Part shown: one piece after another, positions 1-64,000 of the stretch
Layout of the letters: every line of letters begins with the position of its first letter
Position numbering within the stretch: the stretch's first letter is position 1
Source: Fidelibacterota bacterium
GTDB taxonomy: Bacteria; Fidelibacterota; UBA2242; B5-G15
Reading direction: 5' to 3'
DNA: 64,000 nucleotides
Assembly (NCBI GenBank): GCA_017656425.1
Contig: JACDNV010000006.1
Coordinates: 42,542 to 106,541, forward strand
Position numbers and translations under genes: made by a program
The notes under the pieces: generated by a model
Told to the model about the DNA's origin: nothing
The model's database searches: none
What the model saw: the letters and a program-made list of their open reading frames with translations, nothing else

Positions 1-61
1 AAACCGAATTATTTGTTTTATTTTTGTTTCTGTAAATAATAATTTTTTATGACTTACGGAA

Positions 62-697
62 ATGAAATATTTAGAGTTTAAAAATGCGGTTAGGGAGTTC
101 CCCATAATATCATCCACCCATATTTTTAATATCAATAAGGGCACTCGGACTCTTAAAACCCAGTTAGTCGGATGGCAAAAGAAGGGTTTAGTTATCAAAT
201 TGAAGAGAGGGCTATACATTTTAAATGAGCGGGACAGGAAACATGAACCGTCCAGAATATTCCTTGCCAATGCCCTATATTCACCATCTTATGTGAGTAC
301 AATTTATGCCCTGGGTTACTATGATTTAATTCCTGAAAAGGTGGTTGATGTTACATCAGTTACTACCAAAAAGACTACGAAATTTACAAATCCTTTTGGT
401 ACCTTCATTTATCAGCACTTGAAAACCAATTTATTTTTTGGTTTCAAAGAGATTGAAGATGAAAATGGTTTTCCTGTTCTTATTGCAGAGCCAGAAAAGG
501 CAGTGCTTGATTTCATTTACTTAAATTTACAGGATTTTAAAAGTAAAAATGAGGATGTCTTCAGTCTCTCATACAGGTTCCAAAATTTAGATATACTGAG
601 AAGGAGATACCTTGTTGATTTTGCTAAAAAATACGAAAACAAGGAAATGCTTGATGTAGTAGAAAATTTATTAAGCTTTATGAAAGAAGAGAGATAA
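62..697 (+). CDS. AbiEi-family type IV toxin-antitoxin antitoxin-like protein (N-terminal wHTH)
   Basis: 211 aa. N-terminus has the pattern ...LVGWQKKGLVIKLKRGLYIL typical of AbiEi wHTH. It lies 4 bp upstream of an AbiEii-like nucleotidyltransferase gene. Confidence 0.55.
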   Translation: MKYLEFKNAVREFPIISSTHIFNINKGTRTLKTQLVGWQKKGLVIKLKRGLYILNERDRKHEPSRIFLANALYSPSYVSTIYALGYYDLIPEKVVDVTSVTTKKTTKFTNPFGTFIYQHLKTNLFFGFKEIEDENGFPVLIAEPEKAVLDFIYLNLQDFKSKNEDVFSLSYRFQNLDILRRRYLVDFAKKYENKEMLDVVENLLSFMKEER

Positions 698-700
698 TTT

Positions 701-1513
701 ATGCTTGATTTAATAAAGCGAAGTATCAAAGGCATTCCAGACAGTGAGATGAAAGTTCACATCACCAGAGAATTTTTGCAATTACTTATATTAAAGATTA
801 TTTCCGATAAAGATTATTTTAAGAATCTCGCCTTTGTTGGGGGAACAGCATTGAGATTTCTTTATAGCCTAAGGAGATTTTCAGAAGACCTCGACTTTTC
901 ACTGATTAATAAAGAAGGTTATAAATTTGAGAGTTTTTTGGGAAAAATTACTTATGAATTAGAAAAATATGGCCTTTCTGTAGAGATTAAGAAAAGTGCA
1001 AAAGAACCTGTCCAATCCGCCATGGTTAAATTTAAAGATATTTTGTATCTTTTAGGATTATCCAGGCAAAAGGGCCGAAGACTTTCAATTAAGCTTGAAA
1101 TAGACTCAAATCCACCTGTGGGTTGGAATACAGAGCTTTCTTTAGTGAATAAGCATTTTGTTTTTACAGTCCTACATTTTGATATTCCCTCTCTTTATGC
1201 TACAAAGATTCATGCCTGTTTTTTTAGAAAATACATTAAAGGAAGGGACTTTTATGATCTCATATGGTACTTTGGGAAAAAGGCTATGCCTAATTTTGAG
1301 CTTCTCAATAATGCCATAGAGCAGACAGAAAAAAAGAGAATGGATTTAAATGCGAAAAATTTTAATGATTTTTTAAAAGAAAGATTAATAGGTATCGATT
1401 TTGCAAAAGTAAGGAAAGATGTAGAGAGATTTATAGAGGACAAGAACGAACTCAAATTATTGAACAGGGATGTGATTTTAAAACTTCTGAATAAAGAGTT
1501 GATGAGTTTATGA
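701..1513 (+). CDS. AbiEii/AbiGii-family nucleotidyltransferase toxin
   Basis: 270 aa. Carries the motif FVGGTALRFLYSLRRFSEDLDFSL (GGTAL...RFSEDLDF hallmark of AbiEii/DUF1814) and is coupled to the upstream AbiEi-like gene. Its C-terminal tail ELMSL* is encoded by the first GAGTT repeat array. Confidence 0.75.
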   Translation: MLDLIKRSIKGIPDSEMKVHITREFLQLLILKIISDKDYFKNLAFVGGTALRFLYSLRRFSEDLDFSLINKEGYKFESFLGKITYELEKYGLSVEIKKSAKEPVQSAMVKFKDILYLLGLSRQKGRRLSIKLEIDSNPPVGWNTELSLVNKHFVFTVLHFDIPSLYATKIHACFFRKYIKGRDFYDLIWYFGKKAMPNFELLNNAIEQTEKKRMDLNAKNFNDFLKERLIGIDFAKVRKDVERFIEDKNELKLLNRDVILKLLNKELMSL

Positions 1514-1550
1514 GTTTATGAGTTTAGGAGTTTAGGAGTTAGAGTTGGAG
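1496..1550 (+). repeat. GAGTT-core 7-8-nt tandem micro-repeat array, direct orientation
   Basis: Sequence gagttgat gagtttat gagtttat gagtttag gagtttag gagttag agttggag. It overlaps the AbiEii stop codon and ends 12 bp before the livH start. Confidence 0.9.
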
Positions 1551-1562
1551 TATTAATAAGAG

Positions 1563-2461
1563 ATGATACAACAACTAATAGTGAATGGAATTATTGCAGG
1601 AAGCATTTACGGCTTAGTCGCTATTGGATTCACAATTATTTACCGCACGGTTAAATTTTTTCATTTTGCCCATGGGGTGGTTTATACAATAGGGGCTTAC
1701 CTTGCTTACACTTTTATTAACTCACTAACCCATCAACTCCCAAACTCATTAACTGTTTATATAACCTCTTTTCTTCTATCCGTAATCCTTGCTGCTATTC
1801 TTGGAATCGCTATTGATAGATTAGTCTATTATCCTCTCCGACGGCAGAATGCATCAAATCTGATTTTTCTCCTTGCCTCATTCGGTGTTTTTATCTTTCT
1901 TCAGAATCTGATTCAACTCATATACGGGGCACAAATTCTCACGATTAGAACTGGACCCATAAAAGAGGGACACCATTTCCTTGGTGCAGTGATTACCGAT
2001 ATTCAAATCTTAATACTGGTGGTTTCCATCATTCTTATGATACTGCTCTGGTTCTTTATTCAGAAGACAAAACTAGGTAAGGCAATGAGGGCTGTTTCGG
2101 ATGATCCTTTAGCAGCAAATTTGTCGGTATAAATCCTGAAAAGATAATCATGTCCTCATTTGCTATTGGTTCTGCCCTGGCTGGTGCTGCTGGAATACTT
2201 ATTTCTTTTGAAACCAATATTGAACCCACCATGGGATTTAGTGCTCTTCTGAAAGGTATTATTGCCTCTATTATTGGTGGGATTGGCAGTATCCCTGGAG
2301 CTGTGCTTGGTGGATTCTTTCTTGGACTGGTTGAGAACCTTGGTATCTGGAAGATATCTGCTGGATGGAAGGATTGTATTGCGTTTGTAATACTCATAAT
2401 CTTTCTATTGATAGGACCATGGGGTTTATTGAGTAATAAAACGGAGAAATTGAGTTTGTGA
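1563..2461 (+). CDS. livH: branched-chain amino acid ABC transporter permease LivH, split by an apparent -1 frameshift near 2121-2125
   Basis: Track ORFs 1563..2132 (189 aa) and 2150..2461 (103 aa) together reconstruct one LivH-like permease, DDPLAANL|VGINPEKIIMSSFAIGSALAGAAG. The frames overlap at 2123; restoring one G in 'aatttg(g)tcggt' gives a continuous protein. Contains a 13-aa in-frame insert, SLTHQLPNSLT, encoded by the inverted repeat array. Confidence 0.8.
1718..1756 (-). repeat. GAGTT-core micro-repeat array, inverted orientation, in frame inside the livH N-terminal coding region
   Basis: Plus strand reads ttaactcactaacccatcaactcccaaactcattaactg; the reverse complement is GAGTTTGG GAGTTGATGG GTTAGT GAGTTAA. 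Together with array 1496-1550 it brackets the livH start. Confidence 0.8.
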
Positions 2462-2597
2462 GTTTGGGAGTTTGTGAGTTTGTGAGTTTGTGAGTTTGGG
2501 GGTTTGTGAGTTGGTGAGTTATGGAGTTAGGAGTTAGGAGTTAGGAGTTAGGGAGTTTAGGAGTTTAAGAGTTTAAGAGTTTAGGAGTTAGGGAGTT
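2452..2597 (+). repeat. GAGTT-core 7-8-nt tandem micro-repeat array, about 19 units, direct
   Basis: Units are (GAGTTTGT/GAGTTTGG)x7, then GAGTTAG x4 and GAGTTTAG/GAGTTTAA variants. It begins inside the livH C-terminus (EKLSL*) and ends exactly at the ATG of the four-helix-bundle gene. Confidence 0.95.
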
Positions 2598-3005
2598 ATG
2601 GCGAAAATAGAAAAGTTTGAAGATATTGAGGCCTGGCAAAAGGCAAGAAGTTTAGTTAAAGAAGTTTATAGAGTTTGTGGATTTGAGAGATACAAAAAAG
2701 ATTATAATCTTATTGATCAAACGAGAAGCTCTGCAATTTCAATTATAGCTAACATTGCAGAAGGTTATGCCAGACGAACAAATAAAGAATTTATAAATTT
2801 TCTTGGAATGGCACATGCTTCAGCAGCAGAGCTTCAATCACATCTTTATGTCGCTTTAGATCAGAGGTATATTTCTGATCAGGATTTTAGGATCATTTAT
2901 TCATTAGCAGATCAAGTTTCTAAAATGATCCAGGGCTTTATTACTTACTTGAAAAACTCCCAAACTCCAAAACTCAAGAACTCTCAACTCAAAAGGAAAA
3001 ATTAA
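2598..3005 (+). CDS. four-helix-bundle protein of the '23S rRNA intervening sequence protein' / DGR Avd family (PF05635-like)
   Basis: 135 aa. Residues EDIEAWQKARSLVKEVYRV...RSSAISIIANIAEGYARRTNKEFINFLGMAHASAAELQSHLYVA match the family consensus (W.kA..L....y......e.y.L..Q.rRaa.Si..NIAEG..R....ef..FL..A.gS..El.t.l..a). The C-terminal tail KNSQTPKLKNSQLKRKN is encoded by the inverted repeat array. The stop overlaps the livM ATG (TAATGG). Confidence 0.75.
   Translation: MAKIEKFEDIEAWQKARSLVKEVYRVCGFERYKKDYNLIDQTRSSAISIIANIAEGYARRTNKEFINFLGMAHASAAELQSHLYVALDQRYISDQDFRIIYSLADQVSKMIQGFITYLKNSQTPKLKNSQLKRKN
2953..2993 (-). repeat. GAGTT-core micro-repeat array, inverted orientation
   Basis: Plus strand reads aaaactcccaaactccaaaactcaagaactctcaactcaaa; the reverse complement is GAGTTGA GAGTTCTT GAGTTTTG GAGTTTGG GAGTTTT. 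This is the inverted partner of array 2452-2597 on the other side of the four-helix-bundle ORF. Confidence 0.85.
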
Positions 3006-3874
3006 TGGAACATTTACTTCATATATTAGTAATCGCTGGAATATACATCATCTTGACTCTGAGCCTTAATCTCATTGTTGGATATACAGGACTGCCTGCA
3101 CTGGGTCATGCAGCCTTTTCCTGCATTGGTGCGTATACGTCGAGTCTGCTTGCGCTGTATATTGGGGTATCCCCATGGATAGGATTATTGATAGGGGGAT
3201 GTTTGGCAGCTCTGTCAGGCATTATAATAGGATATCCTGCAGTACGATTAAAAGGGGATTATCTTGCTCTGGCAACATTCGGGATGGGAGTTATTGTTTA
3301 CTCCATCGCTAAGAACTGGGTATCCCTTACAAGGGGTCCAATGGGACTTCCCGGAATCCCCGGGTTTTCTATTTTTGGTATCCAGCTATCAGAGATATGG
3401 TCTTACCTGCTTCTGGTTTCGGTTTTTGTGGCAATTACCATATTTGTTATTAACAGGATAGTAAATTCTCCATTTGGCAGGATACTTCGGTCTATCAGAG
3501 AGGACGAAATTGCCTCAGAGGCTTTAGGAAAAAATACAACCAAATATAAACTCCTGGTTTTTATTATCGGAGCATTCTTTGCTGGTATTGCTGGAAGCCT
3601 TTATGCTCACTACATAACCTTTATTGACCCTTCAAGCTTCACTGTTATGGAATCCATAACCATTCTTCTTATGGTTATCTTTGGAGGAATGGGGAGCATA
3701 TCAGGTTCTATAGTGGGAGCAGTGGTTTTGGTAGTATTTCCTGAACTTTTGAGATTTCTTGGAATGCCGTCTTCAATCGCAGCGCCTATGAGGCAAATGA
3801 TATATGGATTGTTGCTCGTATCTCTTATGCTTAAAAGACCTCAGGGAATAATGGGGGTTTATAAGTTTAAGTAA
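3005..3874 (+). CDS. livM: branched-chain amino acid ABC transporter permease LivM
   Basis: 289 aa polytopic permease with LivM-like sequence (…NLIVGYTGLPALGHAAF…GYPAVRLKGDYLALATFG…), located between livH and livG. Confidence 0.85.
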   Translation: MEHLLHILVIAGIYIILTLSLNLIVGYTGLPALGHAAFSCIGAYTSSLLALYIGVSPWIGLLIGGCLAALSGIIIGYPAVRLKGDYLALATFGMGVIVYSIAKNWVSLTRGPMGLPGIPGFSIFGIQLSEIWSYLLLVSVFVAITIFVINRIVNSPFGRILRSIREDEIASEALGKNTTKYKLLVFIIGAFFAGIAGSLYAHYITFIDPSSFTVMESITILLMVIFGGMGSISGSIVGAVVLVVFPELLRFLGMPSSIAAPMRQMIYGLLLVSLMLKRPQGIMGVYKFK

Positions 3875-3910
3875 GTTTTTGAATTTATGAGTTAATGAGT
3901 GATGAGTTAT
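3863..3910 (+). repeat. degenerate GAGTT/AAGTT micro-repeat array, direct
   Basis: Sequence aagtttaagtaagtttttgaatttat gagttaat gagtgat gagttat. It spans the livM stop and the livG start. Confidence 0.6.
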
Positions 3911-4708
3911 ATTTTGCGAATAAAAAATCTTGTTAAGGAGTTTGATGGATTAAGGGCGGTAGATGACCTATCCTTTGATATTAAGAGAAATACTATCACT
4001 GCATTGATTGGACCGAATGGTTCAGGTAAGACCACTGTGTTTAACATAATAAGCGGTTTCTTAAAGCCAGAAGGAGGCAAGGTTATTTTTCAACTCAATA
4101 ACTCATCAACTCATGAACTCACAAAACTTAGTCCTTATAGAATAGCCAGACTGGGTATTTCGCGGACATTTCAGAATATCAGATTATTCCCCCAGATTAC
4201 GGTAATGGAAAATATGTTACTTTCGACCAGATATGAGAAGGGTGAAGGACTCATACCTGCACTTCTCCAGTCAAAGATCATGAAGGATGAGGAACGGAGA
4301 AATAGAGAAAAGGACATGGGATATCTTGAATTGGTAGGTCTTACTGATAAGAAAGATGAGCTTGCACAAAATCTATCGCATGGACAGAGAAGATTGCTTG
4401 AGTTAGCACGGGCACTGGCAACAGAAGCAGAACTCTTTTTACTGGATGAACCGACAGCAGGTGTCTTCCCAAATATGAGAATTAAGATTCTGGATGTGCT
4501 TGAGAAATTAAAAACCAAAGGCAAGACTATCCTACTCATTGAGCATGATATGAAGGTAGTGACAGGGATTTCCGATAATGTAATTGTGTTGAATTACGGT
4601 CAAAAGATTGCTGAAGGGCCTCCAGAGGTGGTAACCAGAGATGAGAGGGTTATAGAAGCCTATCTTGGCAAGAAAAGGAGTTCGGGAGTTGGAGAGTTCA
4701 GGAGTTGA
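3899..4708 (+). CDS. livG: branched-chain amino acid ABC transporter ATP-binding protein LivG
   Basis: Walker [10 protein letters not shown], signature [15 protein letters not shown], Walker [10 protein letters not shown]. 3899 is a GTG start; the first ATG is at 3902. Carries an in-frame repeat-encoded insert [17 protein letters not shown] before the conserved RIARLGI. The C-terminal tail GVGEFRS* is also repeat-encoded. Confidence 0.85.
4091..4128 (-). repeat. GAGTT-core micro-repeat array, inverted, in frame inside livG
   Basis: Plus strand reads caactcaataactcatcaactcatgaactcacaaaact; the reverse complement is GAGTTCATGAGTTGATGAGTTATTGAGTTG. Confidence 0.8.
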
Positions 4709-4714
4709 GGAGTT
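4677..4714 (+). repeat. GAGTT-core micro-repeat array, direct
   Basis: Sequence ggagttcg ggagttg gagagttca ggagttga ggagtt, overlapping the livG stop 6 bp before the livF ATG. Confidence 0.85.
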
Positions 4715-4719
4715 AAAAA

Positions 4720-5496
4720 ATGAACTATAATCAAAAAAAATTTGATAATAAATTTCTAACTCAAAAACTCACTAACTCAAAAACACATTTAACTCTTTTA
4801 GAAGTAAAAAACTTAACAGTACATTACGGCTCTGTCCTCGCTCTGGATGATATTTCTCTCTCTGTCAATGGGGGAGAAATTGTGGCAATGATAGGTCCGA
4901 ATGGTGCTGGAAAATCTACAGCTTTAAAGGCAATTTGTGGTCTTGTAAAATCCACATCAGGAGAAATCTTATTTCAGGGAGAAGATATAAATGGCAATCA
5001 GCCATATCAACTGGTTGAGAAAGGATTATGCCTTGTGCCAGAAGGAAGACGAGTTTTTACTTCAATGACTGTTTTAGAGAATTTGGAGATGGGAGCTTAT
5101 ACCAGAAATGATAAAAATATTCAGGAAGATATTGATAGAGTATTTACTTTATTTCCTGTTCTCAAGAAAAGACAGAAACAGAGAGCAGGAACATTGAGTA
5201 GTGGAGAACAACAGATGCTTGCTATTGGCAGGGCACTGATGCTAAAACCAAAACTGCTTTTATTAGATGAACCATCACTGGGACTTTCTCCAAATTATAT
5301 GGAAACTGTATTTGAAAAGATAAAAGAAATTAACAAAGAGGGAACTATAATTCTCCTCGTGGAGCAGAATGCCAGGATGGCTCTGGAATATGCTGATAGA
5401 GGCTATGTATTTAAAATAGGCAAAATTGCTTTTGAGGATAATGCAAAAAACCTCCTTGAAAATGATGAAATTAAACAGTCATTTTTAGGAGGATAA
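4720..5496 (+). CDS. livF: branched-chain amino acid ABC transporter ATP-binding protein LivF
   Basis: Walker A GPNGAGKST, signature LSSGEQQMLAIGRAL, Walker B LLLDEPSLG, plus the canonical LLEVKNLTVHYG start motif. An unusual 27-aa N-terminal extension contains repeat-encoded LTQKLTNSKTHLTL. Confidence 0.85.
   Translation: MNYNQKKFDNKFLTQKLTNSKTHLTLLEVKNLTVHYGSVLALDDISLSVNGGEIVAMIGPNGAGKSTALKAICGLVKSTSGEILFQGEDINGNQPYQLVEKGLCLVPEGRRVFTSMTVLENLEMGAYTRNDKNIQEDIDRVFTLFPVLKKRQKQRAGTLSSGEQQMLAIGRALMLKPKLLLLDEPSLGLSPNYMETVFEKIKEINKEGTIILLVEQNARMALEYADRGYVFKIGKIAFEDNAKNLLENDEIKQSFLGG
4757..4795 (-). repeat. GAGTT-core micro-repeat array, inverted, inside the livF N-terminal extension
   Basis: Plus strand reads ctaactcaaaaactcactaactcaaaaacacatttaactc; the reverse complement contains GAGTTAG GAGTTTTT GAGTTAG. 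Paired with 4677-4714 around the livF start codon. Confidence 0.8.
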
Positions 5497-5622
5497 ATTA
5501 AGAAAAATATTTATCATACTTTTAAAAAGTAAAGGGAATAGAAAGACACCATAAACTTGTAGATTCAAGTATATAACCAAGGACATTTATATAAATTTTA
5601 GTAAGAAGTAGGTGTAGAGGTT

Positions 5623-5874
5623 TTATCTATTATAATTGAAATAGAATTGGTAGGATGAAGCTTTAACAAGGAAATCTTTTACTGAGCTGAATGATTCTAT
5701 GCAGTAGAATTCGTCTTCGATTAATCTGTGAGAGGATTCTACATTGGCATTAGCATTGGGGTAATGTGTCCGTAGGATCCCTAATCGGGATAGGTTATGT
5801 TTTTTACTTATCTTTGATTCTTTTCCCAAAAATCTCACAGAGAATAGCCAGTCAATGGGGTATGGTCTTATCAC
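5623..5874 (-). pseudogene. C-terminal remnant of a DDE (rve-type, IS3/IS481-like) transposase/integrase
   Basis: Only 83 aa, starting at a GTG. The sequence ...LRTHYPNANANVESSHRLIEDEFY...SFSSVKDFLVKASSYQFYFNYNR resembles the end of the rve core domain (R.h.P..NG.vER.hRtlkeEf....F.s..el...l..y..YN..RPH). There is no N-terminal catalytic region. Confidence 0.45.
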
Positions 5875-6094
5875 TCATTACCCTCAATTTAATCAATTCT
5901 ATTGTACCATTATATGCATGAAATTTTCAGAAAATGGATAAAAAATATTTTGATTTTTGAAGTATTTTTTATTATACTTAAAAAGTAACATAAGAGAAGT
6001 AAATGCGTCAGGTTCATGTTCATAAGGGTAATTCGGGCGGAATTAGGGATTATTTTTTGTATGATCCTTTTCTAACAAATAATAATGAGAAAAT

Positions 6095-6484
6095 GTGATT
6101 AAATTTATGAATAATAAACAGTTAACAATTAACGAGCGAAATGAATTAGGTAGCCATGAAGAGCAACTTTTGCTTTTTTCATTAGTACCCCCTAATTTTA
6201 TGTTAGCCGATCGAAATAGTGGAGGATATGATATGAAAAGATGTTATGAATTGAAGAATTGTGGAATGGACAAGAAGTCCCCAGAAGAAGGTAGTTGTCC
6301 AGCCTATGCATCAAGTACAGATTGCTGGTACTATGACTGGGAATCCTTCTGGAAAGAGATGGCAGATGGTCCAGAAAAGGAAGAAGGAAAGAAGGGAATG
6401 TTAGCTGACTGCTCTTCTTGTCCGGTGAGAGAAGTACACAAAGAGGAAGTGGATCTGTTCATGTCAAAGGTTCGTCAAGTGTAG
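6095..6484 (+). CDS. hypothetical Cys-rich small protein (six Cys, possible metal-binding)
   Basis: 129 aa with spacing C-x5-C-x11-C-x8-C ... C-x2-C. No recognised family. It is the first ORF of the island. Confidence 0.3.
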   Translation: MIKFMNNKQLTINERNELGSHEEQLLLFSLVPPNFMLADRNSGGYDMKRCYELKNCGMDKKSPEEGSCPAYASSTDCWYYDWESFWKEMADGPEKEEGKKGMLADCSSCPVREVHKEEVDLFMSKVRQV

Positions 6485-6613
6485 AGTGGTTGATCTGAAT
6501 GTACCGAAGAGTAGCAAATGACGGCTAACAACGCCATGCACCCTGACGCGAATTCCGCTGCGCTCCATTCCCGCCGGTGATGGCGACATTATGTTGCTAC
6601 GTGTAGCTGATAG

Positions 6614-7075
6614 GTGCGAGAGAAAATGAAGAGGATGTTGTGGATTCCAATCGCCTACATGGCAGTTTTCGGCGTATTGCTGCTTATTGCCTGGCCCCAT
6701 CTTGATGCCACGGGAACCATCGGTGTGGTAAGCGTACTCGGAGGCGGCTTAGCCGGCGTGGTCGGCGCATTCGTTGGTGCGGTGGTCGCCCTGCAACGGA
6801 TAGAAAAGGAGAGCCAGACCAAGATCAAAGAATCTGCCGCCTCCCAAGCCCTGGAGCTCACGAAACTCGAGATTGGCCTACGATTGAAGGAGGGCAAGCA
6901 ACACCAACTCTTGGCAGCCGCCAAGATCTATCGTGAATTCTACAAGGCTCTCTTCAAACTCTATGACACTAAGAGGTGGCCTAAGGAAATTGAACAGCAA
7001 GGGCTCATCAACATTTACGACTTCGGCGGAGGTCATCCATCTGATGCGAAAGGTCAAGACGAAGAGGCCACATAA
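6614..7075 (+). CDS. hypothetical membrane-anchored coiled-coil protein encoded in a GC-rich foreign block
   Basis: 153 aa with an N-terminal TM helix, a Gly/Ala-rich second helix and a charged helical tail. Its GC content is much higher than the flanking DNA. Confidence 0.4.
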   Translation: MREKMKRMLWIPIAYMAVFGVLLLIAWPHLDATGTIGVVSVLGGGLAGVVGAFVGAVVALQRIEKESQTKIKESAASQALELTKLEIGLRLKEGKQHQLLAAAKIYREFYKALFKLYDTKRWPKEIEQQGLINIYDFGGGHPSDAKGQDEEAT

Positions 7076-7159
7076 CAATTCACTCCAGCCGACCGCTCGG
7101 CTTAGCCTCGCGGCGACTGAGTTAGAGCGTTATGTAAATTATTACAGAAGGAGTTAAAG

Positions 7160-7717
7160 ATGCCAATATATGAAGATTTAAAAAATGAATTACAAGAAAT
7201 TTCAGAAATATTATCTAAATTTCCTGAATCTATCCAACCTAAAGTTTTTGATATTTTAATAAACAATTTTCTAGGTCGAACAGGAAGTGAAAAAATGAAC
7301 AAAAAAGAAAATGATATAGACAAAAAAACAAAAGATAAAAAAGGTTCTAAACGGAAAATATCTTCAAAAGAAACCTTCACAATAGTTAAGGATTTAAATT
7401 TAATGGGACCAAAAGATAAACCAACTTTTAAAGATTTTTATGGTGGAAAAAAACCAAAATCAAATATAGAATTTAATGTAGTTTCGATTTACTATTTAAA
7501 AAAGATACTTAATATAGAAAAGGTAAATCTTAATCATATTTATACTTGCTATAAAGAAGTGGGAAGGAAAATTCCGAGCAATTTAAAGCAGAGCATATAT
7601 GATACTTCAGGTCCCAAATACGGTTACATTGATGCGAGTAATTCAAATGATCTAAAATTACCCACTACTGGCGAGAACCTCGTTGAGCATGAACTGCCTC
7701 GAAAAAAGAAAAAATAG
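7160..7717 (+). CDS. hypothetical Lys-rich protein
   Basis: 185 aa with good SD (aaggagttaaagATG) and an AT-rich, K-rich sequence. No recognisable motif. Confidence 0.35.
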   Translation: MPIYEDLKNELQEISEILSKFPESIQPKVFDILINNFLGRTGSEKMNKKENDIDKKTKDKKGSKRKISSKETFTIVKDLNLMGPKDKPTFKDFYGGKKPKSNIEFNVVSIYYLKKILNIEKVNLNHIYTCYKEVGRKIPSNLKQSIYDTSGPKYGYIDASNSNDLKLPTTGENLVEHELPRKKKK

Positions 7718-7726
7718 GATATTAAA

Positions 7727-8488
7727 GTGGATACTAAAATTTTACTTGAAAATATACCTAGTAAGATTCGTGATGAGCTATTTAATGCATTTAATGAAAT
7801 CTTAAAAAACTATCGTGAACAAAGATGGGAACCATCTGAACTGAATGGCGGAAAACTTTGTGAAATTATTTACACAATACTAAATGGCTATATAAATGGC
7901 CAAATTCCTGACAAACCTAAAAAGCCCAATAATTTCGTTGATGCTTGTAGAAAATTAGAATCATCCCCTACGTCTTTTTCACATTCAATAAGAATACAAA
8001 TACCAAGAATGTTGATAGCTTTATATGAAATTTGAAATAATAGAGGTGTTGGGCATTCTGGAGGCGATGTTAATCCTAATAAAATGGATGCTACAGTTGT
8101 TGTTTATATGAGCAAATGGTTAATGGCTGAGTTAATCAGAATATTTTACAAAATTGATTCAGATGAAACACAATTAGCAATCAATAATATTATTGAAACC
8201 ATTATTCCTGTTGTATGGGAAGTAGATGGAAAGTTAAGAATACTTCACCCTGAATTGAAAATGAAGGATTCTACTTTATTGCTTTTGTATCATTCAAGAA
8301 ATGGTTTAAGTGAAAAGAAGTTAGTTGAAAATTTAGAACATTCAAACCTGTCTGTGTATCGACGGGATATTTTAACAAAACTTCATAAGAAACGTTTCAT
8401 AGAATTTAACGAAAAAACCAAAATAGCAAAGATTTCGCCAAAAGGGAGAAATTATGTTGAGAATAATCTTTTAAAAAATTTAACATAA
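7727..8488 (+). CDS. hypothetical protein split by a single in-frame TGA at 8033-8035 (two ORFs in the same frame)
   Basis: ORFs 7727..8035 and 8084..8488 are both in frame 2 and are separated only by one TGA. Read-through would give ...LIALYEI*NNRGVGHSGGDVNPNKMDATVVVY... (about 253 aa). Confidence 0.35.
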
Positions 8489-8689
8489 CAAAACGCTCCG
8501 CCTGACCGCCATTCCGCTGGCATCTTATAGCGGTAGGTGAGATTGGTAGTTAGTAAAAAAGAAGAAAGTAGAAATTGTGAAACTACAAAACCCAATTGAT
8601 AACACAGGCTATATGCTATTAAAACGACATATAGCCTTAACCGCTAGACGCAACGCCTATTTTGATATCTGAAAATGTTGTGGTGAACT

Positions 8690-9715
8690 ATGACAAATAA
8701 AGTAGGTCGTAAAGAGATTGTATACAGAGACAATACTATTGATAGGGAGAATCTTCCACTTCCAATAGTGCTCTACCCTGGATTCTACGGGGCTTTTTTT
8801 GGTTTTCGGCAAACAGAAGTTTCTCCCATTATCTTGTGTTCATGCGCGAAAGAGGCAATCGAAAACTATCTGAGGTTCCGGATATCGAAGCCGATTCCAC
8901 TAAATACAGACCCTGGCAGAATGTTCGTTTTGGATTCTATGTACTTTCCACGAGCTCTAGTTGACATTTTGATGAAGCACAATGTACAAAATAACTATAA
9001 AGTAATTAATCACCTTCTATTTGAAAACAATCTTTGTCACGAGTGTAATGGGGTTATCCCAAAATATCGTTACTGTCACGAAATGTATGGAGGCGCATTT
9101 AAGCAAAACTATGGGTGGTACATAAATAAACAGGCATACGAATTTGGTATTGAACCGATATCAAACCGTGTACTTCCTGAGGTATGTCCAAGGGAAATAC
9201 TAGAAATTATCAAGCTCGACCCTATAGAAACACCCAAACGTTATCAGGAATTAGTAGAAACCAACCCTGCTGAGGCAGATAGGTTATGGAAGAAATTTCA
9301 AAAACAGAACAGGCGCGTTTGGAATATCATTGAAAACGAGGTAAGACAAAAATTTGGGCATAGAAAAATCGGGGAATCCTGGACTAGCGAAACCATTCTG
9401 TATTACATCGTACAGTCTCTTTTCCAAGACATGACTGTTATAAGACACTATCGCTCTGAATTCCTTCAAGGATTAGAACTTGATATATTTATTAAAGAAC
9501 TAAAAGTAGGTATTGAGTATCAAGGTATACAGCACTTTGAGCCAGTGGATCACTGGGGTGGTATAAAAGCTCTGCAGAAATTAAAGGCACGAGATAAAAA
9601 GAAAAGAGATATATGCAAATCTTCGGGCATAGATCTTATCTACTTTAAATATGACGAAGACTTAAGCAATGATTTGGTATTGGCTAAGTTAAAAAAATAC
9701 ATTGAAAAATTTTAA
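8690..9715 (+). CDS. fusion protein: N-terminal Cys/His cluster domain plus C-terminal DUF559/Vsr-like PD-(D/E)xK endonuclease domain
   Basis: C-terminus ...RSEFLQGLELDIFIKELKVGIEYQGIQHFEPVDHWGG...DKKKRDICKSSGIDLIYFKYDE matches the DUF559 restriction-endonuclease-like fold (D..i.e.k..IEvdG.qH...D..r...l...G..v.Rf). The middle region has LCHECNGVIPKYRYCHE, a zinc-finger-like motif. Confidence 0.5.
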   Translation: MTNKVGRKEIVYRDNTIDRENLPLPIVLYPGFYGAFFGFRQTEVSPIILCSCAKEAIENYLRFRISKPIPLNTDPGRMFVLDSMYFPRALVDILMKHNVQNNYKVINHLLFENNLCHECNGVIPKYRYCHEMYGGAFKQNYGWYINKQAYEFGIEPISNRVLPEVCPREILEIIKLDPIETPKRYQELVETNPAEADRLWKKFQKQNRRVWNIIENEVRQKFGHRKIGESWTSETILYYIVQSLFQDMTVIRHYRSEFLQGLELDIFIKELKVGIEYQGIQHFEPVDHWGGIKALQKLKARDKKKRDICKSSGIDLIYFKYDEDLSNDLVLAKLKKYIEKF

Positions 9716-9841
9716 ACTTGGCACTGCTTCTAACGGTGAATAAAAGGCTTCGCTATGCTTCACCTAAATTGTCTTCGGCAACTTCTATTATCCGAAAACC
9801 TTTATACGCCATTGCTTGTAATGGAATGGAGGTTATAAACC

Positions 9842-10741
9842 ATGATGCATAAAGGGACACGAACTACAGGTGGGAATATGCCTGCAAAACTTAAACAGAA
9901 AGTCAATAAACTATTAGACGAATTCGGAACCTTAGTCCAAGGCATTTCACAGGAGCGTCATCTTCAGAGAGCAGTTGTAAGAAGTTTGTTAACTTGTAGC
10001 TTAGTAGCGCTTTTGGACAAGAACAACCTTTTCATCCTTGCGCAGCGTCACTTTGGGATGCCGTCCTCTCTATTTATTTATGTTCCTGAAAAGCAACTAA
10101 CCCCACAGCAAGCATTAGGTAGTGCTCGATGGGAATTTGGCCTTGAGGACCCGTTTCTGATCGTTTTCCCAAGCGCGTTGCTCGAACAAGAGGAAGTACA
10201 ACGGCGGCCAGCATTAGAGGCAATTGCTGTTGCTCATGTTGATTCCGAATTTCAGAGGGTAATAAAGATGACAAGTCTTATACAAATCAATCCATTATTT
10301 GGTCCTGCATCATATAGTGTAGATGAGCGATTAGCTTTCGTACTTATGCCTTTTGCTGAGGATCTAACAAGGGTCTATACTTCCATTATCAAGCCCACGG
10401 TTGAGGCGACAGGTTTAGTTTGCCGTCGCGCTGATGATTTCAAAACTAATAAAGCGATAATTCAAGATATTTGGAAAGCAATCTGTGAAGCACGAATCGT
10501 TATTGCCGACCTTACTGATTTGAATCCCAATGTGATGTATGAGCTAGGAATTGCACATACAGTTGGTAAAGAGACAATTTTGATCTATCAACGTGGAAGA
10601 GGAAAGGATCCCAAGTTCCCATTTGATCTGGCACATATTCGAAGAATACAATACGAGGACAGTGCTACGGGTGGGAAGAAATTAGAAAACGACCTTTCCG
10701 ATACATTGAAATCTATACTTGAACCAACAGCAGTATCTTAA
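9842..10741 (+). CDS. SLOG-superfamily / nucleoside 2-deoxyribosyltransferase-like domain protein (C-terminal) with an unknown N-terminal domain
   Basis: C-terminal domain LAFVLMPFAEDLTRVYTSIIKPTVEATGLVCRRADD...IWKAICEARIVIADLTDLNPNVMYELGIAHTVGKETILI follows the NDT/LOG-like Rossmannoid pattern (vF..mPF ... viAdlt..NpNV.yElG.A.a.GKpvi). Confidence 0.45.
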   Translation: MMHKGTRTTGGNMPAKLKQKVNKLLDEFGTLVQGISQERHLQRAVVRSLLTCSLVALLDKNNLFILAQRHFGMPSSLFIYVPEKQLTPQQALGSARWEFGLEDPFLIVFPSALLEQEEVQRRPALEAIAVAHVDSEFQRVIKMTSLIQINPLFGPASYSVDERLAFVLMPFAEDLTRVYTSIIKPTVEATGLVCRRADDFKTNKAIIQDIWKAICEARIVIADLTDLNPNVMYELGIAHTVGKETILIYQRGRGKDPKFPFDLAHIRRIQYEDSATGGKKLENDLSDTLKSILEPTAVS

Positions 10742-10894
10742 AATTACCATAAGAATAGCAACGGCGTATACCAGAGTGTATATGGCTTCGGTTTCGCCTC
10801 CGTTCAAATTCCTCGCTTTGCTTTAAACTTCGGATATGTCCGGATCGTTATATGACATCTGGCTTCAGTTATTTCACAAAGTAGTGAAGTAAAT

Positions 10895-11695
10895 ATGATG
10901 ATCAATATCGACTATAAAAGCGGAATTAAAACCCTTCTGGATGAGTATAAGGGGGTTCTTAACGAAGAAATTAAAAAGGGATTGGAATGGAGACACAAAA
11001 TAGAGAGTAGAAAATTGTCCTGTGAAGATCAACAGGAGTTATTGAAAGATGTAATTGCTCAATTACTTGTTCAGGGGAAAAGTGCAAAGGGAGTAGAAAT
11101 ACAGATCAATAACATTAAAGAAGTAATTGGAGAATGGAGTACAAAAAACGTTGAGAAAAACTTGGATACTTTGGGAATGTCAAACAGGAAAATACAGAAG
11201 TTGAGAGATATTTTACAGTATTTAAAAAGCAACTCTATTGCTGTTTGGGTAATTAAACTGCATGAAGATAACAATCACATACCTCGTATGGGATTAAAAA
11301 GCGATGATGATTTTCTCAAATCCCATGGTTTTTATGAACATTTACCTGTTGACAGGCATACTCAACGTTTTTTATTTAGAACAGGCATAATTCAGTGGTA
11401 TCTAAAGAAAAATAACGATGATGTGTTAACCTTGTTTTCGGAAACATATGAAAAGAAATATAAATTTTTCCAGAAAATCGTAGTAGCACTTTGTGAAAAG
11501 TTCTGTGATGATGTATACATACAGATTCCAGATGTAAAGTTGAGATTAGCAGAAAATCCAGGCATTCTTGACATTGTGATATGGCGTCATTGTGGAGAAG
11601 ATGAAAATCTGGGTTGTAGAAATATCTGTGGAAATATATCAAGATGTAATGAATGTGTATTTAAGGAGGCTTGTTTATGGCATTTATTGAAATAA
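10895..11695 (+). CDS. Endonuclease III-like HhH-GPD superfamily protein with C-terminal Cys cluster (putative [4Fe-4S])
   Basis: IPRMGLKSDDDFLKSHGFYEHLPVDRHTQRFLFRTGII matches the HhH motif plus the VDTHVxRVxxR motif of EndoIII/MutY (LPGVGrKTA.....fg.p..PVDTHV.RV..Rlg). The C-terminus CGEDENLGCRNICGNISRCNEC resembles the EndoIII FeS loop (C-x6-C-x2-C-x5-C). Confidence 0.45.
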   Translation: MMINIDYKSGIKTLLDEYKGVLNEEIKKGLEWRHKIESRKLSCEDQQELLKDVIAQLLVQGKSAKGVEIQINNIKEVIGEWSTKNVEKNLDTLGMSNRKIQKLRDILQYLKSNSIAVWVIKLHEDNNHIPRMGLKSDDDFLKSHGFYEHLPVDRHTQRFLFRTGIIQWYLKKNNDDVLTLFSETYEKKYKFFQKIVVALCEKFCDDVYIQIPDVKLRLAENPGILDIVIWRHCGEDENLGCRNICGNISRCNECVFKEACLWHLLK

Positions 11696-12216
11696 TCTCG
11701 AAGCTCAATGCCTCGCTACCATCATGGTTTGCCCTTATGATTTAGTTCGAAATAAAAATATGGTTACCCTTTATGGACAATTTTCCAACATTGCATTTGA
11801 GATTTGGAAATACAATAAATAAGGAAGTATTTGCGCATACGCCCCGTAGTCTCAGTTCTTATTGATTAACATCGGGATTGCCTATGATCCGTGCCTGCTC
11901 TCCATTTTACAGGCTCCCAAAGATTCTTACCCTCGTTGGCTTTGTTCCGATTTCTATTATGAAAGACTTTTTATAGTTAAAGAAGGAGAAGAAGTCTTCA
12001 TTTTAACAGAGCTGGATTTGAATTAAAAAGATAAATCTATTAATGATAAATGTATCTTTTAAAAAAACACACCAGACAGGTGTCATCGTAAGATTGCGTT
12101 TTAACTTAGTCGAAACAGGAAAGAGGTATATCTATTCCCACCAATTACCCTAATAAAAATCGATATTTAATTCATTCGCTACTTTTTCCTAAAAATGTAA
12201 AATGATTAGGTGGGAT

Positions 12217-12903
12217 TTATTTAATTTTTTGCATTATTATTAAATACTTAAATCCTCTTAAATAGAAATTATACTTTTTAGCTCTTTGATGCCAGATGGG
12301 AGTATTTGAAGTCTGATTATGTCTTGCCACACAGACAATATCTACTGGTTTAAAATATTTTTCGAGAATAGAGTACATCTTAAATCCTACTGGTACAAAT
12401 ATTTTCTTTTTTGCTTGATCTCCAATAAGCCAAGCAATATACTTTCCTTTCTTTAAAATTCGATGTGCTTCTTTTGCAACCTTATCTAATTCTTCGAAAA
12501 ATCTGGGATTTTCACAAGAAATATTACCAATATTGTCTGGGCGGTCATTGTACCTAATGTTGTCTGAATAAGGTGAATCTATAAAAACAAAATCTGCTAC
12601 CCCGTTCTTTAATGGTAATCTTCTAGCGTCGGCTTGTTTTATATCCTTCCTATAAGGAACAATATCAAAACCTAAAACCTTTCGTTTTTCCTCTTTGCAA
12701 ACATCAATAGTAGTTCCACTCCCACACATTGGATCTACTACTAATTCACCTTCTTTGGTGTATCTCTGAATTAAATTCCAAATAACGAATGCAGGAGTTA
12801 CTCCTCTATATTTATTGTCTCCGTGAGGTCTATTACCATAATTTTGTGTTGGATAGTCCCAAAGAGTTGTGGTTTCAAATGGAGGCTTATTATTATTTCT
12901 CAT
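12217..12903 (-). CDS. DNA methyltransferase (N6-adenine or N4-cytosine), R-M methylase 1
   Basis: Motif I VVDPMCGSGTT and motif IV FIDSPY ((D/S)PPY-type). First gene of a three-gene M-R-M operon on the minus strand. Confidence 0.8.
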   Translation of the reverse strand: MRNNNKPPFETTTLWDYPTQNYGNRPHGDNKYRGVTPAFVIWNLIQRYTKEGELVVDPMCGSGTTIDVCKEEKRKVLGFDIVPYRKDIKQADARRLPLKNGVADFVFIDSPYSDNIRYNDRPDNIGNISCENPRFFEELDKVAKEAHRILKKGKYIAWLIGDQAKKKIFVPVGFKMYSILEKYFKPVDIVCVARHNQTSNTPIWHQRAKKYNFYLRGFKYLIIMQKIK

Positions 12904-13579
12904 TCTCCAGTAATTTTTTTAGATCATCAATGAAATGTTCAAAGAGTTTTACTTTATCACTTTCCTCAACTTCTTCATCAGTTAAAACATAACTTCCATC
13001 TAGATCTATCTCAACGATAGCTCTCCCTTTTTTAGGAGGAACTTTTCGTGTTAGAGTTCCATCTTCATCAGGGGTAATGAAGTAAACTTTAACGTGTTCG
13101 GTTGCTCTATCCTGTGAAAGTTTAAGCTTCCAATAACCTGTTTGGGCAATCCGTTCTCTCAAGGTCACCTTACTTGAAATAGCAGCCAAAACCTTACAAT
13201 TCTCTGGATTATAAATAATTATATCAACATCTGGTAGATGCAAGCCAAATTCACCATAATCAATTGCTAAGTTCCTTTTCACTTGACTCAGCTCTTTAGA
13301 TAAATTTATTGTTCTTTCTAATTTATTTCCATTAACAACTTTTAACCCAAGTTCTTCAACTTCATCAGTAATAATATATTGAACTAACTTTTCTAGATTT
13401 TTACCCTTAAATGCTCTCCAGCTTTGTTCATGATCTCCATTTGGGGTAGGATTCTTTAACCAGTCTTGTCTATGAATCTCTTTTGCTTCTTTTAATAATT
13501 CCGAAATATGCTTGTATGCGTTTACTCCAAACTTCTTTTTTTTCTTTAAATATAAATTCTTTAAATCTTCGAAATTCAT
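12893..13579 (-). CDS. putative Type II restriction endonuclease
   Basis: 228 aa ORF translationally coupled between two methyltransferase genes (overlap at 12893-12903, 4-bp gap at 13579/13583). Possible PD-(D/E)xK-like segment LPDVDIIIYNPENCK. No strong family match by eye. Confidence 0.4.
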   Translation of the reverse strand: MNFEDLKNLYLKKKKKFGVNAYKHISELLKEAKEIHRQDWLKNPTPNGDHEQSWRAFKGKNLEKLVQYIITDEVEELGLKVVNGNKLERTINLSKELSQVKRNLAIDYGEFGLHLPDVDIIIYNPENCKVLAAISSKVTLRERIAQTGYWKLKLSQDRATEHVKVYFITPDEDGTLTRKVPPKKGRAIVEIDLDGSYVLTDEEVEESDKVKLFEHFIDDLKKLLENEK

Positions 13580-13582
13580 TTT

Positions 13583-14932
13583 TTACTCCTTTAAGCCAAT
13601 TATAATATATTCAAAGGGGTAGGCTTCTGAATTTGCTTTATCATTATTAGCAAATCTCCCTGTCTTTTCATCCCTTTTTTGAGGAAGTATTTTTAGGGGG
13701 ATTTCCCTTTTTATGATTTTATCCAATTTAAACCCTGAATATTGTAAACTCTCTGAAAAAACTTCAGCATTTAAAATGCTTATACCTTTCAATACAGTAT
13801 TACCAATTACATAGCAACATCGTCCCCCTCTTTTTAAAATCCTATAACTTTCATCAAATACATCTTGCATATCGATAAAAAAAGTCTCGATCTCTTTAGC
13901 CATCTTTTTACTCTTTTGCTTCATTTTATCAACGATATTTTTAGCTATAATACTTTTCAATTTTCTCTTTTCTGAAAGCTTGTAAGCAGAACCAATGAAC
14001 TTTTTTTTATATGCCGTCAAATTATCTGCAAAATCCAACCAGATAGTAGAAAGTTGATGTAAATCAGCGTATTCATAGCTGGTTACATAAGGACTTGAGC
14101 TAACAATTAAATCTACACTATTATCCTCAACAGGCTGTTTTTTAGCATCTTGTGCTTTTATGTTTAAATATTTTATTAGATTTTCTCTAACCTCTTGAGG
14201 CACTACTTTATAAAATTCTTCATTCCCCTTTTGCATCTTTTTTAAATGTCTTCTAAACACTTCCAATGGATCGGCAGGCTTTTTTTTTAAATCTCTTGTA
14301 GGTTTAGTGCTTCCTTGAAGCCATATAGAACAATTCTTTAAAATATGACTAAAAGCTATTAATAAGAAATCTCTTATAATTTCGTCATATTCTTCGTAAA
14401 TTACCCTCAAAATTTTCCCCAATTCAATTTTGTTTTTTTCATCAAACCAATAATTTATTCTTTCGATATGTCTTTCTGGAATTAATGGAGTAATATCTTT
14501 AGAAAATAGTCCAGATAGTCTAATTAAAGTCCGTTCTATTTTCTTTTCTAGATAATTAGGATCAATTGGTGTAGACTTTACCTTTGTCATTAAATAAGCT
14601 ATTTTATTTATGTCCGTTCCACTTGCTTTAAATCCTCTCGAGATAGCAGTAACAATTGTCGTTCCACTACCCATAAAAGGATCATTAATATGAGCATCTT
14701 TAGTAGTTATATATTCATCAATTAACCTTTCTACCAATTGAGGAATAAATTTTGCTGGATATCGATGATAACAATGTGTCCATTTACCTGTATCTTTTGG
14801 TTTTAATTCATTAAAGGACCAACTCTTATCAATTTGTAATTCTCTAAAAAGCTGCAAAATATCTGTATGGTTAAAATAATTAACTTGAGATGTTAGCATT
14901 TCATTTCGTTTTATTTCGCTCACTAGTTTCAC
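13583..14932 (-). CDS. DNA methyltransferase (N6-adenine or N4-cytosine), R-M methylase 2
   Basis: Motif I INDPFMGSGTT and motif IV IVSSSPY with a long spacer (target-recognition domain). 14932 is a GTG; the first ATG (MLTSQ...) is at 14896, so the true start may be 14896. Confidence 0.8.
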   Translation of the reverse strand: MKLVSEIKRNEMLTSQVNYFNHTDILQLFRELQIDKSWSFNELKPKDTGKWTHCYHRYPAKFIPQLVERLIDEYITTKDAHINDPFMGSGTTIVTAISRGFKASGTDINKIAYLMTKVKSTPIDPNYLEKKIERTLIRLSGLFSKDITPLIPERHIERINYWFDEKNKIELGKILRVIYEEYDEIIRDFLLIAFSHILKNCSIWLQGSTKPTRDLKKKPADPLEVFRRHLKKMQKGNEEFYKVVPQEVRENLIKYLNIKAQDAKKQPVEDNSVDLIVSSSPYVTSYEYADLHQLSTIWLDFADNLTAYKKKFIGSAYKLSEKRKLKSIIAKNIVDKMKQKSKKMAKEIETFFIDMQDVFDESYRILKRGGRCCYVIGNTVLKGISILNAEVFSESLQYSGFKLDKIIKREIPLKILPQKRDEKTGRFANNDKANSEAYPFEYIIIGLKE

Positions 14933-15100
14933 TATACCTATTCCTTTCTATCCATTTATAAATAGCTTTTTTTAAATCTTCAATTGCCACCGACTTTAAA
15001 AGAGAGGATTTTTTCTTTCTTTAGCAAGCCTGTAAATAGTCTTTTTGGTCATCTTTAAATAATTAGCAATTTCTTTTATAGTCATAATGTCTGTTTTCAT
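14901..15100 (-). pseudogene. small HTH DNA-binding gene (excisionase/AlpA-type), apparently disrupted; candidate R-M controller
   Basis: Minus-strand ORF from the ATG at 15100 encodes MKTDIMTIKEIANYLKMTKKTIYRLAKERKNPLF* (consensus MTIKEIAeYLkvSkxTIYRLvkeGkiPafKvGg). The expected continuation FKVGGN and ...IEDLKKAIYKWIE... lie in two other frames downstream, implying indels in A/T runs. Confidence 0.35.
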
Positions 15101-15533
15101 TGCTAATTCCCTATGATAATTCTTTAGAATCTGGATATACTATACAAATCAATTAAAATAAAGTCAAGAAAATTGTATGAAATTTTACAATATTTTCCAT
15201 TTTAAGGAAATAATAACAAATTAATGAAATATTGATTTTCATTAGGTTAGCAAGTAGGAATAGATATTCCTTTTTGTCCCGGTAATAATCGGGACATAGG
15301 CTGACGAAAGCACTTATCTTGAGTAGGCTTTTTACTAAAAAAAGACTTCCTGAAAAATATCTTATCTTTTAAAAACTTTGTAAATTAAAAACTAAAATAT
15401 TTCTTTCCTTCTCTTAAAAACAAAATATATCTCAATAACAACCAGGGATAAAATCCAAACAATTTCACATAATCCATTTTTTCACTAAAAAAATTTTTAT
15501 AACTTTGCAACAACTTTACTGGAGGCAGGCTTT

Positions 15534-17369
15534 ATGGGTAAGATTAATTTTTTAGAATATTTAAAAGACAATACAGTTCTCTTCGATGGAGCTATGGGAA
15601 CAATGCTATATTCTAAGGGAATTTTTATAAACAGATGCTTTGATGAGGTAAACTTAAGCAATCCTGAGCTTGTAAAAGAAATACATAGCGAATATATAAA
15701 GGCAGGGGCAGATGCAATCGAAACAAATACTTTCAGTGCAAACAGATATAAACTCGCAAAATTCGGACTTGTAGACAAACTATATGAAATAAATAAAAGA
15801 GGAGCAGAGATTGCAAAAGAAGTTGCACAAGATGATACCTGGATTGCAGGATCTATCGGCCCTCTTGGTGTAAAAATAGAACCAATAGGGCCTACACCTA
15901 TCGATGAGGCAAAAGATGCTTTTAAAGAACAGATAAAAGCACTAATTGATGGTGGCGTAGATTTACTTATTTTTGAAACCTTCTACGATGTAAATGAAAT
16001 TCTGCAGGCAATCTCTATTGCAAAAGATTTAACTGATATCCCTATTATTGCTCAGATGACAGTGAATGAAGACGGTAATACTCACTATGGGACACCCTCT
16101 GAGGTATTTACAAAAAAACTTGAGGAGGCTGGTGCTGATGTAATCGGAATCAATTGTAGTGTTGGTCCTCAACCAATGCTTGAAGTTGTCAAACGGATGC
16201 TAAAGGTTACCAAAAAACCTATCTCCGTACAGCCAAATGCCGGAGTCCCAAGGAATGTAGATGGAAGAAACATTTACCTTGTCTCACCTGAGTACATGGC
16301 AGAATACGCAAAAAGATACGTCAATATGGGCGCAAAAATTGTAGGTGGTTGTTGCGGTACCACTCCCCAACATATAAAGGAGATGAGAAAAGCAATTCAT
16401 TCACTAATACCAAGGAAAAGGTTTGTGGAAATTACTGAGGTCAAAAAGGAGATAGCAAGACTGAAGCCTGTACCACTCGAGCAAAGATCAAATTTCGCTA
16501 AAAAATTAAAACAGGGGGAATTTGTAACCAGTGTCGAGATGGTACCCCCAAAAGGTATAAACTCAGAAAAGGAAATTGAAAAGGCAAAAAGATTAAAAGA
16601 GGCAGGTGTTGATGCAATAAACATTCCCGATGGTCCAAGGGCTCTTGCAAGAATGGGAGCAAGTTACCTTGCAAAAATTTTACAGGATGAAGCAGGGATA
16701 GAAACCATACTGCATTATACCTGTAGAGATAAAAATCTCCTTGGGATAATGTCGGATTTACTTGGTCTCCATTCAATAGGAATTAGAAATCTTTTAATAA
16801 TAACGGGTGATCCACCAAAGATGGGAGATTATCCTGATGCCACAGCAGTATTTGATGTAGATTCAATTGGGCTTGTAAATATAGCTAAAAATTTGAACAT
16901 GGGAATAGATATTGGTGGAAATTTCATCGGTTCTCAAACTGAATATTTCATCGGTGTCGGAGTCAATCCCGGAGCTGTAGGTCTGGACTATGAACTCGAA
17001 AGATTCGGATGGAAAATAAAAGCCGGTGCAGAATTTGCAATTACCCAACCCGTATTCGATCTGGACACATTTTATAATTTCTATAAAAGAATAGAGAATT
17101 ATAAAATACCAATCATCGCAGGTGTCTGGCCACTTGTAAGCTATAAAAATGCCGAATTCCTGAACAACGAAATACCTGGCATTACCATACCAGACGATAT
17201 TATGAAAAGAATGAAAAATGCCGAAACTAAAGAGGAAGCTTTAGAAATAGGGCTCCAGGAAGCCATAAAAATAATTAAAAACATCAGAGAAATTGTTCAC
17301 GGCGTACAGATTTCAATGCCTTTCGGAAGAGTTGAAATCCCAATTAGAATCTTAGAAGAGATTATTTAA
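15534..17369 (+). CDS. bifunctional homocysteine S-methyltransferase / 5,10-methylenetetrahydrofolate reductase
   Basis: 611 aa. The N-terminal Hcy-binding domain (FDGAMGTML...GADAIETNTF...GCCGTTP) is fused to an MTHFR-like C-terminal domain (FVTSVEMVPPKG...HYTCRDKNLLG...ITGDPP). SD GGAGG is 8 nt upstream. Confidence 0.8.
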   Translation: MGKINFLEYLKDNTVLFDGAMGTMLYSKGIFINRCFDEVNLSNPELVKEIHSEYIKAGADAIETNTFSANRYKLAKFGLVDKLYEINKRGAEIAKEVAQDDTWIAGSIGPLGVKIEPIGPTPIDEAKDAFKEQIKALIDGGVDLLIFETFYDVNEILQAISIAKDLTDIPIIAQMTVNEDGNTHYGTPSEVFTKKLEEAGADVIGINCSVGPQPMLEVVKRMLKVTKKPISVQPNAGVPRNVDGRNIYLVSPEYMAEYAKRYVNMGAKIVGGCCGTTPQHIKEMRKAIHSLIPRKRFVEITEVKKEIARLKPVPLEQRSNFAKKLKQGEFVTSVEMVPPKGINSEKEIEKAKRLKEAGVDAINIPDGPRALARMGASYLAKILQDEAGIETILHYTCRDKNLLGIMSDLLGLHSIGIRNLLIITGDPPKMGDYPDATAVFDVDSIGLVNIAKNLNMGIDIGGNFIGSQTEYFIGVGVNPGAVGLDYELERFGWKIKAGAEFAITQPVFDLDTFYNFYKRIENYKIPIIAGVWPLVSYKNAEFLNNEIPGITIPDDIMKRMKNAETKEEALEIGLQEAIKIIKNIREIVHGVQISMPFGRVEIPIRILEEII

Positions 17370-17501
17370 CATCCCCAAACGAAATATAAAAGTACATAAA
17401 AAATAATTCCCGCCAGTAATAGCAATATTGCAGTTTGCATTCCAGGAGAAATTTTAAACTTCCTTCTCTTCTTTTTCTTTACCAATCTGAGGTTTTTTTC
17501 T

Positions 17502-18065
17502 TCAGCCATTTTTACTACCATCTTTTATTGTATTTTTTATCATTTTTAAAAGCTGGCTACTAATATACACAAATAATATCCCTATAAAATATCCTGCGAA
17601 AACATCAAGAGGATAATGTACCCCGAGGTAAATCCTGCTAAAACCAACCAATAAGATTATAAGAATAAGCAGAATTTTTATAATAAAATTGAAATGAAAA
17701 ATAAATGGTACCGTTAAAGCTGTTACATTTGCTGCATGGTTCGATGGGAAACCATATTTACCACCCCTCTTCCCTCTAACTATCGCAGAAGGATACCCAT
17801 GTGATGGTCTTAATCTTTTTATAGATGGCTTTAATACTCTTGCACAGAAGATGTCTGATAGAGAAACTGATATTATTGTTACTAAGATGGTATATCTAAA
17901 CCTCTTTCCAAATTTTAAAATACCATAAATTATAAAAAACAGCATAACAGGAATCCAGAAAACCGGGTTTGAAAAAACAGGCATAATAAAATCAAAGAAA
18001 GAACTTGATAAGCCTCTATTTATCAGACTAAATAATTTTTTATCTAATAAAATTACTTTACTCAT
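17502..18065 (-). CDS. PAP2-family phosphatase (undecaprenyl-diphosphatase/PgpB-like)
   Basis: PAP2 motifs KPSIKRLRP, PSNHA and SRIYLGVHYPLD, plus several TM helices. Confidence 0.75.
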   Translation of the reverse strand: MSKVILLDKKLFSLINRGLSSSFFDFIMPVFSNPVFWIPVMLFFIIYGILKFGKRFRYTILVTIISVSLSDIFCARVLKPSIKRLRPSHGYPSAIVRGKRGGKYGFPSNHAANVTALTVPFIFHFNFIIKILLILIILLVGFSRIYLGVHYPLDVFAGYFIGILFVYISSQLLKMIKNTIKDGSKNG

Positions 18066-18230
18066 AAAAATTAAAATTCCATTGATTTTAAATTATAAAA
18101 TATGACAAAGGAAAACAAACTATTTATTACATATTTAACCCACCAGATAGCTTTTTCACTTTTATTTTATCAAAAACAATTTATATTTTTTCAAGTTGAC
18201 AAACGTTAAAATTTTCAAAAGGAGGAGAAA

Positions 18231-18650
18231 ATGAAATCATATACTAAGTATATCACAGTAAACACCCCCACAAGACGAGCATTTATCAATATAACTCCAG
18301 TGGTTGAAAAAGCTGTTGAAGAAAGCGGTGTGAAAGAAGGACTGTGTCTTATTAATGCGATGCACATCACAGCCAGTGTTTTTATTAACGATGATGAAAG
18401 AGGTTTACATCAGGACTTTGAAAGATGGCTTGAAGGACTTGCTCCCCATGAACCAATAAGTAGATATATGCACAATCGTACAGGGGAAGATAATGGTGAT
18501 GCTCACCTGAAAAGAACAATTATGGGCAGAGAAGTTGTCGTTGCTATAACAAACGGTAAACTCGATTTTGGTCCCTGGGAGCAAATCTTTTATGGTGAAT
18601 TTGATGGCTGTAGACCAAAACGATATTTGATAAAAATAATTGGCGAATAA
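18231..18650 (+). CDS. YjbQ/UPF0047 family protein (secondary thiamine-phosphate synthase-like)
   Basis: 139 aa matching the YjbQ consensus: ...[23 protein letters not shown]...WL..LAP......Y.H...[13 protein letters not shown]....[22 protein letters not shown]. Confidence 0.75.
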
Positions 18651-19641
18651 GTATGAGGCTAAAATGAGTAAAATTAGATTGGGTATTGTAGGCTCAGGTA
18701 TAGTTGTAAAAGAGTTCCACTATCCAGCACTTAAGGAGCTAACAGACTTATTTGAAATAACTGCTGTAACATCTCGAACAAAGAAAAATGCCGTAGCACT
18801 TGCTAAAACGGTAGGCACTGCCCAGGTATTTGATAACATGGAAGAAATGCTCAAATCAGGATTGGTAGATGCTGTTGATCTTGCACTACCTGTTAACTTA
18901 AACTATGAATTCATTAAAAATGCTATCAAATACAACGTTCATGTAATTTGCGAGAAACCAGTAGCCCACAACTTAGAATACGGGGAAAAAATTGTTGAGT
19001 TATCCCAAAAAACAGATAAAGTAATTTATATAGCTGAAAACTATCGGCATTTTAAATCATTTCACAAGGCTAAAGAATTAATCAAACAGGATAAAATTGG
19101 CAATCCATTACACCTGTCATGGATAATCTTTAACGGATTGGATATAAACAACCCATATGCAAAAACTGCTTGGCGCAAGATGCCCAAACACTTAGGTGGA
19201 TTCATCTCCGATGGAGGTGTACACAATGTAGCATCTATGCGATTGATTCTAGGAGAAATAAAAAATGTTAAAGCTATAACTAAAAATATATCAGGCTATC
19301 TCGGTGGATATGACTTCATTACTTCGGTATTTGAATTTGAAAGCGGCGCAACAGGGCATTATACCGTTTTTTATAGTCTAAACAGTGAAGAAGAATTTTT
19401 AATATTTGGCGACAGGGGGACACTGAAAATTGGCTATGATTACCTGCAATTCAATGATGATTTAATCAAATTTCCGGAAGAGACCTTTGAAAATTCCTTT
19501 AATTATGAATTTATAGACTTTTATAAAATCGTAACCGGGCAGAAACCAAATGACCTTGGTTCCCCCATGGAAGCTTTAAAAGACCTTGAGTTTTTTGAAA
19601 AAGCACTGTCAGGTAAAAATAAACAAGAAAGAGAACAATGA
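18640..19641 (+). CDS. Gfo/Idh/MocA family oxidoreductase
   Basis: N-terminal Rossmann [19 protein letters not shown]..., an EKP motif (HVICEKPVA) and a C-terminal alpha/beta domain. Confidence 0.75.
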
Positions 19642-19801
19642 AAAAAATTTATCTCGTACCTATAGTTTTAATTTTCCTCTTAACAAAAACTTCAGCTACC
19701 GAATTTGTAACTGCATATTCAGATGGCATGATGCTAAACTTCAGAGGAATTGAAAAAGTTTTAAAAGATGAAATGAATTTTATAAAAAGGAGTTAAAAAT
19801 A

Positions 19802-20449
19802 ATGAAAAATTCTCTGTTCACTATTTCCTTAATGTTTTCATTTATTTTAATGTTTACTCTTTGCTCCAGAAACCCGCTAAAAATTGTTGCCTTCGGTGAT
19901 TCAATCACTGCAGGAACATACCTCAATGGGAAAAGCTGGGTTTATCACCTAGATAAGCAAAATGACAAAATCACAGTTGTAAATGCAGGCAGAAATGGTA
20001 GAAAAACCTCAGACAAACATGAATTAATTCCTGTGATTCAAAATAACAAAGACACCGATATTTTTATGATATTCCTCGGAGTAAATGATCTTAAGGATGG
20101 GAATGACTCACTTGTGGAAAATTGTGTAAATAATGTAAGCTGGATGATAGATATGCTAAAGCAATCAATACCCGATGTTAAAATCTATCTTCTATCTCCC
20201 TGCGATATAAACCTTGAAACCATGTCTGAATTAAATAAACAGAAAAAATATAATCAGAACACAAAGAATTCTTTATACAAACTGAATAAAGAATATGAAA
20301 AGCTTGCAAAAAGAAAGAAAGTAGAATTTATCTCGCTGTTAAAATCAGTATCAACGCAAAATTATACCGATGGATTGCATCCAGATTCAAATGGTCAAAC
20401 GGAAATAGCAAATACAATCTGGGAAAGATTAAAATGTTGCGTAAAATAG
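19802..20449 (+). CDS. SGNH/GDSL hydrolase family lipoprotein
   Basis: Lipobox LMFTLCS. Block I IVAFGDSITAG, block III GVNDL and block V DGLHPD. Confidence 0.7.
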   Translation: MKNSLFTISLMFSFILMFTLCSRNPLKIVAFGDSITAGTYLNGKSWVYHLDKQNDKITVVNAGRNGRKTSDKHELIPVIQNNKDTDIFMIFLGVNDLKDGNDSLVENCVNNVSWMIDMLKQSIPDVKIYLLSPCDINLETMSELNKQKKYNQNTKNSLYKLNKEYEKLAKRKKVEFISLLKSVSTQNYTDGLHPDSNGQTEIANTIWERLKCCVK

Positions 20450-21180
20450 TTGTAATTTCACCTGTATATAACGAAGAGAAGTACTTACTTGAATATTATA
20501 AAGCTATAAGAAAGAATTATTTGGGACCCATCCTGTTCGTTGACGATGGGTCTACAGATTTTTCTTCTAAAATTTTAAAAGAAATATGTAATTTAGACAC
20601 CGACTGCGATTGCATCCGACACCCTTCGAGAAAAGGTTATGGAGCTGCCCTCATAACAGGCTTCAATTATTCTTTAAAAGATAAATTTAACATAGTTGTG
20701 ACAGTTGATGTAGACCTGCAACATGATCCAAAATATCTACCTGTATTTATCGATAAGCTAAATGAATATGATGTTGTACTTGGTTCACGATACCTGCAGA
20801 TAGGAAGCTGTCTTAATATACCCAAAGACAGATTAATAATTAATAGGTATATTTCAAGAGTCCTGGAAATAAAGCTTAATAAAAAATTTTCCGATCCCTT
20901 TTGTGGATTTCGTGGCTATAAAACCAATTTTCTTAAAAATGCTAATTTAAAAGAAAATAGCTACGGTATAGCTCTTGAAATATTATTTGAAATAGTAAGA
21001 CAAAAAGTAAATTATGTGGAAATTCCCATTGAGGCTATTTATCATGATATGAATCGAAAATTCCTTGATGGGCTGGACAATCCCAGAAATAGATTATTGT
21101 ACTATTTAAACATTATACAAAGAAAGCTTGAGGAAATCTATGAAAAGCAGAATAATGATAATAAGTCCACATCCAGATGA
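20434..21180 (+). CDS. family 2 glycosyltransferase (polyprenol-phosphate sugar transferase, DPM1/GtrB-like)
   Basis: VISPVYNEEKYL...FVDDGSTD...VVTVDVDLQHDP...LGSRY, the typical GT2 Dpm1-like pattern. Confidence 0.75.
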   Translation: MLRKIVVISPVYNEEKYLLEYYKAIRKNYLGPILFVDDGSTDFSSKILKEICNLDTDCDCIRHPSRKGYGAALITGFNYSLKDKFNIVVTVDVDLQHDPKYLPVFIDKLNEYDVVLGSRYLQIGSCLNIPKDRLIINRYISRVLEIKLNKKFSDPFCGFRGYKTNFLKNANLKENSYGIALEILFEIVRQKVNYVEIPIEAIYHDMNRKFLDGLDNPRNRLLYYLNIIQRKLEEIYEKQNNDNKSTSR

Positions 21181-21825
21181 TGCCGAACTGGGAATGGGAG
21201 GAAGTATTATTAAATTTATAGATCAGGGGCATGAGGTAATTGTAGTTGATATGACCAGTGGAGAGCCAACCCCCTGTGGCACCCCGAAAAAAGGAAGAAG
21301 GAGACAATGGAAGCTTCAAAGATTCTCGGTCTAAAACGGAGAATCAATCTTGGACTTGAGAACAGGTATCTTATAGACTCTAAAGAAACCAGAATAAAAG
21401 TTGCCGAACAAATAAGAATTTTCAAACCGGATATATTATTTTGCCCTTACTATCAGGACGCACACCCGGATCACATAGCAACCCATTCAATAGTAAAAAG
21501 TGCAAGATTTTACTCAAAATATACCAGAACCGATATGAGTGGTGAACCACATTATGCATCTAATTTAATTTTCTATTTTTGCACTCATCTAAGAATAAAT
21601 CATCCATTCAGTTTCTTGATTGATATTTCAAAATATTTTTCCAAAAAAATAAAATCAGTCGCCTGCTACCGGTCACAATTTATAGAAAATATAAAAAACA
21701 GGGGCATATTCAGGTCAATATCTTCACAAAACAGTTACTGGGGATCTTTAATCAGAGCAAAGTTTGCTGAAGCTTTCTATTCCGAGGAAGCGCTCAAAAT
21801 AGAAGATATTGACACAATCTTATGA
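21128..21825 (+). CDS. PIG-L/LmbE family N-acetylglucosaminyl deacetylase, interrupted by a 1-nt frameshift in an A6 run (21287-21292)
   Basis: ORF 21128..21334 has IISPHPDDAELGMGGSIIKF...VVVDMTSGEPTP, and ORF 21307..21825 continues with ...EASKILGLKRR...HPDH.... Adding one A to the gaaaaaagg run gives a continuous ...TPKKRKKETMEASKILGL... protein. Confidence 0.7.
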
Positions 21826-22835
21826 AGAAAAAACTTCTTAAACCGCCCGATAACGACAAATCAATCTTAATGATCCCTGAATACAATATGATAAAAAACT
21901 GGTTAGCTAACTATGATAGAATAATAACAAGCCATCAGCCATACTTCTTCAATCCAGGTGTCTCACTGAAATTTTTATTTTTAGACCTTATAGAAGCTAA
22001 AAATAAGAAAATTATATTCCTTGACACTGATACAATTAAACTCGTCGTCAAAATACCAATAGATCAAACTAATACAATTGCGTTCACACTGGTAAATAGT
22101 CAGGAAATAATGGATAACTTCAAAACACCTGATATCTCATATATAAAAAAATTCCTGGTGGAAATTGAAGAGATACTTGAAAATCACACAAGTATATATA
22201 ACTTCTATATCAACAATTTTAAAAGATTTAAAAATATATTTATTGAAAATTCAAAAAAATACTCGTTTTTAAAAGATGTCCTTGTCGAATCATTTCTTGA
22301 ATATTACAGGATAAATCTACCTGTAGAATTTTTTAGCAATATAATTAAAAACCCTGGCTACGAAAACTTTACTGAATATATAATAAAAAACCATAATTCC
22401 TTCAGAAAGATTTTTAATGAATCATTAGATATATATAAAAAAGAATACAGGTTCAGATTTAAAAATTTTCCTTATCCAAAGCTTGATGAAAATGAGTTGC
22501 CTTTCTGGATTTTAAAAGGAAATAATAGGCAGAGATGCTTTATAAAGGACATTGATAAAGATGTAATTTTACTACCCAGAAGTGTTCTTATAACAACCTA
22601 CATGAGATTATATATAACAGATATTTTCATCCATGGAACAGGCGGAGCAAATTATGAACCTCTACACGACTGGATCATCACTAAATTCTTCAAATTTTCG
22701 CCTAAACCATACTGCATTATTAGTGGCACCTTCTACATCAGTAATATTCCTTTTCGGGACATACCCTACTTCCTTATTAGTCCCGAAGAAATTAGATCTA
22801 CCCTATCTTCAGTGATAAAGGAATCCAACCACTAA
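21822..22835 (+). CDS. hypothetical protein
   Basis: 337 aa ORF, translationally coupled to the deacetylase gene (ATGA overlap). No recognised motifs. Confidence 0.3.
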   Translation: MKKKLLKPPDNDKSILMIPEYNMIKNWLANYDRIITSHQPYFFNPGVSLKFLFLDLIEAKNKKIIFLDTDTIKLVVKIPIDQTNTIAFTLVNSQEIMDNFKTPDISYIKKFLVEIEEILENHTSIYNFYINNFKRFKNIFIENSKKYSFLKDVLVESFLEYYRINLPVEFFSNIIKNPGYENFTEYIIKNHNSFRKIFNESLDIYKKEYRFRFKNFPYPKLDENELPFWILKGNNRQRCFIKDIDKDVILLPRSVLITTYMRLYITDIFIHGTGGANYEPLHDWIITKFFKFSPKPYCIISGTFYISNIPFRDIPYFLISPEEIRSTLSSVIKESNH

Positions 22836-22930
22836 ATAAATAATATCACCGCTTAATAAAATTAAATTGAAGATATAATTCAAATAGGTATAATTAATAA
22901 TCGAATGTGAATTTGATAAAAACTGAATAA

Positions 22931-23434
22931 TTGGAGACTAACATGAAAAAATATATATGTAAATATTACTTTACCATTACTTCTAACCGTTTTTTATTTT
23001 GCCGAAGAAATAGATGCCATTGTAGCTCACAAGACTGCAGTGGGAATTATACATCTATTCAAGAGGCACTTAACGAAGCTCCTTCAAATACCGATGATTA
23101 TTATGTAATCCTTATTAAAAATGGAATATATGAGGAAAAAATATTCATCGAACGAAGCAAAATTATTTTAATTGGAGAAGGTAGAGAAGGTACTATTATA
23201 ACACAATCTATTGCCAGAGCATACTGGAAGCAGGAACACAATTCTGATTGGGGTGCAGCCACCATTAATATAAAAAAACAAAGAGTATCCACCCTTGTAA
23301 ATAGTTTCCAAAATTCCGGATCATATAAATACATTTTCAATGCGTATAAGAAAAATCTTAATAGTGGCATATACCTTGTATCTATTAACACTGAGATGGG
23401 CACAAAAAGCATTAAAATTCCATTTATAAAATAG
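22931..23434 (+). CDS. pectinesterase-like protein (N-terminal region only; probably truncated)
   Basis: TSIQEALNEAPSNTDDYYVILIKNGIYEEKIFIERSKIILIGEGREGTIIT matches the pectin methylesterase N-terminus (TIQ.AidaaP......yvI.ik.GvY.EkV.i...K..i.l.GeG...TiIt). At 167 aa it is about half the normal length. Confidence 0.45.
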   Translation: METNMKKYICKYYFTITSNRFLFCRRNRCHCSSQDCSGNYTSIQEALNEAPSNTDDYYVILIKNGIYEEKIFIERSKIILIGEGREGTIITQSIARAYWKQEHNSDWGAATINIKKQRVSTLVNSFQNSGSYKYIFNAYKKNLNSGIYLVSINTEMGTKSIKIPFIK

Positions 23435-23444
23435 GAGGGGTAAA

Positions 23445-25340
23445 ATGCCAAGGAATCTATCAATCATTTTTATTTTAACTTTTTTCTTAAACCTCCTAGT
23501 TGGGAATGAGATAATCATTCAAGAATATGAAACTGGCTTTTGTTCTGTCGACGGCTCCATTCAGACAAGTGTCCGAGGATATACAGGTGATGGATACGCC
23601 GATACCGATAGAGGCATTGGGAAAAGCGTCAGTTGGAGTGTATATATAACAAAGGCAGGGACGTATTATCTTAAATGGAGATATGGCAATGGCGGTGGCA
23701 GTGGTGATCGTCCGGCCAAGCTACTTATAAATTTGCAAATAGCGATTGATACCGTGAACTTTGCCCATACCGGCACCTGGGATAACTGGACTATATCAGA
23801 TAGCGTAAGTGTAACCTTAACAGAAGGCTACAACAATATAAGACTGGAGGCATACTCCCAAGATGGACTTGCAAATATTGACTACATCTCAATTTCTGGC
23901 GAAGGTGTACAACCAATCGATTGTGTAAATATCTATACATTGAAAGTTAGCCAGAATATTGAAGAAGGTGGTATAGTATCATATGAACCGGTCAGGGATT
24001 ATTATGAAGAAGGGACAATGATCATATTAACTGCTATTCCAAACCCGGGATACTTTTTCCAGAGCTGGTCGGGTGATGTAACTTCTGCTGATAGTATTTT
24101 TTCTTTTAAAATAAACAAAAATGTCACTGTTGAAGCAATTTTTCTGCCTATCGGGACAAAACCCGACCCTGAATTAGTCGGTTATGCGACAGTACAGGAT
24201 GACAATGGTACCCCATACTATACCATCGGAGGCATGTTGGGAGATAGTGTATTTGTCAATAGTATTGATCAACTCGAGTACTATCTATCACACCCTGATC
24301 CCTATATTGTATCATTCTCTGAACATTTTATAGGTGAAGGAGAAATATCTGTATCATCAAACAAAACTATAATAGGTATCGGTGATAATGCACACCTTGA
24401 GGGGATTGGTCTTTCAATAAACAGAGCTCGAAACGTAATTATAAAAAATATAAAGGTCTCCCATGTCCATCCAAAAGATGCGGTTGAAATTAATGGTGCA
24501 TCTAAAAACATCTGGATTCATAAATGCAAATTCTTCTCAGATAGAGAACATGATAAGGATTATTATGATGGTCTGCTTGATATAAAAAACCAGTCATCAT
24601 TCATAACGGTTTCCTGGTGCAAATTCCATGACCACTATAAAACCATTCTTATTAGTTCTGGAGATCAGCAGGTAGCTGATACCTTAATAAGAGTCACTTT
24701 CCACCATAATTATTTTTATAATTGTGAATCAAGACTACCATCGATAAGATTTGGGAAAGCCCATATATTTAATAATTATTATAAAAACTGTGGTACGGCA
24801 ATTAATTCCAGGATGGGTGCATGCGTAAGAATTGAGAGGAATTACTTTTTTAACGTAGGAACAGCTGTAATGATGGCATATAGTCCAAAAAAAGGTACCG
24901 TAGAATTAATAGATAATTATTTTGGAAACAGCAACTATTCTTCAACACCATCATGTCAACTCGAAGTGCCATACGAGTATGAACACATACTCGACAATAC
25001 AGAGGATATTCCAGCTTTAATTGTAGGTGATGTGGCAATTGATGATAATAATACAACCATGTTGAAACAATTAGAATTAAATGCCTACCCGAATCCCTTT
25101 AATAAGAATTTAAAAATAGAATATACTGTTCCTGAACAAATATTTGTAAAAATTGAAATCTATGATATTCTAGGTAGAAAAATTATGGATATCGTTAATG
25201 GAAAAAGGAATGCAGGAAAATATACACATATATGGAATGGTAAGAATTATTATGGCAAAGAAATAGAATCAGGAATTTACTTTATTATTTTAAACACAAA
25301 CAAAAACAAAATCTATAGGAAGGTACTCTTTATAAAATAG
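23445..25340 (+). CDS. T9SS-secreted pectate lyase (PL1) with N-terminal CBM6/35-like module and C-terminal Por sorting domain
   Basis: Signal peptide present. The CBM6/35-like module has YTGDGYAD...ANIDYISI. The PL1 core has ...GIGLSINRARNVIIKNIKV...DGLLDIKNQSSFITVSWCKFHDHYKTILIS...RLPSIRFGKAHIFNNYY. The CTD is AYPNPFNKNLKIEY...SGIYFIIL. Confidence 0.8.
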   Translation: MPRNLSIIFILTFFLNLLVGNEIIIQEYETGFCSVDGSIQTSVRGYTGDGYADTDRGIGKSVSWSVYITKAGTYYLKWRYGNGGGSGDRPAKLLINLQIAIDTVNFAHTGTWDNWTISDSVSVTLTEGYNNIRLEAYSQDGLANIDYISISGEGVQPIDCVNIYTLKVSQNIEEGGIVSYEPVRDYYEEGTMIILTAIPNPGYFFQSWSGDVTSADSIFSFKINKNVTVEAIFLPIGTKPDPELVGYATVQDDNGTPYYTIGGMLGDSVFVNSIDQLEYYLSHPDPYIVSFSEHFIGEGEISVSSNKTIIGIGDNAHLEGIGLSINRARNVIIKNIKVSHVHPKDAVEINGASKNIWIHKCKFFSDREHDKDYYDGLLDIKNQSSFITVSWCKFHDHYKTILISSGDQQVADTLIRVTFHHNYFYNCESRLPSIRFGKAHIFNNYYKNCGTAINSRMGACVRIERNYFFNVGTAVMMAYSPKKGTVELIDNYFGNSNYSSTPSCQLEVPYEYEHILDNTEDIPALIVGDVAIDDNNTTMLKQLELNAYPNPFNKNLKIEYTVPEQIFVKIEIYDILGRKIMDIVNGKRNAGKYTHIWNGKNYYGKEIESGIYFIILNTNKNKIYRKVLFIK

Positions 25341-25386
25341 CCCTCAAATAATAAAAACATTAATTATAAAAGGGGTCATCGATTAT

Positions 25387-26022
25387 CTATGCCTTTTCTA
25401 AAATTTTAAGAGCTTCTTTACATCTATTCTTAATTATATTCCACTTGTGTGCCGATATATCCTCCTTTTTTGCTATCCAGGTACCGCCCACAGCCAGTAC
25501 AACATTGCAAGACAGATAATCTTTCAAATTACCAGTATTTATGCCACCAGTGGGAATGAATTTAACCCCTGTATGCTTATAGGGAGCTGACATACTTTTT
25601 AAATAATTCACACCACCTGCTACCTCAGCGGGAAAAAACTTTAAAATGTTCAAACCATAACTTAAAGCTAACTCTACATCTGATGGAGTCATAACCCCGG
25701 GCATAAAATTAAATCCCAGCTTCAAAGCTTCCTCCACAACATTTCTGTTTAAACCAGGTGCCACAGCAAAGGAAGCACCACTATCAATTGCCCTCTTTAA
25801 GTTATCCACTGTTAGAACCGTCCCAGCACCAATAATCATCTCTGATCTTTCCCTCTTCAATATTTCAATAACCTTTCCTGCTGCGGCAGTTCTAAAAGTA
25901 ATCTCTATGATTGGCAATCCTCCCTCAATAAGACTATCCGCAAGCGTAAGTGCATCATCTGCATTTTCAATCGCTATCACGGGTACTATTCTGTATTTTT
26001 CAATTTGCTCTTTAATATTCAT
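25387..26022 (-). CDS. eda: 2-dehydro-3-deoxyphosphogluconate (KDPG) aldolase Eda
   Basis: 211 aa with ...VPVIAIENADDAL.LA..L..GG...IEITFRT.AA..VI..L.......IIGAGTVLT.......ID.GA.F.V.PG... and ...IPTGGIN..N...YL. Confidence 0.8.
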   Translation of the reverse strand: MNIKEQIEKYRIVPVIAIENADDALTLADSLIEGGLPIIEITFRTAAAGKVIEILKRERSEMIIGAGTVLTVDNLKRAIDSGASFAVAPGLNRNVVEEALKLGFNFMPGVMTPSDVELALSYGLNILKFFPAEVAGGVNYLKSMSAPYKHTGVKFIPTGGINTGNLKDYLSCNVVLAVGGTWIAKKEDISAHKWNIIKNRCKEALKILEKA

Positions 26023-27017
26023 TTCGCCTCCATTAACTTTTCATATCTTTCAATTTCTTCGTAAAATTTAACAGGTTTTAATTCGCTTAAAAAGTAATTA
26101 TTTCTCGCAAAAAACCTTCTGATATCCTGGCATAAATCGCATTTATCGAGGTATTCATTTTTTGCTTTATAATTGTACTCAGTAGTAGCTGTCCGATACA
26201 GCCCTCTTACACCCTCTTCTAACAGAATATTAACAAGGGGATACTTATTTCTATAAAATCCATAATCTATGTCATTAAAATCTAGCCCAATTCCAGCACA
26301 TAAACCCGGTATATAATTTCCATACAAATCTATATGAAAATGAGTTGTATTTAAAAGTTCTATACAGGGGCCTGATTTTTCAAGTATTTGATTTACTGAA
26401 AAACTTTTCATGTATCTCTTAAAAGTAATCCCTGCTCTACCCAGCATTTTAATCCAGTATCTCTCAGGCAATTTCATTATATAGTCCCTACCATAGAATT
26501 TTTCAAAATCTTGGAGTGAATGTTTTCCATATCCCAATTTCTCAATTTCATAATAAAACTCTATAATCCATGGTAGTATCCTTATACCCACATGATCACA
26601 AGCAATTATTAACTCCCTGACTCTTTCCAGAGGAATATATTCATTATGAAATGGACTTATTGAAATTAGAATTGTATCAACTCCAGTATCTTTTAATCCC
26701 TTTAAGATATCATAATCTCTATCAACTCCCCTAAACCATGATGCATTGGTTTCAACATATTCAACAGAAATCCCCTCCTTCTTTGCAACTTTTAAAACCC
26801 TATACAAACTTTCAGGATTCAAAAAAGGTTCCCCACCTCCAATATGCACATAATTACAACCCAAATCCTTTATTTTTCTAAATACCTTTATTTCCATTTC
26901 AATGGTCATAAAATCTTTCTCTCTAAAAGGAGATGAATTATATAAGCAATGTGCACACTGAGATAAACAGCTGTAATTTGTTATTATGCCACCAGATGTA
27001 AGGTTTTTTATTCTCAT
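26019..27017 (-). CDS. radical SAM protein of unknown function
   Basis: CLSQCAHC (CxxxCxxC) near the N-terminus and GGGEPFLNPE. Translationally coupled upstream of eda. Confidence 0.6.
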   Translation of the reverse strand: MRIKNLTSGGIITNYSCLSQCAHCLYNSSPFREKDFMTIEMEIKVFRKIKDLGCNYVHIGGGEPFLNPESLYRVLKVAKKEGISVEYVETNASWFRGVDRDYDILKGLKDTGVDTILISISPFHNEYIPLERVRELIIACDHVGIRILPWIIEFYYEIEKLGYGKHSLQDFEKFYGRDYIMKLPERYWIKMLGRAGITFKRYMKSFSVNQILEKSGPCIELLNTTHFHIDLYGNYIPGLCAGIGLDFNDIDYGFYRNKYPLVNILLEEGVRGLYRTATTEYNYKAKNEYLDKCDLCQDIRRFFARNNYFLSELKPVKFYEEIERYEKLMEAK

Positions 27018-27185
27018 AAATACTCAGAATTTCAAAGAGAAATTTAATTTAATAGTCATAAAAGTAAGAAATAACATACTTAATATATTTTTATAGTGAC
27101 AAAAACAATACATTTCGATAAATTCATCAGATTAATTTTATTTTTAAAGTTGAAAATAGAAAAATTGCAAAAAAGGAGGTGAAAA

Positions 27186-28523
27186 ATGTCAGTTAATGTT
27201 GTAATAGGAAAGGAAGAATATTTTAAAGGTATTAAAAAGATCCAATACGAGGGACCCGATTCTAAAAATCCATTAGCATTTAAATACTATGATGAGAACA
27301 GGGTTGTTGCTGGTAAACCAATGAAAGACCATTTCAAATTTGCTATTGCCTATTGGCATTCATTCTGCGGGCAGGGACTTGACATGTTCGGAGCTCCAAC
27401 CAAAGATCTTCCATGGAACCAGGCTTCCAGTCCAATGGAAGCAGCTAAAAAGAAACTTGATGCTGCGTTTGAATTCATTACAAAGCTCGGTGTGCATTAC
27501 TATTGTTTCCATGATCGGGACCTGGCTCCTGAGGGAGAAAACTTGAAAGAAACAGAAAAAAATCTTAAGGAAATGGTTAAAATAGCAAAGGAAAAGCAGG
27601 AAGCCTCTGGTGTAAAACTTCTCTGGGGTACGGCAAATCTTTTTAGCCACCCGAGATATATGAATGGAGCCGCAACTAATCCCGATTTTCGCGTAGTAGC
27701 CCATGCAGCATCACAAGTACAAATGGCAATTGACGCAACAATAGAACTCGATGGCGAAAATTATGTCTTCTGGGGTGGTAGAGAAGGCTATGATACACTT
27801 CATAATACCGACATCAAAAGAGAACTCGACCATCTTGCAATTTTTCTCCAGAAAGTAAGGGATTATGGGCGCACAGCTGGTTTCAAAGGACACTTTCTAA
27901 TAGAACCAAAACCAAAAGAACCAACAAAACACCAATACGACTATGATGTGTCAACTGTCATTGGATTTATTAAACAAAATGGCCTCGAAAAAGATTTTAG
28001 ATTAAACATTGAAAACAATCACGCAACCCTTGCAATGCATACATTTACCCATGAAGTACTTCTTGCCTGTGAACATGATCTTCTTGGTGGACTCGATATA
28101 AACCAGGGCGACCTATTCCTGGGTTGGGATACCGATGAATTCCTGCATGATTTATATCAGGCTACAGAATTAATGCTTATACTATTACAGCACGGTGGAA
28201 TGAAAGTGGGTGGTATGAATTTCGATGCTAAAACAAGAAGAAACTCAACTGACCTTGAAGACCTGTTTATCGCTCATATCTCATCGATGGATACCCTTGC
28301 AAGAGGACTTTTAATCGCTAATGAAATCCTTGAGAAATCAGACTATCTAAAAATGAGAAAAGAGAGATATGCAAGCTTTGATTCTGGCGATGGTGCAAAA
28401 TTTGAAAAAGGTGAACTCAGCCTACCAGAGATCGCAAAACTGGCTTATGAATATGGCGAGCCTGAACTAATAAGCGGGAAACAGGAGCTGTTCGAGGCTT
28501 TAATAAACATGTATATTAAATAG
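27186..28523 (+). CDS. xylA: xylose isomerase
   Basis: 445 aa class-II XylA with FKFAIAYWHSFC...FHDRDLAPEG...LWGTANLFSHPRYMNGAATNPD...FLIEPKPKEP. SD is AAGGAGGTGA. Confidence 0.9.
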   Translation: MSVNVVIGKEEYFKGIKKIQYEGPDSKNPLAFKYYDENRVVAGKPMKDHFKFAIAYWHSFCGQGLDMFGAPTKDLPWNQASSPMEAAKKKLDAAFEFITKLGVHYYCFHDRDLAPEGENLKETEKNLKEMVKIAKEKQEASGVKLLWGTANLFSHPRYMNGAATNPDFRVVAHAASQVQMAIDATIELDGENYVFWGGREGYDTLHNTDIKRELDHLAIFLQKVRDYGRTAGFKGHFLIEPKPKEPTKHQYDYDVSTVIGFIKQNGLEKDFRLNIENNHATLAMHTFTHEVLLACEHDLLGGLDINQGDLFLGWDTDEFLHDLYQATELMLILLQHGGMKVGGMNFDAKTRRNSTDLEDLFIAHISSMDTLARGLLIANEILEKSDYLKMRKERYASFDSGDGAKFEKGELSLPEIAKLAYEYGEPELISGKQELFEALINMYIK

Positions 28524-28553
28524 GATCACCCTTAAAAAATATAGGGGGTTAAA

Positions 28554-30116
28554 ATGAAATTATTCGCTGGACTAGATGTGTCAACACAGGGTTGTAAACT
28601 GGTAATAATAGATACAGATTTATCCAAAGTGGTATTCGTTACAAACATTAATTACGATAATGATCTTCCACAATATAACACTAAAAATGGAGTAATACAG
28701 GGATTACCAGAGGGATGTTCAGAATCAGACCCAAATATGTGGATCGATGCAGTGAATATGACTTTTCAGAGAGCAAAAGAAGCTGGAATAACTATGAACG
28801 AAATTAGATGCATTTCTGTCAGTGGACAACAGCATGGACTGGTTGCACTTGATAAGGATGGAAATCTTTCCAGACCCAGGTCAAAGCTGTGGAACGATTT
28901 CTCAACACTTGAAGAGTGCGAAATACTTACCGAGAAGGTCGGTGGTCTGGAAGAAATGATAAAAGAAGTTGGAAACAGTCAGAGGACGGGCTATACAGCC
29001 TCTAAAATATTCCATATGGTAAGACATGAACCGGAAAACTTTAGGAAGTCCACAATACTATTTCTGGTTCACAATTTTATAAATTATTATCTAACAGGTG
29101 GCGTAGCGGTGATGGAACCTGGTGATACATCCGGCACTGCTTTATGGAATCCTGCTACAGGTAAATGGTCTGATAAAGTAATAAACGCTATCTCACCAGA
29201 CCTGAAGGAAAAGCTCCCACCTGTAAAACCTTCCGATCAGACAATTGGAAATATATCAAAGGAACTCGTTGTAAAATTTGGATTTTCACCTAATTGCAGG
29301 ATAGATGCAGGTTCAGGCGATAACATGTATGGTGCAATAGGCACAGGTAATGTTGAGCCAGGAATAGTGACTGTAAGCCTCGGAACAAGTGGTACAGCTT
29401 ATACCTTTATGGAAAAGCCCTATATCGACCCTACAGGAGAAATAGCCGCCTTTTGTGACAGCACAGGACATTATCTTCCACTATTATGTGTATCCAATAT
29501 GGCAAATGGTTATAACGAAATAATTGAAACACAAAAGATAAACCATGATGAGTTCGATGAACTTGTTAATAAAACAAAACCCGGTAATAATGGAAAAGTA
29601 TTAATACCCTGGTATATGGGTGAAAGAACTCCAGATGTACCACTTGCTTCTCCAATTTATATGGGATTTAAATTATCAGAGTTCACTATTGAAAATCTAT
29701 GCCGTGCAGTTCTGGAAGGTCATGTATTGAATCTCTACGATGGTTTTAAGAGAATGCCAGTCGAAGTGAAAGAAATAAGACTCACAGGTGGATTATCGCG
29801 ATCCCACTCCTGGTGCCAGATGATCGCAGACATTTTTGAAGCAGAGACTGTTCCCGTCGAGGGAGAAGGAGCTGCTCTCGGCGCTGCACTACATGCCGCA
29901 TGGGTCTGGACAAAAGAGAATGAAAAACCTATATCTATCAAAGAAATTGTAAAACCTTTTGTAAAATTCGATGAATCCAGAAGGAAGAAACCTATAAATG
30001 AAAATATCCCAGTATATCGAATTATGAAGGATTTATTCAGCTCACTGAGTAAAAGAGTGCGAGGGCTAGAAGCCGAAGACCCGTTTAGACTAAGAGCCAA
30101 GCTGGTTAGGAGCTAA
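28554..30116 (+). CDS. xylB: FGGY-family sugar kinase, probable xylulokinase
   Basis: FGGY N-terminus LFAGLDVSTQGCKLVIID and GDNMYGAIGTGN. Directly follows xylA. Confidence 0.65.
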   Translation: MKLFAGLDVSTQGCKLVIIDTDLSKVVFVTNINYDNDLPQYNTKNGVIQGLPEGCSESDPNMWIDAVNMTFQRAKEAGITMNEIRCISVSGQQHGLVALDKDGNLSRPRSKLWNDFSTLEECEILTEKVGGLEEMIKEVGNSQRTGYTASKIFHMVRHEPENFRKSTILFLVHNFINYYLTGGVAVMEPGDTSGTALWNPATGKWSDKVINAISPDLKEKLPPVKPSDQTIGNISKELVVKFGFSPNCRIDAGSGDNMYGAIGTGNVEPGIVTVSLGTSGTAYTFMEKPYIDPTGEIAAFCDSTGHYLPLLCVSNMANGYNEIIETQKINHDEFDELVNKTKPGNNGKVLIPWYMGERTPDVPLASPIYMGFKLSEFTIENLCRAVLEGHVLNLYDGFKRMPVEVKEIRLTGGLSRSHSWCQMIADIFEAETVPVEGEGAALGAALHAAWVWTKENEKPISIKEIVKPFVKFDESRRKKPINENIPVYRIMKDLFSSLSKRVRGLEAEDPFRLRAKLVRS

Positions 30117-30136
30117 ATAACAAGTTCAACGTATAA

Positions 30137-30172
30137 AAAGCCCCCAAATTCTGGGTGCTTTCTTATTTTTTA
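30137..30172 (+). terminator. rho-independent terminator between convergent xylB and GH51 genes
   Basis: Hairpin aaagcccccaaattctgggtgctt followed by tcttatttttt. Confidence 0.6.
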
Positions 30173-30200
30173 ATAAATATCAAAGAAAACCGTACAAATG

Positions 30201-32141
30201 TTAATCTAAATCAATTCTTATTATATTAATTGATAATGGAGATATGGTTACAACACTACTTCTCACATCTATAATTTTTTCCTTTATATCCACCCTCATT
30301 GGTTTTCCTGGCTCATTATATGCCATCGGGTCGTCATTCTGTATATACCAGACTTTAGCCTCTTTTTTAATTTCCCTATCTCCAAGATTTATCGTTACTT
30401 CTTTCTCATTAAATGTTGGATTTACTATACCTATTGTGAGGTATTTTCTATTTTTACCAAGTGCTGCAAAAACATCAAGCTTATCATCATTGCACTTAAT
30501 TCCAACGGGGACTTTACCAAAAACATTTCGATAAAGTTTTAAGACAATCCCCGTAGCTGCAAATGTTGCGTTCGTCTTCGTTGTCTTTATACAACCGATA
30601 ACATTTACTGTCTGAGCATAATTTGCCATATAATATACATCATTGTTTCTGAAAAACTCATGAAGTGCTCTTGCCACACCCAAAGCATCTTTCATATGGT
30701 ATCGACACCCAAGCTCACCATATATATAATCCCCATACCAGTAGTTCCATTCGTCCATAGCTATCATAATCTTTTTCCCACCCAGTATATCTTTATAGTA
30801 TTTCCTGTATTGCTCAGCCACTCTTCTGATATTATCTGCAAGCTGGCTTGCATGTTCTATAACGTCTTTCTTCTCCTTACAATATATATGCTCACTCATC
30901 AAATCCATAAATTTATTACATGTTCTTAGCATTCCCTCAGTCCATTCACCTACATTCCCCACAGCCACAAGCTCTGCCTCCGGATCAACTGACCACATTG
31001 CTTTGGCTACAGCAATGTGCTTCAATAAATATTTCTCCAGCGGCATGTGTCCAAGTTGCCATGAGCCATACATCTCGTTACCAACAGCCCAGTACCTTAC
31101 ATTATAAGGGTTCAAATGGCCATTCTTTGCCCTCAGCTTTCCAAAATAAGTGCTGGTATCTCCATTTATATATTCCACCTCCTCCACCACCTCTTCTGGT
31201 GTACCAAGACCTGTATTCACTGCAACGTAAGGTTCTGCATTCAATATTTCCATCAGTTCCATAAACTCGTGTATTCCAACATCATTTGGTTCAATACCTC
31301 TCCAGGCTGGATTTTTTCTTGGAGGTCTTTTATCTCTATTCCCAATTCCATCTTTCCAGTTATAACCACTCACAAAATTTCCACCCGGCCATCTATATAC
31401 TGGTGCATTAAGTTCTTTCAACAGATCTACAACATCTCTTCTCCAACCATTTATATTGTCAGCTGGCATCAGTGAAAGAGTCCCTATTTTAAACCAACCT
31501 TTACCATTCGATATAATTTCAACTTTTACGTTATCATCAGAAGCTGGAGATATGAAGGAAAAATCATATTTAACCCATCTATCACTGATTTTTTTGAAAG
31601 CTTCCTCAATTTTCTCGCCATTTGAATAAACAAATCTTACAATAACTGGTTTAGCTTTCTTATCCCCACATAAGTAAATATATCCTTTGTACTTCCTCCC
31701 TTCGACCAATGCTATTTCATACTGCCGAATACCCCTTTCCTTCTTATCACCATCAAGTATCACTTTTGGACTATGTTTACCTGTAAACGGCTTAACAGTA
31801 TCCATCATTACCGTTCCTTTTGGACCAATTACTTCCCATGGAGAAGCTCCCATAAACCTGAACTTACCTGCATTCCAGAATGGATCCTCGTCATATCTCC
31901 ATGGATTATATTCATCTTTAATGGGATAATAAAATTTCCTATCCTGGATCATTTCTGCCCATATTCCATTGTAGATACAATTTCCCAGGTGTTCAATGAA
32001 CTGTCCATAAATGTACTTTGATATTTCCCCTTTTTCTTCTTCTAAATTAATATTTACTTTAACCTCTGGAATAATGAAACTAAACAGTCCAATTAAAATA
32101 ATTAATACACTTAATGTTTTTCTCATCTTTTGTCCCCCCAA
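30201..32141 (-). CDS. alpha-L-arabinofuranosidase, GH51
   Basis: YGQFIEHLGNCIYNGIW near the N-terminus is the GH51 AbfA hallmark. Signal peptide and 646 aa. Confidence 0.8.
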   Translation of the reverse strand: MGGQKMRKTLSVLIILIGLFSFIIPEVKVNINLEEEKGEISKYIYGQFIEHLGNCIYNGIWAEMIQDRKFYYPIKDEYNPWRYDEDPFWNAGKFRFMGASPWEVIGPKGTVMMDTVKPFTGKHSPKVILDGDKKERGIRQYEIALVEGRKYKGYIYLCGDKKAKPVIVRFVYSNGEKIEEAFKKISDRWVKYDFSFISPASDDNVKVEIISNGKGWFKIGTLSLMPADNINGWRRDVVDLLKELNAPVYRWPGGNFVSGYNWKDGIGNRDKRPPRKNPAWRGIEPNDVGIHEFMELMEILNAEPYVAVNTGLGTPEEVVEEVEYINGDTSTYFGKLRAKNGHLNPYNVRYWAVGNEMYGSWQLGHMPLEKYLLKHIAVAKAMWSVDPEAELVAVGNVGEWTEGMLRTCNKFMDLMSEHIYCKEKKDVIEHASQLADNIRRVAEQYRKYYKDILGGKKIMIAMDEWNYWYGDYIYGELGCRYHMKDALGVARALHEFFRNNDVYYMANYAQTVNVIGCIKTTKTNATFAATGIVLKLYRNVFGKVPVGIKCNDDKLDVFAALGKNRKYLTIGIVNPTFNEKEVTINLGDREIKKEAKVWYIQNDDPMAYNEPGKPMRVDIKEKIIDVRSSVVTISPLSINIIRIDLD

Positions 32142-32255
32142 TGCCAGTTATTGGTTTAATAAATTAACCTGTTTGCCACATAAAATTCATCTAATTATCA
32201 CCAATCAAATTAGATTGCATGCTTCCATTTAATATTTTAATATTAAAAATCCATC

Positions 32256-33593
32256 TCATTTCAAATACAATATCTTTTTTATCTCCCTCAACTCAATATT
32301 CTTTAACATACAAAAATATAATCCACTTTCAACAGTCTCACCTCTAAAATTACTACCATCCCAGATTACAATATACTCCCCGGGAAAAACTTCTCCGGAA
32401 AATAAATTTTTTACCCTCTTCCCGGTAATATCAAAAATTTCAAGTTCGATATTTGTTTTAATCGACACTTCGAATTTTATATATGTTTTTTTATTAAAGG
32501 GATTCGGAAAGTTTTGAATCAACTTAATTTCATAGGAATTTCCATTTTGTAGTCTTATAAAGCTTAAAGAAGGTGTTTTAAACAGACTAAATTTGGTATA
32601 AGTAGTATCTATTCCATCAGTTGCTAATACCCTCCAGTGGTAGGTTGTATTATATTCCAGTATACCTGAACCATCAAATGAATATTCAGTTCCATTTATT
32701 CCAGTCATCATTGTATCAATATTAGAACCACTGATATTCAATATATACTCAACACTATCCCTATCCGGATCAATTGCCTCCGTCCAACTAAAATAAACAT
32801 TCATGGATGGTAACGTCATCCCATAGACTGGAAATTTTAATGAAAAAGGAGAAGGAGCATAGTTTATTATAATGTTGGTTTCTTCTGCATCAAATGAAAA
32901 CCTATTTGTAGTTAACCCTTTCCCATCTATCCATATTTCAAAACCAACTTCTGCAGCAACAAAATACCAATCAGAATACATATATCCACGACTTGTAGCA
33001 TCTCTAATAAAATCTAAAAGATCAATATCCAAGGTATCTATTGGATTTACAGTCTTATATGCTATGTAATTCCATCCTGCCCAATTTTCTCTCCTGGCAA
33101 AATACAAATCCCATTTATGATCTGCAATATCAACCGAAGTAACTTTAGTTCCACTAGGACCAGCACCACCGCCATAGTCTATCCAAATCATTAATTCTGC
33201 ATCATACTTTTTATCAGATCCAGACCAAATTTCATCCTTATCAAACCATCCATCAAATGCAGCATTCCAAGTACCATCTACATATCTGGTATCTATTATC
33301 CATGTAATTGGAGCTTCTTTTATTTTCTTTATTTGAATAGATAAAGGATTATTCTTTCCTGTACAACTTCCCCAATGACAGCCCTTAAAAATTGCAGGAT
33401 AGGCTGCAGGGGTACCTCCCGTATTATTATGCTCGGAATAAATGACCCTAAAATAAGTGCTATCCTCATAGAACTTAACGCACTGCTTCGTCTTCGCACC
33501 CCAGACATTGTTCATTATAATGTATTCACCACCCATTACTGGTATCGCTGTTTGCTCTCCATCACTACAAAGTTGAATTTGAGCACTGAGCAA
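32256..33593 (-). CDS. GH12 endo-beta-1,4-glucanase/xyloglucanase with T9SS C-terminal sorting domain (N-terminus uncertain)
   Basis: GH12 core EYIIMNNVWG...AELMIWIDYGG...FVAAEVGFEIW, and CTD QNFPNPFNKKTYIKF...SGLYFCML. The annotated start is a TTG with no signal peptide. An ATG-led MSKVINKYRNI lies one base out of frame just upstream. Confidence 0.7.
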   Translation of the reverse strand: MLSAQIQLCSDGEQTAIPVMGGEYIIMNNVWGAKTKQCVKFYEDSTYFRVIYSEHNNTGGTPAAYPAIFKGCHWGSCTGKNNPLSIQIKKIKEAPITWIIDTRYVDGTWNAAFDGWFDKDEIWSGSDKKYDAELMIWIDYGGGAGPSGTKVTSVDIADHKWDLYFARRENWAGWNYIAYKTVNPIDTLDIDLLDFIRDATSRGYMYSDWYFVAAEVGFEIWIDGKGLTTNRFSFDAEETNIIINYAPSPFSLKFPVYGMTLPSMNVYFSWTEAIDPDRDSVEYILNISGSNIDTMMTGINGTEYSFDGSGILEYNTTYHWRVLATDGIDTTYTKFSLFKTPSLSFIRLQNGNSYEIKLIQNFPNPFNKKTYIKFEVSIKTNIELEIFDITGKRVKNLFSGEVFPGEYIVIWDGSNFRGETVESGLYFCMLKNIELREIKKILYLK

Positions 33594-33643
33594 ATTATTA
33601 CAAAGAAAAATTAAGCTAAATATTTCTATATTTGTTAATAACT

Positions 33644-34780
33644 TTACTCATTCACCATAAACACTTTTAGAGACCTCTTGAAATTAACCCCATCTATTTT
33701 TAAAAAGTAAACACCTGTTGGAATCGAATTATCAGAAATTTTTATATTATAATTCATTCTTAAATCATTTTTTATTACGGTACTATAAAATAATTCCTGC
33801 CCAAGTAAATTATACAATTTAATTTCTAATTTACCTGTATATCCATTTTGTATTACCAGATTCATATCATTAACTGAAGGATTAGGGTATACAAAAATAC
33901 TCTCATCTGGCATTTTATAATTCATCTTTATACCAGTTTGTTTACCAATTAATTTAGCGGTTCCAAACAAGTCGGCATTTATCCAATGATTATTCGAGTC
34001 CTCTCTTGCAACCCAGACAGAACCAAAAAAATTATCTCTCTTTTTAGGGAACTCATTAGGATCATCATTTTCACAGTATGCCACCGATAAACCGAATATT
34101 TTCCCTTCGCACAGCTTCACCCTCGAATCTTCAGGATTAGAATGTTCATAAGTATCATCATACACTTTTAATGAGAATTCTCTTGTGTACAGATTCCCTT
34201 GCCTTCTCAATGCAAATTCAGGAAAATGATCTGCATAATTGGGATCTTCTCTATGACTCCAGTCTGTACCTGCAATATCAGAAACAACTTTTTCATAATT
34301 AACACCACCATCATCAGGAAATTTTGAAAATATGTGATACGCAAAAGCGTTTTCTGCATTTGTTCCCCACTCTTCGCCAAAAGAACCTATGCCATCAAAA
34401 ACATGTAATCCACCAGATTTATCTTCATCAATAAAAACCTCCAGTACATCGTAATTATAGATGCCCTGGACATTGTTTAAATCCAATCCTCCTACAGCTA
34501 TATCATCATAAATCTCAACCAAGAAATATAGTAAATTTTCCTCCTCAGACCACATTATTTTATATCGACCCCAGTAGTCAGAGGAATCAACCTCAGCATT
34601 ATATGGCATCCACACCTGATCAATCGGCTGCCATTTTGCATTTCTCCAGCACTCATCGTTCCCATAGCCATCAACTATCGGTGGCATACTAGCCATATAT
34701 ACCATAACTGTATCATCCTGAGCAGAAAACACTACCGCACTAAACAACGCTAAGATAAATAAAATTTTTCCCAAATTCAT
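33644..34780 (-). CDS. T9SS-secreted CBM9/DOMON-like carbohydrate-binding protein
   Basis: Signal peptide. CBM9-like pattern IVDGYGNDECWRNAKWQPI...YKIMWSEEENLLYFLVEIYDD, and CTD YPNPSVNDMNLVI...TGVYFLKI. Confidence 0.5.
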   Translation of the reverse strand: MNLGKILFILALFSAVVFSAQDDTVMVYMASMPPIVDGYGNDECWRNAKWQPIDQVWMPYNAEVDSSDYWGRYKIMWSEEENLLYFLVEIYDDIAVGGLDLNNVQGIYNYDVLEVFIDEDKSGGLHVFDGIGSFGEEWGTNAENAFAYHIFSKFPDDGGVNYEKVVSDIAGTDWSHREDPNYADHFPEFALRRQGNLYTREFSLKVYDDTYEHSNPEDSRVKLCEGKIFGLSVAYCENDDPNEFPKKRDNFFGSVWVAREDSNNHWINADLFGTAKLIGKQTGIKMNYKMPDESIFVYPNPSVNDMNLVIQNGYTGKLEIKLYNLLGQELFYSTVIKNDLRMNYNIKISDNSIPTGVYFLKIDGVNFKRSLKVFMVNE

Positions 34781-34831
34781 ATCATTTACTCCAATAAATT
34801 TTCACTGCAATAGTAATTTCATATAACATAC

Positions 34832-37402
34832 TTAATGAACTAAAAGATCATTTACTGCATTAGCTAGAAAGATATATACAGAGCAGGTACTAATCACATA
34901 CTCATTTTCTCCCCATAAAAATGGCCAGTCCTCTTTATTTTCAGGAAAATCAGGTTTTAGCATTAAAACTCCAGGGACAACCCCTCCGGCAATAAAGGAA
35001 AAATCCGCTCTATTACCACCATAAGCTACTTTCTTCGATTTTACTCCAACAGCTGAAACAAATGAAAGATTTGAATATGGATGCATTCCAAGAACATAAT
35101 TCAAAGATCGGATAGTATAATTTGGGGATAATAAATCCGGAAAAGCTTTATAAACATGATAGCAGGTAGTTCCCCACTCCATTAGTTCATGATTTCCTGC
35201 CCAGGGTCTAAAACCAATTAGTACACCAAAAGGATTTTCTTCTTTAAAATCTTCGCAATACCTACTAAACTTCTCAATATATGATATAAGCTTTTCTTTA
35301 TATTCACCACTAAAAAAAGGTATAGCTCTAACTGCTATCCCTATATTTGAATTCAATGCTGAGTCAAGAGCTACCCATACCAATTTTTCAAATCTATCAA
35401 GATATTGCTTATCCTCTGTGGTCTTATATAACTCAAAAGCAGCCCTTAGTTCATTATTTATCATATATATCCTGTATCTCCTATACCATGGATGTGGAGA
35501 TTCTGAAATGACATCCCATCCCGTTTCTTCATGCTGACTTATCCATGCACTTTTTGCAATACTTATACATTGTGCTGCTAATTCATCATTGAAATCCTTT
35601 AATGCTCTATAAGCAGCAGCTAAAGCAGCTATTGTATGGTAATTTAATGCTGGGTCTTTATTTGTAAAAACCCATCTATCATCCATATTCCCGCTTCTAT
35701 TACATTTAACTTCACCAGGCGCAAGAGTTGAGTCATACATTAACCCATCAGTAATAGAATGAGCATCTCCCAGATGTGTATACTGATGCAAATTACCTAC
35801 AACTATCCCCCTTACAGCATGTCCAATATTTTTCATCTGAGCAACAAGCTGCAACGTTCCATGTTCTATTTGCTGAAGTATGTCAGGCTTACCATCAGGT
35901 CTGTGAATATCCACATATCTATTTTTTTGGTCAATATATGTTTGATCATAGTCAACTTTAAAAATTTCCCATGTATCTACAAAATTCAAAATTGCCGTAC
36001 AATGGTGACCAGTCTGTATATCAAAATCACCAGCATCAAACCATCCACCTACATTCAATCCAGGTATACGTTCAAAAGGTTTATACTTGGTGTCTGTAGT
36101 ATCCCGCATAAAGTAGCCGTCGAAATGTACATGGTTTATTGGTGCCTGTAATGCATCATCCATATAGGGCAATCCATGCCATACCCGATACGCTTCGTTT
36201 ACAAACATATGATCCATTTGTACGGGGAAAAAGATCCCGAGCGTTGGCTCCCAGATTTTTTTATAAACGTCTCTTGAAATTGGAAAAGGATTTGTAGTGT
36301 ATTTACCATACCTAATTATAAATAGCCCTGTATCCTGTACCTCAGAAAAATCAAATATACCGTATCTATATCGTAAAAATAATCCCCACTCTTTCACATC
36401 TTTTTTAAATACCTTCTTATGAGTTCCATCAGGATTAATTTTGTAAAGTACAGCACTCTTTAATACTTTATCATCTTTATCATGCTCAATCACTGCAATT
36501 TTTTCCTGTAGTGGATGATAACCAACCTGAGAAAAGGTTATGTTTGGTTCTCTCTTCCACTTTTTCACTGTATTTGCCCAGAGTGTCCATTTTACTACTT
36601 CCCCGGTTTTTTCCGCTGGAAGTACTGTCCTTACAACAAACCATCCATTTTGAGCCAGATTTCTGCCGTCATATAACATCAATTTACCTTTTTCAGATTT
36701 TATTCTAATGTGACGATATGGATCTTCAGGAGCGATAACCAATTCATTTCCAACAGCTATTGGTAAAGGTTCAATAAATTCCCCTCTTCCTCTATCATCA
36801 AAAGTAGAATGCCCAGCAAACTGACGGATTTTTTCCCTGATAGGTTTTACAACTGTAGGACCTGTTGGATACAGTGGAAATATCCCGGGTTCATTATCCA
36901 TTAAAAATGTCTTTTCAAAATACGCAGATGGTAAAAATTCAAGGTTTAAGCCGGCATGACCCACCAATCTTTCTGGTAACGGTTCATCAAGATACACCAT
37001 AATTTTTACCGACTCACCTTCCGACTTGACAACTATTCTTGGGTGAAAATCAAACTGCTCATAACATAACACAACTTCAATACTATTTTCATCACGATTA
37101 ACTATCCTCTTCTCCACCCTTGGTATTAAATCCCACTGTTCCGGTGTAGGCTGAAGCCTTACCCCTCCTCCTTGAGCAACTCTAACACCATGGTGAATAA
37201 TTTCTATTCCTGCTGTCTTTTCATCAAAAAAATAGCCTGTATATCGATTGCTAAAGACAAGGATGTTTAATCCCGGTTTTTCAAAATATCCGAGATTATT
37301 AATAATTAAATCCTGGCTAAAAACATTTAAAGCAATGATAAAAATAATAACAACAAGAGTCAGAAATTCTACCTTTTTACCAATCCCTTTCCTTTCTAAC
37401 AT
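34832..37402 (-). CDS. GH9-like glycoside hydrolase with N-terminal Ig-like domain
   Basis: GGWFDAGDFDIQTGHH resembles the GH9 GGWYDAGDHVK catalytic motif. 856 aa, (alpha/alpha)6-like, with a TM/signal anchor. Confidence 0.5.
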   Translation of the reverse strand: MLERKGIGKKVEFLTLVVIIFIIALNVFSQDLIINNLGYFEKPGLNILVFSNRYTGYFFDEKTAGIEIIHHGVRVAQGGGVRLQPTPEQWDLIPRVEKRIVNRDENSIEVVLCYEQFDFHPRIVVKSEGESVKIMVYLDEPLPERLVGHAGLNLEFLPSAYFEKTFLMDNEPGIFPLYPTGPTVVKPIREKIRQFAGHSTFDDRGRGEFIEPLPIAVGNELVIAPEDPYRHIRIKSEKGKLMLYDGRNLAQNGWFVVRTVLPAEKTGEVVKWTLWANTVKKWKREPNITFSQVGYHPLQEKIAVIEHDKDDKVLKSAVLYKINPDGTHKKVFKKDVKEWGLFLRYRYGIFDFSEVQDTGLFIIRYGKYTTNPFPISRDVYKKIWEPTLGIFFPVQMDHMFVNEAYRVWHGLPYMDDALQAPINHVHFDGYFMRDTTDTKYKPFERIPGLNVGGWFDAGDFDIQTGHHCTAILNFVDTWEIFKVDYDQTYIDQKNRYVDIHRPDGKPDILQQIEHGTLQLVAQMKNIGHAVRGIVVGNLHQYTHLGDAHSITDGLMYDSTLAPGEVKCNRSGNMDDRWVFTNKDPALNYHTIAALAAAYRALKDFNDELAAQCISIAKSAWISQHEETGWDVISESPHPWYRRYRIYMINNELRAAFELYKTTEDKQYLDRFEKLVWVALDSALNSNIGIAVRAIPFFSGEYKEKLISYIEKFSRYCEDFKEENPFGVLIGFRPWAGNHELMEWGTTCYHVYKAFPDLLSPNYTIRSLNYVLGMHPYSNLSFVSAVGVKSKKVAYGGNRADFSFIAGGVVPGVLMLKPDFPENKEDWPFLWGENEYVISTCSVYIFLANAVNDLLVH

Positions 37403-37412
37403 ACTCCCTCCG

Positions 37413-39758
37413 TTATAATTTTTTTACTAAAGCTAATAAAAACACTATCATATAAAAACACAATCCGGCTATAAAAGCATGCGTATAGCCATAAACCATT
37501 GAAACTGACATTCCAAGTACTGAACCAAAAACTGACATACCTCCGTTTATTCCATACATCCATGGAATTAATCCCACTTGATTCCTTTTATTTAAAATTC
37601 TTATAGCTGTAGGGAATGGTGTACCAAGCAAAAAGCCAAGTGGAAACACCAATGTAAAGATCATTAATATTCTCAAAATTAGTGGCAATTTTATCATCGA
37701 ATAAATCATTGGTATTATAAATGTAGATAACAATACTCCATATAAAACAATTATTAGACTGGCAATTGATATCCTTTTACCATAACCCATCTTAAATAAT
37801 TTCTCATTACAGTAACTTCCTATTCCCATACTTATTAGAAGAGCGGCCAATAATATCACAAGAGAAATCGTTGGTGAACCCAGAAATAATATTAACTTCT
37901 GGAATAGCGATAACTCCAAAAGCATGAAACCAGCACCAAGCGAAATAAAAATAACTAAAACATCCCAGTAAACACTTTTGTGAGCAGACGAACTATTTTT
38001 CAAGGAACCCAATTTCAAAAAAACAATTGGGATTACGACTAACAATAAATTGAAAATAGATACACTAATTAGCAATAATTTTAAATCTTCTGGTATGCTC
38101 TTCTCTATATTATAGAAATATGGTTTATCATCATTACACGGTAAAATATTATATTTATAATTTTCAATAAAACTCTTTAGATAAATCCGTCCCTCTTTTA
38201 ATCCTTCCAATAATTTAAAATAAATAGATTTGACATCACCACCATAATACGGTAGATAAATAAAGTTTGCAAAATAATTAGGGTAGATTCGCCTATTCTC
38301 AACCCACATATCCGCTTCGGTCTTGCTAAATGGCTTCTTTTTTACCACAACAGTTGGAGCGTCAAATCCCTTTATTATAGAAATATAATAGGGAATATAT
38401 CTAGTACTAACGCCAAACTCTTTAAAAACCTCTGCCAAAGAGGTAATAATACGTAAAACCTCATGTTCATTATGTAAGGTAAATATCAACATACCTTCTT
38501 CAGATGCTATTTTAAAATAATCCTTAATTGCTTCTTTTGTTAATAAAAAATTCTCATTAGCTGCATATACCTCAATATTCTGAGCCTGTTCTGTAGAGGG
38601 AAGCGCTAATACTATTATATCATATTTCTTACCAACTCTTTTAACATAATGTCTACCTTCGGTTATATATATATTAACATTTGGAAAATACGAATATATC
38701 CCGCCATTATAATCGGAATAATCCTTAACTATCTCAACGAAATCTGGATTTATTTCAACGCAATCTATTTTCTTCACACGATTAAGTAAACCGATTAAAA
38801 CTTCTTTTCCACCTCCTGGACCTATTACCAACATATTGTCTCTTTGATTTTCCTGCGATAACAATATGGGCATTGCTGTAGAATGCGAAAATAACAGATT
38901 TATTAACTCAGGATTTGGATTGGTTATATTACCATCAAAATTATACATTCTCGTACCCGCCGCACCATCAACAAAAAGGTGCATCAACAAATTCTGATGA
39001 CTATATCTAACTAAATCCGATCGTCCGTATATGCTCCATCGAGATTCAATAATTTCTCTATATACATGTTCACCAGGATAGGCATAATAGAAATCTTTTT
39101 CAGGAAATTTCCCTATTTGTACTTCACCAATCAAAACCCTTTGACCGTTTATAAACAAAAAAGTTGCTAATATCCCTATCACAAAATATGTTACTAATAC
39201 CTCTTTCCAGTTATTTAAAATAAAAAACTCCATAGGGATAAAAATTATTAATATCGAAAAGAGCAGACCATTCGGTCCCCCCATCTCATTCAAGAAGAGG
39301 ACCGATAGAAAAGCCCCAGACGATGCCCCGATAAGATCAAAAGCATAGATTAGAAAACTATTTTTACTAAAACTCTTAAAAACTATTGAATTGATTATAC
39401 CACCTGCAAAAAATGGAAAAGACAATATCAAAAAATATAGATAAATATTACTTGTAAGTTTAAAACGTATAAATATTAGGATAAAAATTAGAAGAGAAAA
39501 AATCTGAAAAATAAAACTACTAATAATCCATTTTTTAATCGAAACAGCTGTGTTTGCTTTAAATCTGTAAAAAACAAAAATGCTTCCACATGTCAATCCC
39601 AGCACTGCAAGAGAAATTATTATGAATACATAATTATAAACAAAAATAACAGAAGTTATTCTTGTAGCTATTATTTCGAAACTTAAGATAAAAAGAGAGT
39701 TAAAAAAAACCGCTATTAAATAATTTAGATTTAGCTTCTCACTGCTTTTTTTGCTCAT
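37413..39758 (-). CDS. polytopic membrane protein with fused spermidine/spermine synthase-like domain
   Basis: Roughly 8 N-terminal TM helices; a central LVIGPGGGKEVL...IDCVEINPDFVEI...YDIIVLALP aminopropyltransferase fold; then further C-terminal TM helices. Confidence 0.5.
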   Translation of the reverse strand: MSKKSSEKLNLNYLIAVFFNSLFILSFEIIATRITSVIFVYNYVFIIISLAVLGLTCGSIFVFYRFKANTAVSIKKWIISSFIFQIFSLLIFILIFIRFKLTSNIYLYFLILSFPFFAGGIINSIVFKSFSKNSFLIYAFDLIGASSGAFLSVLFLNEMGGPNGLLFSILIIFIPMEFFILNNWKEVLVTYFVIGILATFLFINGQRVLIGEVQIGKFPEKDFYYAYPGEHVYREIIESRWSIYGRSDLVRYSHQNLLMHLFVDGAAGTRMYNFDGNITNPNPELINLLFSHSTAMPILLSQENQRDNMLVIGPGGGKEVLIGLLNRVKKIDCVEINPDFVEIVKDYSDYNGGIYSYFPNVNIYITEGRHYVKRVGKKYDIIVLALPSTEQAQNIEVYAANENFLLTKEAIKDYFKIASEEGMLIFTLHNEHEVLRIITSLAEVFKEFGVSTRYIPYYISIIKGFDAPTVVVKKKPFSKTEADMWVENRRIYPNYFANFIYLPYYGGDVKSIYFKLLEGLKEGRIYLKSFIENYKYNILPCNDDKPYFYNIEKSIPEDLKLLLISVSIFNLLLVVIPIVFLKLGSLKNSSSAHKSVYWDVLVIFISLGAGFMLLELSLFQKLILFLGSPTISLVILLAALLISMGIGSYCNEKLFKMGYGKRISIASLIIVLYGVLLSTFIIPMIYSMIKLPLILRILMIFTLVFPLGFLLGTPFPTAIRILNKRNQVGLIPWMYGINGGMSVFGSVLGMSVSMVYGYTHAFIAGLCFYMIVFLLALVKKL

Positions 39759-39824
39759 AAAAAATTCTAAGTATCTCCCCTATCATTTCGTTAAACACTT
39801 TATTATTAGTAGATACAGAATATT

Positions 39825-41615
39825 TTAAGCTATTTTTAGCATTTTCAGTATCTTCTGAAATTTATTGTAAAATACTTCAACATTATACTTTGTCATCAGC
39901 CTTTCGTGGTTTTCTTTTTTCAGTTTATTAAATAAATATTCCCTATAATCCTTTTTTACTTTTTCTTTTATCTCATCGAATATAAACTGCTTCTCATCTA
40001 CCTTTAAAACGCACTTTATAAGTGCATACATTTTCCCCTTTTCAGGATCGTTATATTCTATCGGTCCTTTTATCTCTCCTAATTTCATCGAAAATGCAAT
40101 CTTTCCTACATTAATATCATCACCTTTCTTTTCAGGATAAACAACACCATCTTTTCCACGGAAAAATCTTTTTACATAAACTCTTCGGTCAATCCTTTCA
40201 AACCGCTCACCCTCTTTTATCTTCCTTTTGCATTCCGAAATCTTCAAAGTATCATTTGCCAGCACAACATATATATTTACCCTGGCTGGTCGATAATATA
40301 GAGAATCCCTATTTTTTTCAAAAAATTCCCTAAGCTCCCGTTCTCTCGGCTCGGGAATCTGCTTTTCTATTACCTCTTTATCATATAACTTCGCAATTTC
40401 ATCTATTATCACCCAATTTTTCGTATCAGGTCTAATAATTCTAGCATCAATTCCTGCATTTTTTGCTCTCTTTAATAAAATATCCGTCTCTACTGCCCTG
40501 ATTATATAATTCTTAATTTCATTAACTTCAATCTTATCGCCACCTCTAAACTCGATAATATCACTGATGAAATAAAGATATCTCTTTAAATTAACTTTGT
40601 GCCTGGGGGATTTCATAATAACGAAATTATTTCCGGAATTTATTAATTTTTTAAAAGTATCCTTATACGCATTTTGATAAAAATTAGGTATATTAGACCA
40701 TTCTACTAACTTTTCCAAGGCTAACTTATTCCAAACTATAGAATTCTTATCAACAATTTTGCTTTTATCGTTTTCAAACTCCTTTTGAGCAATTGGTGTA
40801 TATTTTATACTAAGCATATTCAAAATTTTTTTTCTAACTTTCTCGTATGGCTCTTTCTTGCTATTCTTTATTTTATAAACTTTTACGATGCAAAAAGCAT
40901 CTTTTGTTTCCAGAACGTTAATTGAATTTAGAGGAGAGCTAAATATTACGCCCTTCAATTCATCAAACTGTGAATCACTCCAATTTATTGAAAGCAAATT
41001 ATTTGAACTTGTAATCTTCCCCTTATTCTTGGTAATTCTTTCAATAATATCATCAAAATCTATCCAGTATTCTGCATCTTGTTTGATTTTGTATGCTAAT
41101 TGTCTTAGTGAATCAATATCTTCATCTGTCATACCTTCTTCTTTTTCCAACACTATTTGCTTATAATATACAACTTTCCCAAAGTCCTTATAATATTCTT
41201 TTGCAATTGAATCATTAACATATTTTTCATAATAGAATCTTCGATAATATTCATTAATAAACTCGTCATTCAATATATATTTTATCCCACTATGATATCG
41301 TATCCTGTAATAAAGATCTTTTTCGATAAAATCTATAAGCCTTAATCTCTTTGATATTATTTGATCCAGTGCAGCATAATAGCCCTTTGAAATTGGTTTA
41401 TAAAGACGGTGAAAGTGGTAATTGTAAAAGTAATCCTGTATTTCTTTAAAATTTACATTATTCATATTATCAATTTTCACTATTATAGTATTTAAATAAT
41501 CCTGCTTTTCATCTCTCGATCCTACAATAATGATAACCAAGACTATAAATAATATCATCCCCAATATTAGTTGCAATCTTTTCATATTTGACTCCGTTCC
41601 CCTGATAGCTAACAA
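39825..41615 (-). CDS. membrane-anchored SurA/PpiD-like periplasmic chaperone (weak parvulin-like region)
   Basis: N-terminal TM anchor. Long charged helical protein with a C-terminal segment DDINVGKIAFSMKLGEIKGPIE...GKMYALIKCV. Assignment is weak. Confidence 0.35.
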   Translation of the reverse strand: MLAIRGTESNMKRLQLILGMILFIVLVIIIVGSRDEKQDYLNTIIVKIDNMNNVNFKEIQDYFYNYHFHRLYKPISKGYYAALDQIISKRLRLIDFIEKDLYYRIRYHSGIKYILNDEFINEYYRRFYYEKYVNDSIAKEYYKDFGKVVYYKQIVLEKEEGMTDEDIDSLRQLAYKIKQDAEYWIDFDDIIERITKNKGKITSSNNLLSINWSDSQFDELKGVIFSSPLNSINVLETKDAFCIVKVYKIKNSKKEPYEKVRKKILNMLSIKYTPIAQKEFENDKSKIVDKNSIVWNKLALEKLVEWSNIPNFYQNAYKDTFKKLINSGNNFVIMKSPRHKVNLKRYLYFISDIIEFRGGDKIEVNEIKNYIIRAVETDILLKRAKNAGIDARIIRPDTKNWVIIDEIAKLYDKEVIEKQIPEPRERELREFFEKNRDSLYYRPARVNIYVVLANDTLKISECKRKIKEGERFERIDRRVYVKRFFRGKDGVVYPEKKGDDINVGKIAFSMKLGEIKGPIEYNDPEKGKMYALIKCVLKVDEKQFIFDEIKEKVKKDYREYLFNKLKKENHERLMTKYNVEVFYNKFQKILKMLKIA

Positions 41616-41740
41616 GAAACTTAGCTAAATTAATTATCCATTTATATTAAATCAAAATTAAAAGAGCAATAAATAGATTTAAAAAAAGGCGGAGGTATAA
41701 AACCCCCGCCTATTTTGGATTAAGGTAATCAAATATTCTA

Positions 41741-43474
41741 CTACTTCATTAATACCATCTTCTTTGTGATCTTCTGTCCAGCAAATTCAACGGTATAGAA
41801 ATAAACTCCACTTGCTAAGTTCGATCCGTCAAAAGTAATATTATATGTTTTCGCAATACCTTCTCCATTCATTAACGTTGTAACTTCCCTACCCAGCATA
41901 TCAAATACTTTCACAGTAACTTTACCTGAATGTGGTAATGTAAAAGTGATATTTGTTGTTGGGTTAAATGGATTTGGATAATTCTGATTTACTTTAAATC
42001 CTTTTAATACATTATTTTCTTCCCTTACTCCAACACCCTGTGGTAATCTACCTTCATCTAATGCTGCAAGTAATTCCTCGTATTGATTATCTCTAATTTG
42101 TAACCATGAACTTTTTTGATCAGGGAACCAGTTTAAATCACCTATAGGATAACCATCGGCATCTACTATATCATCATCACTATATGACAAATCTATTGGT
42201 ACAGGCCAATCTGGATAAACATAAAAATCAGAACCTACAAATACCAATCTCCAGTCTGGTAATATCACTGCCTTAGTAATGTCCATAGTATTAATAGCGA
42301 AATCTCTCAGAGTATCTACATAGGTAGTAAGTAAATTCCTTGGATCAGTGAAATTTGGTAATTTCTCATACCAGGTACCTTCTACTAGATATGGCCAGTT
42401 GTTATCATCATCAAACATTGCCTTCGTTCTTGTATTCATCTTAATTGTTTGGTCATACCATTCATCTGTATTATTTATATTGTTATCTTTCATATATTGA
42501 GCCAAGTTTAATAACCTCGAATCCCAATAAACCAAATTCCTATCAACTAAGACCTTCCTATCAACCTGGTCCATATCAGATGGCAAAGTATCTACATTTA
42601 TAATACCAAGCGGTAATTTATCCTGATCTACTTCAGGAAAATCTTCATCAATATAAGTATAAGGCTGAACGTTACTGTTTACAAAAATGTTATTCGTCAC
42701 AACCCATCTGCTTTGAAAACCGTTAGTCTCAAAAATAATACCAGCACAGTTGATAAAAGTATTGTGATTAAACATTAACAGTTTAATAGGATAATTTCTA
42801 AATTTGTACATCATACCCTGTGCTACAACATGAGTTGAGTTTTCAACCCATATTGTGTCTGTAGCATTATCTACATTATCATATACACCACCATTTCTTC
42901 TACATTCCTGACCACTTAAGTTTACAAAATAGGAATCTCTGATGTAAACTCTCGTCCCAGCCACAGCGTTAGAAGCTATTATCACCCATCTTGTTCGCTC
43001 AGCAATACAATTCTCTAAAGTAATACGACAATTTGGCTGCGTGAACCAGAAGAAAGTCCAACCAAGAGTTCCTTCCGCTGATGCCGGTACTATACATACA
43101 TTTTTAAGAGTAAGGTCTCCCCCAGGATTAATACCGCCTGAGTTACCACCTTTACCACAGATCACCGGAAACATCTTTTGTGGATCACCATTATACAATG
43201 GTTCTGTAGCTTCACCTACGATAACAGTATGCCTATCAGATTTTGTAGTTGGATTACTACCTAATTCATACAATTCACCAGCTTTTAGCAGGTATACACG
43301 ACCTTCTGGTACATTTGCGGTATCATAAGTAATTGCCTCATATAGATACTCTGGTAATACAACTGCAGTATCCCCGCGAAATTCCTCAACATAGTCTGAA
43401 ATAGGGCTTTCTTGAGCAGCTAGCATTACAACCATTGCTAACACTACTAAGGTAACTAAACTCAATTTCTTCAT
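41741..43474 (-). CDS. T9SS-secreted right-handed parallel beta-helix protein (pectate-lyase-fold), paralogue A
   Basis: Signal peptide. Repeated beta-helix rungs (...TNNIFVNSN..., ...HNTFINCAG...). CTD NYPNPFNPTTNITF...SGVYFYTV. Similar in architecture to 54502..56415. Confidence 0.6.
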   Translation of the reverse strand: MKKLSLVTLVVLAMVVMLAAQESPISDYVEEFRGDTAVVLPEYLYEAITYDTANVPEGRVYLLKAGELYELGSNPTTKSDRHTVIVGEATEPLYNGDPQKMFPVICGKGGNSGGINPGGDLTLKNVCIVPASAEGTLGWTFFWFTQPNCRITLENCIAERTRWVIIASNAVAGTRVYIRDSYFVNLSGQECRRNGGVYDNVDNATDTIWVENSTHVVAQGMMYKFRNYPIKLLMFNHNTFINCAGIIFETNGFQSRWVVTNNIFVNSNVQPYTYIDEDFPEVDQDKLPLGIINVDTLPSDMDQVDRKVLVDRNLVYWDSRLLNLAQYMKDNNINNTDEWYDQTIKMNTRTKAMFDDDNNWPYLVEGTWYEKLPNFTDPRNLLTTYVDTLRDFAINTMDITKAVILPDWRLVFVGSDFYVYPDWPVPIDLSYSDDDIVDADGYPIGDLNWFPDQKSSWLQIRDNQYEELLAALDEGRLPQGVGVREENNVLKGFKVNQNYPNPFNPTTNITFTLPHSGKVTVKVFDMLGREVTTLMNGEGIAKTYNITFDGSNLASGVYFYTVEFAGQKITKKMVLMK

Positions 43475-43512
43475 GCTACACCTCCTTTTTTTAACGAATA
43501 CATTTATTAATC

Positions 43513-46500
43513 CTAAAATTTATAGCGTAATACAAGTTCGTATAATGTAGGCGTATACAATTCACCCACCAGAGTTCGTTCTATCTTATCACTTCCAGGC
43601 CTCTTGAATTCTCTATAATTTTTAATTGATGTCCCAGTAAGATTTACAATATTAAATTGCACACTTAGACCCTTAACCGGTAATTTTTGTTTTACTGTTA
43701 GATCCCACCTTGTAATAATTCCAGTATAAACATCATCTTCAGGTCTTGAACCAATATAGGAAACCTCATCATCCGTTAAATTAAATGATAACCTACCAGA
43801 AAAACCTTTATAATCAAACCCCAGGATTAGATTTAAAATGTGATCTGCCTGATGAAGTAGCCTATCTTTATATGTTTTTTCTTTGGTTATATATTTGTAT
43901 TTCTTTACCTTAATCGGACCTACCTGTTCATAATACGCTGAATCTGTATTTTCTATCCTTAAGTATTTCATACTCGACCAGGTCCTGGTATAGTTCACAT
44001 TTATAACGAGAGAATTAAATGGCTTGGGCAAATACCACAAGTTTGACTGCCATTCGAATTCTATACCCCTAACATATCCAGGATATTTATTATTTATATA
44101 TGAATTTATAAGTAATGATTTTTCTGGCAATTTACTCCAGCCCAACTTCTGCATTAATGCAGTATCAGGAAAATTAATCTCATATTTGTCAATATTTTGA
44201 TAATATACTGACGTTGAGAAAAATACATTCTCCAATTTTTTATAGAAAGGAGCAATAGAAATCAATCCAATATTATGACTATAAATTGAAAGCGCGGCAT
44301 CGTAATTTGTCACTTCTGTGGGCTTAAGTTTAGGATTTCCAACCCTTGTGTATCCTCCTGGTTCATATAAGACAGTAGGCACAATTGCCAAATAATCTGG
44401 TCTTGATATTGCCTCTGTATATGCAAGTCGTAGATCTGCCCACTCTGTAAGCTTATATTTTAGCTGCAAATTAGGAAACCAATTTACATCAGATCTGTCT
44501 ACTTCATCTATATCTGTCGAATCATCCTGAACTAAAGCATCTCCATCGACAGGGTGGGTAACAATTAGTATATGACCATCATAATTCATCCTATACTCTT
44601 CCCATCTAATTCCTCCAAGCAATGTTAATCTAGGCCCTATTTTGAAAGTACTCATAAAGTATCCTGCGAGAAAATCTTCTGTCCCGACAAAATCATCTTG
44701 CGTTGACCACTCTTCATGTGTTCCTATACCCCATCCTTTCGGCGCAATTAAGAAAAATGGATCCATTATACCTTTGTCTACTACATATTTAATCGGATAT
44801 TTACCATCAAGAAAATAATTACCTCGTTCGTAACTACTCCTCACCACCTCCATAAATCTCAAAGGATGTGTCGGGCTTAAAGGCTCACTCTCATCTCTCA
44901 CGATAGTATAACCGTCTATATAATAATATATCTTACCATCTTTTTTCTCCCGAGGTATTGCATCGTAAAAGTCAGTATTGCCGGTTCTATTATAATAAGC
45001 TTCTATATCATTTTTACGATATGAATGATCATATTTCCCACCAAATTTTATATCAGCAGTTACTCCATATAATAGCTTAACTGGAATACTAAAATCTACC
45101 TTTGATGTATACAAATGTTGATTAAAATCCTCTTCTCTCGTAGTTGCCCAACCGTGTAACTCAGCCCTATAATAAGAAGAATCATCTATTTCAATTTCAT
45201 AAACATCATTAAGATCCATAGTATCACCCGCAGTCAAGTAATTAATTCCCGCTCCAAAAGGAGATCTATCTTCAAAATTAAAATTCTGGCCTGGATCAGC
45301 GTATCTCTCCACTGTATTTTTATTACTGGATGAATGAGACAAACTAAACTCCATTTTCAGATTACCGAATTTATATTCACCCATTAAAGAATTTATCATC
45401 AATTGTCTCTCATGAAAATCTCTAAATATTGAATACTGCCCCAAGTTTTCTGTAAAAGTAAAAATGTTCCTATAATTAGCAAAATCATTTCTGTTATGAG
45501 ATATGGAATTTTGTAAAATAATCTTACCATTCGGTAATTCATAATCCAGAATAATACTTCCTCCTTTATTGGAAATAATATTCTCTTCATCAGTATAATC
45601 AAAACCAGTCATTCTATATATTCCTTCACCAAATGGAACTGTTGGATCATTAATACTGAAAGATGAACCTATTCTATCATTTCCCACATTAGATCTATCC
45701 ATGTGCCCCTGAATAAAAACTCCTAACTTATTATTAAAAAACCTCTTACTAATACTTGCCCATGACTTATAATTATCAGTTGTTCTATCTAATCCATTAT
45801 AGAAACCTTGACCAAAGAAATCAAAATGTGAACCCTCTGGTGCCTCCATTATTTTTAAATTAACGACACCACCTATTGAATTAGCATCCATATCTGGAGT
45901 TAATACCTTAAAAACTTCTATTCCAGACAACATATTAGAAGAAATAAAACCAAGATTTACTGATCGATCACTTAAGCTTGTAGATGGTAACTGCACCCCA
46001 TTCATCAGAACCACATTCTGTTTTGCCTGAATACCTCTGATTACTACCTTATCCCCATCCTGTAAAGATATACCTGGCAATCTACTAAGGGCAGCTGCAG
46101 CACTTTCGTCAGGCAATTCTTGAATTTTCTCGGAAGAAACTACATTCTTAACGCTTAATGCATTCAATTGCTCATTTATCGCATTTAATTGACCTTTTGC
46201 CTGTGCAGTAACTACTACTTCCTGTAGCTTTAAGCCTTTATAATCCAAAAACGCAGTAACATTGGTTTCTTCTCCAGAGTTAACTACAACAGGAATATCT
46301 TTATCTTCATAGCCAATGAATCTTATTTGTAAAATATAATTTCCGGGAGGTACCCCATCTATCTCAAATCTACCTTCTTCATTAGAGGCAGCACCCATAT
46401 ATGTCCCTTTTACCACTACATTTGCAAATGGTAGCGGTTTTTTAGTCTTACTGTCATAGACAAAACCTACTATTTTCCCGTTTTCCTGTGGAAAAACTAT

Positions 46501-46560
46501 TTGAAAAAAAGTTAAAAAACAGAGTAATGAAATTGTTGCGAAGCTAATTACCTTATTCAT
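43513..46560 (-). CDS. TonB-dependent receptor, SusC/RagA-like (N-terminal CarbopepD_reg domain), paralogue A
   Basis: 1015 aa. CarbopepD-like GKIVGFVYDSKTKKPLPFANVVV...GNYILQIRFIGYE, a plug region and a C-terminal aromatic residue (…LRYKF). Confidence 0.8.
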   Translation of the reverse strand: MNKVISFATISLLCFLTFFQIVFPQENGKIVGFVYDSKTKKPLPFANVVVKGTYMGAASNEEGRFEIDGVPPGNYILQIRFIGYEDKDIPVVVNSGEETNVTAFLDYKGLKLQEVVVTAQAKGQLNAINEQLNALSVKNVVSSEKIQELPDESAAAALSRLPGISLQDGDKVVIRGIQAKQNVVLMNGVQLPSTSLSDRSVNLGFISSNMLSGIEVFKVLTPDMDANSIGGVVNLKIMEAPEGSHFDFFGQGFYNGLDRTTDNYKSWASISKRFFNNKLGVFIQGHMDRSNVGNDRIGSSFSINDPTVPFGEGIYRMTGFDYTDEENIISNKGGSIILDYELPNGKIILQNSISHNRNDFANYRNIFTFTENLGQYSIFRDFHERQLMINSLMGEYKFGNLKMEFSLSHSSSNKNTVERYADPGQNFNFEDRSPFGAGINYLTAGDTMDLNDVYEIEIDDSSYYRAELHGWATTREEDFNQHLYTSKVDFSIPVKLLYGVTADIKFGGKYDHSYRKNDIEAYYNRTGNTDFYDAIPREKKDGKIYYYIDGYTIVRDESEPLSPTHPLRFMEVVRSSYERGNYFLDGKYPIKYVVDKGIMDPFFLIAPKGWGIGTHEEWSTQDDFVGTEDFLAGYFMSTFKIGPRLTLLGGIRWEEYRMNYDGHILIVTHPVDGDALVQDDSTDIDEVDRSDVNWFPNLQLKYKLTEWADLRLAYTEAISRPDYLAIVPTVLYEPGGYTRVGNPKLKPTEVTNYDAALSIYSHNIGLISIAPFYKKLENVFFSTSVYYQNIDKYEINFPDTALMQKLGWSKLPEKSLLINSYINNKYPGYVRGIEFEWQSNLWYLPKPFNSLVINVNYTRTWSSMKYLRIENTDSAYYEQVGPIKVKKYKYITKEKTYKDRLLHQADHILNLILGFDYKGFSGRLSFNLTDDEVSYIGSRPEDDVYTGIITRWDLTVKQKLPVKGLSVQFNIVNLTGTSIKNYREFKRPGSDKIERTLVGELYTPTLYELVLRYKF

Positions 46561-46744
46561 ATCCCCCCTCTTATTTTTTGTAGTTCAATTTCGCCAACAC
46601 GAAATTATTATAATATAATTTATGTTAAATGTCAATAAAATAATTTATATACTAATCATTAAAATTTAACTATTGATTTTTATAAAATTGTTAATATATT
46701 TTAACTAAAGCATTTTGAAATTAATAAATATATGGAGGGTTTAA

Positions 46745-49132
46745 ATGACTTGTTCTAACACAATCAAATTTTTTGCGGTCTATTTAATTCTAATTATTTC
46801 AATTGCTATTTCACAAACAGTTAAAAACGGTGGTTTTGAAAACACCTCTTTAGGTGAAATAACGAACGAAAGTATCGAAGGTTGGTCTTTCCCTGTGGGA
46901 TCAAGTGTTTCAGACCCACCCTATTTCGCTATAGTTGATGATACTGTACACAAAGGAAACCACGCTTTAATGGTTGTGGTAAAATCTATTGGTACTAATG
47001 ACTGGGACATACAGGCAGTAGCCGAAAGCATTAAAGTAGATCCAGCCAAAACTTACATCTATTCAGTCTGGGCAAAGTCAAAAAAAGGAAATGCAAAAGT
47101 AAATTTTACAGTCGGTAATTACATCTATCACGAATACGGAAGAATAGGAGGTGTTACCCTTTCAACAGAATGGGAGAATTTTACATTTGAATTTCAATTA
47201 GACGACGGCAGTACAACTATAAGAGCTCCAATTCATTTTAATTTTTCTGAAAATATCAGAGATACAATATGGATTGATGATTTCAAAATTATAGATGTTG
47301 AAAAAGAATTTGCCTCAAGAGTACCAGTGATCATTGAAGCAGAAGATGGAGAACTTGGTGAAGATTTTACAACTGGTACCGACGGAGACATTACATACAT
47401 CACTGTCACAACAGATTATGCTGCTGATGTTGCAAAAAGTGCTCCAGATACCCTCAACAGAAACAAGAGAACTGTAAAATACAATGTGCTATTCCCATAT
47501 GCAGGTACATATAGCTTATATGCTAAAGTAAAGGTGGGTCCAAATGGATATAATGATGATAGCTTCTGGTATTCCAACGGATTTGGAGATAAGGACGCTT
47601 CCAATCCCGATGATTGGATAGCTGTAAATGGATTAGCTAACGCAGGTTTTACAAATGCCGAAGATGTAATCTTTGAACGTGGGGCGGCTGGAAACAATGT
47701 CTGGAAGTGGGTAAATCTATCGAATAATAAAATGGAAGGTGAGGTACCAATTAATTTTACGGTTCAAGAAGATAGTACCACAGTTATTTTTATGATTGGT
47801 GGCCGTGAAGATGGATTATATTTCGATAAGTTTGCCTTTGGTCGCTCTGATTTATATTTCACTGTTGAAATGCTTGATAGTGCCTGGGCAGGATCTCCAG
47901 AATGGCCAAAAGAACCCGTTGAAACCTGGCCTGGACCACCATTAGCCACAGGCCATATTAAATTCCTTGGAAACGTATGGAGTAGCCCACAAAAGAAAGA
48001 TTTTGAAAAGTACTGGAATCAGGTAACACCTGAAAATGCTGGAAAATGGGGTTCTGTCGAGGGAACAAGAGATGTTATGAACTGGACTATACTTGATGAA
48101 GCTTACAATTTTGCAAAAGAACATGAATTCCCATTTATGTTTCACGTCCTTATATGGGGAGCACAACAACCTTCCTGGATGAATGATAATACTTTAACTG
48201 ATGATGAAAAATATGAAGAGATCACGGAATGGTTCCATGCAGTCGCTGATAGATACCCTGATATTGACTTCTTACAGGTTGTCAACGAACCTTTACATCA
48301 ACCACCTCAATACAAAAGCGCTCTCGGCGGCAATGGAGATACAGGCTGGGATTGGGTAATAAATGCATTTCAATTAGCAAGAGATATTTTCCCGGATACT
48401 GTAAAACTAATGATAAACGACTTCGGAATCATTGGAAGTACAAGCTCTACCCAACAGTATTTAAACATAATAAACCTTCTTAAAGAAAGAGGTCTAATTG
48501 ACGCTATTGGAGTACAGGGGCATGCATTTACCACTTACTATGCTTCCACATCCACTATAAAATCATGTCTCGATTTATTGGCATCCACAGGTTTACCCGT
48601 CTATGTTACTGAATTAGATATAGATGGTGTTGACGATCAGGTTCAATTAGAAGAATATCAAAGAGTATTTCCAACACTTTATCAGCACCCTGGAGTTATG
48701 GGAATAACTCTCTGGGGATGGAGACGTGGACTATGGAGAGATGAACAGGGAGCATATCTTATAAACAGTGATGGCTCCGAAAGACCAGCCATGAAATGGT
48801 TAATTGCCTATATGGATACTGTACAGGATTATGTTTCAATTGAAGAAGATTTAGTTCAAGGGAATCCACTTGAATTTAAATTATACAACAATTATCCAAA
48901 TCCATTTAACCCAACAACAACTATAAGTTTCTCAGTTCCAATAAATACTCACGTAAAGCTCACTGTATTTAATATTTTAGGACAGTATGTAGAAACAATA
49001 TATCAAGGTAACGTAACTCCCGGTACATATTCTATTCTTTTTGATGGTTCACAATTAGAAAGTGGAATATATTTCTATCGAATCGATGCGGATGGTTTTA
49101 GCCAGACGAAAAAGTTTATACTTCTAAAATAG
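46745..49132 (+). CDS. T9SS-secreted endo-1,4-beta-xylanase GH10 with N-terminal CBM4_9/CBM22-like modules
   Basis: The GH10 core has WNQVTPENAGKW...VVNEP...VYVTELDIDG, with the catalytic Glu in NEP and TELD. The N-terminal CBM has GGFENT...WIDDFKI. CTD NYPNPFNPTTTISF...SGIYFYRI. Confidence 0.85.
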   Translation: MTCSNTIKFFAVYLILIISIAISQTVKNGGFENTSLGEITNESIEGWSFPVGSSVSDPPYFAIVDDTVHKGNHALMVVVKSIGTNDWDIQAVAESIKVDPAKTYIYSVWAKSKKGNAKVNFTVGNYIYHEYGRIGGVTLSTEWENFTFEFQLDDGSTTIRAPIHFNFSENIRDTIWIDDFKIIDVEKEFASRVPVIIEAEDGELGEDFTTGTDGDITYITVTTDYAADVAKSAPDTLNRNKRTVKYNVLFPYAGTYSLYAKVKVGPNGYNDDSFWYSNGFGDKDASNPDDWIAVNGLANAGFTNAEDVIFERGAAGNNVWKWVNLSNNKMEGEVPINFTVQEDSTTVIFMIGGREDGLYFDKFAFGRSDLYFTVEMLDSAWAGSPEWPKEPVETWPGPPLATGHIKFLGNVWSSPQKKDFEKYWNQVTPENAGKWGSVEGTRDVMNWTILDEAYNFAKEHEFPFMFHVLIWGAQQPSWMNDNTLTDDEKYEEITEWFHAVADRYPDIDFLQVVNEPLHQPPQYKSALGGNGDTGWDWVINAFQLARDIFPDTVKLMINDFGIIGSTSSTQQYLNIINLLKERGLIDAIGVQGHAFTTYYASTSTIKSCLDLLASTGLPVYVTELDIDGVDDQVQLEEYQRVFPTLYQHPGVMGITLWGWRRGLWRDEQGAYLINSDGSERPAMKWLIAYMDTVQDYVSIEEDLVQGNPLEFKLYNNYPNPFNPTTTISFSVPINTHVKLTVFNILGQYVETIYQGNVTPGTYSILFDGSQLESGIYFYRIDADGFSQTKKFILLK

Positions 49133-49149
49133 AACAACACGGAGTTAAT

Positions 49150-49186
49150 AAAAAAGGGGCGGTTATTATCACTGCCCCTTTTTTAT
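49150..49186 (+). terminator. bidirectional rho-independent terminator between convergent GH10 and GH127 genes
   Basis: Sequence aaaaaggggcggttattatcactgcccctttttt: a GC stem flanked by an A-run and a T-run. Confidence 0.7.
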
Positions 49187-49215
49187 TACATTTTAAAATC
49201 ACAAAAAATCAAAAA

Positions 49216-51159
49216 TCAATTCACTATAGGAAACCATACCTTCATTTTTCCAATACCTCTATTTGACCATACATAATAGGGAATAAGAATGAGACTTTCA
49301 TTATTAAATGTACTTTCAATAGCTAAAACCTTTTCCGATAGTATCTTCATACCTTTTATATTAAATTCAATATTATTCGGGATTGTAATATCTGAAATAT
49401 TTTTATTATCAACCTCCTCTGCACAGTATACAAAGGGACCATATTCAAAAGCCACTTTATTTCTATCTTCAATAACATTTTTATTCGCTATCACCATACG
49501 TACTTTCATTGGAAAAATCAATTCTACTTTATCCCCCTTTTTCCACCTCTTTATAATTTCAGCATAGCCTTTATTGTTGATTTTTAACTTCTTCTTTTTC
49601 TTATTTATCTTCAGAATTATTTTCACTTTTTCCGCATCTTTATAACAGTATAGGTCACCCGGAACAGGTCTCCCTTGAGTCCACCCAGGTATGCGTAATT
49701 TTAATGAGAATTTTTTACTCTTTTCTGGATTTACAAAAATTCTTATATGCCCATCCCACGGATAATCAGTCTCTTGCTCAACTATGACTTTGGTATCACC
49801 TATAAGTATTTCTGCTTTACTTGAAATGAATAAATTTACATATATACTATTTTTATCATTAGCATAAATGAGACCTGGTATATACGGTATAAACCTAATT
49901 AAGTTTGTCGGGCAACAAGAACAGTCAAACCATGGTTTTCGAGTGCAAGTACCCTGATTGAAAGCATATTTACCATCGGATTCCAAAGGATTTGGATAAA
50001 AGAATTTTGTACCATCAATTGATATTCCGGATATAATACCATTATATAAGGTTCTTTCTATTATATCATAATACTTTGAATCCCCAAATAGGAGAAACAT
50101 CTTGTGATTCCATAAAACATTCCCTATTGATGCGCATGTCTCACAATATGCTGTAAGATTTGGTAATTCATAATTCTTACCAAATGCCTCACCCTCATGT
50201 CTTGAACCAATTCCACCAGTTATATACATTTTTTTGTTTACAACGTTTTCCCATAACCTGCTAACAGCATTTAAATATGCCGTATCTTCAAAAATTGCTG
50301 CAATATCTGTCATCGCAGCATACATATATACTGCTCTTACTGCATGTCCAACAGCCTCAGTTTGCCTTGTAACAGGTTTGTGGTCCTGACTATATTCTCC
50401 ATAAAGCTTATGAGTCGTTGAATCCCCCCTGATATCTAGAAAAAATTTAGCAAGCTCAAGATAATTTCTATTACCAGTAACTTCATACAACCTGATAAGT
50501 CCGCTTTCAACAATCTGATGCCCGGGAGGTACACTCAATTTATCCTGCCCAAAATTTTTCACCAGCAAATCAGCATTCTTTATAGCAATATCCAAAAAAT
50601 TTCTTTTACCAGTTGATAAATAGTGAGCAACGGCAGCATGAAACAAGTGCCCACTATTGTATAATTCATGACTACTTACAAGATTTTCCCATCTTTTCTT
50701 GGAGGGCTTCACCCACCACGCTGGAGGATTCTTTCTATCAATGGTAAACCATGTTGTTATGTATCCATCAGATTCTTGACCTACCTTTATTATGTCAATT
50801 ACTGAATCCAAATAGGCTTCAAGTTTAGCATCAGGTAATGTAATCAGCGAATAAGACGCACCCTCAATAATTTTATATAAATCAGTATCATCAAAAGGCA
50901 TTTTCCCCCTGTATTTACCTTTTTTTACACCACCAGCTACTAAAAAATTATCCATTCTGCCTTCTTTTTCACACTTTTCAAAAGCGTAAGGAATGGTTAT
51001 TTCCTGAATTTTCTTTATCTTTGGAAACCAAAAGTTATCATTAATTTTAACATTTTTTATATCTACCTTTGAAATGGGATATCGTAGATAATTTTTACCA
51101 CTAGTTACATCGCAAAGCATCAAAAAAATATAAATTAAGATTATTATTACCCCGTTCAT
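49216..51159 (-). CDS. beta-L-arabinofuranosidase GH127 (HypBA1/DUF1680 family)
   Basis: 647 aa with the conserved Cys cluster WFDCSCCPTN plus ...ETCASIGNV... and ...ELYNSGHLFHAAVAHY... Confidence 0.75.
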   Translation of the reverse strand: MNGVIIILIYIFLMLCDVTSGKNYLRYPISKVDIKNVKINDNFWFPKIKKIQEITIPYAFEKCEKEGRMDNFLVAGGVKKGKYRGKMPFDDTDLYKIIEGASYSLITLPDAKLEAYLDSVIDIIKVGQESDGYITTWFTIDRKNPPAWWVKPSKKRWENLVSSHELYNSGHLFHAAVAHYLSTGKRNFLDIAIKNADLLVKNFGQDKLSVPPGHQIVESGLIRLYEVTGNRNYLELAKFFLDIRGDSTTHKLYGEYSQDHKPVTRQTEAVGHAVRAVYMYAAMTDIAAIFEDTAYLNAVSRLWENVVNKKMYITGGIGSRHEGEAFGKNYELPNLTAYCETCASIGNVLWNHKMFLLFGDSKYYDIIERTLYNGIISGISIDGTKFFYPNPLESDGKYAFNQGTCTRKPWFDCSCCPTNLIRFIPYIPGLIYANDKNSIYVNLFISSKAEILIGDTKVIVEQETDYPWDGHIRIFVNPEKSKKFSLKLRIPGWTQGRPVPGDLYCYKDAEKVKIILKINKKKKKLKINNKGYAEIIKRWKKGDKVELIFPMKVRMVIANKNVIEDRNKVAFEYGPFVYCAEEVDNKNISDITIPNNIEFNIKGMKILSEKVLAIESTFNNESLILIPYYVWSNRGIGKMKVWFPIVN

Positions 51160-51242
51160 TCCTTACTACCTCCTTAGCTAATTAGCCTCATAAATCATTA
51201 CTATACACTTAGTTTAGGGAGAAAAATTGTCTATACAGTAGA

Positions 51243-51288
51243 CAATACAAAAATAAAGACAGCCTGCTGTATGTATGGCAGGCTGCCT
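51243..51288 (-). terminator. rho-independent terminator downstream of the large T9SS repeat protein gene
   Basis: Perfect 8-bp stem cagcctgc/gcaggctg (51260-51287). On the minus strand it is followed by tctttatttttg. Confidence 0.65.
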
Positions 51289-51322
51289 TCATTTTATAAC
51301 ATTTTTACCGTATATAATATTC

Positions 51323-54300
51323 CTACTTCAGTAACATTAGCTTTTTAACCTTAGTAAATTCACCAGCTACCATTTTGTAGAAGTAAACTCCAGATGGTAA
51401 TCTACCAGCATCAAAAGTAATTCTATAATAACCAGCTTTGTAGTATCCCTTTGCAAGTGTGGCTACCTGTCTTCCCATAATATCGTAGACCACTATCTTC
51501 ACATCAGTATCTTTCGGTAATGTAAATTCGATATTAGTCGTCGGGTTGAATGGGTTCGGATAGTTCTGTTTGAGTTCAAATTCCACTGGTCTATTAGCAA
51601 AATCAGGTCCTATAGCGACTTCTGGAGTATTTGTTGTATCAGCTTTCAGCCCGATAAATTTTATAGCCGCAACTCTACTATTAGTAGTATTTAGTGCGAA
51701 CAGAAAGCTATTTATCGTGTCAGTAACCACATTATTATCATATGCAGATGCTTCAAATATATAGCTATTATCTTTCTTGGATAATTTAATTTTAACACAT
51801 GCATTTCCATCGGCATCTTTACCATAATAAAGTTCGAACTCGTATTTACCTGAATCTCCTATTGCTCCTGCAGGAGATTGAACTGCATCGCTTAAAACAT
51901 AATTGTCCGGACCATTCGTCGATAACCATACATTATTCACTACTGCACCAATCGAACCACTCACACCGGAAGCAAGCCAGTATGGTAATGGATTGTCACC
52001 ACTTGGGGGAATGAACAAATATCCAGTTCCAATTTCTGAACCTGTCCAGTGATAATCAACGAGTTCGCCAGCATCTGAATTGAACAATCCCAATCTCATT
52101 GCATTGTCATTATCAAAACCACCTCCAATAAGTTCCATTTCACCATATACTTTAACTGCTCTACCAGCTTCAGGTATGATAGGTGCATCAAATTCACCCC
52201 TAATAGCTATCCAAGCTGAAGTTTGAACGATAGGATATAAAGTAAAATCTCCAACAAATTCTCCAGGCTGTAATGTCCATTGACCATTACCATTCCTACC
52301 ACCTACAAATCCAATATCTGATAAGTAATGATTAACAAAAGGAGGTAATGGTATTTTTATTGGATCACCCTTATCTACCTTAACCTCGTAAAGTTTTACC
52401 AACTTTGTCTGTGAATCCTTATTGAAACCAAAGCATATTAGATTAAATTTTGTAGTTATCTGTGCTGAATCATAGGCTACGCCGGCAAACCAGTATTTTT
52501 CATTTTCTTCAACAAGATACCAGCGGATTTCATTAATACCGCCAGGTAATGCTTTAACCGAAATCGCGAAATCATACATCCCGGCTATCATTTCTGCATT
52601 ACGTGGTCTTTGCTCAACTTGTGATAGTGCCCATGTTCCAGCACTGTTAGTACTGTACCAACTACCATCAGGCTCTCTCCAAACAACTCCAACTTTGGCA
52701 TAAGCAGGTACCCCTCTCCAGGTATTTGACATAGTTCCCGTTCCAGTTCGAGGTGTGAATAGGTAGGTATCCCAAGTTCCTTCACTAACCCATCTTGCAG
52801 AATCAGTCAGTGCATTCTCTAACTTAGCATCCTCTTGATATGCTAACCCATATCTTATATGGGTATATGCGCTACCACCACCTCCTCCTATGAGCTCAAG
52901 TTTACCAGTTACAATAATTGCCTTCTCCTCACTAATCTCAACAGCTTCGCCAAAACCACCTGCTATAGTTGCCCAGTTTGATGGCGGATTCGTAAGTGTT
53001 GTGTCTCCAAATATTGCATCGCCAACCAGCGTCGTCGAATCATTAAGAATAGCCCAATTCATATCTGCATTCAATCTATCTTTACCCCACAGATCAACAT
53101 AAAATGGTTCCCATGGAGCTTCAGGCACCTCTATAGGATCTCCCATGTCTACTTCAACACCATACAATTTTACCAGCTTTGTCTGTGAATCCTTATTAAA
53201 ACCGAAGCATATCTGGTTAAATTTTGTAGTTATCATCACTGAATCATAGGCTACACCACCAAACCAATATTTATTATTTTCCTCAACAAGATACCAGCGT
53301 ATTTCGTTTATACTATCAGGTAATACTCTAACAGAAATTGCAAAATCATACATTCCTGCAATCATTTCTGCATTACGAGGTGCCTGTAACTGTTGCGATA
53401 AAGCCCACGTTCCAGCGCTATTAGTACTGTACCAACTACCATCAGGCTCTCTCCAGACTACTCCAACTTTGGCATAAGCAGGTACTCCTCTCCAGGTATT
53501 TGACATAGTTCCCATTCCAGTTCGAGGTGTGAATAGGTAACTAAACCAATTCTTGGGGCTTTCCCACTTTGCACTATCGGTATTTTGATACTTCAACACA
53601 GCGCTATCCTGATATGCAACTGCATACCTCATATGGGTATATGCACTACCACCACCTCCTCCTATGAGCTCAAGTTTACCACGAATAATCACAGCTTTAT
53701 CGGTAGTTGCCTGTACTTCGTCAAAACCACCTGCTATGGTTGCCCAGCCTGATGGCGGATTCGTAAGTGTTGTGTCTCCAAATATTACATCACCTCTTGG
53801 CATTTCAGGTACGTTAAGAAGATCCCAATTCGTATCTGCATTCAATCTATCCTTACCCCATTTGTAAACAGGAATAGGAAAAGTCCTAAGAATAAACTCG
53901 ATATCATCAGCATACCAGATTGTAGTAACTCCAGTACCTCCGATATTTCCAGTACCGGCACAATTAATTCCAAAAGCTAAATAGATAGTATCTTCGAGTG
54001 ATGCAAGGTAACCAGGTGACGGATTGGTTAACTTGAAAGCTATCTCTTCCCACTCGGTCGAAGCCTCATTTACATTACGATTATAAGACCCAACCTTTAC
54101 ACTTGAATTATTATAGGCTTGTGCTGTTGGTGAGTCCTGATAGGCTTCTACAATAATATCTTTCCAACCCACATCTCCCTGTTTGAAGAAAAACTTAATT
54201 TTAATCGAATCATAATCTGCAAGTGTTTTGCCTTCTTCCAGTACCACCTTAACTACTGGTGCAGCATTGTAATTGTTAGGCGTGAATTTTAACGCCTTAT

Positions 54301-54493
54301 TACCAGGCTCTCCGGGTAATGTGTCGATTACAGCAGTTTCCCCTGTATTCCAACCAATAACATCAAGCGTATCACCTATTTCGTAATCTTCAAAATCAAT
54401 TACCTGTGCCTGTAATGCTATCCCGCTTAAAAATAGGATACACATTACAAATACGGGCCAAATGTTTCTTTTTTTCTTCATTTTACCCTCCAT
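51323..54493 (-). CDS. large T9SS-secreted protein with three tandem ~257-aa internal repeats (two near-identical), unknown function
   Basis: 1056 aa with a signal peptide. Repeats begin WGKDRLNAD(T/M)NW... and contain GKLELIGGGGGSAYTH and WRGVPAYAKVGVVWREPDGSWYSTNSAGTWALSQ. CTD NYPNPFNPTTNIEF...SGVYFYKM. Confidence 0.6.
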   Translation of the reverse strand: MEGKMKKKRNIWPVFVMCILFLSGIALQAQVIDFEDYEIGDTLDVIGWNTGETAVIDTLPGEPGNKALKFTPNNYNAAPVVKVVLEEGKTLADYDSIKIKFFFKQGDVGWKDIIVEAYQDSPTAQAYNNSSVKVGSYNRNVNEASTEWEEIAFKLTNPSPGYLASLEDTIYLAFGINCAGTGNIGGTGVTTIWYADDIEFILRTFPIPVYKWGKDRLNADTNWDLLNVPEMPRGDVIFGDTTLTNPPSGWATIAGGFDEVQATTDKAVIIRGKLELIGGGGGSAYTHMRYAVAYQDSAVLKYQNTDSAKWESPKNWFSYLFTPRTGMGTMSNTWRGVPAYAKVGVVWREPDGSWYSTNSAGTWALSQQLQAPRNAEMIAGMYDFAISVRVLPDSINEIRWYLVEENNKYWFGGVAYDSVMITTKFNQICFGFNKDSQTKLVKLYGVEVDMGDPIEVPEAPWEPFYVDLWGKDRLNADMNWAILNDSTTLVGDAIFGDTTLTNPPSNWATIAGGFGEAVEISEEKAIIVTGKLELIGGGGGSAYTHIRYGLAYQEDAKLENALTDSARWVSEGTWDTYLFTPRTGTGTMSNTWRGVPAYAKVGVVWREPDGSWYSTNSAGTWALSQVEQRPRNAEMIAGMYDFAISVKALPGGINEIRWYLVEENEKYWFAGVAYDSAQITTKFNLICFGFNKDSQTKLVKLYEVKVDKGDPIKIPLPPFVNHYLSDIGFVGGRNGNGQWTLQPGEFVGDFTLYPIVQTSAWIAIRGEFDAPIIPEAGRAVKVYGEMELIGGGFDNDNAMRLGLFNSDAGELVDYHWTGSEIGTGYLFIPPSGDNPLPYWLASGVSGSIGAVVNNVWLSTNGPDNYVLSDAVQSPAGAIGDSGKYEFELYYGKDADGNACVKIKLSKKDNSYIFEASAYDNNVVTDTINSFLFALNTTNSRVAAIKFIGLKADTTNTPEVAIGPDFANRPVEFELKQNYPNPFNPTTNIEFTLPKDTDVKIVVYDIMGRQVATLAKGYYKAGYYRITFDAGRLPSGVYFYKMVAGEFTKVKKLMLLK
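52340..53880 (-). repeat. intragenic tandem duplication, period ~774 bp, ~90 % nucleotide identity between copies
   Basis: The spurious plus-strand ORFs 52890..53102 and 53664..53867 are near-identical and offset by 774 nt. The protein repeats 1 and 2 are also near-identical. Confidence 0.8.
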
Positions 54494-54501
54494 ACTATTA
54501 T

Positions 54502-56415
54502 TTATTTAATTAATAATAATTTTCTTGTTAGCATTATGCCATCTGTTTCTAAACGATAAATATATACTCCACTTGGTAAGTCTTTACCATCAAATACTAC
54601 TTTATAATTACCTTTCTGCTTGAATTCACTGACTATAGTTGTAACCTCTTTTCCAATCATATTATAAACTTTTAGTTTAACAAAACCTGCCTTGGGAAGA
54701 TAATATTCAATAGTTGTAACGGGATTGAATGGATTTGGATAATTCTGTTTTAATTCATAGGATTTTAACGCAATTTCATTAATATCTTTTATTGCATTAC
54801 CTTGACTATCAGGATGTACTCCGGTTACCAACCATGTCCATATCTTTTCTCTTTCCTGATCAGCCTGCTGCAACCACTGCGAATAATAATCCTCAGCCCC
54901 TTCCCTTAAATCTGGGTTCCACCAATTATACAAATCTCCTAATGGGAATCCACCCATAGCATAGGACTTAAGCAGTTCATTTGTATATGCAAGGTTTTCT
55001 GGTAAAGGCCATTCCTGATTTTTACCAGCTTCAGGTTTATAATCCCACATGTAATCAGCATTGGTTGACCATTTTTGTTCAAGAAATAATTTTAGACTAT
55101 CGAGGTCAAGTGGTGGTTCAAAAAAGCCCGGATTTAAAGTTTCTGTCAAGGTTTGAGGATCGGAGGTAATATCTAGATTATTTGCCCTGTTTATATAGGG
55201 AAAAGCTTTCACAACTTCACCAGTTGCAGAATCCACAATTGTTGAATCACAGAAATCCTTTGTCCAGCTATCCAGCATTGGCCTTGGATAAGGAATTTCA
55301 TCAAATCTCCTTTCTCTATATAAACCTTGAACATAAGGACAGCCTACATCCATTATTCTACTACTCGGCTTCCACTCAGCGTCTTTAGTCCAGCCTCCTC
55401 TCATCCAATCTACTAACCAGCTGTCAACATAATAAGCGTTATGTGCTATTAGAATATGTCTATCCTTGTCACTAAAAGGAACTTTAAAATCAATTGAGTC
55501 AGCAGGTGTAATTGACATTATAGCACCTGAAGGATCCTCTCCTTGAGCTGGAATAAAACCCAGCATATAAGCATTTACAAATAATGAATTTGTAACATTT
55601 GCCCAGTAATATACACCACCTTCAAGGGAAAACATAACAACATTATAAAATGTACAGTGATTAAAATATACTGTATCTGCATAGTTATTCATCTCCTGCA
55701 TATAAACATATCCCATATTGGCAAAAGTACAATTTTCAAAGGATACATAGTCTGTATGATAGTCCGGCACGTCATAAGGAAACGATACCGCGCGCCCATA
55801 ATACATATAATGCTTATCTACACAATTACGAAAATAACAATTTTTAAGTTCAAGATGTAAATGTACCGCTCGAACACAGATACTTCCAGAAGCTGTTACT
55901 GCAGGACATGGCATCCACTCAAAAACACATCCTTCGAAATAACCATACTGTTGTGTTGTATCCGTTGCATCCTGATCGAAAACTATAGGTGTTCCAGTTT
56001 GAACTCCATCTATATCTGCATACCTTACCCATATATTCTTCATAATGAGATGACCGAATACTCTTATATGAAATTCTTTAGTAACAGCACCACTTGCAGT
56101 CCATAAAATTTGAGGTGGTGCAGTTTCCTGTGTATTACCAGGAGGTGGAGCAACTAACTCTAAGGTCTCTCCTTCGGGAACTTCTATAGTAGCTGTCAAG
56201 ACATATTGTTCATAGGGTTTTAATCTAAAGACTGTATTGGATAATGTTCCATTATTTATAGCTTCCTGTACTGCTTCATTCAATGTTCCTTCTTGCCCAC
56301 CTGATTCCCAGTATCCAGGTACATCTACAGTATCTTTTTGTTGCCCAAATAATAATGGAAATGTAACAACAAAAATAATTAAACTTAAGATAATTTTTTT
56401 CATCCTTTCCTCCAC
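54502..56415 (-). CDS. T9SS-secreted right-handed parallel beta-helix protein, paralogue B
   Basis: Signal peptide. Beta-helix rungs (NCTFANMGY, NHCTFYNVV, TNSLFVNAY). CTD NYPNPFNPVTTIEY...SGVYIYRL. Immediately downstream of TonB-dependent receptor paralogue B. Confidence 0.6.
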   Translation of the reverse strand: MEERMKKIILSLIIFVVTFPLLFGQQKDTVDVPGYWESGGQEGTLNEAVQEAINNGTLSNTVFRLKPYEQYVLTATIEVPEGETLELVAPPPGNTQETAPPQILWTASGAVTKEFHIRVFGHLIMKNIWVRYADIDGVQTGTPIVFDQDATDTTQQYGYFEGCVFEWMPCPAVTASGSICVRAVHLHLELKNCYFRNCVDKHYMYYGRAVSFPYDVPDYHTDYVSFENCTFANMGYVYMQEMNNYADTVYFNHCTFYNVVMFSLEGGVYYWANVTNSLFVNAYMLGFIPAQGEDPSGAIMSITPADSIDFKVPFSDKDRHILIAHNAYYVDSWLVDWMRGGWTKDAEWKPSSRIMDVGCPYVQGLYRERRFDEIPYPRPMLDSWTKDFCDSTIVDSATGEVVKAFPYINRANNLDITSDPQTLTETLNPGFFEPPLDLDSLKLFLEQKWSTNADYMWDYKPEAGKNQEWPLPENLAYTNELLKSYAMGGFPLGDLYNWWNPDLREGAEDYYSQWLQQADQEREKIWTWLVTGVHPDSQGNAIKDINEIALKSYELKQNYPNPFNPVTTIEYYLPKAGFVKLKVYNMIGKEVTTIVSEFKQKGNYKVVFDGKDLPSGVYIYRLETDGIMLTRKLLLIK

Positions 56416-56422
56416 TTATTAT

Positions 56423-59400
56423 TTAAAATCTAAACCTTATACCTGCATTCGCGACCATACCATAGTATTTCATATTTGTAAATCCATCAATGGTTATCTG
56501 AGCAGATTCATTTATTTCATTATTGAGATTTGTTACATCGAGATATATTTCAGATTTCCATACCGGTAATTTCTGCCTTACAGATAGATCAATTTTAAAA
56601 TAATCCCTTGTATATCCATCCTGTTCTGGGTACGAACCAACATAACTTGCCATATCGCCCTGATAATTAAATGACAATCTAATAGAAAATCCTTTATGAT
56701 CATAACCAACGTAAGCATTCAGAATATCATCAGGTTGATATATAAGCCTTCCTGTACGAGTACTATCAACAACGAATGTCTCCGTTTGTCGTGGACCAAC
56801 AATCACAGTTTTATCTTCTCTTAATGGATATTTAGTCTCTGATTTTATTTTTGCATAATTTATACCAAACACCACACCTTTCATTAATCCAGGCATAAAC
56901 CATAACCTTGTTTGGAAATCAAATTCGATTCCCTTAACATATGCTGGCCAGATACCATTAATATATGTAGACACTGTAGCTTTTCGTTCAGGTTTGTACA
57001 CACTTACTGTACCATCTTTATTCACAATAACGATCTGAAAATCGTCTATTGTTTTGATTGTTTCATACTTTTTTACATCATATAATCTATAGTTCGTATG
57101 ATATATAAAATCTTTTATCTTTTTATAAAAAGCGCCAATCGTTAGAAGCCCCAGCCTGTTTCCGTGAAATGCTATTGCAAAATCATGATTAAAAGATTGG
57201 CCCGGTTTTAAATCAGGATTACCAGCCCATACATAGTTTCTTGGATTATTAAAACTTATCTTGGGCGACATCTGATGGTATGCAGGACGTGCCAGACTTT
57301 TAGTATATGCATATCTAATATCCATCCAGTCAAACGGAGAAATCTTTATAGAAACCGCTGGCAGTAAGTACTCATTTGGATTTCTTGTTTCAACTGTATC
57401 TACCGCCTGGTTCTCTGGATTTCGCATGTCAAACATATTATACACCGTATAATTATTTATTGTCTTTTCATATCGAGCACCGCCAATAAATTTAATTTTC
57501 CATAAATTTATCTCAGTCATCAGATACCCGGCATAATATTCCTCACTAAAAATGTAATCATTAGCTGATTGCTGGAATAGCCCATTATACCAGCCTCCTG
57601 TCTCATCAGGACCGCCAGTGGCTTTACCAGCCCATCTTGGATCACTATTTAAATATTCTGCTATTTTAAGAAGAAGGTCTGAATCGGGCACCCAGTGCAT
57701 TCTCCCAAATCTATCATTTAAGAACGGTTCCATCAATTCTGCATCACCCATAAAATTTGTCCCTGGATACCTTGCAACCTGAGGATCTACAAAAAGATTA
57801 AATCTTGCAGCAACCGTATCAAGCATACGCTGTTGATAATTCCCAGAATATTGCATACCAGCATAGGGTGCTTCCTGATCATTTATAATCTCTTTAAAGA
57901 AATATTCACCTCCGAATTTTACATAACCAGAAATGAAACTACCTATTTTATATGGTACTTTCAAAAATGATTTAACAGATTTCTTAGATTCTTTATATAA
58001 TGTAGACCATAATTGTATGGTATTTAAATATATCGAATCGGGTCCCGGATAAATCCAGTTGACCTTTAATGACTCTGGTTTAGTATTTTCAGGTACTTTA
58101 CCGACACCCTTATACGCAACACCTGATCTGAAAGAAACATACGGAGATTCAGGTAAATTATTCTTTGACATTGTATTTGCTAACTTCAAATTAAAAATTA
58201 CACCATTAAAGTCATTATTAAATTCAAGTGAGTTTAATAATATATCGATATTATTTGATCCTTCCCTCATATTGAATCCAATTAACCTATCATTATAATT
58301 CAGTACAGTCCTGTAATCCTCAAAGTCAGAATTACGGCGAGCATAAAGGTTTAACATTTTTATGTATCCATATGGCAATCTGTAATCCAATATTAAGTTT
58401 GCTCCATAACGTTCCCTTGTTTCTACATGCCTATTCAAAGTTACATTAGTAACCCTTACAGGCCGATAACCGGTTAATGTATCAATTTCTACACTTGTGG
58501 TTATATAACCAGCATTCATAATATCAGCATCTCTATCGTATTTTTCCATATTCCCGAGTAAATAAAAACCCAATCTTTCATTAAAAATTCTATTGCTTAC
58601 AGAGACAACAAACCTATAGTTACCGTAATTATTTGTCATATAGGTATATCCAGACTGACCTAATATATCATACCTGAATCCTGAGGGTGCTTCCCTGAGT
58701 TGCATCTCAACTGTACCGCCAACAGTATTAGCATTCATATCAGGTGTTATAGACTTATAAACCGATATAGATTTAATCATATAAGGAGAAATCATGCTCA
58801 AATCTACACTTCTATCAGTATTAACGTGACCAGCTCCACCTGCTATTGCTGTTACTCCCATTTGGGTACTTCCCGTAGATGTTAATCTAACGCCTTCAAC
58901 TGAAACCGAATTATACTGGGGCGCTATACCTCTGATGACCACCTTATTTGCTTCTCCTGAGCTTTCGAGTGTGGATACGCCGGGTAACCTACTCAGGGCC
59001 TGAGCAGCATTAAAATCTGGCAATTCCTGAAGCCTGGCTTCTGAAACAACATTTGCTATTTTATCTGATGCCAACTGCTGACTTATAGCTTGTACCTGTC
59101 CCAAAGCCTGTGCGGTTACTACCACTTCTTTACCCCTTACTGTAATAGGACTAAGACCAAAATCTTGTGTTACTGATCCTGTTGTAGGAACTTTAACTTT
59201 GATTGTACGTGTTTCATATCCTATATATGAAACTACAACTTCATATTCTCCTTCCGGAACATTTTGTATGTAAAAATTTCCATCTAAATCTGAAGCAGCT
59301 CCAAAGTTAGTACCTTTCAAATAAATATTAGCAGCTGGCAGGGGTTTTTCACTGTTTTTATCATATACTTTACCCTTTAAAACACCAGCATTAATACTAT

Positions 59401-59464
59401 TAAATGTAAATAATATTAAAAATGAAAAGATTAATACTCTAATCCTCTTAATATTAGAGTTCAT
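56423..59464 (-). CDS. TonB-dependent receptor, SusC/RagA-like, paralogue B
   Basis: 1013 aa. GVLKGKVYDKNSEKPLPAANIYL...GEYEVVVSYIGYE, plug region, C-terminal F. Same architecture as 43513..46560. Confidence 0.8.
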   Translation of the reverse strand: MNSNIKRIRVLIFSFLILFTFNSINAGVLKGKVYDKNSEKPLPAANIYLKGTNFGAASDLDGNFYIQNVPEGEYEVVVSYIGYETRTIKVKVPTTGSVTQDFGLSPITVRGKEVVVTAQALGQVQAISQQLASDKIANVVSEARLQELPDFNAAQALSRLPGVSTLESSGEANKVVIRGIAPQYNSVSVEGVRLTSTGSTQMGVTAIAGGAGHVNTDRSVDLSMISPYMIKSISVYKSITPDMNANTVGGTVEMQLREAPSGFRYDILGQSGYTYMTNNYGNYRFVVSVSNRIFNERLGFYLLGNMEKYDRDADIMNAGYITTSVEIDTLTGYRPVRVTNVTLNRHVETRERYGANLILDYRLPYGYIKMLNLYARRNSDFEDYRTVLNYNDRLIGFNMREGSNNIDILLNSLEFNNDFNGVIFNLKLANTMSKNNLPESPYVSFRSGVAYKGVGKVPENTKPESLKVNWIYPGPDSIYLNTIQLWSTLYKESKKSVKSFLKVPYKIGSFISGYVKFGGEYFFKEIINDQEAPYAGMQYSGNYQQRMLDTVAARFNLFVDPQVARYPGTNFMGDAELMEPFLNDRFGRMHWVPDSDLLLKIAEYLNSDPRWAGKATGGPDETGGWYNGLFQQSANDYIFSEEYYAGYLMTEINLWKIKFIGGARYEKTINNYTVYNMFDMRNPENQAVDTVETRNPNEYLLPAVSIKISPFDWMDIRYAYTKSLARPAYHQMSPKISFNNPRNYVWAGNPDLKPGQSFNHDFAIAFHGNRLGLLTIGAFYKKIKDFIYHTNYRLYDVKKYETIKTIDDFQIVIVNKDGTVSVYKPERKATVSTYINGIWPAYVKGIEFDFQTRLWFMPGLMKGVVFGINYAKIKSETKYPLREDKTVIVGPRQTETFVVDSTRTGRLIYQPDDILNAYVGYDHKGFSIRLSFNYQGDMASYVGSYPEQDGYTRDYFKIDLSVRQKLPVWKSEIYLDVTNLNNEINESAQITIDGFTNMKYYGMVANAGIRFRF

Positions 59465-59645
59465 ATCTTTTATCTCCCTTTGTTAACATAGACCTCTCAT
59501 CCCCTCAAATAAAAGCAAGACAATAACGATATAAAAGAAGTTATCAAATAATTCCAGCAAATATATTCATTTTTACCCATTTAAATAACCCTCATCTTTT
59601 ATAATATATATTTTATATACTAATTATGCAATATCTATATACAAT

Positions 59646-60695
59646 TTATTTATAATTTTTTACCGCATCGATAAATGCACTAATATTTTCACTTGATACC
59701 CCAGGAGGCATTCCACCACCACAAGAAAGTATAACTCTCGATCGATCCTTCAGCGAATTCATCAAATCTACTACAGCTTTTTTTACATCTTCTGGTTTAC
59801 CCTGTGCCAGTACGTCACGAGGTGGTATATTACCCAGGAGTGTAACCATATTGCCTGTCAGCTCTTTCAACTCATTTAATGTTATGTCGAAACCCATATT
59901 AAAAAGATTAACCCCAATCTCGGGCAAGTACTTAGCACTGACTTTACATGGTGCGTCATTGTGTAAAAATTTCACTGATACATCAACATCAAACAACTCC
60001 TTTAAATAAGGCAATGCAAACTCTTTAAAATGATCTTCGCCAATAAAACCAATTATATCATCAAGAATGAGTATACCATCAATTGTTGGGAATGTTTCTC
60101 TTTGAAATTTGTGCCAGTTCTTCAAAAAAATTGTAACTTTTTTTAATAAATCATGTACCTCATCAGGATTAGTCATAATTGCTGTCAAAAATTCTGTCAT
60201 TCCCATAATATAGGAAGCTACATTCAAAGGTCCACGGCTCACAGAGAACCTGATTTTATGTCCTGTTTCTTCGATTTTATTTTTATACATTTTTAAACGG
60301 TTGATCATAAATGGCAATAGCCCATCAGTTGTAACCTCAGGAATATTCAGGTTTCTGATCTCATCAATAGATTTTACGACCTTATGGGCGTGGGGAAAAC
60401 CATTTTCAGTAAACACACACCTTGCGCCAAATGCGGATGGCTCCGTACACATTCCGAATTCCGACCAAAATCCAGGGAAAAACATAATATCAGGAAAACT
60501 TGTTACTGCTTTAAGGTTTGCCTGAAACCACAGTTCAGGTGATGTAAAATAGTCAAGAATGGTTATACCATACCACCCGGGAAGCCATGGACAGTCTATA
60601 ATAAAACCTATAGGCATAGGTTCTATCAGTTCCCCATTTATTACATCTAATAATACTTGCCATTGTTTATCAGTCATATCTATACCCCCTTTCAA
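59646..60695 (-). CDS. uroporphyrinogen decarboxylase (URO-D)-family protein (MtaA-like methyltransferase fold)
   Basis: 349 aa URO-D-like TIM barrel. Overlaps the GH67 gene stop by 4 bp. Confidence 0.6.
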   Translation of the reverse strand: MKGGIDMTDKQWQVLLDVINGELIEPMPIGFIIDCPWLPGWYGITILDYFTSPELWFQANLKAVTSFPDIMFFPGFWSEFGMCTEPSAFGARCVFTENGFPHAHKVVKSIDEIRNLNIPEVTTDGLLPFMINRLKMYKNKIEETGHKIRFSVSRGPLNVASYIMGMTEFLTAIMTNPDEVHDLLKKVTIFLKNWHKFQRETFPTIDGILILDDIIGFIGEDHFKEFALPYLKELFDVDVSVKFLHNDAPCKVSAKYLPEIGVNLFNMGFDITLNELKELTGNMVTLLGNIPPRDVLAQGKPEDVKKAVVDLMNSLKDRSRVILSCGGGMPPGVSSENISAFIDAVKNYK

Positions 60696-62806
60696 TTAAA
60701 ATCTGGCACAGGTATTTTACTGAATTTACTAAAATATTCCAGACAGGTATCCCTCCAGAGCTTTGCGTCCTCATACTGGATTCGAAGTTTCTTGTTAACG
60801 TGATTCCAGATTTCAGGATCTATATCATTCTTTAACTTTTGCCATTCTTTTTTCATCCATTTTACGTATTCAACACCACTATTATACTTAAAACACATCT
60901 CTTCCCACAGTGTTCGTCCAGACTTCATTTTATATCTCCACGGTACTTGATGAAACCATAGTAGATATTTTTCAGGACACGTTTCTATATTATCAAAAAT
61001 TTCACTTAGTGGCGGGCAATACTGGCTTACTGCATTACTTCCGGTTGAGGATCTGTTATATCCAATACCGATAGAATCTGCTCGATGATAATATACAGAT
61101 GTCCAATCAATCCTTGGCTCATTAGCATTTCCAGGATCTACACCGTAATGTGAACCAGATTCCATCAAATGGTGAAGCCCTAATGGATGTCTGTAATTAA
61201 CGAGTGCCTCCCACGAGCCTAACATCATCTTTTTTATTCTCTCTTTTACATATTCATTTTTCGTTAAAGTTAATGTTATCCATTCATCTGCTATTTTTTT
61301 AGGTTTTAAAGTATGGTCCCAGGCTAATCTTCCAAAAGCATACCAGTTTGCTTGAGCAAATATATAACCACACCAGTTTGAATCATTACCTATATTGGAA
61401 ACGCCAGCAATCCCTGTCATATGGTAATTATAAACCGAACCATCTATAACTCTTGCAAGTGTTGTACCTTTACCCTCACAATACAGATCAAAATCAAGAT
61501 ATTCTCTCCACATACTCGCAAGGAAAACCAGATGGTTTGAATGACCTAAATATTCTTGCGTAATTTGTAGCTCAAGCATCAATGGTGTATTTGGCATTGC
61601 TCCGAAAAGCGGATGAACCGGTTCACGAGGCTGAAAATCAAGAGGCCCATTCTTAACCTGAATAAAAACATTTTTTAGAAACTTCCCATCTAAAGGTACA
61701 AACTCTTTATAAGCCCTTTTTACCCTATCTGGATCAGTCTCTGGATTGTATACGAAAGCCCTCCACATAACAATACCACCATATGGTTTAAGGGTTTCTG
61801 CCAGCATATTCGCACCATCAGCGTGTGATCTTCCATAGTCCAAGGGACCGGGCATCCCTTCTGAATTAGCTTTTACTAAAAACCCACCGAAATCAGGGAT
61901 TAATTCATAAATTTCAGCAATCTTCTTTTTCCACCACTTTCTCACTTCAGGTTCAAAAGGGTCAGCTGTATCAAGATTACCAATACCACCATTTTTCAAC
62001 GGGGAAGCAAAATTTACAGAAAGAAAAACCCGTATTCCATAGGGACGAAAAATTTCTGCAAGTTTAGCAATTTTTATCAAATAATCTCTTATCAAAATTT
62101 TCGGGGTTGCATTCACATTATTCAAAACTGTGCCATTGATCCCAATAGATGCATTAGCTCTGGCATAATCATAATAGCGTTTATCAATTTTCTCTGGTAA
62201 TTCATGCCATTTCCAGATTGATTTACCTGCATAACCTCGCTCAACAGTTCCATCAAGATTATCCCAGTGATTAAGTAATCTATATTTTATCTTAGGTATT
62301 GACACTATGTCCAATTCTTTGATACTCTTTTCCATTTGTATATGTCTGATGAACCAGAAAGAGCCATATAAACATGCTATGTCAGTATTTCCAGATATTA
62401 ATATAATCTGCCTGTCAGGAAGATTAATATTCCTTATAATAAAGTCTTCATCACCAAGATTATTAAAGATGTGCTTTAGCCCTGAAACAATATCTGAACC
62501 AACATCCGAGAATTTAGCTACAACAAGGCATTTGTCTGTTATATGATCCGTATTAAGTATGCTTTCTCCTAACAGACCACGGATTGCATCTCCTATTTCT
62601 CTTTTTATTATTTCTTGCGTTTCAGAATTTCCAAATACGACAAAACTTTTAATAGCATCCTTATATTCTTTTAATATTTTTTTATTAGCCAATGGTCTAT
62701 ATTTTAGCCAGAGCTCATATCCATCATCTGCAAGCAAAATAGACATACCTAATACTGTATGTATTAATAATATACACAGCGTACACAGTTTATTTTTAAA
62801 TTTCAT
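60692..62806 (-). CDS. aguA: xylan alpha-1,2-glucuronidase GH67
   Basis: N-terminal DDGYELWLKYRP (GH67 hallmark DGYxxWLRY). 704 aa with a signal peptide. Confidence 0.85.
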   Translation of the reverse strand: MKFKNKLCTLCILLIHTVLGMSILLADDGYELWLKYRPLANKKILKEYKDAIKSFVVFGNSETQEIIKREIGDAIRGLLGESILNTDHITDKCLVVAKFSDVGSDIVSGLKHIFNNLGDEDFIIRNINLPDRQIILISGNTDIACLYGSFWFIRHIQMEKSIKELDIVSIPKIKYRLLNHWDNLDGTVERGYAGKSIWKWHELPEKIDKRYYDYARANASIGINGTVLNNVNATPKILIRDYLIKIAKLAEIFRPYGIRVFLSVNFASPLKNGGIGNLDTADPFEPEVRKWWKKKIAEIYELIPDFGGFLVKANSEGMPGPLDYGRSHADGANMLAETLKPYGGIVMWRAFVYNPETDPDRVKRAYKEFVPLDGKFLKNVFIQVKNGPLDFQPREPVHPLFGAMPNTPLMLELQITQEYLGHSNHLVFLASMWREYLDFDLYCEGKGTTLARVIDGSVYNYHMTGIAGVSNIGNDSNWCGYIFAQANWYAFGRLAWDHTLKPKKIADEWITLTLTKNEYVKERIKKMMLGSWEALVNYRHPLGLHHLMESGSHYGVDPGNANEPRIDWTSVYYHRADSIGIGYNRSSTGSNAVSQYCPPLSEIFDNIETCPEKYLLWFHQVPWRYKMKSGRTLWEEMCFKYNSGVEYVKWMKKEWQKLKNDIDPEIWNHVNKKLRIQYEDAKLWRDTCLEYFSKFSKIPVPDFN

Positions 62807-62815
62807 GTATATTGC

Positions 62816-64000
62816 CTACTTCATTAAGTTCTTTATAAAATTTCTCAAATCGTCAGAACTGATTTTAGTCACCCCTTTGTTTTTCTGTATGTCCTTTATA
62901 TGCTGTAATATAATATGAGTAAAAACTGCACCAGGTCTCGGATAAGCTGCAACGATATAGTGTGGTCTGGGTTCTGATTCACCTTCCTCTAACTCCAGTT
63001 CAGCCCTTACATTATCAGGCGATATCAACGAATTACCATATCCAAAAATTAATTTATCCATTTTCTTATAAACCGCTTTGCTTTCCTCAGCCATACCGTA
63101 ATAATCGAGTAACTCTGCAAAAACGTAATTTGAGGTAGTATACACATCTTGACCCTGCTCTGATTCCACCTGACTACCATCTTCTGTCCTACACATTGCC
63201 CATCCCATTAGGGTTTCATTATTTTCAAAAATTGTTTTTAAAATCTTTTTTATCCTGTCTTCAGGTATAAAAGACTCCTCTCCTATGGAAATTAGAAACC
63301 AAACAGCGTCCAGTTGATTAAGCCAAACATCGGTATTCATTTCTCCTGTCTTCGTATCATAACAGGTAACATAATACTGGAGATCGATCCCGTTTTTATT
63401 CTTCTTTTCCCTCCACAATTTTTCAAACTGTTCTGAGGCTTTTTTAAAACTTTCTTCATATTCTTTTTTTGCTTCGAGATCATTCATCATATCAGCCATA
63501 ATACTCATGGCACGACAACCAGCCATAAAAATAGTGGCATCATAGGCATCAACACCAAACAAAGGAAGATTATCAAAGGTATTTTTCACCTCACCCGGGT
63601 TTCCTTCTGGTATACCATCACCATCATGATCTAATGACCTCAAATATTCAAAACCAAGTTTTAATGTCGACCAATTTTTCCGCAGAAAATCCAAATCCCC
63701 AAGAAATTTTACATTTCTTAGAACTCTTGTTGCAAGCTTCGGGAATAGATCAACCCAATAATTATTATTATACCAAGCATATTCGCTAACATTACGGAGA
63801 GGATGACCTTTTGGCATAGCACCAAGATCGTGATATACTGAACCCTTTATTTTAACTTTATCCCTAATCTGTGTCAAGGAAATACTTTCATATTCTTCAG
63901 GATGCTCCTCGAAATGCTTTCTTGCTTCAACAAAAGAGGCATGATAATGATAAAATCTTAAATTATTATCTTCATCCAGTATTGAATTTATAAACTGCTG
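62816..64000 (-). CDS. GH116-like (DUF608 (alpha/alpha)6 catalytic domain) glycoside hydrolase, partial; ORF runs off the window edge
   Basis: DHDGDGIPEGNPGEVKNTFDNLPLFGVDAYDATIFMAGCRAMSIMADMM resembles the GH116 catalytic-domain core. The annotated TTG at 63877 is internal, and the reading frame stays open to 64000. Confidence 0.5.
   Translation of the reverse strand, partial: QQFINSILDEDNNLRFYHYHASFVEARKHFEEHPEEYESISLTQIRDKVKIKGSVYHDLGAMPKGHPLRNVSEYAWYNNNYWVDLFPKLATRVLRNVKFLGDLDFLRKNWSTLKLGFEYLRSLDHDGDGIPEGNPGEVKNTFDNLPLFGVDAYDATIFMAGCRAMSIMADMMNDLEAKKEYEESFKKASEQFEKLWREKKNKNGIDLQYYVTCYDTKTGEMNTDVWLNQLDAVWFLISIGEESFIPEDRIKKILKTIFENNETLMGWAMCRTEDGSQVESEQGQDVYTTSNYVFAELLDYYGMAEESKAVYKKMDKLIFGYGNSLISPDNVRAELELEEGESEPRPHYIVAAYPRPGAVFTHIILQHIKDIQKNKGVTKISSDDLRNFIKNLMK

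Follow-up and report, generated by a model that had tools for sequence, protein, structure and literature searches.

A putative selfish cassette with complementary tandem-repeat arms, and its satellite arrays, in a liv operon of Candidatus Marinimicrobia

Within the 64-kb window, the whole stretch of Candidatus Marinimicrobia DNA that was analysed, a forward-strand liv operon follows an AbiEii toxin gene (701-1513, +; PF08843, E 8.8e-27). The permease gene livH (1563-2461, +) is split into ORFs 1563-2132 and 2150-2461, both of which match PF02653; the frameshift is a 1-nt deletion near 2121-2128, and the near-identical strain L210 retains an intact livH of 294 aa. Downstream lie a 135-aa ORF (2598-3005, +), the permease gene livM (3005-3874, +; Pfam, gene tables and junction sequences), and the ATPase genes livG (3902-4708, +; Pfam, L001 gene call and alignment) and livF (4720-5496, +; Pfam, alignment and junctions).

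The GAGTT micro-repeat arrays that run through these genes are confirmed as real. The motif GAGTTNNNGAGTT matches 31 times in the window versus 0.11 expected from shuffles (shuffle maximum 2), every match falls within 1496-4795, leaving the remaining ~59 kb free of them, and a variant with 7-nt spacing matches 4 times versus 0.10 expected. TRF delimits arrays of period 8 (locally 7) at 1496-1540, 1716-1754, 2452-2597, 2953-2983, 3887-3909, 4090-4121, 4676-4714, and 4756-4787, and coverage by short-period tandem repeats is 11.7% in 1400-4900 versus 0.5% in 5500-64000. The units are heterogeneous rather than identical. Array orientation strictly follows the order + - + - + - + -, which yields four direct/inverted pairs. 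An earlier note on this DNA had described these eight paired arrays and had placed the direct ones over upstream stop codons; both descriptions hold, and ORF and sequence data locate the overlapped stops at 1511-1513, 2459-2461, 3872-3874, and 4706-4708. That survey overlooked the gene cassette enclosed by the largest pair.

The cassette gene at 2598-3005 encodes a four-helix-bundle "23S rRNA intervening-sequence protein" (S23p/Avd-like), with matches to PF05635 (E 7e-34), TIGR02436 (112 bits, cutoff 24), and PDB 2GSC (E 1.4e-12), and a weak match to PF22296 (Avd). It is the sole PF05635/TIGR02436 family member in the 64 kb, and the eight arrays all surround it. Its 5' arm, the direct array of pair 2 (2452-2597, +; tandem-repeat and motif search), covers the livH stop (2459-2461), extends to the cassette ATG, and contains a Shine-Dalgarno (SD)-like AGGGAG at 2590-2595. 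This arm has 18 units in the window, ~13 in L210, 8 in L212, and 4 in L122, counts to be read with the caution that array lengths from short-read MAG assemblies may be inaccurate. The 3' arm, the inverted array of pair 2 (2953-2993, -), has five units and encodes the C-terminal tail KNSQTPKLKNSQLK; homologues of the protein carry NSQTPKL tails of a similar type. Inverted arrays do contribute in-frame peptides, such as LTNSKTHLTL, as the earlier note stated. Array 2953-2993, however, is not a Liv insert, because it encodes the C-terminal tail of a PF05635 protein. The PF05635 match likewise rules out ORF 2598-3005 as a Liv protein.

Pair 1 flanks the start of livH. Its direct array (GAGTTNNN; 1496-1550, +; TRF and motif search) consists of ~7 units at the AbiEii/livH junction and encodes the last five codons (ELMSL) and stop of the AbiEii gene; the tail is thus repeat-encoded, as proposed, but belongs to the toxin gene rather than to a liv gene. 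The array is identical in L210 and is not present upstream of livH in L202, L206, or L208. The inverted (AACTC) array (1718-1756, -; TRF, motif search, and alignment) lies in frame in livH, where it encodes the peptide NSLTHQLPNSLT and lengthens the loop after the second hydrophobic segment by 7 aa. A comparison of relatives found no such insert in LivH of L124, L128, L202, L206, L208, or L212. At the same LivH loop, L204 carries a different G/T-rich repeat.

The direct array of pair 3 (3863-3910, +; TRF and junction comparison) is an insertion of ~35 nt where livM and livG formerly shared an ATGA overlap, and both the stop of livM and the start of livG (ATG 3902) fall within it. It is a direct array, as first described, but a degenerate one with just two exact GAGTT cores, and it is better preserved in L210, L211, and L212 than in the window. 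The inverted array (4091-4128, -; alignment and junction comparison) is in frame in livG, where 42 nt (14 aa) stand in place of 27 native nt (RNKRIINLP). It is present in L122, L128, L210, L211, and L212, displaced by one unit with the frame kept in L210, and absent from L123, L124, L202, L204, L206, and L208. The arms of pairs 1 and 3 were inserted separately, and native coding sequence lies between them, so these pairs are not simple hairpin insertions.

Alignment of filled and empty junctions reveals pair 4 (4677-4797, +) to be a contiguous hairpin element of ~125 nt without an ORF, composed of a + arm (4677-4714), a loop (4715-4756), and a - arm (4757-4795). It takes the place of the native overlapping livG stop and livF start: the + arm encodes the LivG C-terminal tail SSGVGEFRS and its stop, the loop brings a new livF start codon (ATG 4720), and the loop and - arm together add a 26-aa N-terminal extension to LivF. 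The inverted array spans livF codons 13-26 and not the 30-60 codons of depth previously given. Orthologues of the element occur in L210, L211, and L212, with a decayed copy in L128, and the filled-versus-empty comparison shows no target-site duplication. The suggestion of a small mobile repeat that tolerates in-frame insertion fits pair 4 to the extent that it is a small contiguous insertion in frame; for the cassette and arrays we identified no transposase, target-site duplication, or other mobility mechanism.

Relatives with LivM 88-92% identical to that of the window (L202, L203, L206, L208, L209, and L213) have neither cassette nor arrays. Their livHMGF operon is compact, with genes abutting or overlapping and the livM start only 4 nt after the livH stop. 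Therefore, every array in the window is a lineage-specific insertion, and the same holds for the Liv peptide inserts, as had been anticipated. Filled sites occur in L122, L123, L124, L128, L210, and L212, and arrays vary in presence and position among relatives. L211 keeps pairs 3 and 4 while its livH-livM junction holds an unrelated 262-aa ORF without arrays. Unit number differs even between strains with 99% identical LivM (18 versus ~13 units).

In each of the four pairs, the two arrays fold together into a long-range stem that encloses a start codon (z -2.6 to -4.5), which bears out the stable pairing expected of them. Pair 4 folds with z of -3.9 and -4.7, and its hairpin persists in L211 and L212 despite different spacers (z -2.6 and -5.7). 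In pair 2, 2953-2993 pairs with 2455-2505 in both MFE and centroid folds; the livM ribosome-binding site and start lie downstream of this stem, so the proposal that every such site sits in a stem loop is correct for the enclosed starts only. Arm pairing in the window runs mainly through the 5-nt cores, with spacer pairing of 0.33-0.67 versus 0.50 for unrelated arms, and an alignment of five pair-4 copies gives no covariation signal.

Beyond the window, the same layout recurs across the protein family: a G-rich tandem array precedes the ATG, and the complementary array follows the stop. Among 69 metagenomic family loci, arrays of 6-10-nt period occur within 120 nt upstream of the gene in 53, downstream in 59, and on both sides in 46; the two-sided layout is also present, with other units, in four of four finished plasmids, which come from cultured Nostoc, Riemerella, Calothrix, and Geminocystis. 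Tandem-repeat coverage reaches 27% at gene borders versus 2.3% elsewhere in family loci, a ~12-fold concentration, and ~0.5% in cassette-free DNA. Arms of the same locus are more complementary than arms of different loci (median 14.2 versus 7.5, p 1e-20), and G/T-rich upstream with A/C-rich downstream is the polarity at 27 loci, with the reverse at 2 (p 1.6e-6). GAGTT is not a special unit, since other family cassettes use other units. GAGTT arms occur at 13 of 21 loci whose protein is at least 55% identical and at 7 of 59 below that (p 2e-5). Unit sequence thus varies and tracks protein clade, and gene and arms travel together. Cassettes of the same clade sit at livH-livM, cas1-cas2 (L125), and cas6b-cas1 (L126), and family cassettes are generally co-directional with their neighbours (upstream 51/56, downstream 45/54). 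On either side of the Nostoc and Calothrix cassettes, the arrays are heptameric and of the general STRR kind; STRR are intergenic tandem heptamer arrays of Nostocales, described as dispersed repeats, and we know of no description of them as complementary arms around TIGR02436 genes.

We propose that the locus is probably a promoterless selfish cassette between livH and livM, a PF05635/TIGR02436 gene bracketed by complementary arrays, together with its satellites. The arms are G/T-rich tandem octamers upstream and complementary A/C-rich octamers downstream. The other six arrays, within ~1.8 kb of the cassette, are satellites of its repeat family: pair 4 at livG/livF, arrays at the AbiEii/livH and livM/livG junctions, and arrays in permissive LivH and LivG loops. 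Elsewhere, 173 satellite arrays occur in 58 of 80 loci and share more 6-mers with their own cassette arms than with the arms of other loci (p 1e-5), with the qualification that most have a unit type unlike their own cassette arms (median shared 6-mers 0).

The closest known parallel is the intervening sequence (IVS) of 23S rRNA in Coxiella burnetii and Leptospira, which likewise holds an S23p (PF05635) protein gene in the loop of a long stem formed by complementary flanks, with strain-variable tandem repeats, 7-nt in the IVS, directly upstream of the ORF start (PMC4990558). In Coxiella, the IVS has a stem of 28 bp, is cleaved by RNase III, and carries tandem heptamers ahead of its ATG that vary between strains, and the 23S rRNA IVS is regarded as a selfish element dependent on host transcription, to which we liken the cassette (PMC4990558). 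The two differ in host site (the livH/livM junction of an mRNA operon versus helix 45 of 23S rRNA), in arms (heterogeneous tandem arrays up to 146 nt versus a 28-bp unique inverted repeat), and in the satellite arrays that invade neighbouring genes only around the cassette. RNase III cleavage is known for the IVS and, by analogy, a reasonable inference for the stems here. A second parallel, the Haemophilus influenzae hmw1A 5'-UTR hairpin, has a short-unit tandem array of variable number just upstream of the start, and this heptamer array makes up one side of a hairpin that RNase III cuts (PMC12721329). Unlike the cassette, hmw1A pairs one array of identical units with a non-repeat G-rich arm, and it is a host phase-variation device without a cassette gene or in-frame coding copies. 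The Avd protein of diversity-generating retroelements (PMC10053308) has a four-helix-bundle fold homologous to the cassette protein, as the PF22296 match suggests; unlike the Avd setting, the scanned ORFs and upstream gene table contain no reverse transcriptase.

The cassette would be co-transcribed with its host operon, and its arms would pair into long stems that are probable RNase III substrates, as in the rRNA IVS and the hmw leader (PMC4990558; PMC12721329). The G-rich 5' arm may create SD-like sites that the stem masks. At pair 4, a ribosome finishing livG at 4706-4708, the 3' end of the + arm, could melt the stem and expose the SD at 4707-4712 and AUG 4720, so that the livG/livF coupling lost with the native overlap would be restored. 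G/T-rich arrays are dense in stop codons and therefore survive only at gene ends; A/C-rich arrays stay open and are tolerated in frame as hydrophilic N-S-x-T-x-x-L-x peptides.

Alternatively, the hairpins could be an autonomous, MITE-like GAGTT/AACTC element without an ORF that moved in trans, with the four-helix-bundle gene a passenger in one loop. Pair 4 as one contiguous insertion and the retention of pairs 3 and 4 in L211 without the cassette gene are consistent with this, as is the wider record: a family member lies within the ~8 kb examined at just one of 120 genomic GAGTT-array loci, so arrays can occur without the gene, and inverted GAGTT pairs without it occur at 15 of the 120, with compact hairpins in L008, L038, L042, and L081. 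There are precedents in the Rickettsia palindromic elements (RPEs) and Correia elements, MITEs found in frame or cut by RNase III (PMC10969869; PMC2649163). RPEs, which are ~100-150 bp long, resemble the arrays in lying in frame in functional genes as tolerated peptides (PMC10969869), but they are genome-dispersed families of conserved sequence, not tandem-unit arrays, with no link to a cassette gene. Correia elements of Neisseria resemble pair 4 as small, co-transcribed, ORF-less inverted repeats in operons whose hairpins are bound or cleaved by RNase III (PMC2649163; PMC10969869); they end in defined inverted repeats, show a target-site duplication, and number hundreds of near-identical copies, whereas the window arms are heterogeneous tandem octamers, pair 4 shows no duplication, and copies are locally clustered, with none in the other 59 kb. 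Native sequence between the arms of pairs 1 and 3, unit type that follows protein clade, and the concentration of arrays at gene borders further argue against this origin, which we regard as unlikely.

Slightly less probable still is a regulatory RNA designed by the host, in which arrays evolved to place liv starts in stems for RNase III processing, translational control, or polarity. The start-enclosing folds of all four pairs, the pair-4 hairpin kept in L211 and L212, and the RNase III-cut hmw1A hairpin that tunes expression (PMC12721329) would suit such a role. Many relatives with 88-92% identical LivM nonetheless have overlapping operon genes without arrays, array presence and position differ between relatives, the pair-4 hairpin has decayed in L128, and window spacers pair at chance level without covariation. 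The same arrays also border a selfish gene that is unrelated, and they are found in cas operons. The liv-specific design put forward by the earlier note is thus not upheld, with arrays clustered around the cassette and most relatives' operons array-free.

That the arrays are ordinary slippage microsatellites (contingency loci), in the operon by chance and unrelated to the cassette, seems improbable indeed. Near-identical strains do differ in unit number, an 8-nt unit within coding sequence could switch reading frame, and plain, unpaired arrays of identical units are common among genomic GAGTT matches (Legionella, Shewanella, Paenibacillus, Undibacterium). The window arrays, however, have heterogeneous units and are grouped about the single cassette gene of the 64 kb, their strict alternation is one of 70 possible orders of four + and four - arrays (direct count), and the two-sided architecture and polarity recur across the family. 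An artefact of the metagenome-assembled genome is very improbable: short-read assembly is prone to errors in tandem repeats, and livH is frameshifted in the window, but the structure recurs in an independent Logan assembly and in contigs (JGI, ENA, and NCBI) of relatives that were sampled separately, and the layout in finished plasmids of cultured strains.

In summary, we favour the selfish cassette with satellites. Its arrays gain and lose units between near-identical strains, and the satellites would have arisen incidentally as repeats were copied locally, by slippage, template switching, or ectopic conversion, which is more likely than that they are host-designed regulators. The cassette has the architecture of the ORF-bearing 23S rRNA IVS, but it resides within an mRNA operon and seeds satellites there.

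The inverted pairing of GAGTT-core arrays around livHMGF, proposed at first from the sequence alone, is real. The motif GAGTTNNNGAGTT matches 31 times in the 64-kb window, all within 1496-4795; dinucleotide-preserving shuffles of the sequence predict 0.11 matches. A 7-nt-spaced form adds four more (0.10 expected). Tandem Repeats Finder places period-8 arrays at all eight locations, and array orientation alternates strictly along the window (+ - + - + - + -), giving four direct/inverted pairs (pairs 1-4; array units written (GAGTTNNN)n and (GAGUUNNN)n). Tandem repeats of short period take up 11.7% of the sequence in 1400-4900, compared with 0.5% for the remainder of the window. The + array at 3863-3910 is degenerate. 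As the earlier note had claimed, every + array overlaps a stop codon (1511-1513, 2459-2461, 3872-3874, and 4706-4708) and the - arrays are translated in frame; the first of these stops belongs to an AbiEii toxin gene, not to a liv gene. Both a Candidatus Marinimicrobia MAG and an independent Logan assembly match the window. A search of 1-6500 against Rfam gave no match to rRNA or to any other RNA family. In a promoter and terminator scan, promoter-like sites fell short of the mean for shuffled sequence, terminator-like sites exceeded it by only ~2 sd, and no such site coincided with an array. Separately, ~600 nt past livF (5497-6094) hold a single short plus-strand ORF of at least 50 aa and no Rfam match.

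The ORF inside the largest pair (2598-3005, 135 aa) is not a Liv protein but a member of the ‘23S rRNA intervening-sequence protein’ or four-helix-bundle family. It exceeds the curated cutoffs of both PF05635 (E 7e-34, 116.6 bits; cutoff 33.8) and TIGR02436 (112 bits; cutoff 24), matches the Xanthomonas S23p-family protein of PDB 2GSC (E 1.4e-12), and is the only PF05635/TIGR02436 member in the window. The TIGR02436 family is widespread; the window protein alone matches more than 1000 clusters, with many phyla represented. We refer to this gene and its two arms, 2452-2597 (+) and 2953-2993 (-), as the cassette, and to related arrays sited away from the gene as satellites.

An intervening sequence (IVS)-type cassette and its satellites have inserted into a formerly compact operon, and repeat units have been gained and lost between strains. 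LivM is 88-92% identical across many contigs, and in several of these (L202, L203, L206, L208, L209, and L213) the operon is compact and carries neither cassette nor array. At such empty sites the livH-livM gap is 4 nt, livM and livG share an ATGA, and livG and livF overlap. Nucleotide comparison with them places the cassette and both arms of pair 2 between the livH stop and the livM ATG. In pair 3, the ATGA overlap has received a ~35-nt insertion, the + array, and the - array swaps 27 native nt (encoding RNKRIINLP) for 42 nt (encoding 14 residues, not shown). Pair 4 is a single contiguous ~125-nt hairpin in place of the native livG/livF overlap: its + arm supplies the LivG tail SSGVGEFRS and stop, its loop a new ATG at 4720, and its - arm a 26-aa LivF extension. 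The - array of pair 1 lengthens a LivH loop by 7 aa. Because protein alignments agree with the nucleotide comparison in finding these peptide inserts absent from empty-site relatives, the earlier suggestion that they are lineage-specific holds.

Closer relatives record the turnover. In L210 (LivM 99% identical), pairs 1 and 4 are identical to those of the window and the livG array is displaced by one unit with the frame kept. The + array of pair 2 has 18 units in the window, ~13 in L210, 8 in L212, and 4 in L122. The window livH carries a 1-nt deletion near 2121-2128; the resulting TAA (2130-2132) leaves the gene in two ORFs, 1563-2132 and 2150-2461. Since livH is intact in L210 (294 aa), the window copy is either a pseudogene specific to this strain or the product of a sequencing error. 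In L212 (LivM 92%), the LivH insert is absent and the spacers of pairs 2-4 differ. L211 (LivM 96%) retains pairs 3 and 4 at livM/livG and livG/livF, with an unrelated 262-aa ORF and no arrays at livH-livM (541-1329); this ORF has no Pfam or NCBIfam match. Two tandem cassettes between livH and livM flank a PF01637-type ATPase gene in L124 (1880-4356) and L220 (4411-6557) and a 222-aa ORF without a Pfam hit in L221 (4311-6107). One + array of L124 reaches 38 units (~300 nt), and this group of contigs carries an AbiEii/AbiEi-like pair between livM and livG. Finally, the livH-livM junction of L204 (4495-5000) holds an unrelated family member of 144 aa with other repeat units, and a GGTTGTT repeat (about 3700-3780) occupies the LivH loop that holds the AACTC insert in the window. 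The repeats at that junction, of GAGAAC and GTCGG types, are apparently direct, not inverted. The livH-livM junction has thus received at least two unrelated cassettes, those of the window and L204.

The wider liv region has features of its own. The ~88-92% LivM identity (P0121-P0240) spans Marinimicrobia, WOR-3, Acidobacteria, Aminicenantes, and Desulfobacterales bins, which is unusually high across phyla and suggests horizontal transfer of the operon or mis-binned contigs. The stretch between the Peripla_BP_6 gene and livH (about 1200-4100) contains different inserted genes in each of L202, L204, L206, L208, and L213, including radical SAM enzymes, methyltransferases, and unknowns; the window has an AbiEi/AbiEii pair before livH (62-1513), and this upstream stretch looks like a gene-insertion hotspot. 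On the minus strand of the window (12217-14932), a BsaWI-like endonuclease gene (12893-13579) lies between two N6/N4 DNA methylase genes. This restriction-modification cluster, the AbiE genes, and SNF2/RadC upstream in contig L001 give the liv operon region a defence-island-like character.

Two known classes of repeat were compared with these insertions. A simple-sequence contingency locus is a tract of identical units that varies in number between close strains; unit number does differ between the window and L210, but the units are heterogeneous and changes within coding sequence keep the frame. Traits of a miniature inverted-repeat element are found in pair 4 (4677-4797), a ~125-nt contiguous insertion with inverted arms, a 42-nt loop, and no ORF. 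The hairpin is like Correia elements and Rickettsia palindromic elements (PMC2649163, PMC10969869); it shows no target-site duplication in the filled versus empty alignment, where ~8-22 nt of native junction are replaced, and the 59 kb of the window outside the array region hold no second copy.

Stems, as had been proposed, are predicted for all four pairs. Folding yields long-range stems at 1485-1770 (pair 1; -77.8 kcal/mol, z -4.5), 2440-3010 (pair 2; z -3.0), 3850-4140 (pair 3; z -2.6), and 4665-4805 (pair 4; z -3.9), and in pair 2 the segment 2455-2505 pairs with 2950-2995 in MFE and centroid folds alike. Folding also predicts the pair-4 hairpin for L211 (z -2.6) and L212 (z -5.7); the hairpin is lost in L128 and absent at empty sites (z about -1.3). 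Pairing is carried mainly by the 5-nt cores. Across 39 GAGTT-type pairs, spacers pair at 0.67 between same-locus arms versus 0.50 between loci (p 7e-4), and at 0.33-0.67 in the window's own pairs. An alignment of five pair-4 orthologues contains no covariation, and register shift of the tandem arrays together with three nearly identical copies makes consensus folding uninformative. Given core-based pairing and absent covariation, we rate the stems as predicted structure in which these comparisons reveal no clear sign of selection.

Complementary arms belong to the protein family, and GAGTT is not required for them. We surveyed 80 metagenomic loci encoding relatives, with array counts over 69 of them. 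Arrays of 6-10-nt period lie within 120 nt upstream of the gene in 53 of the 69 loci, just downstream in 59, and on both sides in 46. Repeat coverage is 27% at gene borders, 2.3% elsewhere in the same loci, and ~0.5% in cassette-free DNA. Arm complementarity, measured by local alignment, has a median score of 14.2 within a locus versus 7.5 between loci and 8.0 for far flanks (p 1e-20); RNAduplex energies were dropped because shuffled controls scored almost equally. The units vary by locus (GAGTT, GAGTC, GGTTC, GTGTC, GCGTC, TTGGT, and others), and GAGTT arms track the clade of the window protein (13 of 21 loci at 55% identity or above versus 7 of 59 below; p 2e-5). Polarity is shared: a G/T-rich upstream arm is combined with an A/C-rich downstream arm in 27 loci and the opposite occurs in 2 (p 1.6e-6). 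The cassette is co-directional with its upstream neighbor in 51 of 56 cases and with its downstream neighbor in 45 of 54. The clade of the window protein, with GAGTT arms, also occurs in CRISPR-cas operons, between cas1 and cas2 (L125, 1833-2186) and between cas6b and cas1 (L126, 3971-4324). Compact extra GAGTT/AACTC hairpins adjoin cas-operon cassettes (L125 and L126; also L132 and L136).

In 58 of the 80 loci, satellite arrays occur at distances above 150 nt from the gene. Their 6-mers are shared more with the arms of their own cassette than with those of other loci (mean 0.14 versus 0.04; p 1e-5), although most satellites differ in type from their own arms. Most of the sequences analyzed come from metagenomes assembled from short reads, which makes their repeat lengths unreliable. 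An assembly or MAG artefact is nonetheless ruled out by independent assemblies and by finished plasmids of cultured Nostoc, Riemerella, Calothrix, and Geminocystis, in all four of which a G-rich array runs to the ATG and its complement follows the stop.

Beyond the family, a scan for (GAGTTNNN)x5 in one genome per species returned at least 120 loci, and the matches listed include Bacteroidota, Cyanobacteria, Nitrospirota, Verrucomicrobiota, Chloroflexota, and other phyla. The expectation that GAGTT arrays always form inverted pairs fails here, as a strict inverted partner accompanies 15 loci among the matches listed and many matches are plain unpaired microsatellites. Where a partner exists, the order is always GAGTT then AACTC, with gaps of 2 to 1935 nt, some of them forming compact hairpins. 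A strict link in cis between every GAGTT array and a cassette gene is likewise rejected: among the matches listed, one locus only (L077) encodes a family gene, so a cassette gene in cis is not needed for arrays to persist, or to arise. Several individual arrays are unusual. The Hymenobacteraceae isolates Pontibacter and Botryobacter have nested repeats inside GAGTT/AACTC arms (L036, 2570-2640; L072, 1760-2000), with an inverted ‘aatcct..ttcagacaatt’ motif and other short tandem units in L072 and one closely similar motif copy in L036, which suggests composite multi-repeat hairpins. The longest array seen is an unbroken GAGTTNNN array of ~700 nt in Pseudoalteromonas sp. A601 (L074, 4770-5454).

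To our knowledge, the biology linked to the TIGR02436 family so far comprises only the rRNA intervening sequence and a kinship to Avd of diversity-generating retroelements. Membership in such a retroelement is rejected, as no reverse transcriptase domain occurs among the scanned window ORFs (62 to 43474); the gene table of L001 likewise has none in the 6 kb upstream of its IVP gene. These retroelements also carry a template/variable repeat pair with adenine-specific differences, and the octamer arrays were the sole repeats observed. A phage origin is dismissed by a single relative among 2.9 million viral contigs.

The 23S rRNA intervening sequences are the closest parallel. Their sites are helix 9, 25, or 45 of the 23S rRNA. 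The cassette encodes the same gene family and likewise holds its ORF in the loop of a predicted stem formed by flanking complementary sequences; unlike those sequences, it lies between livH and livM and not in a 23S rRNA gene. In Coxiella, the S23p ORF sits in the loop of a 28-bp stem, RNase III excises the intervening sequence, and tandem heptamers of strain-variable number precede the ATG (PMC4990558); the cassette similarly has variable-number short tandem repeats directly upstream of its ORF. In the hmw1A leader, a heptamer array forms one arm of an RNase III-cut hairpin (PMC12721329). By these two precedents, the window stems are plausible RNase III substrates. In the literature searched, whose coverage was incomplete, neither cassettes outside rRNA with arms made of complementary tandem arrays nor their satellites are described, which is therefore weak evidence for novelty.

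Base composition would explain why + arrays end genes and - arrays enter them. G/T-rich arrays are dense in stop codons in all frames, so they would be tolerated at gene ends only. A/C-rich arrays keep an open frame, and their translation gives hydrophilic N-S-x-T-x-x-L-x peptides. G-rich 5' arms may further be favored as a source of Shine-Dalgarno-like sites for a promoterless passenger. Within pair 4, the 3' end of the + arm holds the livG stop, the innermost predicted helix the Shine-Dalgarno sequence GAGGAG (4707-4712), and the loop the AUG at 4720. A ribosome ending livG translation would open the stem, and the opened stem would restore the livG/livF coupling once given by the native overlap.

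We put forward only tentatively, and with some doubt, that TIGR02436/PF05635 genes with complementary array arms constitute a widespread, undescribed class of promoterless mobile stem-loop cassettes, which would occupy operon junctions (liv, cas, and others) and 23S rRNA, be near-harmless through RNA-level excision or bypass, and seed ORF-less hairpins and solo arrays in cis. The arm stem would let the host excise or bypass the cassette RNA, like an intron removed by RNase III, and so leave the cassette nearly harmless. In a stronger version of this tentative proposal, the Avd-like pentameric protein of the cassette may itself direct the synthesis or copying of G-rich repeats onto DNA 3' ends, which would account for the G-rich arm always being the 5' arm on both strands.

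Genes of this family are regularly packaged between complementary arms, share the direction of the operons whose junctions they occupy, and give rise to satellites inserted in frame into essential genes, which provides a testable model of a selfish cassette tolerated via RNA-level processing. The model would explain one class of strange low-complexity insertions and terminal tails (C or N) that annotated proteins carry, and also some intergenic tandem repeats. The liv operon may also offer a natural system for how long-range mRNA stems stand in for coupling after overlapping genes separate.

Follow-up and report, generated by a model that had tools for sequence, protein, structure and literature searches.

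The region described here lies in a 64-kb stretch of DNA, hereafter the window, and is bordered by LivG/LivF-type ABC ATPases on the left and a homocysteine S-methyltransferase-MTHFR fusion on the right, the position between liv and metH-metF-like genes already given in the initial annotation. For the flanking MetH-MetF protein, the nearest genome of the species collection (a Neomarinimicrobiota MAG) has a 63% identical counterpart, and the liv-metHF adjacency is absent from the closest genome of that collection. Together with type IX secretion and SusC/D-like genes in the neighbourhood, this match suggests that the host is an uncultured, AT-rich member of the FCB group.

Measured in 1-kb windows, the GC content across the 64 kb has a mean of 0.349 (sd 0.035) and reaches its maximum of 0.457 at 6001-7000, and in 400-nt windows it rises to 0.53 within 6401-7000. 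For the 38 ORFs that lie outside the region, the mean GC content is 0.352 +/- 0.032 and the top value 0.414. The same-strand spacers between the ORFs of the region have GC contents of 0.53, 0.49, 0.40, 0.40, 0.40 and 0.35, whereas 17 intergenic stretches elsewhere are lower (0.27 +/- 0.08; Mann-Whitney P = 6e-4). The mosaic composition and the GC-enriched spacers reported initially are thus borne out, while the description of the ORFs as very AT-rich applies to 7160-8488 (GC 0.27-0.30) but not to the remaining ORFs (0.33-0.42).

Integron cassette arrays are a known microbial route to stockpiling foreign genes. Their attC sites are imperfect palindromes between an ...AAC box (R'') and a GTT... 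box (R'). The bottom strand folds to a hairpin, which a tyrosine recombinase cleaves and religates at the bond between G and TT, so that cassettes can be excised as circles and inserted singly. The features from the left border to the end of the putative array are listed below, named according to the reading that we favour.

5623-5874 (-): IS remnant that separates livF from the cassette array, C-terminal part of a DDE (rve-type) transposase
6202-6208 (+): first junction (J0), with the core GTTAGCC and the start of cassette 1
6203-6593 (+): cassette 1, 83-aa Cys-rich protein (ORF 6233-6484), 46% GC
6523-6599 (+): attC_1, R'' GGCTAAC/TAACAAC ... R' GTTGCTA
6594-7129 (+): cassette 2, 153-aa protein (ORF 6614-7075), 53.5% GC
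7070-7135 (+): attC_2, ACATAAC...GTTATGT, a canonical 66-nt attC
7130-8549 (+): cassette 3, ORF 7160-7717 and HEPN-like gene 7727-8488, 29.6% GC
8483-8555 (+): attC_3, ACATAAC...GTTAGTA
8550-8643 (+): cassette 3b, 94 nt, without an ORF, between R' of attC_3 and R' of attC_3b
8597-8649 (+): attC_3b, TGATAAC...GCTAGAC, short hairpin, core GTT mutated to GCT
8644-9801 (+): cassette 4, ORF 8690-9715 (orf8690), 341 aa
9728-9807 (+): attC_4, TTCTAAC...TTTATAC, core GTT changed to TTT at its first base
9802-10847 (+): cassette 5, ORF 9842-10741 (orf9842), 299 aa
10766-10853 (+): attC_5, GTATACC...GTTATAT, AAC of R'' mutated to ACC
10848-11780 (+): cassette 6, ORF 10895-11695 (orf10895), 266 aa
11736-11786 (+): last attC, a decayed remnant at the distal end of the array

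The transposase peptide has the expected C-terminal appearance, but its match to Pfam rve_3 (E 1.3e-4, 22 bits) stays under the gathering cut-off of 26.5. A same-strain Logan contig terminates within this fragment, at 5663, and another same-strain contig of this kind begins at 11777. Together, the same-strain short-read contigs break at 5663, 6159, 9852 and 11777, as is expected of a repeated or variable array.

At J0, the GC content rises from 0.30 to 0.46. In reverse complement, the core equals the R'' box of attC_1 (GGCTAAC) at every position, and it is followed by a GGAGG ribosome-binding site and the ATG at 6233. Pfam and PADLOC gave no match for the cassette 1 protein. The bottom strand of attC_1 forms an imperfect hairpin with one bulged base (-14 kcal/mol, z only -0.9), and its L'' box terminates in ...CTGAC, a motif frequent among external attCs. 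Cassette 2 is the compositional outlier of the entire window (GC 0.528 and GC3 0.61 in its ORF) and encodes two predicted membrane helices. The R'' box of attC_2 includes the stop codon of this ORF, its R boxes are complementary at 7/7 positions, and its hairpin (-15.3 kcal/mol, z = -3.4) was equalled by one of 200 shuffles.

An intact homologue of the HEPN-like gene of cassette 3 (L126, 278-1495) has an R-N-x-R-G-x-G-H motif; in cassette 3, an in-frame TAA at 8033-8035 interrupts the gene and stands in place of the conserved Arg of this motif. Comparison with this homologue suggests that the HEPN-like gene is a pseudogene with the stop at its catalytic Arg. The L126 locus also has a candidate relative of ORF 7160 in a similar layout, as judged by eye and unaligned; PADLOC matches in cassette 3 were weak. 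The R'' heptamer of attC_3 is identical to that of attC_2, likewise overlaps a stop codon and is the exact complement of the cassette 3 5' end, GTTATGT; attC_3 shows no clean hairpin (z = -0.2). Cassettes without an ORF, such as cassette 3b, are also found in L085. The hairpin of attC_3b has a z of -2.9.

The product of cassette 4 has a Cys/His-rich N-terminal part and, according to a structure model (pLDDT 91) with 3r3p and 1vsr as top fold matches, possibly a C-terminal Vsr / I-Bth0305I-like nuclease fold, which gives the earlier nuclease-fusion label weak backing. At least 682 homologues occur in Bacteria and Archaea. The cassette DNA is 94% identical to L175 and L176, limited to 8639-9734 and with differing neighbours; the homology begins at attC_3b, where these loci read G|TTAGAC.

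The orf9842 protein combines an N-terminal alpha/beta domain with a C-terminal DNPH1/Rcl/MilB-like domain of the nucleoside 2-deoxyribosyltransferase superfamily. Its C-terminal 140 residues adopt a DNPH1/MilB fold (Foldseek probability 1.0, TM-target 0.7-0.8), a fold shared with the DNPH1/Rcl and MilB/BcmB N-glycosidases, so the NDT-like label given before finds support. However, orf9842 has no sequence-level match to any solved structure, reaches only E 0.0085 with Pfam Nuc_deoxyrib_tr and, unlike DNPH1/MilB, carries an additional conserved N-terminal domain of 145 residues. The motif Y-E-L-G is invariant in the family and is presumably the catalytic-Glu motif of the superfamily. The predicted fold is consistent with a nucleotide N-glycosidase-like protein. 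More than 1400 homologues were found, Asgard and other Archaea among them. L142 matches orf9842 through the C-terminal domain only. Homology to cassette 5 is present in six bacterial and archaeal loci of varied context and begins at 9802, the base past the crossover point; in L085, L090 and L091, it begins right after the G of a canonical R'. The L boxes of attC_5 are poorly complementary, and its minimum-energy fold has no global hairpin.

Weak signals suggest that orf10895, labelled EndoIII-like before, encodes an HhH-GPD/Ogg-like protein with a Cys cluster at the C-terminal end (profile match to an archaeal N-glycosylase/DNA lyase in the PDB, E 0.005; Pfam Ogg-HhH, E 0.009). The Cys-rich and membrane proteins of cassettes 1 and 2, by comparison, are evident in the translations, as initially stated. 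Cassette 6 DNA is 85% identical to L170-L174, limited to 10850-11735, and in these loci the homologue sits downstream of pheS and an integrase remnant. The homologous cassette in L172 closes with an intact attC (ATATAAC...GTTATGC); at 11736-11786 there are only AT-rich remnants, ATAAAAA ... ATTTTCC (AACATTGC).

A separate 3.2-kb insertion outside the cassette array is formed by the following M-R-M BsaWI-type operon and its repeats (12120-15275).

12120-12203: left arm of an inverted repeat flanking the R-M module, 84 nt
12217-12903 (-): N6_N4_Mtase DNA methyltransferase, 228 aa (Pfam E 2e-21; PADLOC MTase_II E 3e-29)
12893-13579 (-): BsaWI-family type II restriction endonuclease, 228 aa (Pfam RE_BsaWI E 1e-35)
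13583-14932 (-): second N6_N4_Mtase, 449 aa (Pfam E 2e-15; PADLOC MTase_II E 2e-58)
14996-15100 (-): short HTH_17 ORF upstream of the R-M operon, 34 aa as called
15192-15275: right arm of the inverted repeat flanking the R-M module, 84 nt

Pfam confirms the order N6_N4_Mtase, RE_BsaWI, N6_N4_Mtase of the closing operon noted initially. The two arms are 79% complementary (BLAST E 3e-15), and BLAST found no further copy of the 84-nt repeat in the window. The HTH_17 match is weak and lies on the identical contigs L081 and L082; the ORF is possibly a truncated regulator. BsaWI-type type II systems likewise place the RE_BsaWI endonuclease between two N6_N4 methyltransferases; the operon found here differs by its flanking repeats and the upstream HTH ORF, possibly truncated. 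The region is therefore composed of at least three units of separate origin, namely the IS remnant, the cassette array and the R-M module bounded by inverted repeats.

The attC assignments were examined with a covariance model, R1, built from 14 attC sites, all of unrelated metagenome loci. Its L-box helix shows compensatory changes in 9/11 pairs, and 83% of the alignment cells are paired compared with 28-44% when slid, a value reached by none of 500 shuffles. On both strands of the 64 kb, R1 gave only two matches, at attC_4 (40.2 bits, E 3e-7) and attC_5 (38.3 bits, E 9e-7), both full-length and on the plus strand. Marginal R1 matches coincide exactly with attC_2 (7070-7135), at whose start both covariance models gave marginal matches, and with attC_3b (8597-8649). 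On 94 other loci, all 35 matches were on the gene strand. Neither covariance model detects attC_1 and attC_3, which fold no better than shuffles and were assigned from hand-read features.

If the 5' end of a cassette and its own R'' box form one attC in the circular form, the two are expected to be complementary. Agreement was found at 20/28 variable positions (P ~5e-4, some site positions being chosen by eye); it is 7/7 in cassettes 1 and 3, and in cassette 5 a stretch of 13-14 nt matches with one mismatch. The genes orf8690, orf9842 and orf10895 are found again, in other gene surroundings, on further contigs of Bacteria and Archaea, and the homology of these three cassettes begins and ends at attC core sites. 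With boundaries of this kind and differing contexts, the cassettes appear to behave as independent units.

We consider it highly probable (about 85%) that 6202 to ~11780 is an integrase-less integron-type cassette array (CALIN, cluster of attC sites lacking an integrase) of seven cassettes, all on the plus strand. The GC-rich spacers are the attC recombination sites of this array. Each cassette would be a short promoterless unit of zero to two genes with an attC at its end, and each would stem from a separate donor, which would produce GC jumps at the junctions. The composition steps do fall on cassette junctions (GC 0.46, 0.535, 0.30, 0.31, 0.375, 0.42 and 0.33 in order). Against this reading, the 64-kb window yielded neither an integrase nor an attI site or a Pc promoter, and tblastn detected no IntI1 remnant in 5451-6300. 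The 5.3 kb to the left of the window (L083) likewise gave no integrase. Four of the seven sites have no GTT/AAC core or no hairpin, and the core triplets of the distal sites are mutated, which gives the array a fossilised look; going by these sites, it has probably lost its activity and is in decay, at least over the distal half.

Tandem co-oriented short cassettes, attC ends with RYYYAAC...GTTRRRY boxes and an imperfect hairpin, cargo largely of unknown function, mosaic composition and the lack of a nearby integrase are shared with CALINs as defined by IntegronFinder and with sedentary chromosomal arrays. Unlike in a typical CALIN, several sites have mutated cores (GCT, TTT, ACC) or a lost hairpin, and at least two attC classes are mixed within a short span. 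According to the literature, CALINs are frequent in both Bacteria and Archaea, and cassettes pass between the domains (PMC9668308). Similarly, members of the cassette 4, 5 and 6 families, 50-80% identical, are present in Bacteria and on archaeal-labelled contigs (Odinarchaeota, Heimdallarchaeaceae, Methanomethylophilus, Nanoarchaeota, Hecatellales, Thermococcus); on the archaeal contig L093, the cassette 5 homologue has a canonical attC, GTATAAC...GTTAGGC.

In L175, a series of attC-separated genes that includes the cassette 4 homologue follows immediately on a tyrosine recombinase, for which NCBIfam gives the name 'site-specific tyrosine recombinase/integron integrase'. It is conceivable, albeit unlikely, that a Xer-like tyrosine recombinase, and not a true integron integrase, runs cassettes of this architecture in a separate, integron-like platform common to Bacteria and Archaea, the array in the window being an orphan of it. 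Beside arrays of the same attC family, the only recombinases seen are the L175 gene and, in L170-L174, a remnant 83% identical to it; both share the orientation of the cassettes and lack the IntI-specific extra domain. The L175 gene exceeds the XerA-type cut-off of NCBIfam (246 vs 220 bits), stays under that for integron integrases (237 vs 265 bits) and is short of ~39 residues at the place of the extra domain of IntI1; a fragment resembling IntI1 occurs in one locus only, L142. The archaeal IntIs reported by Ghaly et al. (2022, PMC9668308), in contrast, carry the IntI-specific domain. However, these recombinases represent only two independent contexts, the contigs are short and a true intI could sit elsewhere, and the Tn7-like transposase in L175 means that the recombinase could belong to another element. 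Moreover, the sites display the full set of features of a classical attC, and recombination of CALINs is normally provided in trans (PMC9668308).

Independent hot-spot insertions of unrelated defence genes, with functionless spacers, would make the region a generic defence island, which we regard as improbable. AbiEi/AbiEii at 62-1513, an MmeI-like methylase/SNF2 helicase immediately left of the window (L083), the R-M operon, the PADLOC match of orf9842 and the PADLOC candidates PDC-S19, PDC-S32 and GmrSD next to homologous cassettes point in this direction. This reading does not, however, account for the strand-specific, structured sites that an independently built model detects, for homology borders lying exactly at G|TT or for the 5'-end/R'' complementarity, and no complete known defence system was recognised inside the array. 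The initial annotation was right about horizontal assembly, mosaicism and partly defence-like cargo but overlooked the attC identity of the spacers; for 6202 to ~11780, "defence island" is too vague. The R-M operon is the sole recognised defence system of the proposed island, and the suggested PADLOC search of the ORFs returned a moderate match of orf9842 to a TIR-type effector model (E 5e-9) along with two weak matches. It is scarcely credible that the spacers represent ordinary terminators or REP-like hairpins among native genes of one operon: the ORFs are co-oriented and closely spaced and some spacers contain hairpins, but no T-tract terminator is placed like an attC (with a weak exception inside attC_1), GC and GC3 vary widely among neighbouring genes, three genes are each found elsewhere beside other neighbours, and R1 gave no match to such an element in the rest of the window.

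Integron cassettes have been reported to encode phage defence (bioRxiv 10.1101/2024.07.02.601719). The cassettes of the window match no validated system, and one candidate toxin gene is a pseudogene; like phage-defence cassettes, they are small, with one gene and nuclease-like or nucleotide-targeting domains, and arrays related to that of the window carry PDC-S19, PDC-S32 and GmrSD (PADLOC candidates) as cassettes. Judging from the predicted folds, the cargo would fit small single-gene functions in defence or acting on nucleic acids.

The region at 5600-15250 is heterogeneous in composition, as the initial annotation had described when it called the region a mosaic defence island. The observation is real, and a sharper reading is possible: three units make up the region, namely an IS remnant, a partly decayed integron cassette array that lacks an integrase, and a restriction-modification (R-M) module. 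Against a window mean of 34.9% GC, positions 6001-7000 reach 45.7%, the maximum of all 1-kb windows in the 64 kb, and 400-nt windows give 53% at 6401-7000. The ORF at 6614-7075 has a GC content of 52.8% and a GC3 of 0.61; the long ORFs outside the region (n=38) have 35.2 +/- 3.2% and do not exceed 41.4%. The spacers, which had been noted as GC-enriched, indeed contain 35-53% GC (n=6), compared with 27 +/- 8% in 17 intergenic stretches elsewhere (Mann-Whitney P = 6e-4). The flanks are as proposed, with LivG/LivF-type ABC ATPases and a homocysteine-methyltransferase/MTHFR fusion. At the supposed DDE transposase fragment an rve_3 match is present but stays below the threshold. No plasmid or phage DNA matches to 5600-12200 were found, and no tRNA/tmRNA or Rfam family in the entire 64-kb window. 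A MetH-MetF protein scan of the species genomes gave 63% identity at best, and the liv-metHF adjacency was not found in them, the PAP2 gene alone being shared.

Between 6.1 and 11.7 kb every ORF is on the + strand and has a GC-rich spacer behind it. The spacers start with a box ending in AAC (ACATAAC in two of them, with the stop codon inside), end with a box beginning with GTT and contain imperfect inverted repeats. This anatomy is that of attC sites, which in integrons an integrase recombines in the form of folded bottom strands. The site closing cassette 2 (attC_2, 7070-7135) forms a hairpin of 66 nt that includes bulged bases (-15.3 kcal/mol, z = -3.4). The cassettes delimited by these sites are the following.

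Cassette map of the array (window positions; ORFs on the + strand)
6202, first junction (J0), core GTTAGCC
6203-6593, +, cassette 1, 83-aa Cys-rich protein, GC 46%
6594-7129, +, cassette 2, membrane protein, GC 53.5%
7130-8549, +, cassette 3, two genes (ORF 7160 and gene 7727-8488), GC 30%
8550-8643, cassette 3b, no ORF, GC 31%
8644-9801, +, cassette 4, orf8690, GC 37.5%
9802-10847, +, cassette 5, orf9842, GC 42%
10848 to about 11780, +, cassette 6, orf10895, GC 33%

The steps in composition coincide with the cassette junctions, and the GC mosaic would be the footprint of capture at attC sites, cassette by cassette. The R' box of a site complements the R'' box of the site after it at 20 of 28 variable positions, versus 39% for pairs that are not adjacent (P about 5e-4); as the choice of some positions was made by eye, this complementarity serves as supporting evidence only. 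Short-read contigs of SRR13776093 are 100% identical to the window and break at 5663 (in the IS remnant), 6159 (just before J0), 9852 (just inside cassette 5) and 11777 (at the distal end), which is typical of repeated or variable cassettes.

A covariance model, R1, was built from 14 aligned attC sites taken from foreign loci only. In its alignment 9 of the 11 pairs of the L-box helix carry compensatory changes, and 83% of the cells are paired, compared with 28-44% when the partner is slid; none of 500 shuffles matched the observed covariation. An unfiltered search with R1 of the entire 64-kb window on both strands gave two significant matches, 9728-9807 (40.2 bits, E = 3e-7) and 10766-10853 (38.3 bits, E = 9e-7), both full length, on the + strand and 960 nt apart. 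Marginal matches coincide exactly with 7070-7135 and 8597-8649. On 94 other loci, contigs compared with the window, all 35 matches fall on the strand of the cassette genes, and new sites were found behind the L085 genes PDC-S19 (DUF3644) and GmrSD. The sites closing cassettes 1 and 3 (attC_1 and attC_3) are supported neither by folding statistics nor by either covariance model. Two other detectors were discarded: a crude hairpin scanner with forced pairing between AAC and GTT recovered attC_2 together with many long false positives inside genes, and a trimmed 48-column model, R2, contained the R-box pairs alone and was uninformative, its top match in the window being attC_2 at E 3.8.

Cassettes 4, 5 and 6 occur elsewhere with other neighbours as discrete units bounded at G|TT. 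DNA homology to cassette 5 starts at 9802 in six loci with differing neighbours, and in L085, L090 and L091 a canonical attC R' box (...GGAC G|TTATAC...) has its G just before the base matching 9802. The orf9842 homologue is followed by a canonical attC of its own in L085 (GTATAAC...GTTATCC), L092 (...GTTATAT) and L093 (...GTTAGGC). Moreover, the first 14 nt of cassette 5 (TTATACGCCATTGC) are, with one mismatch, the reverse complement of the sequence into its own R'' box (GCAACGGCGTATA), as expected if excision as a circle joins both ends into a single attC. Homologues of orf9842, about 300 aa long, number more than 1400 and come mainly from short contigs, whose source labels extend from Planctomycetota and Burkholderiales to Odinarchaeota, Heimdallarchaeaceae and Methanomethylophilus; identity is at least 53% for the best 120 of the listing, archaeal ones included. 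The match of orf8690, which has at least 682 homologues, to L175 and L176 (94% identity) is limited to 8639-9734, from G|TTAGAC, which reads GCTAGAC in the window, to the AAC of the R'' box. That of orf10895 to L170-L174 (85%) is limited to 10850-11735 and starts from the R' box GTTATAT; in L172 this cassette closes with an intact attC, whose R'' box ATATAAC complements the cassette start. The three cassettes belong to gene families that pass between Bacteria and Archaea. Ghaly et al. 2022 (PMC9668308) described cassette families that cross the domains and, in Archaea, CALINs, attC clusters lacking an integron integrase.

A search of the window with IntI1 by tblastn gave nothing at E<=1e-3, with a query that was checked and matches PRK15417 at 799 bits. 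No integrase remnant was found in 5451-6300 or in the 5.3 kb leftward on L083, the same-strain contig extending to the left. No attI was identified upstream of cassette 1, where the GTTAGCC core at 6202 marks the first junction, and promoter-like matches upstream of the first cassette, the place of a Pc promoter, are at chance level. Since no integrase or integrase remnant was found and no attI identified in the window and the 5.3 kb to its left, the array is a CALIN. A CALIN is defined by two or more attC sites of 55-140 nt on the same strand, with R''/R' boxes and an imperfect L''/L' stem and spaced by less than 4 kb; R1 finds two such sites here, and the array at 6.2-11.8 kb shares the architecture of CALINs and chromosomal integron arrays. 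Both the AAC and GTT cores are kept in attC_1, attC_2 and attC_3 only. The core is GCT in attC_3b and TTT in attC_4, attC_5 has ACC and non-complementary L boxes, and AT-rich remnants are left of the last site, so that four of the seven sites carry core or stem defects. Most simply, the distal half would be a fossil.

Related loci differ from textbook integrons in a way that does not apply to the window. In L175, a 365-aa Xer-like tyrosine recombinase without the IntI-specific domain (2707-3804) immediately precedes an attC cassette array that belongs to the same family and runs in the same direction; the protein passes the XerA-type cut-off and fails the integron-integrase cut-off. L175 also has a Tn7-like TnsB gene. 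In another lineage, L170-L174 carry an 83%-identical C-terminal recombinase remnant at the same position, after pheS (about 5032-5139), oriented as the cassettes. It is conceivable, but in our view unlikely, that the attC family of the distal half, defined by the loop motif ...CCAAAT...CTTCGG...ACTTCG..., is part of a cassette pool common to Bacteria and Archaea and served by such a co-oriented Xer-like recombinase without the IntI-specific domain, and that the most promiscuous of its single-gene cassettes, orf9842 and orf8690, are new stand-alone anti-phage effectors. If true, this would be an integron-like platform that current integron finders score merely as CALINs.

The model of the 299-aa orf9842 protein (pLDDT 85) has a C-terminal domain matching the nucleotide N-glycosidases DNPH1/Rcl, MilB and BcmB (probability 1.0, TM-target 0.7-0.8), with the N-terminal 145 residues outside the DNPH1-like match; E234, within an invariant Y-E-L-G motif, is a candidate for the catalytic Glu of the Rossmann-like fold of this superfamily (nucleoside 2-deoxyribosyltransferase / DNPH1). 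At the sequence level no solved structure matches, the score for the Pfam nucleoside 2-deoxyribosyltransferase family is below threshold, and a PADLOC TIR-type effector model matches at E = 5e-9. From the predicted fold, the protein likely hydrolyses the glycosidic bond of a nucleotide. A phage origin of orf9842 was rejected: its C-terminal domain alone occurs in viral contigs, at no more than 41% identity, and a full-length relative is lacking there. A two-gene system with orf8690 was likewise rejected, the genes upstream of the orf9842 homologues in L087 and L089 being unrelated to orf8690.

For orf8690 (341 aa), modelled at pLDDT 91, the C-terminal domain is similar in fold to the homing endonuclease I-Bth0305I and to Vsr (probability 1.0, but E 0.03-0.08), and the N-terminal half contains invariant Cys/His residues. 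The orf10895 protein gives weak HhH-GPD/Ogg signals and has a Cys cluster at its C-terminus. The stretch 7727-8488 is one gene with an in-frame TAA at 8033-8035, which falls on the conserved Arg of a HEPN-like R-N-x-R-G-x-G-H motif, as seen in the intact homologue of L126. This TAA would inactivate a probably toxic protein right at its putative catalytic residue. In L126 the intact homologue adjoins a gene with the same NDT-like domain as orf9842. The GC-rich stretch 193-2641 of this contig lines up three genes: a plausible relative of ORF 7160 (recognised by eye from the similar layout, with no alignment match), the 7727-8488 homologue and a 361-aa protein whose C-terminus is that domain, followed at 2660-2719 by an attC-like hairpin; the row hints at a functional link of cassettes 3 and 5.

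No cassette protein has a match in NCBIfam, and PADLOC gave one moderate and two weak matches on them. Cassettes of the related arrays include the PADLOC candidates PDC-S19, PDC-S32 (AbiJ_NTD4) and GmrSD; together with the features of the cargo, they make it plausible that the cargo is defence-related. Integron cassettes have been reported to carry defence functions (bioRxiv 10.1101/2024.07.02.601719). Validated defence systems are absent from the cassette array, and the only recognised system within 5600-15250 is a type II R-M operon. Here the proposed methylase-endonuclease-methylase order was recovered, with a BsaWI-family endonuclease (RE_BsaWI, E = 1e-35) between two N6_N4_Mtase genes in overlapping or adjacent frames. 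The whole 9.6-kb region has no terminal repeats; its lone long repeat pair, inverted repeats of 84 nt at 12120-12203 and 15192-15275, brackets this operon and a short HTH_17 ORF. Complementarity between the arms is 79% (E = 3e-15), and the window contains no further copy. The bracketing suggests that the R-M module is a discrete, separate mobile insertion. The HTH_17 gene (14996-15100), upstream of the large methyltransferase, was called at 34 aa only and seems to run on in another frame past an A-run, perhaps as a frameshifted gene of the controller or excisionase-like type.

Some further features of the surrounding sequence were observed. Adjoining the liv genes on their left is a complete abortive-infection pair, AbiEi/AbiEii (62-1513; PADLOC E = 3e-56 and 5e-75), and farther left L083 carries an HTH_17 gene, RadC, a SNF2 helicase and an MmeI-like methylase/Eco57I protein, so that the variable, defence-rich neighbourhood reaches beyond 5600-15250. 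The first liv permease gene (1563-2461) is split into ORFs 1563-2132 and 2150-2461, both BPD_transp_2, and no substrate-binding protein gene lies upstream of it; the liv operon may therefore be damaged. Seven tandem arrays (21-146 nt) of a GAGTT-containing octamer (GAGTTTGG, GAGTTTAT, GGAGTTAG), on both strands and within the 64 kb confined to 1496-4787, sit at or near gene junctions of this operon. Two opposite arrays, 2452-2597 (+) and 2955-2990 (-), bracket a 23S_rRNA_IVP / bAvd-like ORF (2598-3005) between permease genes. At about 21140-21825, a PIG-L family gene is split into ORFs of 64 and 172 aa, likewise on the identical contig L081. Since the gene is single and intact (228 aa) on the 99.4%-identical L082, it is probably frameshifted in the window strain.

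Overall, a precise and testable mechanism takes the place of the vague label of a mosaic defence island. The known picture of integrons stays unchanged; what is added to it is an integron array, partly fossilised and without an integrase, from an AT-rich bacterium not yet in culture. Moreover, the array provides two large, highly conserved families of single-gene cassettes as candidates for functional screening, one encoding an N-glycosidase-like protein of DNPH1 fold and the other a nuclease fusion of Vsr fold.

Follow-up and report, generated by a model that had tools for sequence, protein, structure and literature searches.

Probably independent integron-type cassettes encoding a nuclease, an NDT/TIR-like protein and an Ogg2-like glycosylase-type protein in a Marinimicrobia genome

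The window analysed here, a 64-kb stretch of a Marinimicrobia genome, contains a variable island between livF, which ends at 5496, and a metH-like gene that starts at 15534 (Table 1). Three consecutive ORFs on the same strand (P1, P2 and P3) were found at the positions given in the first-pass annotation, separated by spacers of 126 and 153 nt, respectively; P1 and P3 are labelled “hypothetical protein” in one Ca. Marinimicrobia MAG. The Cys-rich protein encoded furthest upstream gave zero family matches in Pfam, NCBIfam and PHROGs. The AbiJ-like gene showed weak family matches only (AbiJ_NTD4 and PDC-S32), and its counterpart in a related locus, L022, is an unbroken 253-aa ORF. The adjoining restriction-modification (R-M) system that had been noted earlier is real, and consists of two N6_N4 methyltransferases and a BsaWI-type endonuclease on the minus strand. 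An rve_3 transposase fragment at 5623-5874 is the sole such remnant in the window.

Table 1. Genes and attC-like elements of the variable island (window coordinates; R1, covariance model described in the text).
Feature	Position	Strand	Basis or remark
Cys-rich protein, 129 aa; first ORF of the array	6095..6484	+	ORF list
Possible attC-like site of another sequence type (GGCTAAC...GTTGCTA); weak evidence	6519..6606	+	By eye
Predicted membrane protein, 153 aa; cassette ORF	6614..7075	+	ORF list, Pfam scan
Intact attC-type hairpin (ACATAAC...GTTATGT)	7068..7137	+	R'' box and the stop codon of the ORF before it overlap
185-aa protein; cassette ORF, 9 nt 5' of the AbiJ-like gene	7160..7717	+	
AbiJ-N-terminal-like gene; in-frame TGA at 8033-8035	7727..8488	+	Translation compared with L022
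Short attC-like hairpin directly 5' of the P1 cassette	8595..8651	+	R1 E 0.17
P1, 341 aa; N-terminal Cys/His zinc-binding-like region and C-terminal PD-(D/E)xK nuclease domain	8690..9715	+	Profiles, motifs
attC-like element of the P1 cassette	9726..9809	+	R1 E 4.8e-8, junction alignment
P2, 299 aa; family-specific N-terminal domain (~1-145) and C-terminal NDT/TIR-like N-glycosidase-type domain	9842..10741	+	
attC-like element of the P2 cassette	10764..10855	+	R1 E 2.3e-4, junction alignment
P3, 266 aa; Ogg2-like HhH-GPD DNA glycosylase/lyase-type protein with C-terminal Cys cluster	10895..11695	+	Model, Foldseek, profile
N6_N4 methyltransferase (R-M system)	12217-12903	minus	
BsaWI-type restriction endonuclease (R-M system)	12893-13579	minus	
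N6_N4 methyltransferase (R-M system)	13583-14932	minus	

A search for P1 relatives found 682 homologues, and the family alignment revealed a conserved Cys/His cluster (C50, C52, C116-H117-E118-C119, C129 and C166) and invariant ELD...EYQGxQH motifs. The Cys cluster, with its CxxC/HE-type region, and the PD-(D/E)xK motifs of the first-pass annotation are therefore real, whereas its DUF559 label is unsupported, because Pfam gave no DUF559/Vsr match at E ≤ 0.1 in P1 or in the 38 family members scanned. Sequence comparisons link the C-terminal domain to DUF2726 and phage homing-endonuclease-like proteins rather than to DUF559. DUF2726 (PF10881) matched nothing in P1 itself and was weak in 3 of the 38 family members (best E 0.041); in phage homologues of the domain, the homologous stretch scored 28.5 and 27.3 bits, compared to a cut-off of 24.7. 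The likeness to these free-standing phage proteins (PHROG 559, 9084 and 3339; E 1e-9 to 1e-18) lies in the homologous C-terminal domain, in the Zn-finger-type modules that precede it, and in occurrence in phages or prophages. P1 differs from them in its full-length 340-aa architecture, which corresponds to a family without assigned function (phrog_19778, 1.9e-68; other PHROG matches were named homing or HNH endonuclease), and in its location, either in an integron-type cassette or in a prophage slot. In prophage-like contigs, homologues of P1 sit between a cI-like repressor and an integrase, a position as compatible with exclusion or defence as with a selfish role. To judge from fold and context, P1 would be a Zn-finger-guided PD-(D/E)xK DNA nuclease.

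The C-terminal NDT-like domain that had been proposed for P2 was borne out by a match to the PADLOC “Effector TIR” model (5e-9) and by the fold. The AlphaFold model (pLDDT 84) shows the three-layer, flavodoxin-like fold of the NDT/TIR (TIR-DrHyd-SLOG) clade as defined previously (PMC9503650), in which a conserved Glu follows the central strand; Glu234, in the motif YELG, is invariant in the P2 family, for which 1407 homologues were found in bacteria and archaea. Pfam Nuc_deoxyrib_tr (PF05014) scored 16.7 bits (E 0.0085), below its gathering score of 28.8, and relatives of the N-terminal domain were not detected outside the P2 family. Immunity effectors of the TIR/NDT (DrHyd) type, such as CBASS TIR effectors and the DUF4062 “Swarozyc”, a single-protein NADase (bioRxiv 10.64898/2026.05.01.722283), have the same fold as the P2 C-terminus, with a Glu at the catalytic position. 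They likewise combine an accessory domain and an effector in a single protein, and are patchy, horizontally transferred and often adjacent to defence genes. Unlike these effectors, P2 has no DUF4062, Pfam TIR or Pfam NDT match above cut-off; the effector is placed at the C-terminus, the N-terminal domain is confined to the P2 family, and activity and defensive role are ones that we infer. Fold and context suggest that P2 may consist of a sensor domain and an NDT/TIR-like N-glycosidase, which, on activation, would break down NAD+ or a nucleotide.

For P3, the HhH-GPD fold was confirmed by Foldseek and by profile comparison. All Foldseek matches listed for the AlphaFold model (pLDDT 91) were HhH-GPD glycosylases, the best being Ogg2, followed by EndoIII-3 and MutY. 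Archaeal and bacterial Ogg2 8-oxoguanine glycosylase/lyases were the best structural matches (3n0u and 3knt; probability 1.0, TM 0.5-0.65) and the best profile matches (3fhg and 3fhf; E 0.002-0.004, with 0.0024 for 3fhg), at an identity of about 16%. P3 combines the fold with a catalytic Lys, placed in the HhH motif, and with an Asp some 18 residues further on; K135, D153 and H155 are invariant (29 of 29 sequences), and the catalytic segment G-x-K...(V/I)-D-R-H is common to Ogg2 and P3. Curated family models stayed below cut-off (Pfam Ogg-HhH, 16 bits vs 27; NCBIfam NF002305, 15 vs 183). In contrast to Ogg2, P3 carries an additional 60-residue C-terminal extension, whose Cys cluster is real and contains six conserved cysteines, not five as first counted: C233, C241 and C245-x5-C251-x2-C254-x5-C260. 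The C-x5-C-x2-C-x5-C pattern resembles the Fe-S loop of EndoIII and MutY, with spacing one residue off C-x6-C-x2-C-x5-C, and the pattern is kept in 25-26 of 26 sequences. Integron-borne HhH glycosylases have been reported to defend against phages with modified DNA, and these Dag families, to which P3 is likened by fold and context alone, share with it the HhH-superfamily fold, the single-gene format, a mobile, cassette-type AT-rich context and sporadic distribution (bioRxiv 10.1101/2025.10.29.685425). P3 differs from them in its conserved Cys-rich C-terminus and in the Ogg2-type Lys, the retention of which predicts lyase activity. Fold and context are consistent with a glycosylase/AP-lyase of the Ogg2 type, which would cut out an unusual base, such as a modified base of phage DNA, and nick the strand.

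The first-pass annotation had proposed that the nuclease, the base-swapping enzyme or N-glycosidase, and the glycosylase act jointly as one system, either to modify or exchange DNA bases, by analogy with Dpd 7-deazaguanine systems, or to attack phage nucleotides or DNA, and had made the proposal depend on linkage of the genes in other genomes. The three genes are indeed co-oriented across the 126- and 153-nt spacers, each fold has nucleic acids or N-glycosidic bonds as its target, and the attC-like elements between the genes are decayed (see below), so that cassette excision would not separate them in the present lineage. In a tblastn search over 265 fetched related loci, P1 was found in 163, P2 in 96 and P3 in 9, and the full trio was found only in L022, which is the same locus (98% DNA identity). 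The block is retained there, with P1 and P3 intact, but P2 is split by a frameshift. The trio, and pairs of its members, are absent from the 264 other loci that carry a homologue of one member, except for L256, where a P1 homologue adjoins a different TIR-like protein of another architecture. No recurrent partner emerged when neighbouring genes were clustered for P2 (29 full-length loci) and P1 (79 full-length loci), and even a P2 of 97% identity and a P1 of 92% identity are flanked by other genes. A Pfam scan of the genes at 6095-14932 found no TGT-type transglycosylase (DpdA-like) or other Dpd-like component. Because the genes are not linked elsewhere, the one-system reading fails; it is close to refuted and very improbable.

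DNA comparisons demonstrated directly that each gene moves alone. Homology to other contigs ends about 20-50 nt past each gene, at a GTTA-type core. The P1 module (8639-9734) is the sole stretch shared with L023 and L024 (94% DNA identity), the P2 module (9802-10793) is the sole stretch shared with L010 (98%), L011-13 (83%) and L001 (77%), and the P3 module (10850-11735) is the sole stretch shared with L015-18 (85%). The left breakpoint at the R' core reads G|TTATACGCC in L010 and L001, and G|TTAGACGC in L023. The BLAST breakpoints at 8639, 9802 and 10850 coincide with R' boxes, and the same cassettes, bounded at G|TT, occur in different arrays. In L010, two attC sites lie about 27 nt apart, forming an empty cassette, and the cassette order of L023 differs from that of L186.

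A first folding test of the spacers between P1, P2 and P3 found nothing, and a strict AAC/GTT-plus-stem scan of the window gave matches no more often than in shuffled sequence. A covariance model (R1; home-made, not that of IntegronFinder) was built from 11 elements of L010, L015, L017, L023 and L186; it contains no window sequences, but its training elements were gathered as sequences similar to a seed, and that seed took in 9726-9809 and 10764-10855 of the window; the R1 search is therefore not fully independent. The eleven elements are alike in having TAAC...GTTA cores, an L stem of 12 bp and an internal hairpin. Pairing was found in 94.8% of cells, compared with 73% after shuffling and 30-44% with the partner slid; compensatory changes occur at 14 pairs, and TAAC/GTTA is nearly invariant. 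The family thus has the attC architecture (R''-L''...L'-R', RYYYAAC/GTTRRRY cores, covarying stems), with the cores in the window partly mutated. As single-stranded DNA, the relatives' elements fold far better than shuffles (z -2.6 to -6.1). R1 matches in the window lie on the plus strand, between genes, and those in other loci are all co-oriented with the ORFs.

The elements of the window are preserved to different degrees. The bottom strand of 7068-7137 folds with z -3.65 (0 of 200 shuffles as good), with a weak R1 match (E 2.2), and we take this element to resemble the classical attC of aadA7. The hairpin at 8595-8651 folds, over 8597-8651, with z -3.99 (0 of 200 shuffles as good); its R' core is GCTAGAC, compared with GTTAGAC in L023, and homology to L023 and L024 begins inside it. 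In 9726-9809 the L stem has three mismatches (z -1.45) and the R' core is TTTATAC; the P2 cassette starts with TTATAC. The 5' half of 10764-10855 shares homology with the attC that P2 cassettes carry at other loci, its arms are not complementary (z +0.23), and its R' core, GTTATAT, lies at 10847-10853; it is a decayed or hybrid element. Among the three R' cores of the window, both GCTAGAC and TTTATAC carry mutations. On the strength of their z values, the sites on either side of P2 are read as decayed; their stems no longer pair fully, and this section of the array is probably frozen. The site at 6519-6606 folds no better than shuffles (z -0.88) and was not matched by R1, and P3 is the last cassette of the array, with no attC 3' of it.

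An integron integrase is absent across the window, as judged by a search for tyrosine recombinases related to the integrase of L023. In L023, a tyrosine recombinase is encoded upstream of the array that carries the 92% P1 homologue; among solved structures, its best match is the integron integrase VchIntIA (E 9.5e-47). Fragments of the same recombinase are found 5' of the arrays in L186 and L015-18 as well. The L023 recombinase scored 237 against TIGR02249, below the cut-off of 265, and in comparison with VchIntIA (2a3v) the segment equivalent to IntI residues 180-238 comprises only 17 residues. The recombinase does not have the additional domain specific to IntI, and it runs in the same direction as the cassettes. 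Both points set it apart from integron IntI, so that membership in the canonical integron family is not established; no complete integron (IntI with the additional domain beside an array) is present in the window, and L023 falls short of one.

The intergenic elements might alternatively not be attC sites at all, but lineage-specific intergenic repeats, such as REP-like elements or terminators, in a defence island of independent genes assembled by homologous or illegitimate recombination. Such an origin would accord with the window's lack of an integrase, with the failure of 9726-9809 and 10764-10855 to fold above shuffles, with the recombinase's missing domain, and with a slight enrichment in a terminator-like scan of the region (10 vs 4.1 expected). 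Against it stand elements that open with TAAC and close with GTTA, lie solely 3' of co-oriented ORFs and have covarying stems and fixed core boxes, together with homology breakpoints placed precisely at the G|TTA junction, the occurrence of elements in tandem around an empty cassette, and the presumed likeness of 7068-7137 to the aadA7 attC. This explanation is regarded as improbable. The attC-like elements between the genes, and the boundaries at their cores, identify the region as an integrase-less cassette array (CALIN), a category that calls for two or more attC sites spaced by less than 4 kb and for the absence of an integrase close by; 9726-9809 and 10764-10855, found with the home-made R1, lie 955 nt apart. 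The array resembles CALINs (Cury et al. 2016, PMC4889954) in its succession of short ORFs that all point the same way, with an imperfect inverted repeat bearing TAAC/GTTA-type cores behind each. CALINs and sedentary chromosomal integrons also share with this array the G|TT boundaries, the reshuffling of the same cassettes and the presence of empty cassettes; relative to sedentary chromosomal integrons, the window has no integrase and several of its attC are decayed. No integron report for Marinimicrobia was found in the literature searched.

The reading preferred here, to which we assign a probability of roughly 0.8, is that P1, P2 and P3 are independent integron-type cassettes in a plus-strand CALIN of a Marinimicrobia genome, spanning ~6.1-11.7 kb, and are probably one-gene phage-defence modules. 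The cassettes, unrelated to one another, would have been captured separately by site-specific recombination at a GTTA-type core, each with an attC of its own at the outset. P1, P2 and P3 are adjacent and co-oriented because integron arrays are built in this way, not because of a joint function. The fallback suggestion of the first-pass annotation, three stacked single-gene defence proteins, comes close to this evidence, in that each gene has its own cassette; the defensive role is a part that we infer.

It is possible, though unlikely, that the cassettes are independent and serve no defence, with P3 as a spare 8-oxoguanine-type glycosylase, P1 as a selfish homing-endonuclease-like protein and P2 as a nucleotide-salvage or nucleoside-hydrolase enzyme. 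The catalytic Lys and Asp of Ogg2 are kept in P3, one homologue of which (L019) lies among housekeeping genes; P3 homologue sites include a position after pheS in a GC-rich bacterium and one between GluRS and methyltransferase genes in an archaeon. In L015-18, however, the genome is GC-rich and P3 is part of an AT-rich insert, next to what remains of a recombinase. For P1, the nuclease domain is joined in the same protein to NUMOD, CapR and DUF4379 Zn-finger modules in phage homing-endonuclease-like homologues, and a P1-type nuclease-domain protein is located directly upstream of the terminase genes in Clostridium phage phiCT19406A. The nearest folds to P2 include true NDTs, MilB and Rcl, but salvage NDTs are missing its large conserved N-terminal domain, P2 is spread patchily over bacterial and archaeal phyla at 55-60% identity, and it often adjoins defence genes. 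These neighbours include GmrSD, SEFIR/TIR, DUF4062, Schlafen-like, type III-like and type IIG R-M, and mad3/AriA-like ATPase genes. The expected co-occurrence with defence islands held in part, with recognisable defence genes in about 6 of the 14 independent P2 contexts looked at and none recognisable in the rest.

Defence systems have been reported in integron cassettes, and sedentary chromosomal integrons have been described as anti-phage stores (bioRxiv 10.1101/2024.07.02.601686), with defence-type gene content like that seen here. Together with the neighbours of P2 and the prophage position of P1, these published cassettes make a defensive role plausible for the independent cassettes described here. 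Each gene would be a self-contained, one-gene module of the type that integron arrays stockpile, with an anti-phage function as the most likely one.

The three genes P1, P2, and P3 of this Candidatus Marinimicrobia (Neomarinimicrobiota) MAG were found to be independent cassettes, and each is an uncharacterised single-gene module carried by a cassette array. The ORF list confirmed three co-oriented plus-strand ORFs at exactly the positions proposed by the first-pass annotation, and the neighbouring restriction-modification (R-M) system also proved real, being of type II and encoded on the minus strand, downstream of P3. The proposal that the trio forms one undescribed base-modification or defence system did not hold. 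Genomes, metagenomes, and viral contigs supplied 265 loci (L001 onwards) that surround homologues of the individual proteins, and among these tblastn detected P1 in 163, P2 in 96, and P3 in 9. All three occurred together only in L022, which is 98.0% identical to window 7309-11804 over 4506 nt and is thus this very locus, from the same population; a frameshift splits P2 in L022, and P1 and P3 are intact. Elsewhere, a 97%-identical P2 precedes DUF3644, GmrSD, and SNF2 helicase genes (L010), and an 84%-identical P2 precedes SEFIR/TIR, GmrSD, Ymh, DUF4062-HATPase, and Schlafen-like genes (L011). A 92%-identical P1 lies between an AbiJ-like gene and an unrelated 135-aa gene (L023), 78%-identical copies of P3 are located after pheS (L015-L018), and a 57%-identical copy is flanked by GluRS and methyltransferase genes in an archaeon (L019). 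Clustering of the neighbours in full-length loci (29 for P2 and 79 for P1) revealed no recurrent partner, and conservation of the trio as a neighbourhood was thus not observed. The single P1/P2-like adjacency encountered (L256) was rejected as linkage, since the neighbour is a different 261-aa protein with an N-terminal TIR-like domain. The adjacency and co-orientation of P1-P3 reflect the building of a cassette array and not an operon; the initial observation was largely right, its headline interpretation was not.

Coordinates of the island, its modules, and its surroundings (window positions unless a locus is named)
Feature	Position	Strand	Remarks
Unannotated 211-aa gene	62-697		precedes AbiEii-type toxin gene
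AbiEii-type nucleotidyltransferase toxin gene	701-1513
First branched-chain amino-acid permease gene, two ORFs	1563-2132, 2150-2461
'23S rRNA-intervening sequence protein' family gene	2598-3005
livF-like gene, end of liv ABC-transporter operon	4720-5496		left border of island
rve_3 integrase-core match (83-aa ORF), transposase remnant	5623-5874	-	island's left edge
attC-like site	7068-7137	+	E 2.2
AbiJ-N-terminal-like gene	7727-8488		in-frame TGA at 8033-8035
attC-like site	8595-8651	+	E 0.17
P1 module	8639-9734		L023, L024 (94% DNA identity)
P1	8690-9715	+	341 aa; MBO8130972.1, annotated hypothetical protein
attC-like site	9726-9809	+	E 4.8e-8
P2 module	9802-10793		L010 (98%), L011-13 (83%), L001 (77%)
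P2	9842-10741	+	299 aa
attC-like site	10764-10855	+	E 2.3e-4
P3 module	10850-11735		L015-18 (85%)
P3	10895-11695	+	266 aa; MBO8130974.1, annotated hypothetical protein
N6_N4 MTase	12217-12903	-	R-M locus
BsaWI-type REase	12893-13579	-	R-M locus
Second MTase of R-M locus	13583-14932	-
metH/MTHFR-like gene	15534-17369		right border of island
Recombinase fragments	L186 1260-1400; L015-L018 7032-7139

DNA-level comparison revealed that each gene is a separate DNA module with sharp ends. In the junction alignment, the left ends were located at GTTA-type cores; before P2 in L010 and L001 the break falls between G and TTATACGCC, and before P1 in L023 between G and TTAGACGC. In other loci, each gene is followed on its 3′ side by an element of about 85 nt with the arrangement TAAC-stem...stem-(4-6 nt)-GTTA. 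Alignment of 11 of these elements, from L010, L015, L017, L023, and L186, revealed three helices, one formed by TAAC/GTTA pairing, one by a 12-bp stem, and one by an inner hairpin of 5 bp, with 94.8% paired cells, compared to 73% in shuffled alignments and 30-44% with slid partners, and with compensatory changes at 14 pairs. In their layout, R''-L''...L'-R', the elements correspond to integron attC sites. These 11 elements, with no window sequence among them, served to build a covariance model, which was used to scan the whole window without filters and matched four sites, all on the plus strand and all in inter-ORF spacers, the rest being noise at E > 1.6. Every model match in 100 other loci was co-oriented with the ORFs, and further matches were located upstream of the P2 homologue in L002 and farther along the arrays of L010 and L015. 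Two intact attC-like sites about 27 nt apart in L010 (1073-1291) constitute an empty cassette; the second site has almost the same sequence as the one that precedes the P2 cassette (L010 15-118).

Single-stranded DNA folding against shuffled sequences gave z values of -2.6 to -6.1 for intact sites, and of -3.65 and -3.99 for window 7068-7137 and 8597-8651, respectively. The two sites flanking P2 folded no better than shuffles (z -1.45 for 9726-9809 and +0.23 for 10764-10855); these sites are decayed, having kept the family sequence and lost stem complementarity. A first folding of the spacers had been negative (z about 0), because the P2-flanking sites are decayed and the folded stretches missed good hairpins, and the initial rejection of attC sites in the spacers was overturned once intact copies from other loci were compared. 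A strict attC finder based on a regex plus a stem could not accommodate bulged stems or mutated cores, and gave 3 matches in the window, compared to 5.2 in shuffles. An attC family with clear covariation is hereby documented in Marinimicrobia-related and other metagenomic contigs. Rfam searches of the whole 64-kb window at gathering thresholds detected no tRNA gene and no other RNA family, and a promoter scan showed no enrichment (17 found, 24 expected) and no evidence of promoters belonging to the cassettes.

No relative of an integron integrase was found within the window. Arrays that lack an integrase and hold two or more attC sites spaced by less than 4 kb are usually defined as CALINs (PMC4889954; bioRxiv 10.1101/2022.02.06.479319), and the attC-like sites of the window, with no integrase, thus form a CALIN by this definition. 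The rve_3 remnant occupies the expected position of an integron integrase and attI. In L023, the array starts downstream of a tyrosine recombinase gene (2707-3804) that is co-oriented with the cassettes. Its product passes the NF040815 model ('tyrosine recombinase/integron integrase') with 245.6 against a cut-off of 220; on the integron-integrase model TIGR02249 it scores 237, short of the cut-off (265). Among solved structures, its nearest relative is the integron integrase VchIntIA (E 9.5e-47), whose residues 180-238, which include the IntI-specific additional domain, have just 17 counterpart residues in the L023 recombinase. The L023 recombinase thus appears to lack this domain. C-terminal fragments of this type of recombinase, 77-83% identical, are located just upstream of the arrays in L186 and L015-L018. 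As judged from sequence, the L023-type platform resembles an integron, a likeness that stops short of established canonical IntI-dependent membership, and arrays of this type could represent a variant integron platform.

The cassettes inactivated differ between the two populations, being the AbiJ-N-terminal-like gene in the window and the frameshifted P2 in L022. In L022, this AbiJ-N-terminal-like gene, located upstream of P1, forms an ORF of 253 aa; in the window it is split into 102 and 134 aa by an in-frame TGA that is CGA (Arg) in L022. Outside the island, the AbiEii-type toxin gene and the 211-aa gene, which is probably its AbiEi partner, lie directly upstream of the liv transporter operon; the first permease gene of the region is broken into two ORFs, and the '23S rRNA-intervening sequence protein' family gene separates the first permease gene from the second.

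None of the curated Pfam and NCBIfam models reached its cut-off with P1, P2, or P3; solved-structure searches with the single sequences gave nothing useful, and profile searches for P1 and P2 were empty or noise. The P1 family (about 340 aa, 682 matches) is well conserved and includes Bacteroidota, CPR, and Nanoarchaeota. The family alignment revealed invariant C50, C52, C116-H117-E118-C119, C129, and C166 in the N-terminal half, and invariant E263, E276-Y-Q-G-x-Q-H282, R301-D302, and K305 in the C-terminal half. DUF559, the label first given to P1, was undetected by Pfam in P1 and 38 relatives. Phage proteins with the P1-type C-terminal domain pass the Pfam cut-off over the homologous stretch for DUF2726, a family of the PD-(D/E)xK clan, and join this domain to DUF4379 treble-clef Zn-finger, CapR, and NUMOD modules. 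Among PHROGs, phrog_19778 matches P1 at 1.9e-68, and others are named HNH endonuclease, homing endonuclease, and intron-encoded nuclease. P1 is predicted to be a DNA-cutting protein composed of a Zn-finger and a PD-(D/E)xK nuclease. Its full-length homologues occupy two distinct positions in phages: in temperate phages such as Clostridium phage phiCT19406A (L266 4998-6086), the copy is directly upstream of the small and large terminase genes, and those in prophage-like contigs (L105-L108, L265) lie at the prophage end, between a cI-like repressor and a tyrosine integrase. A tyrosine integrase was located within 4 kb of the P1 homologue in 9 of 79 full-length loci.

The P2 family (about 300 aa, 1407 matches) maintains 55-60% identity across very distant hosts, including Planctomycetota, Burkholderiales, Chloroflexota, Methanomethylophilus, and Odin- and Heimdallarchaeota. 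Its C-terminal motifs are FVLMPF, RADD, IADLT..NPNVMYELGxAHT.GK, and FPFD..H, and Glu234 is invariant in the alignment. Comparison of the AlphaFold model (pLDDT 84) with known folds gave scores of 11.7 and 11.5 for nucleoside 2-deoxyribosyltransferases (NDT), 11.2 for a TIR domain, 11.1 for MilB, and 10.8 for Rcl, and the PADLOC CBASS 'Effector TIR' model matched P2 at 5e-9. These two results place the domain on the NDT/TIR side of the TIR-DrHyd-SLOG clade (PMC9503650); the original SLOG/NDT-like call is upheld as NDT/TIR-like. LOG-like proteins score about 8. The first 145 residues fold into an alpha/beta domain of their own, which an exhaustive search found confined to the P2 family (72 clusters, always N-terminal). 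No fusion to other effectors was present, the 72 clusters having the same architecture or being fragments, and the argument for a 'swappable effector' could therefore not be made. Two candidate partners picked by size were unrelated; one is the 331-aa gene that precedes P2 in L002, the other the 218-aa gene that follows P2 in L004. The N-terminal domain would act as a trigger sensor, and the N-glycosidic bond of NAD+ or of a nucleotide would be hydrolysed through Glu234, a mode of action that would parallel TIR- and NDT-type effectors of immunity, for example Swarozyc, a DUF4062 NADase (bioRxiv 10.64898/2026.05.01.722283).

The P3 family is small (32 clusters, with Hecatellales and Thermococcus among its members). 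The HhH-GPD fold first proposed for P3 was confirmed: its model is confident (pLDDT 91, pTM 0.90), the Foldseek matches listed were all HhH-GPD glycosylases, with Ogg2 (3n0u, 3knt) first, then EndoIII-3 and MutY, and the family profile matched Ogg2 among solved structures at E 0.002-0.02. The segment GLKSDDDFLK.HGFYEH.PVDRHT lines up with the catalytic Lys and Asp of Ogg2, and K135, D153, and H155 are invariant. The Cys loop first noted corresponds to a conserved C-terminal cluster, with six conserved Cys instead of five (including C245-x5-C251-x2-C254-x5-C260), and a spacing that differs by one residue from the EndoIII/MutY Fe-S loop. P3 would flip out and excise a non-standard base, and would nick at the AP site through K135. 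A parallel is provided by the integron-borne HhH 'Dag' glycosylases, which restrict phages with modified guanines (bioRxiv 10.1101/2025.10.29.685425). The P3 homologue of L015-L018 (7026-8000) is in an AT-rich insert right after pheS of a GC-rich bacterium; the insert also carries the recombinase C-terminal remnant and a 142-aa multi-CxxC zinc-ribbon protein. All four independent contigs end within 1-2 kb downstream, which suggests a variable or repetitive region.

Each cassette would constitute a self-contained module. The neighbours of P2 homologues include GmrSD, TIR, and R-M genes; in L025 a type IIG enzyme is encoded immediately upstream, and in L030 a mad3/AriA-like ATPase is among the neighbours. 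Chromosomal integron cassettes are reported to encode defence systems often (bioRxiv 10.1101/2024.07.02.601686). A defensive role of the three cassettes is favoured from context and literature, because of these neighbours, the prophage position of P1, and the reported defence content of integron cassettes. Repair by P3, whose closest structural matches are Ogg2 glycosylases, a selfish role of P1, whose phage relatives carry homing-endonuclease names, and a metabolic role of P2, with its likeness to NDTs, are the less favoured alternatives to defence.

Bacterial contigs share these cassettes with archaeal ones, which agrees with the reported movement of cassettes across domains (bioRxiv 10.1101/2022.02.06.479319). 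Archaeal MAGs with P2 and P3 homologues are those of Odin- and Heimdallarchaeota, Hecatellales, Thermococcus, and Methanomethylophilus (L001, in a GatD/GatE context; L004-L009, Methanomethylophilus; homologue entries P0035, P0111, P0125, and P0141). The P2 cassette of L001 retains the upstream GTTATAC core and the beginning of the downstream attC; these occurrences and cassette ends fit cross-domain transfer. The P2 family, with at least 1400 cluster representatives from Marinimicrobia to Asgard archaea, is annotated as 'hypothetical protein' or unnamed. It is possible, if rather unlikely, that P2 is at once a new family of one-protein immune effectors, a cassette spread among bacteria and archaea, and a passenger of a variant integron platform; its private N-terminal sensor would then activate an NDT/TIR-like N-glycosidase, with depletion of NAD+ or a nucleotide as the outcome, and the platform may use an IntI-related recombinase without the canonical additional domain, co-oriented with the cassettes.

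These findings correct a tempting over-reading, that of an operon from adjacency, and provide three compact, easily cloned candidates for single-gene defence or DNA-processing modules, with natural cassette boundaries now known: P1, a nuclease of 341 aa; P2, a 299-aa protein that joins a putative sensor to an NDT/TIR-like enzyme; and P3, a 266-aa Ogg2-like glycosylase with a possible Fe-S-type Cys cluster. The main interest lies in these candidates for single-gene defence screens and in the atypical recombinase. If a co-oriented IntI-like recombinase without the additional domain does service these sites, the definition of integron-like platforms would be widened.
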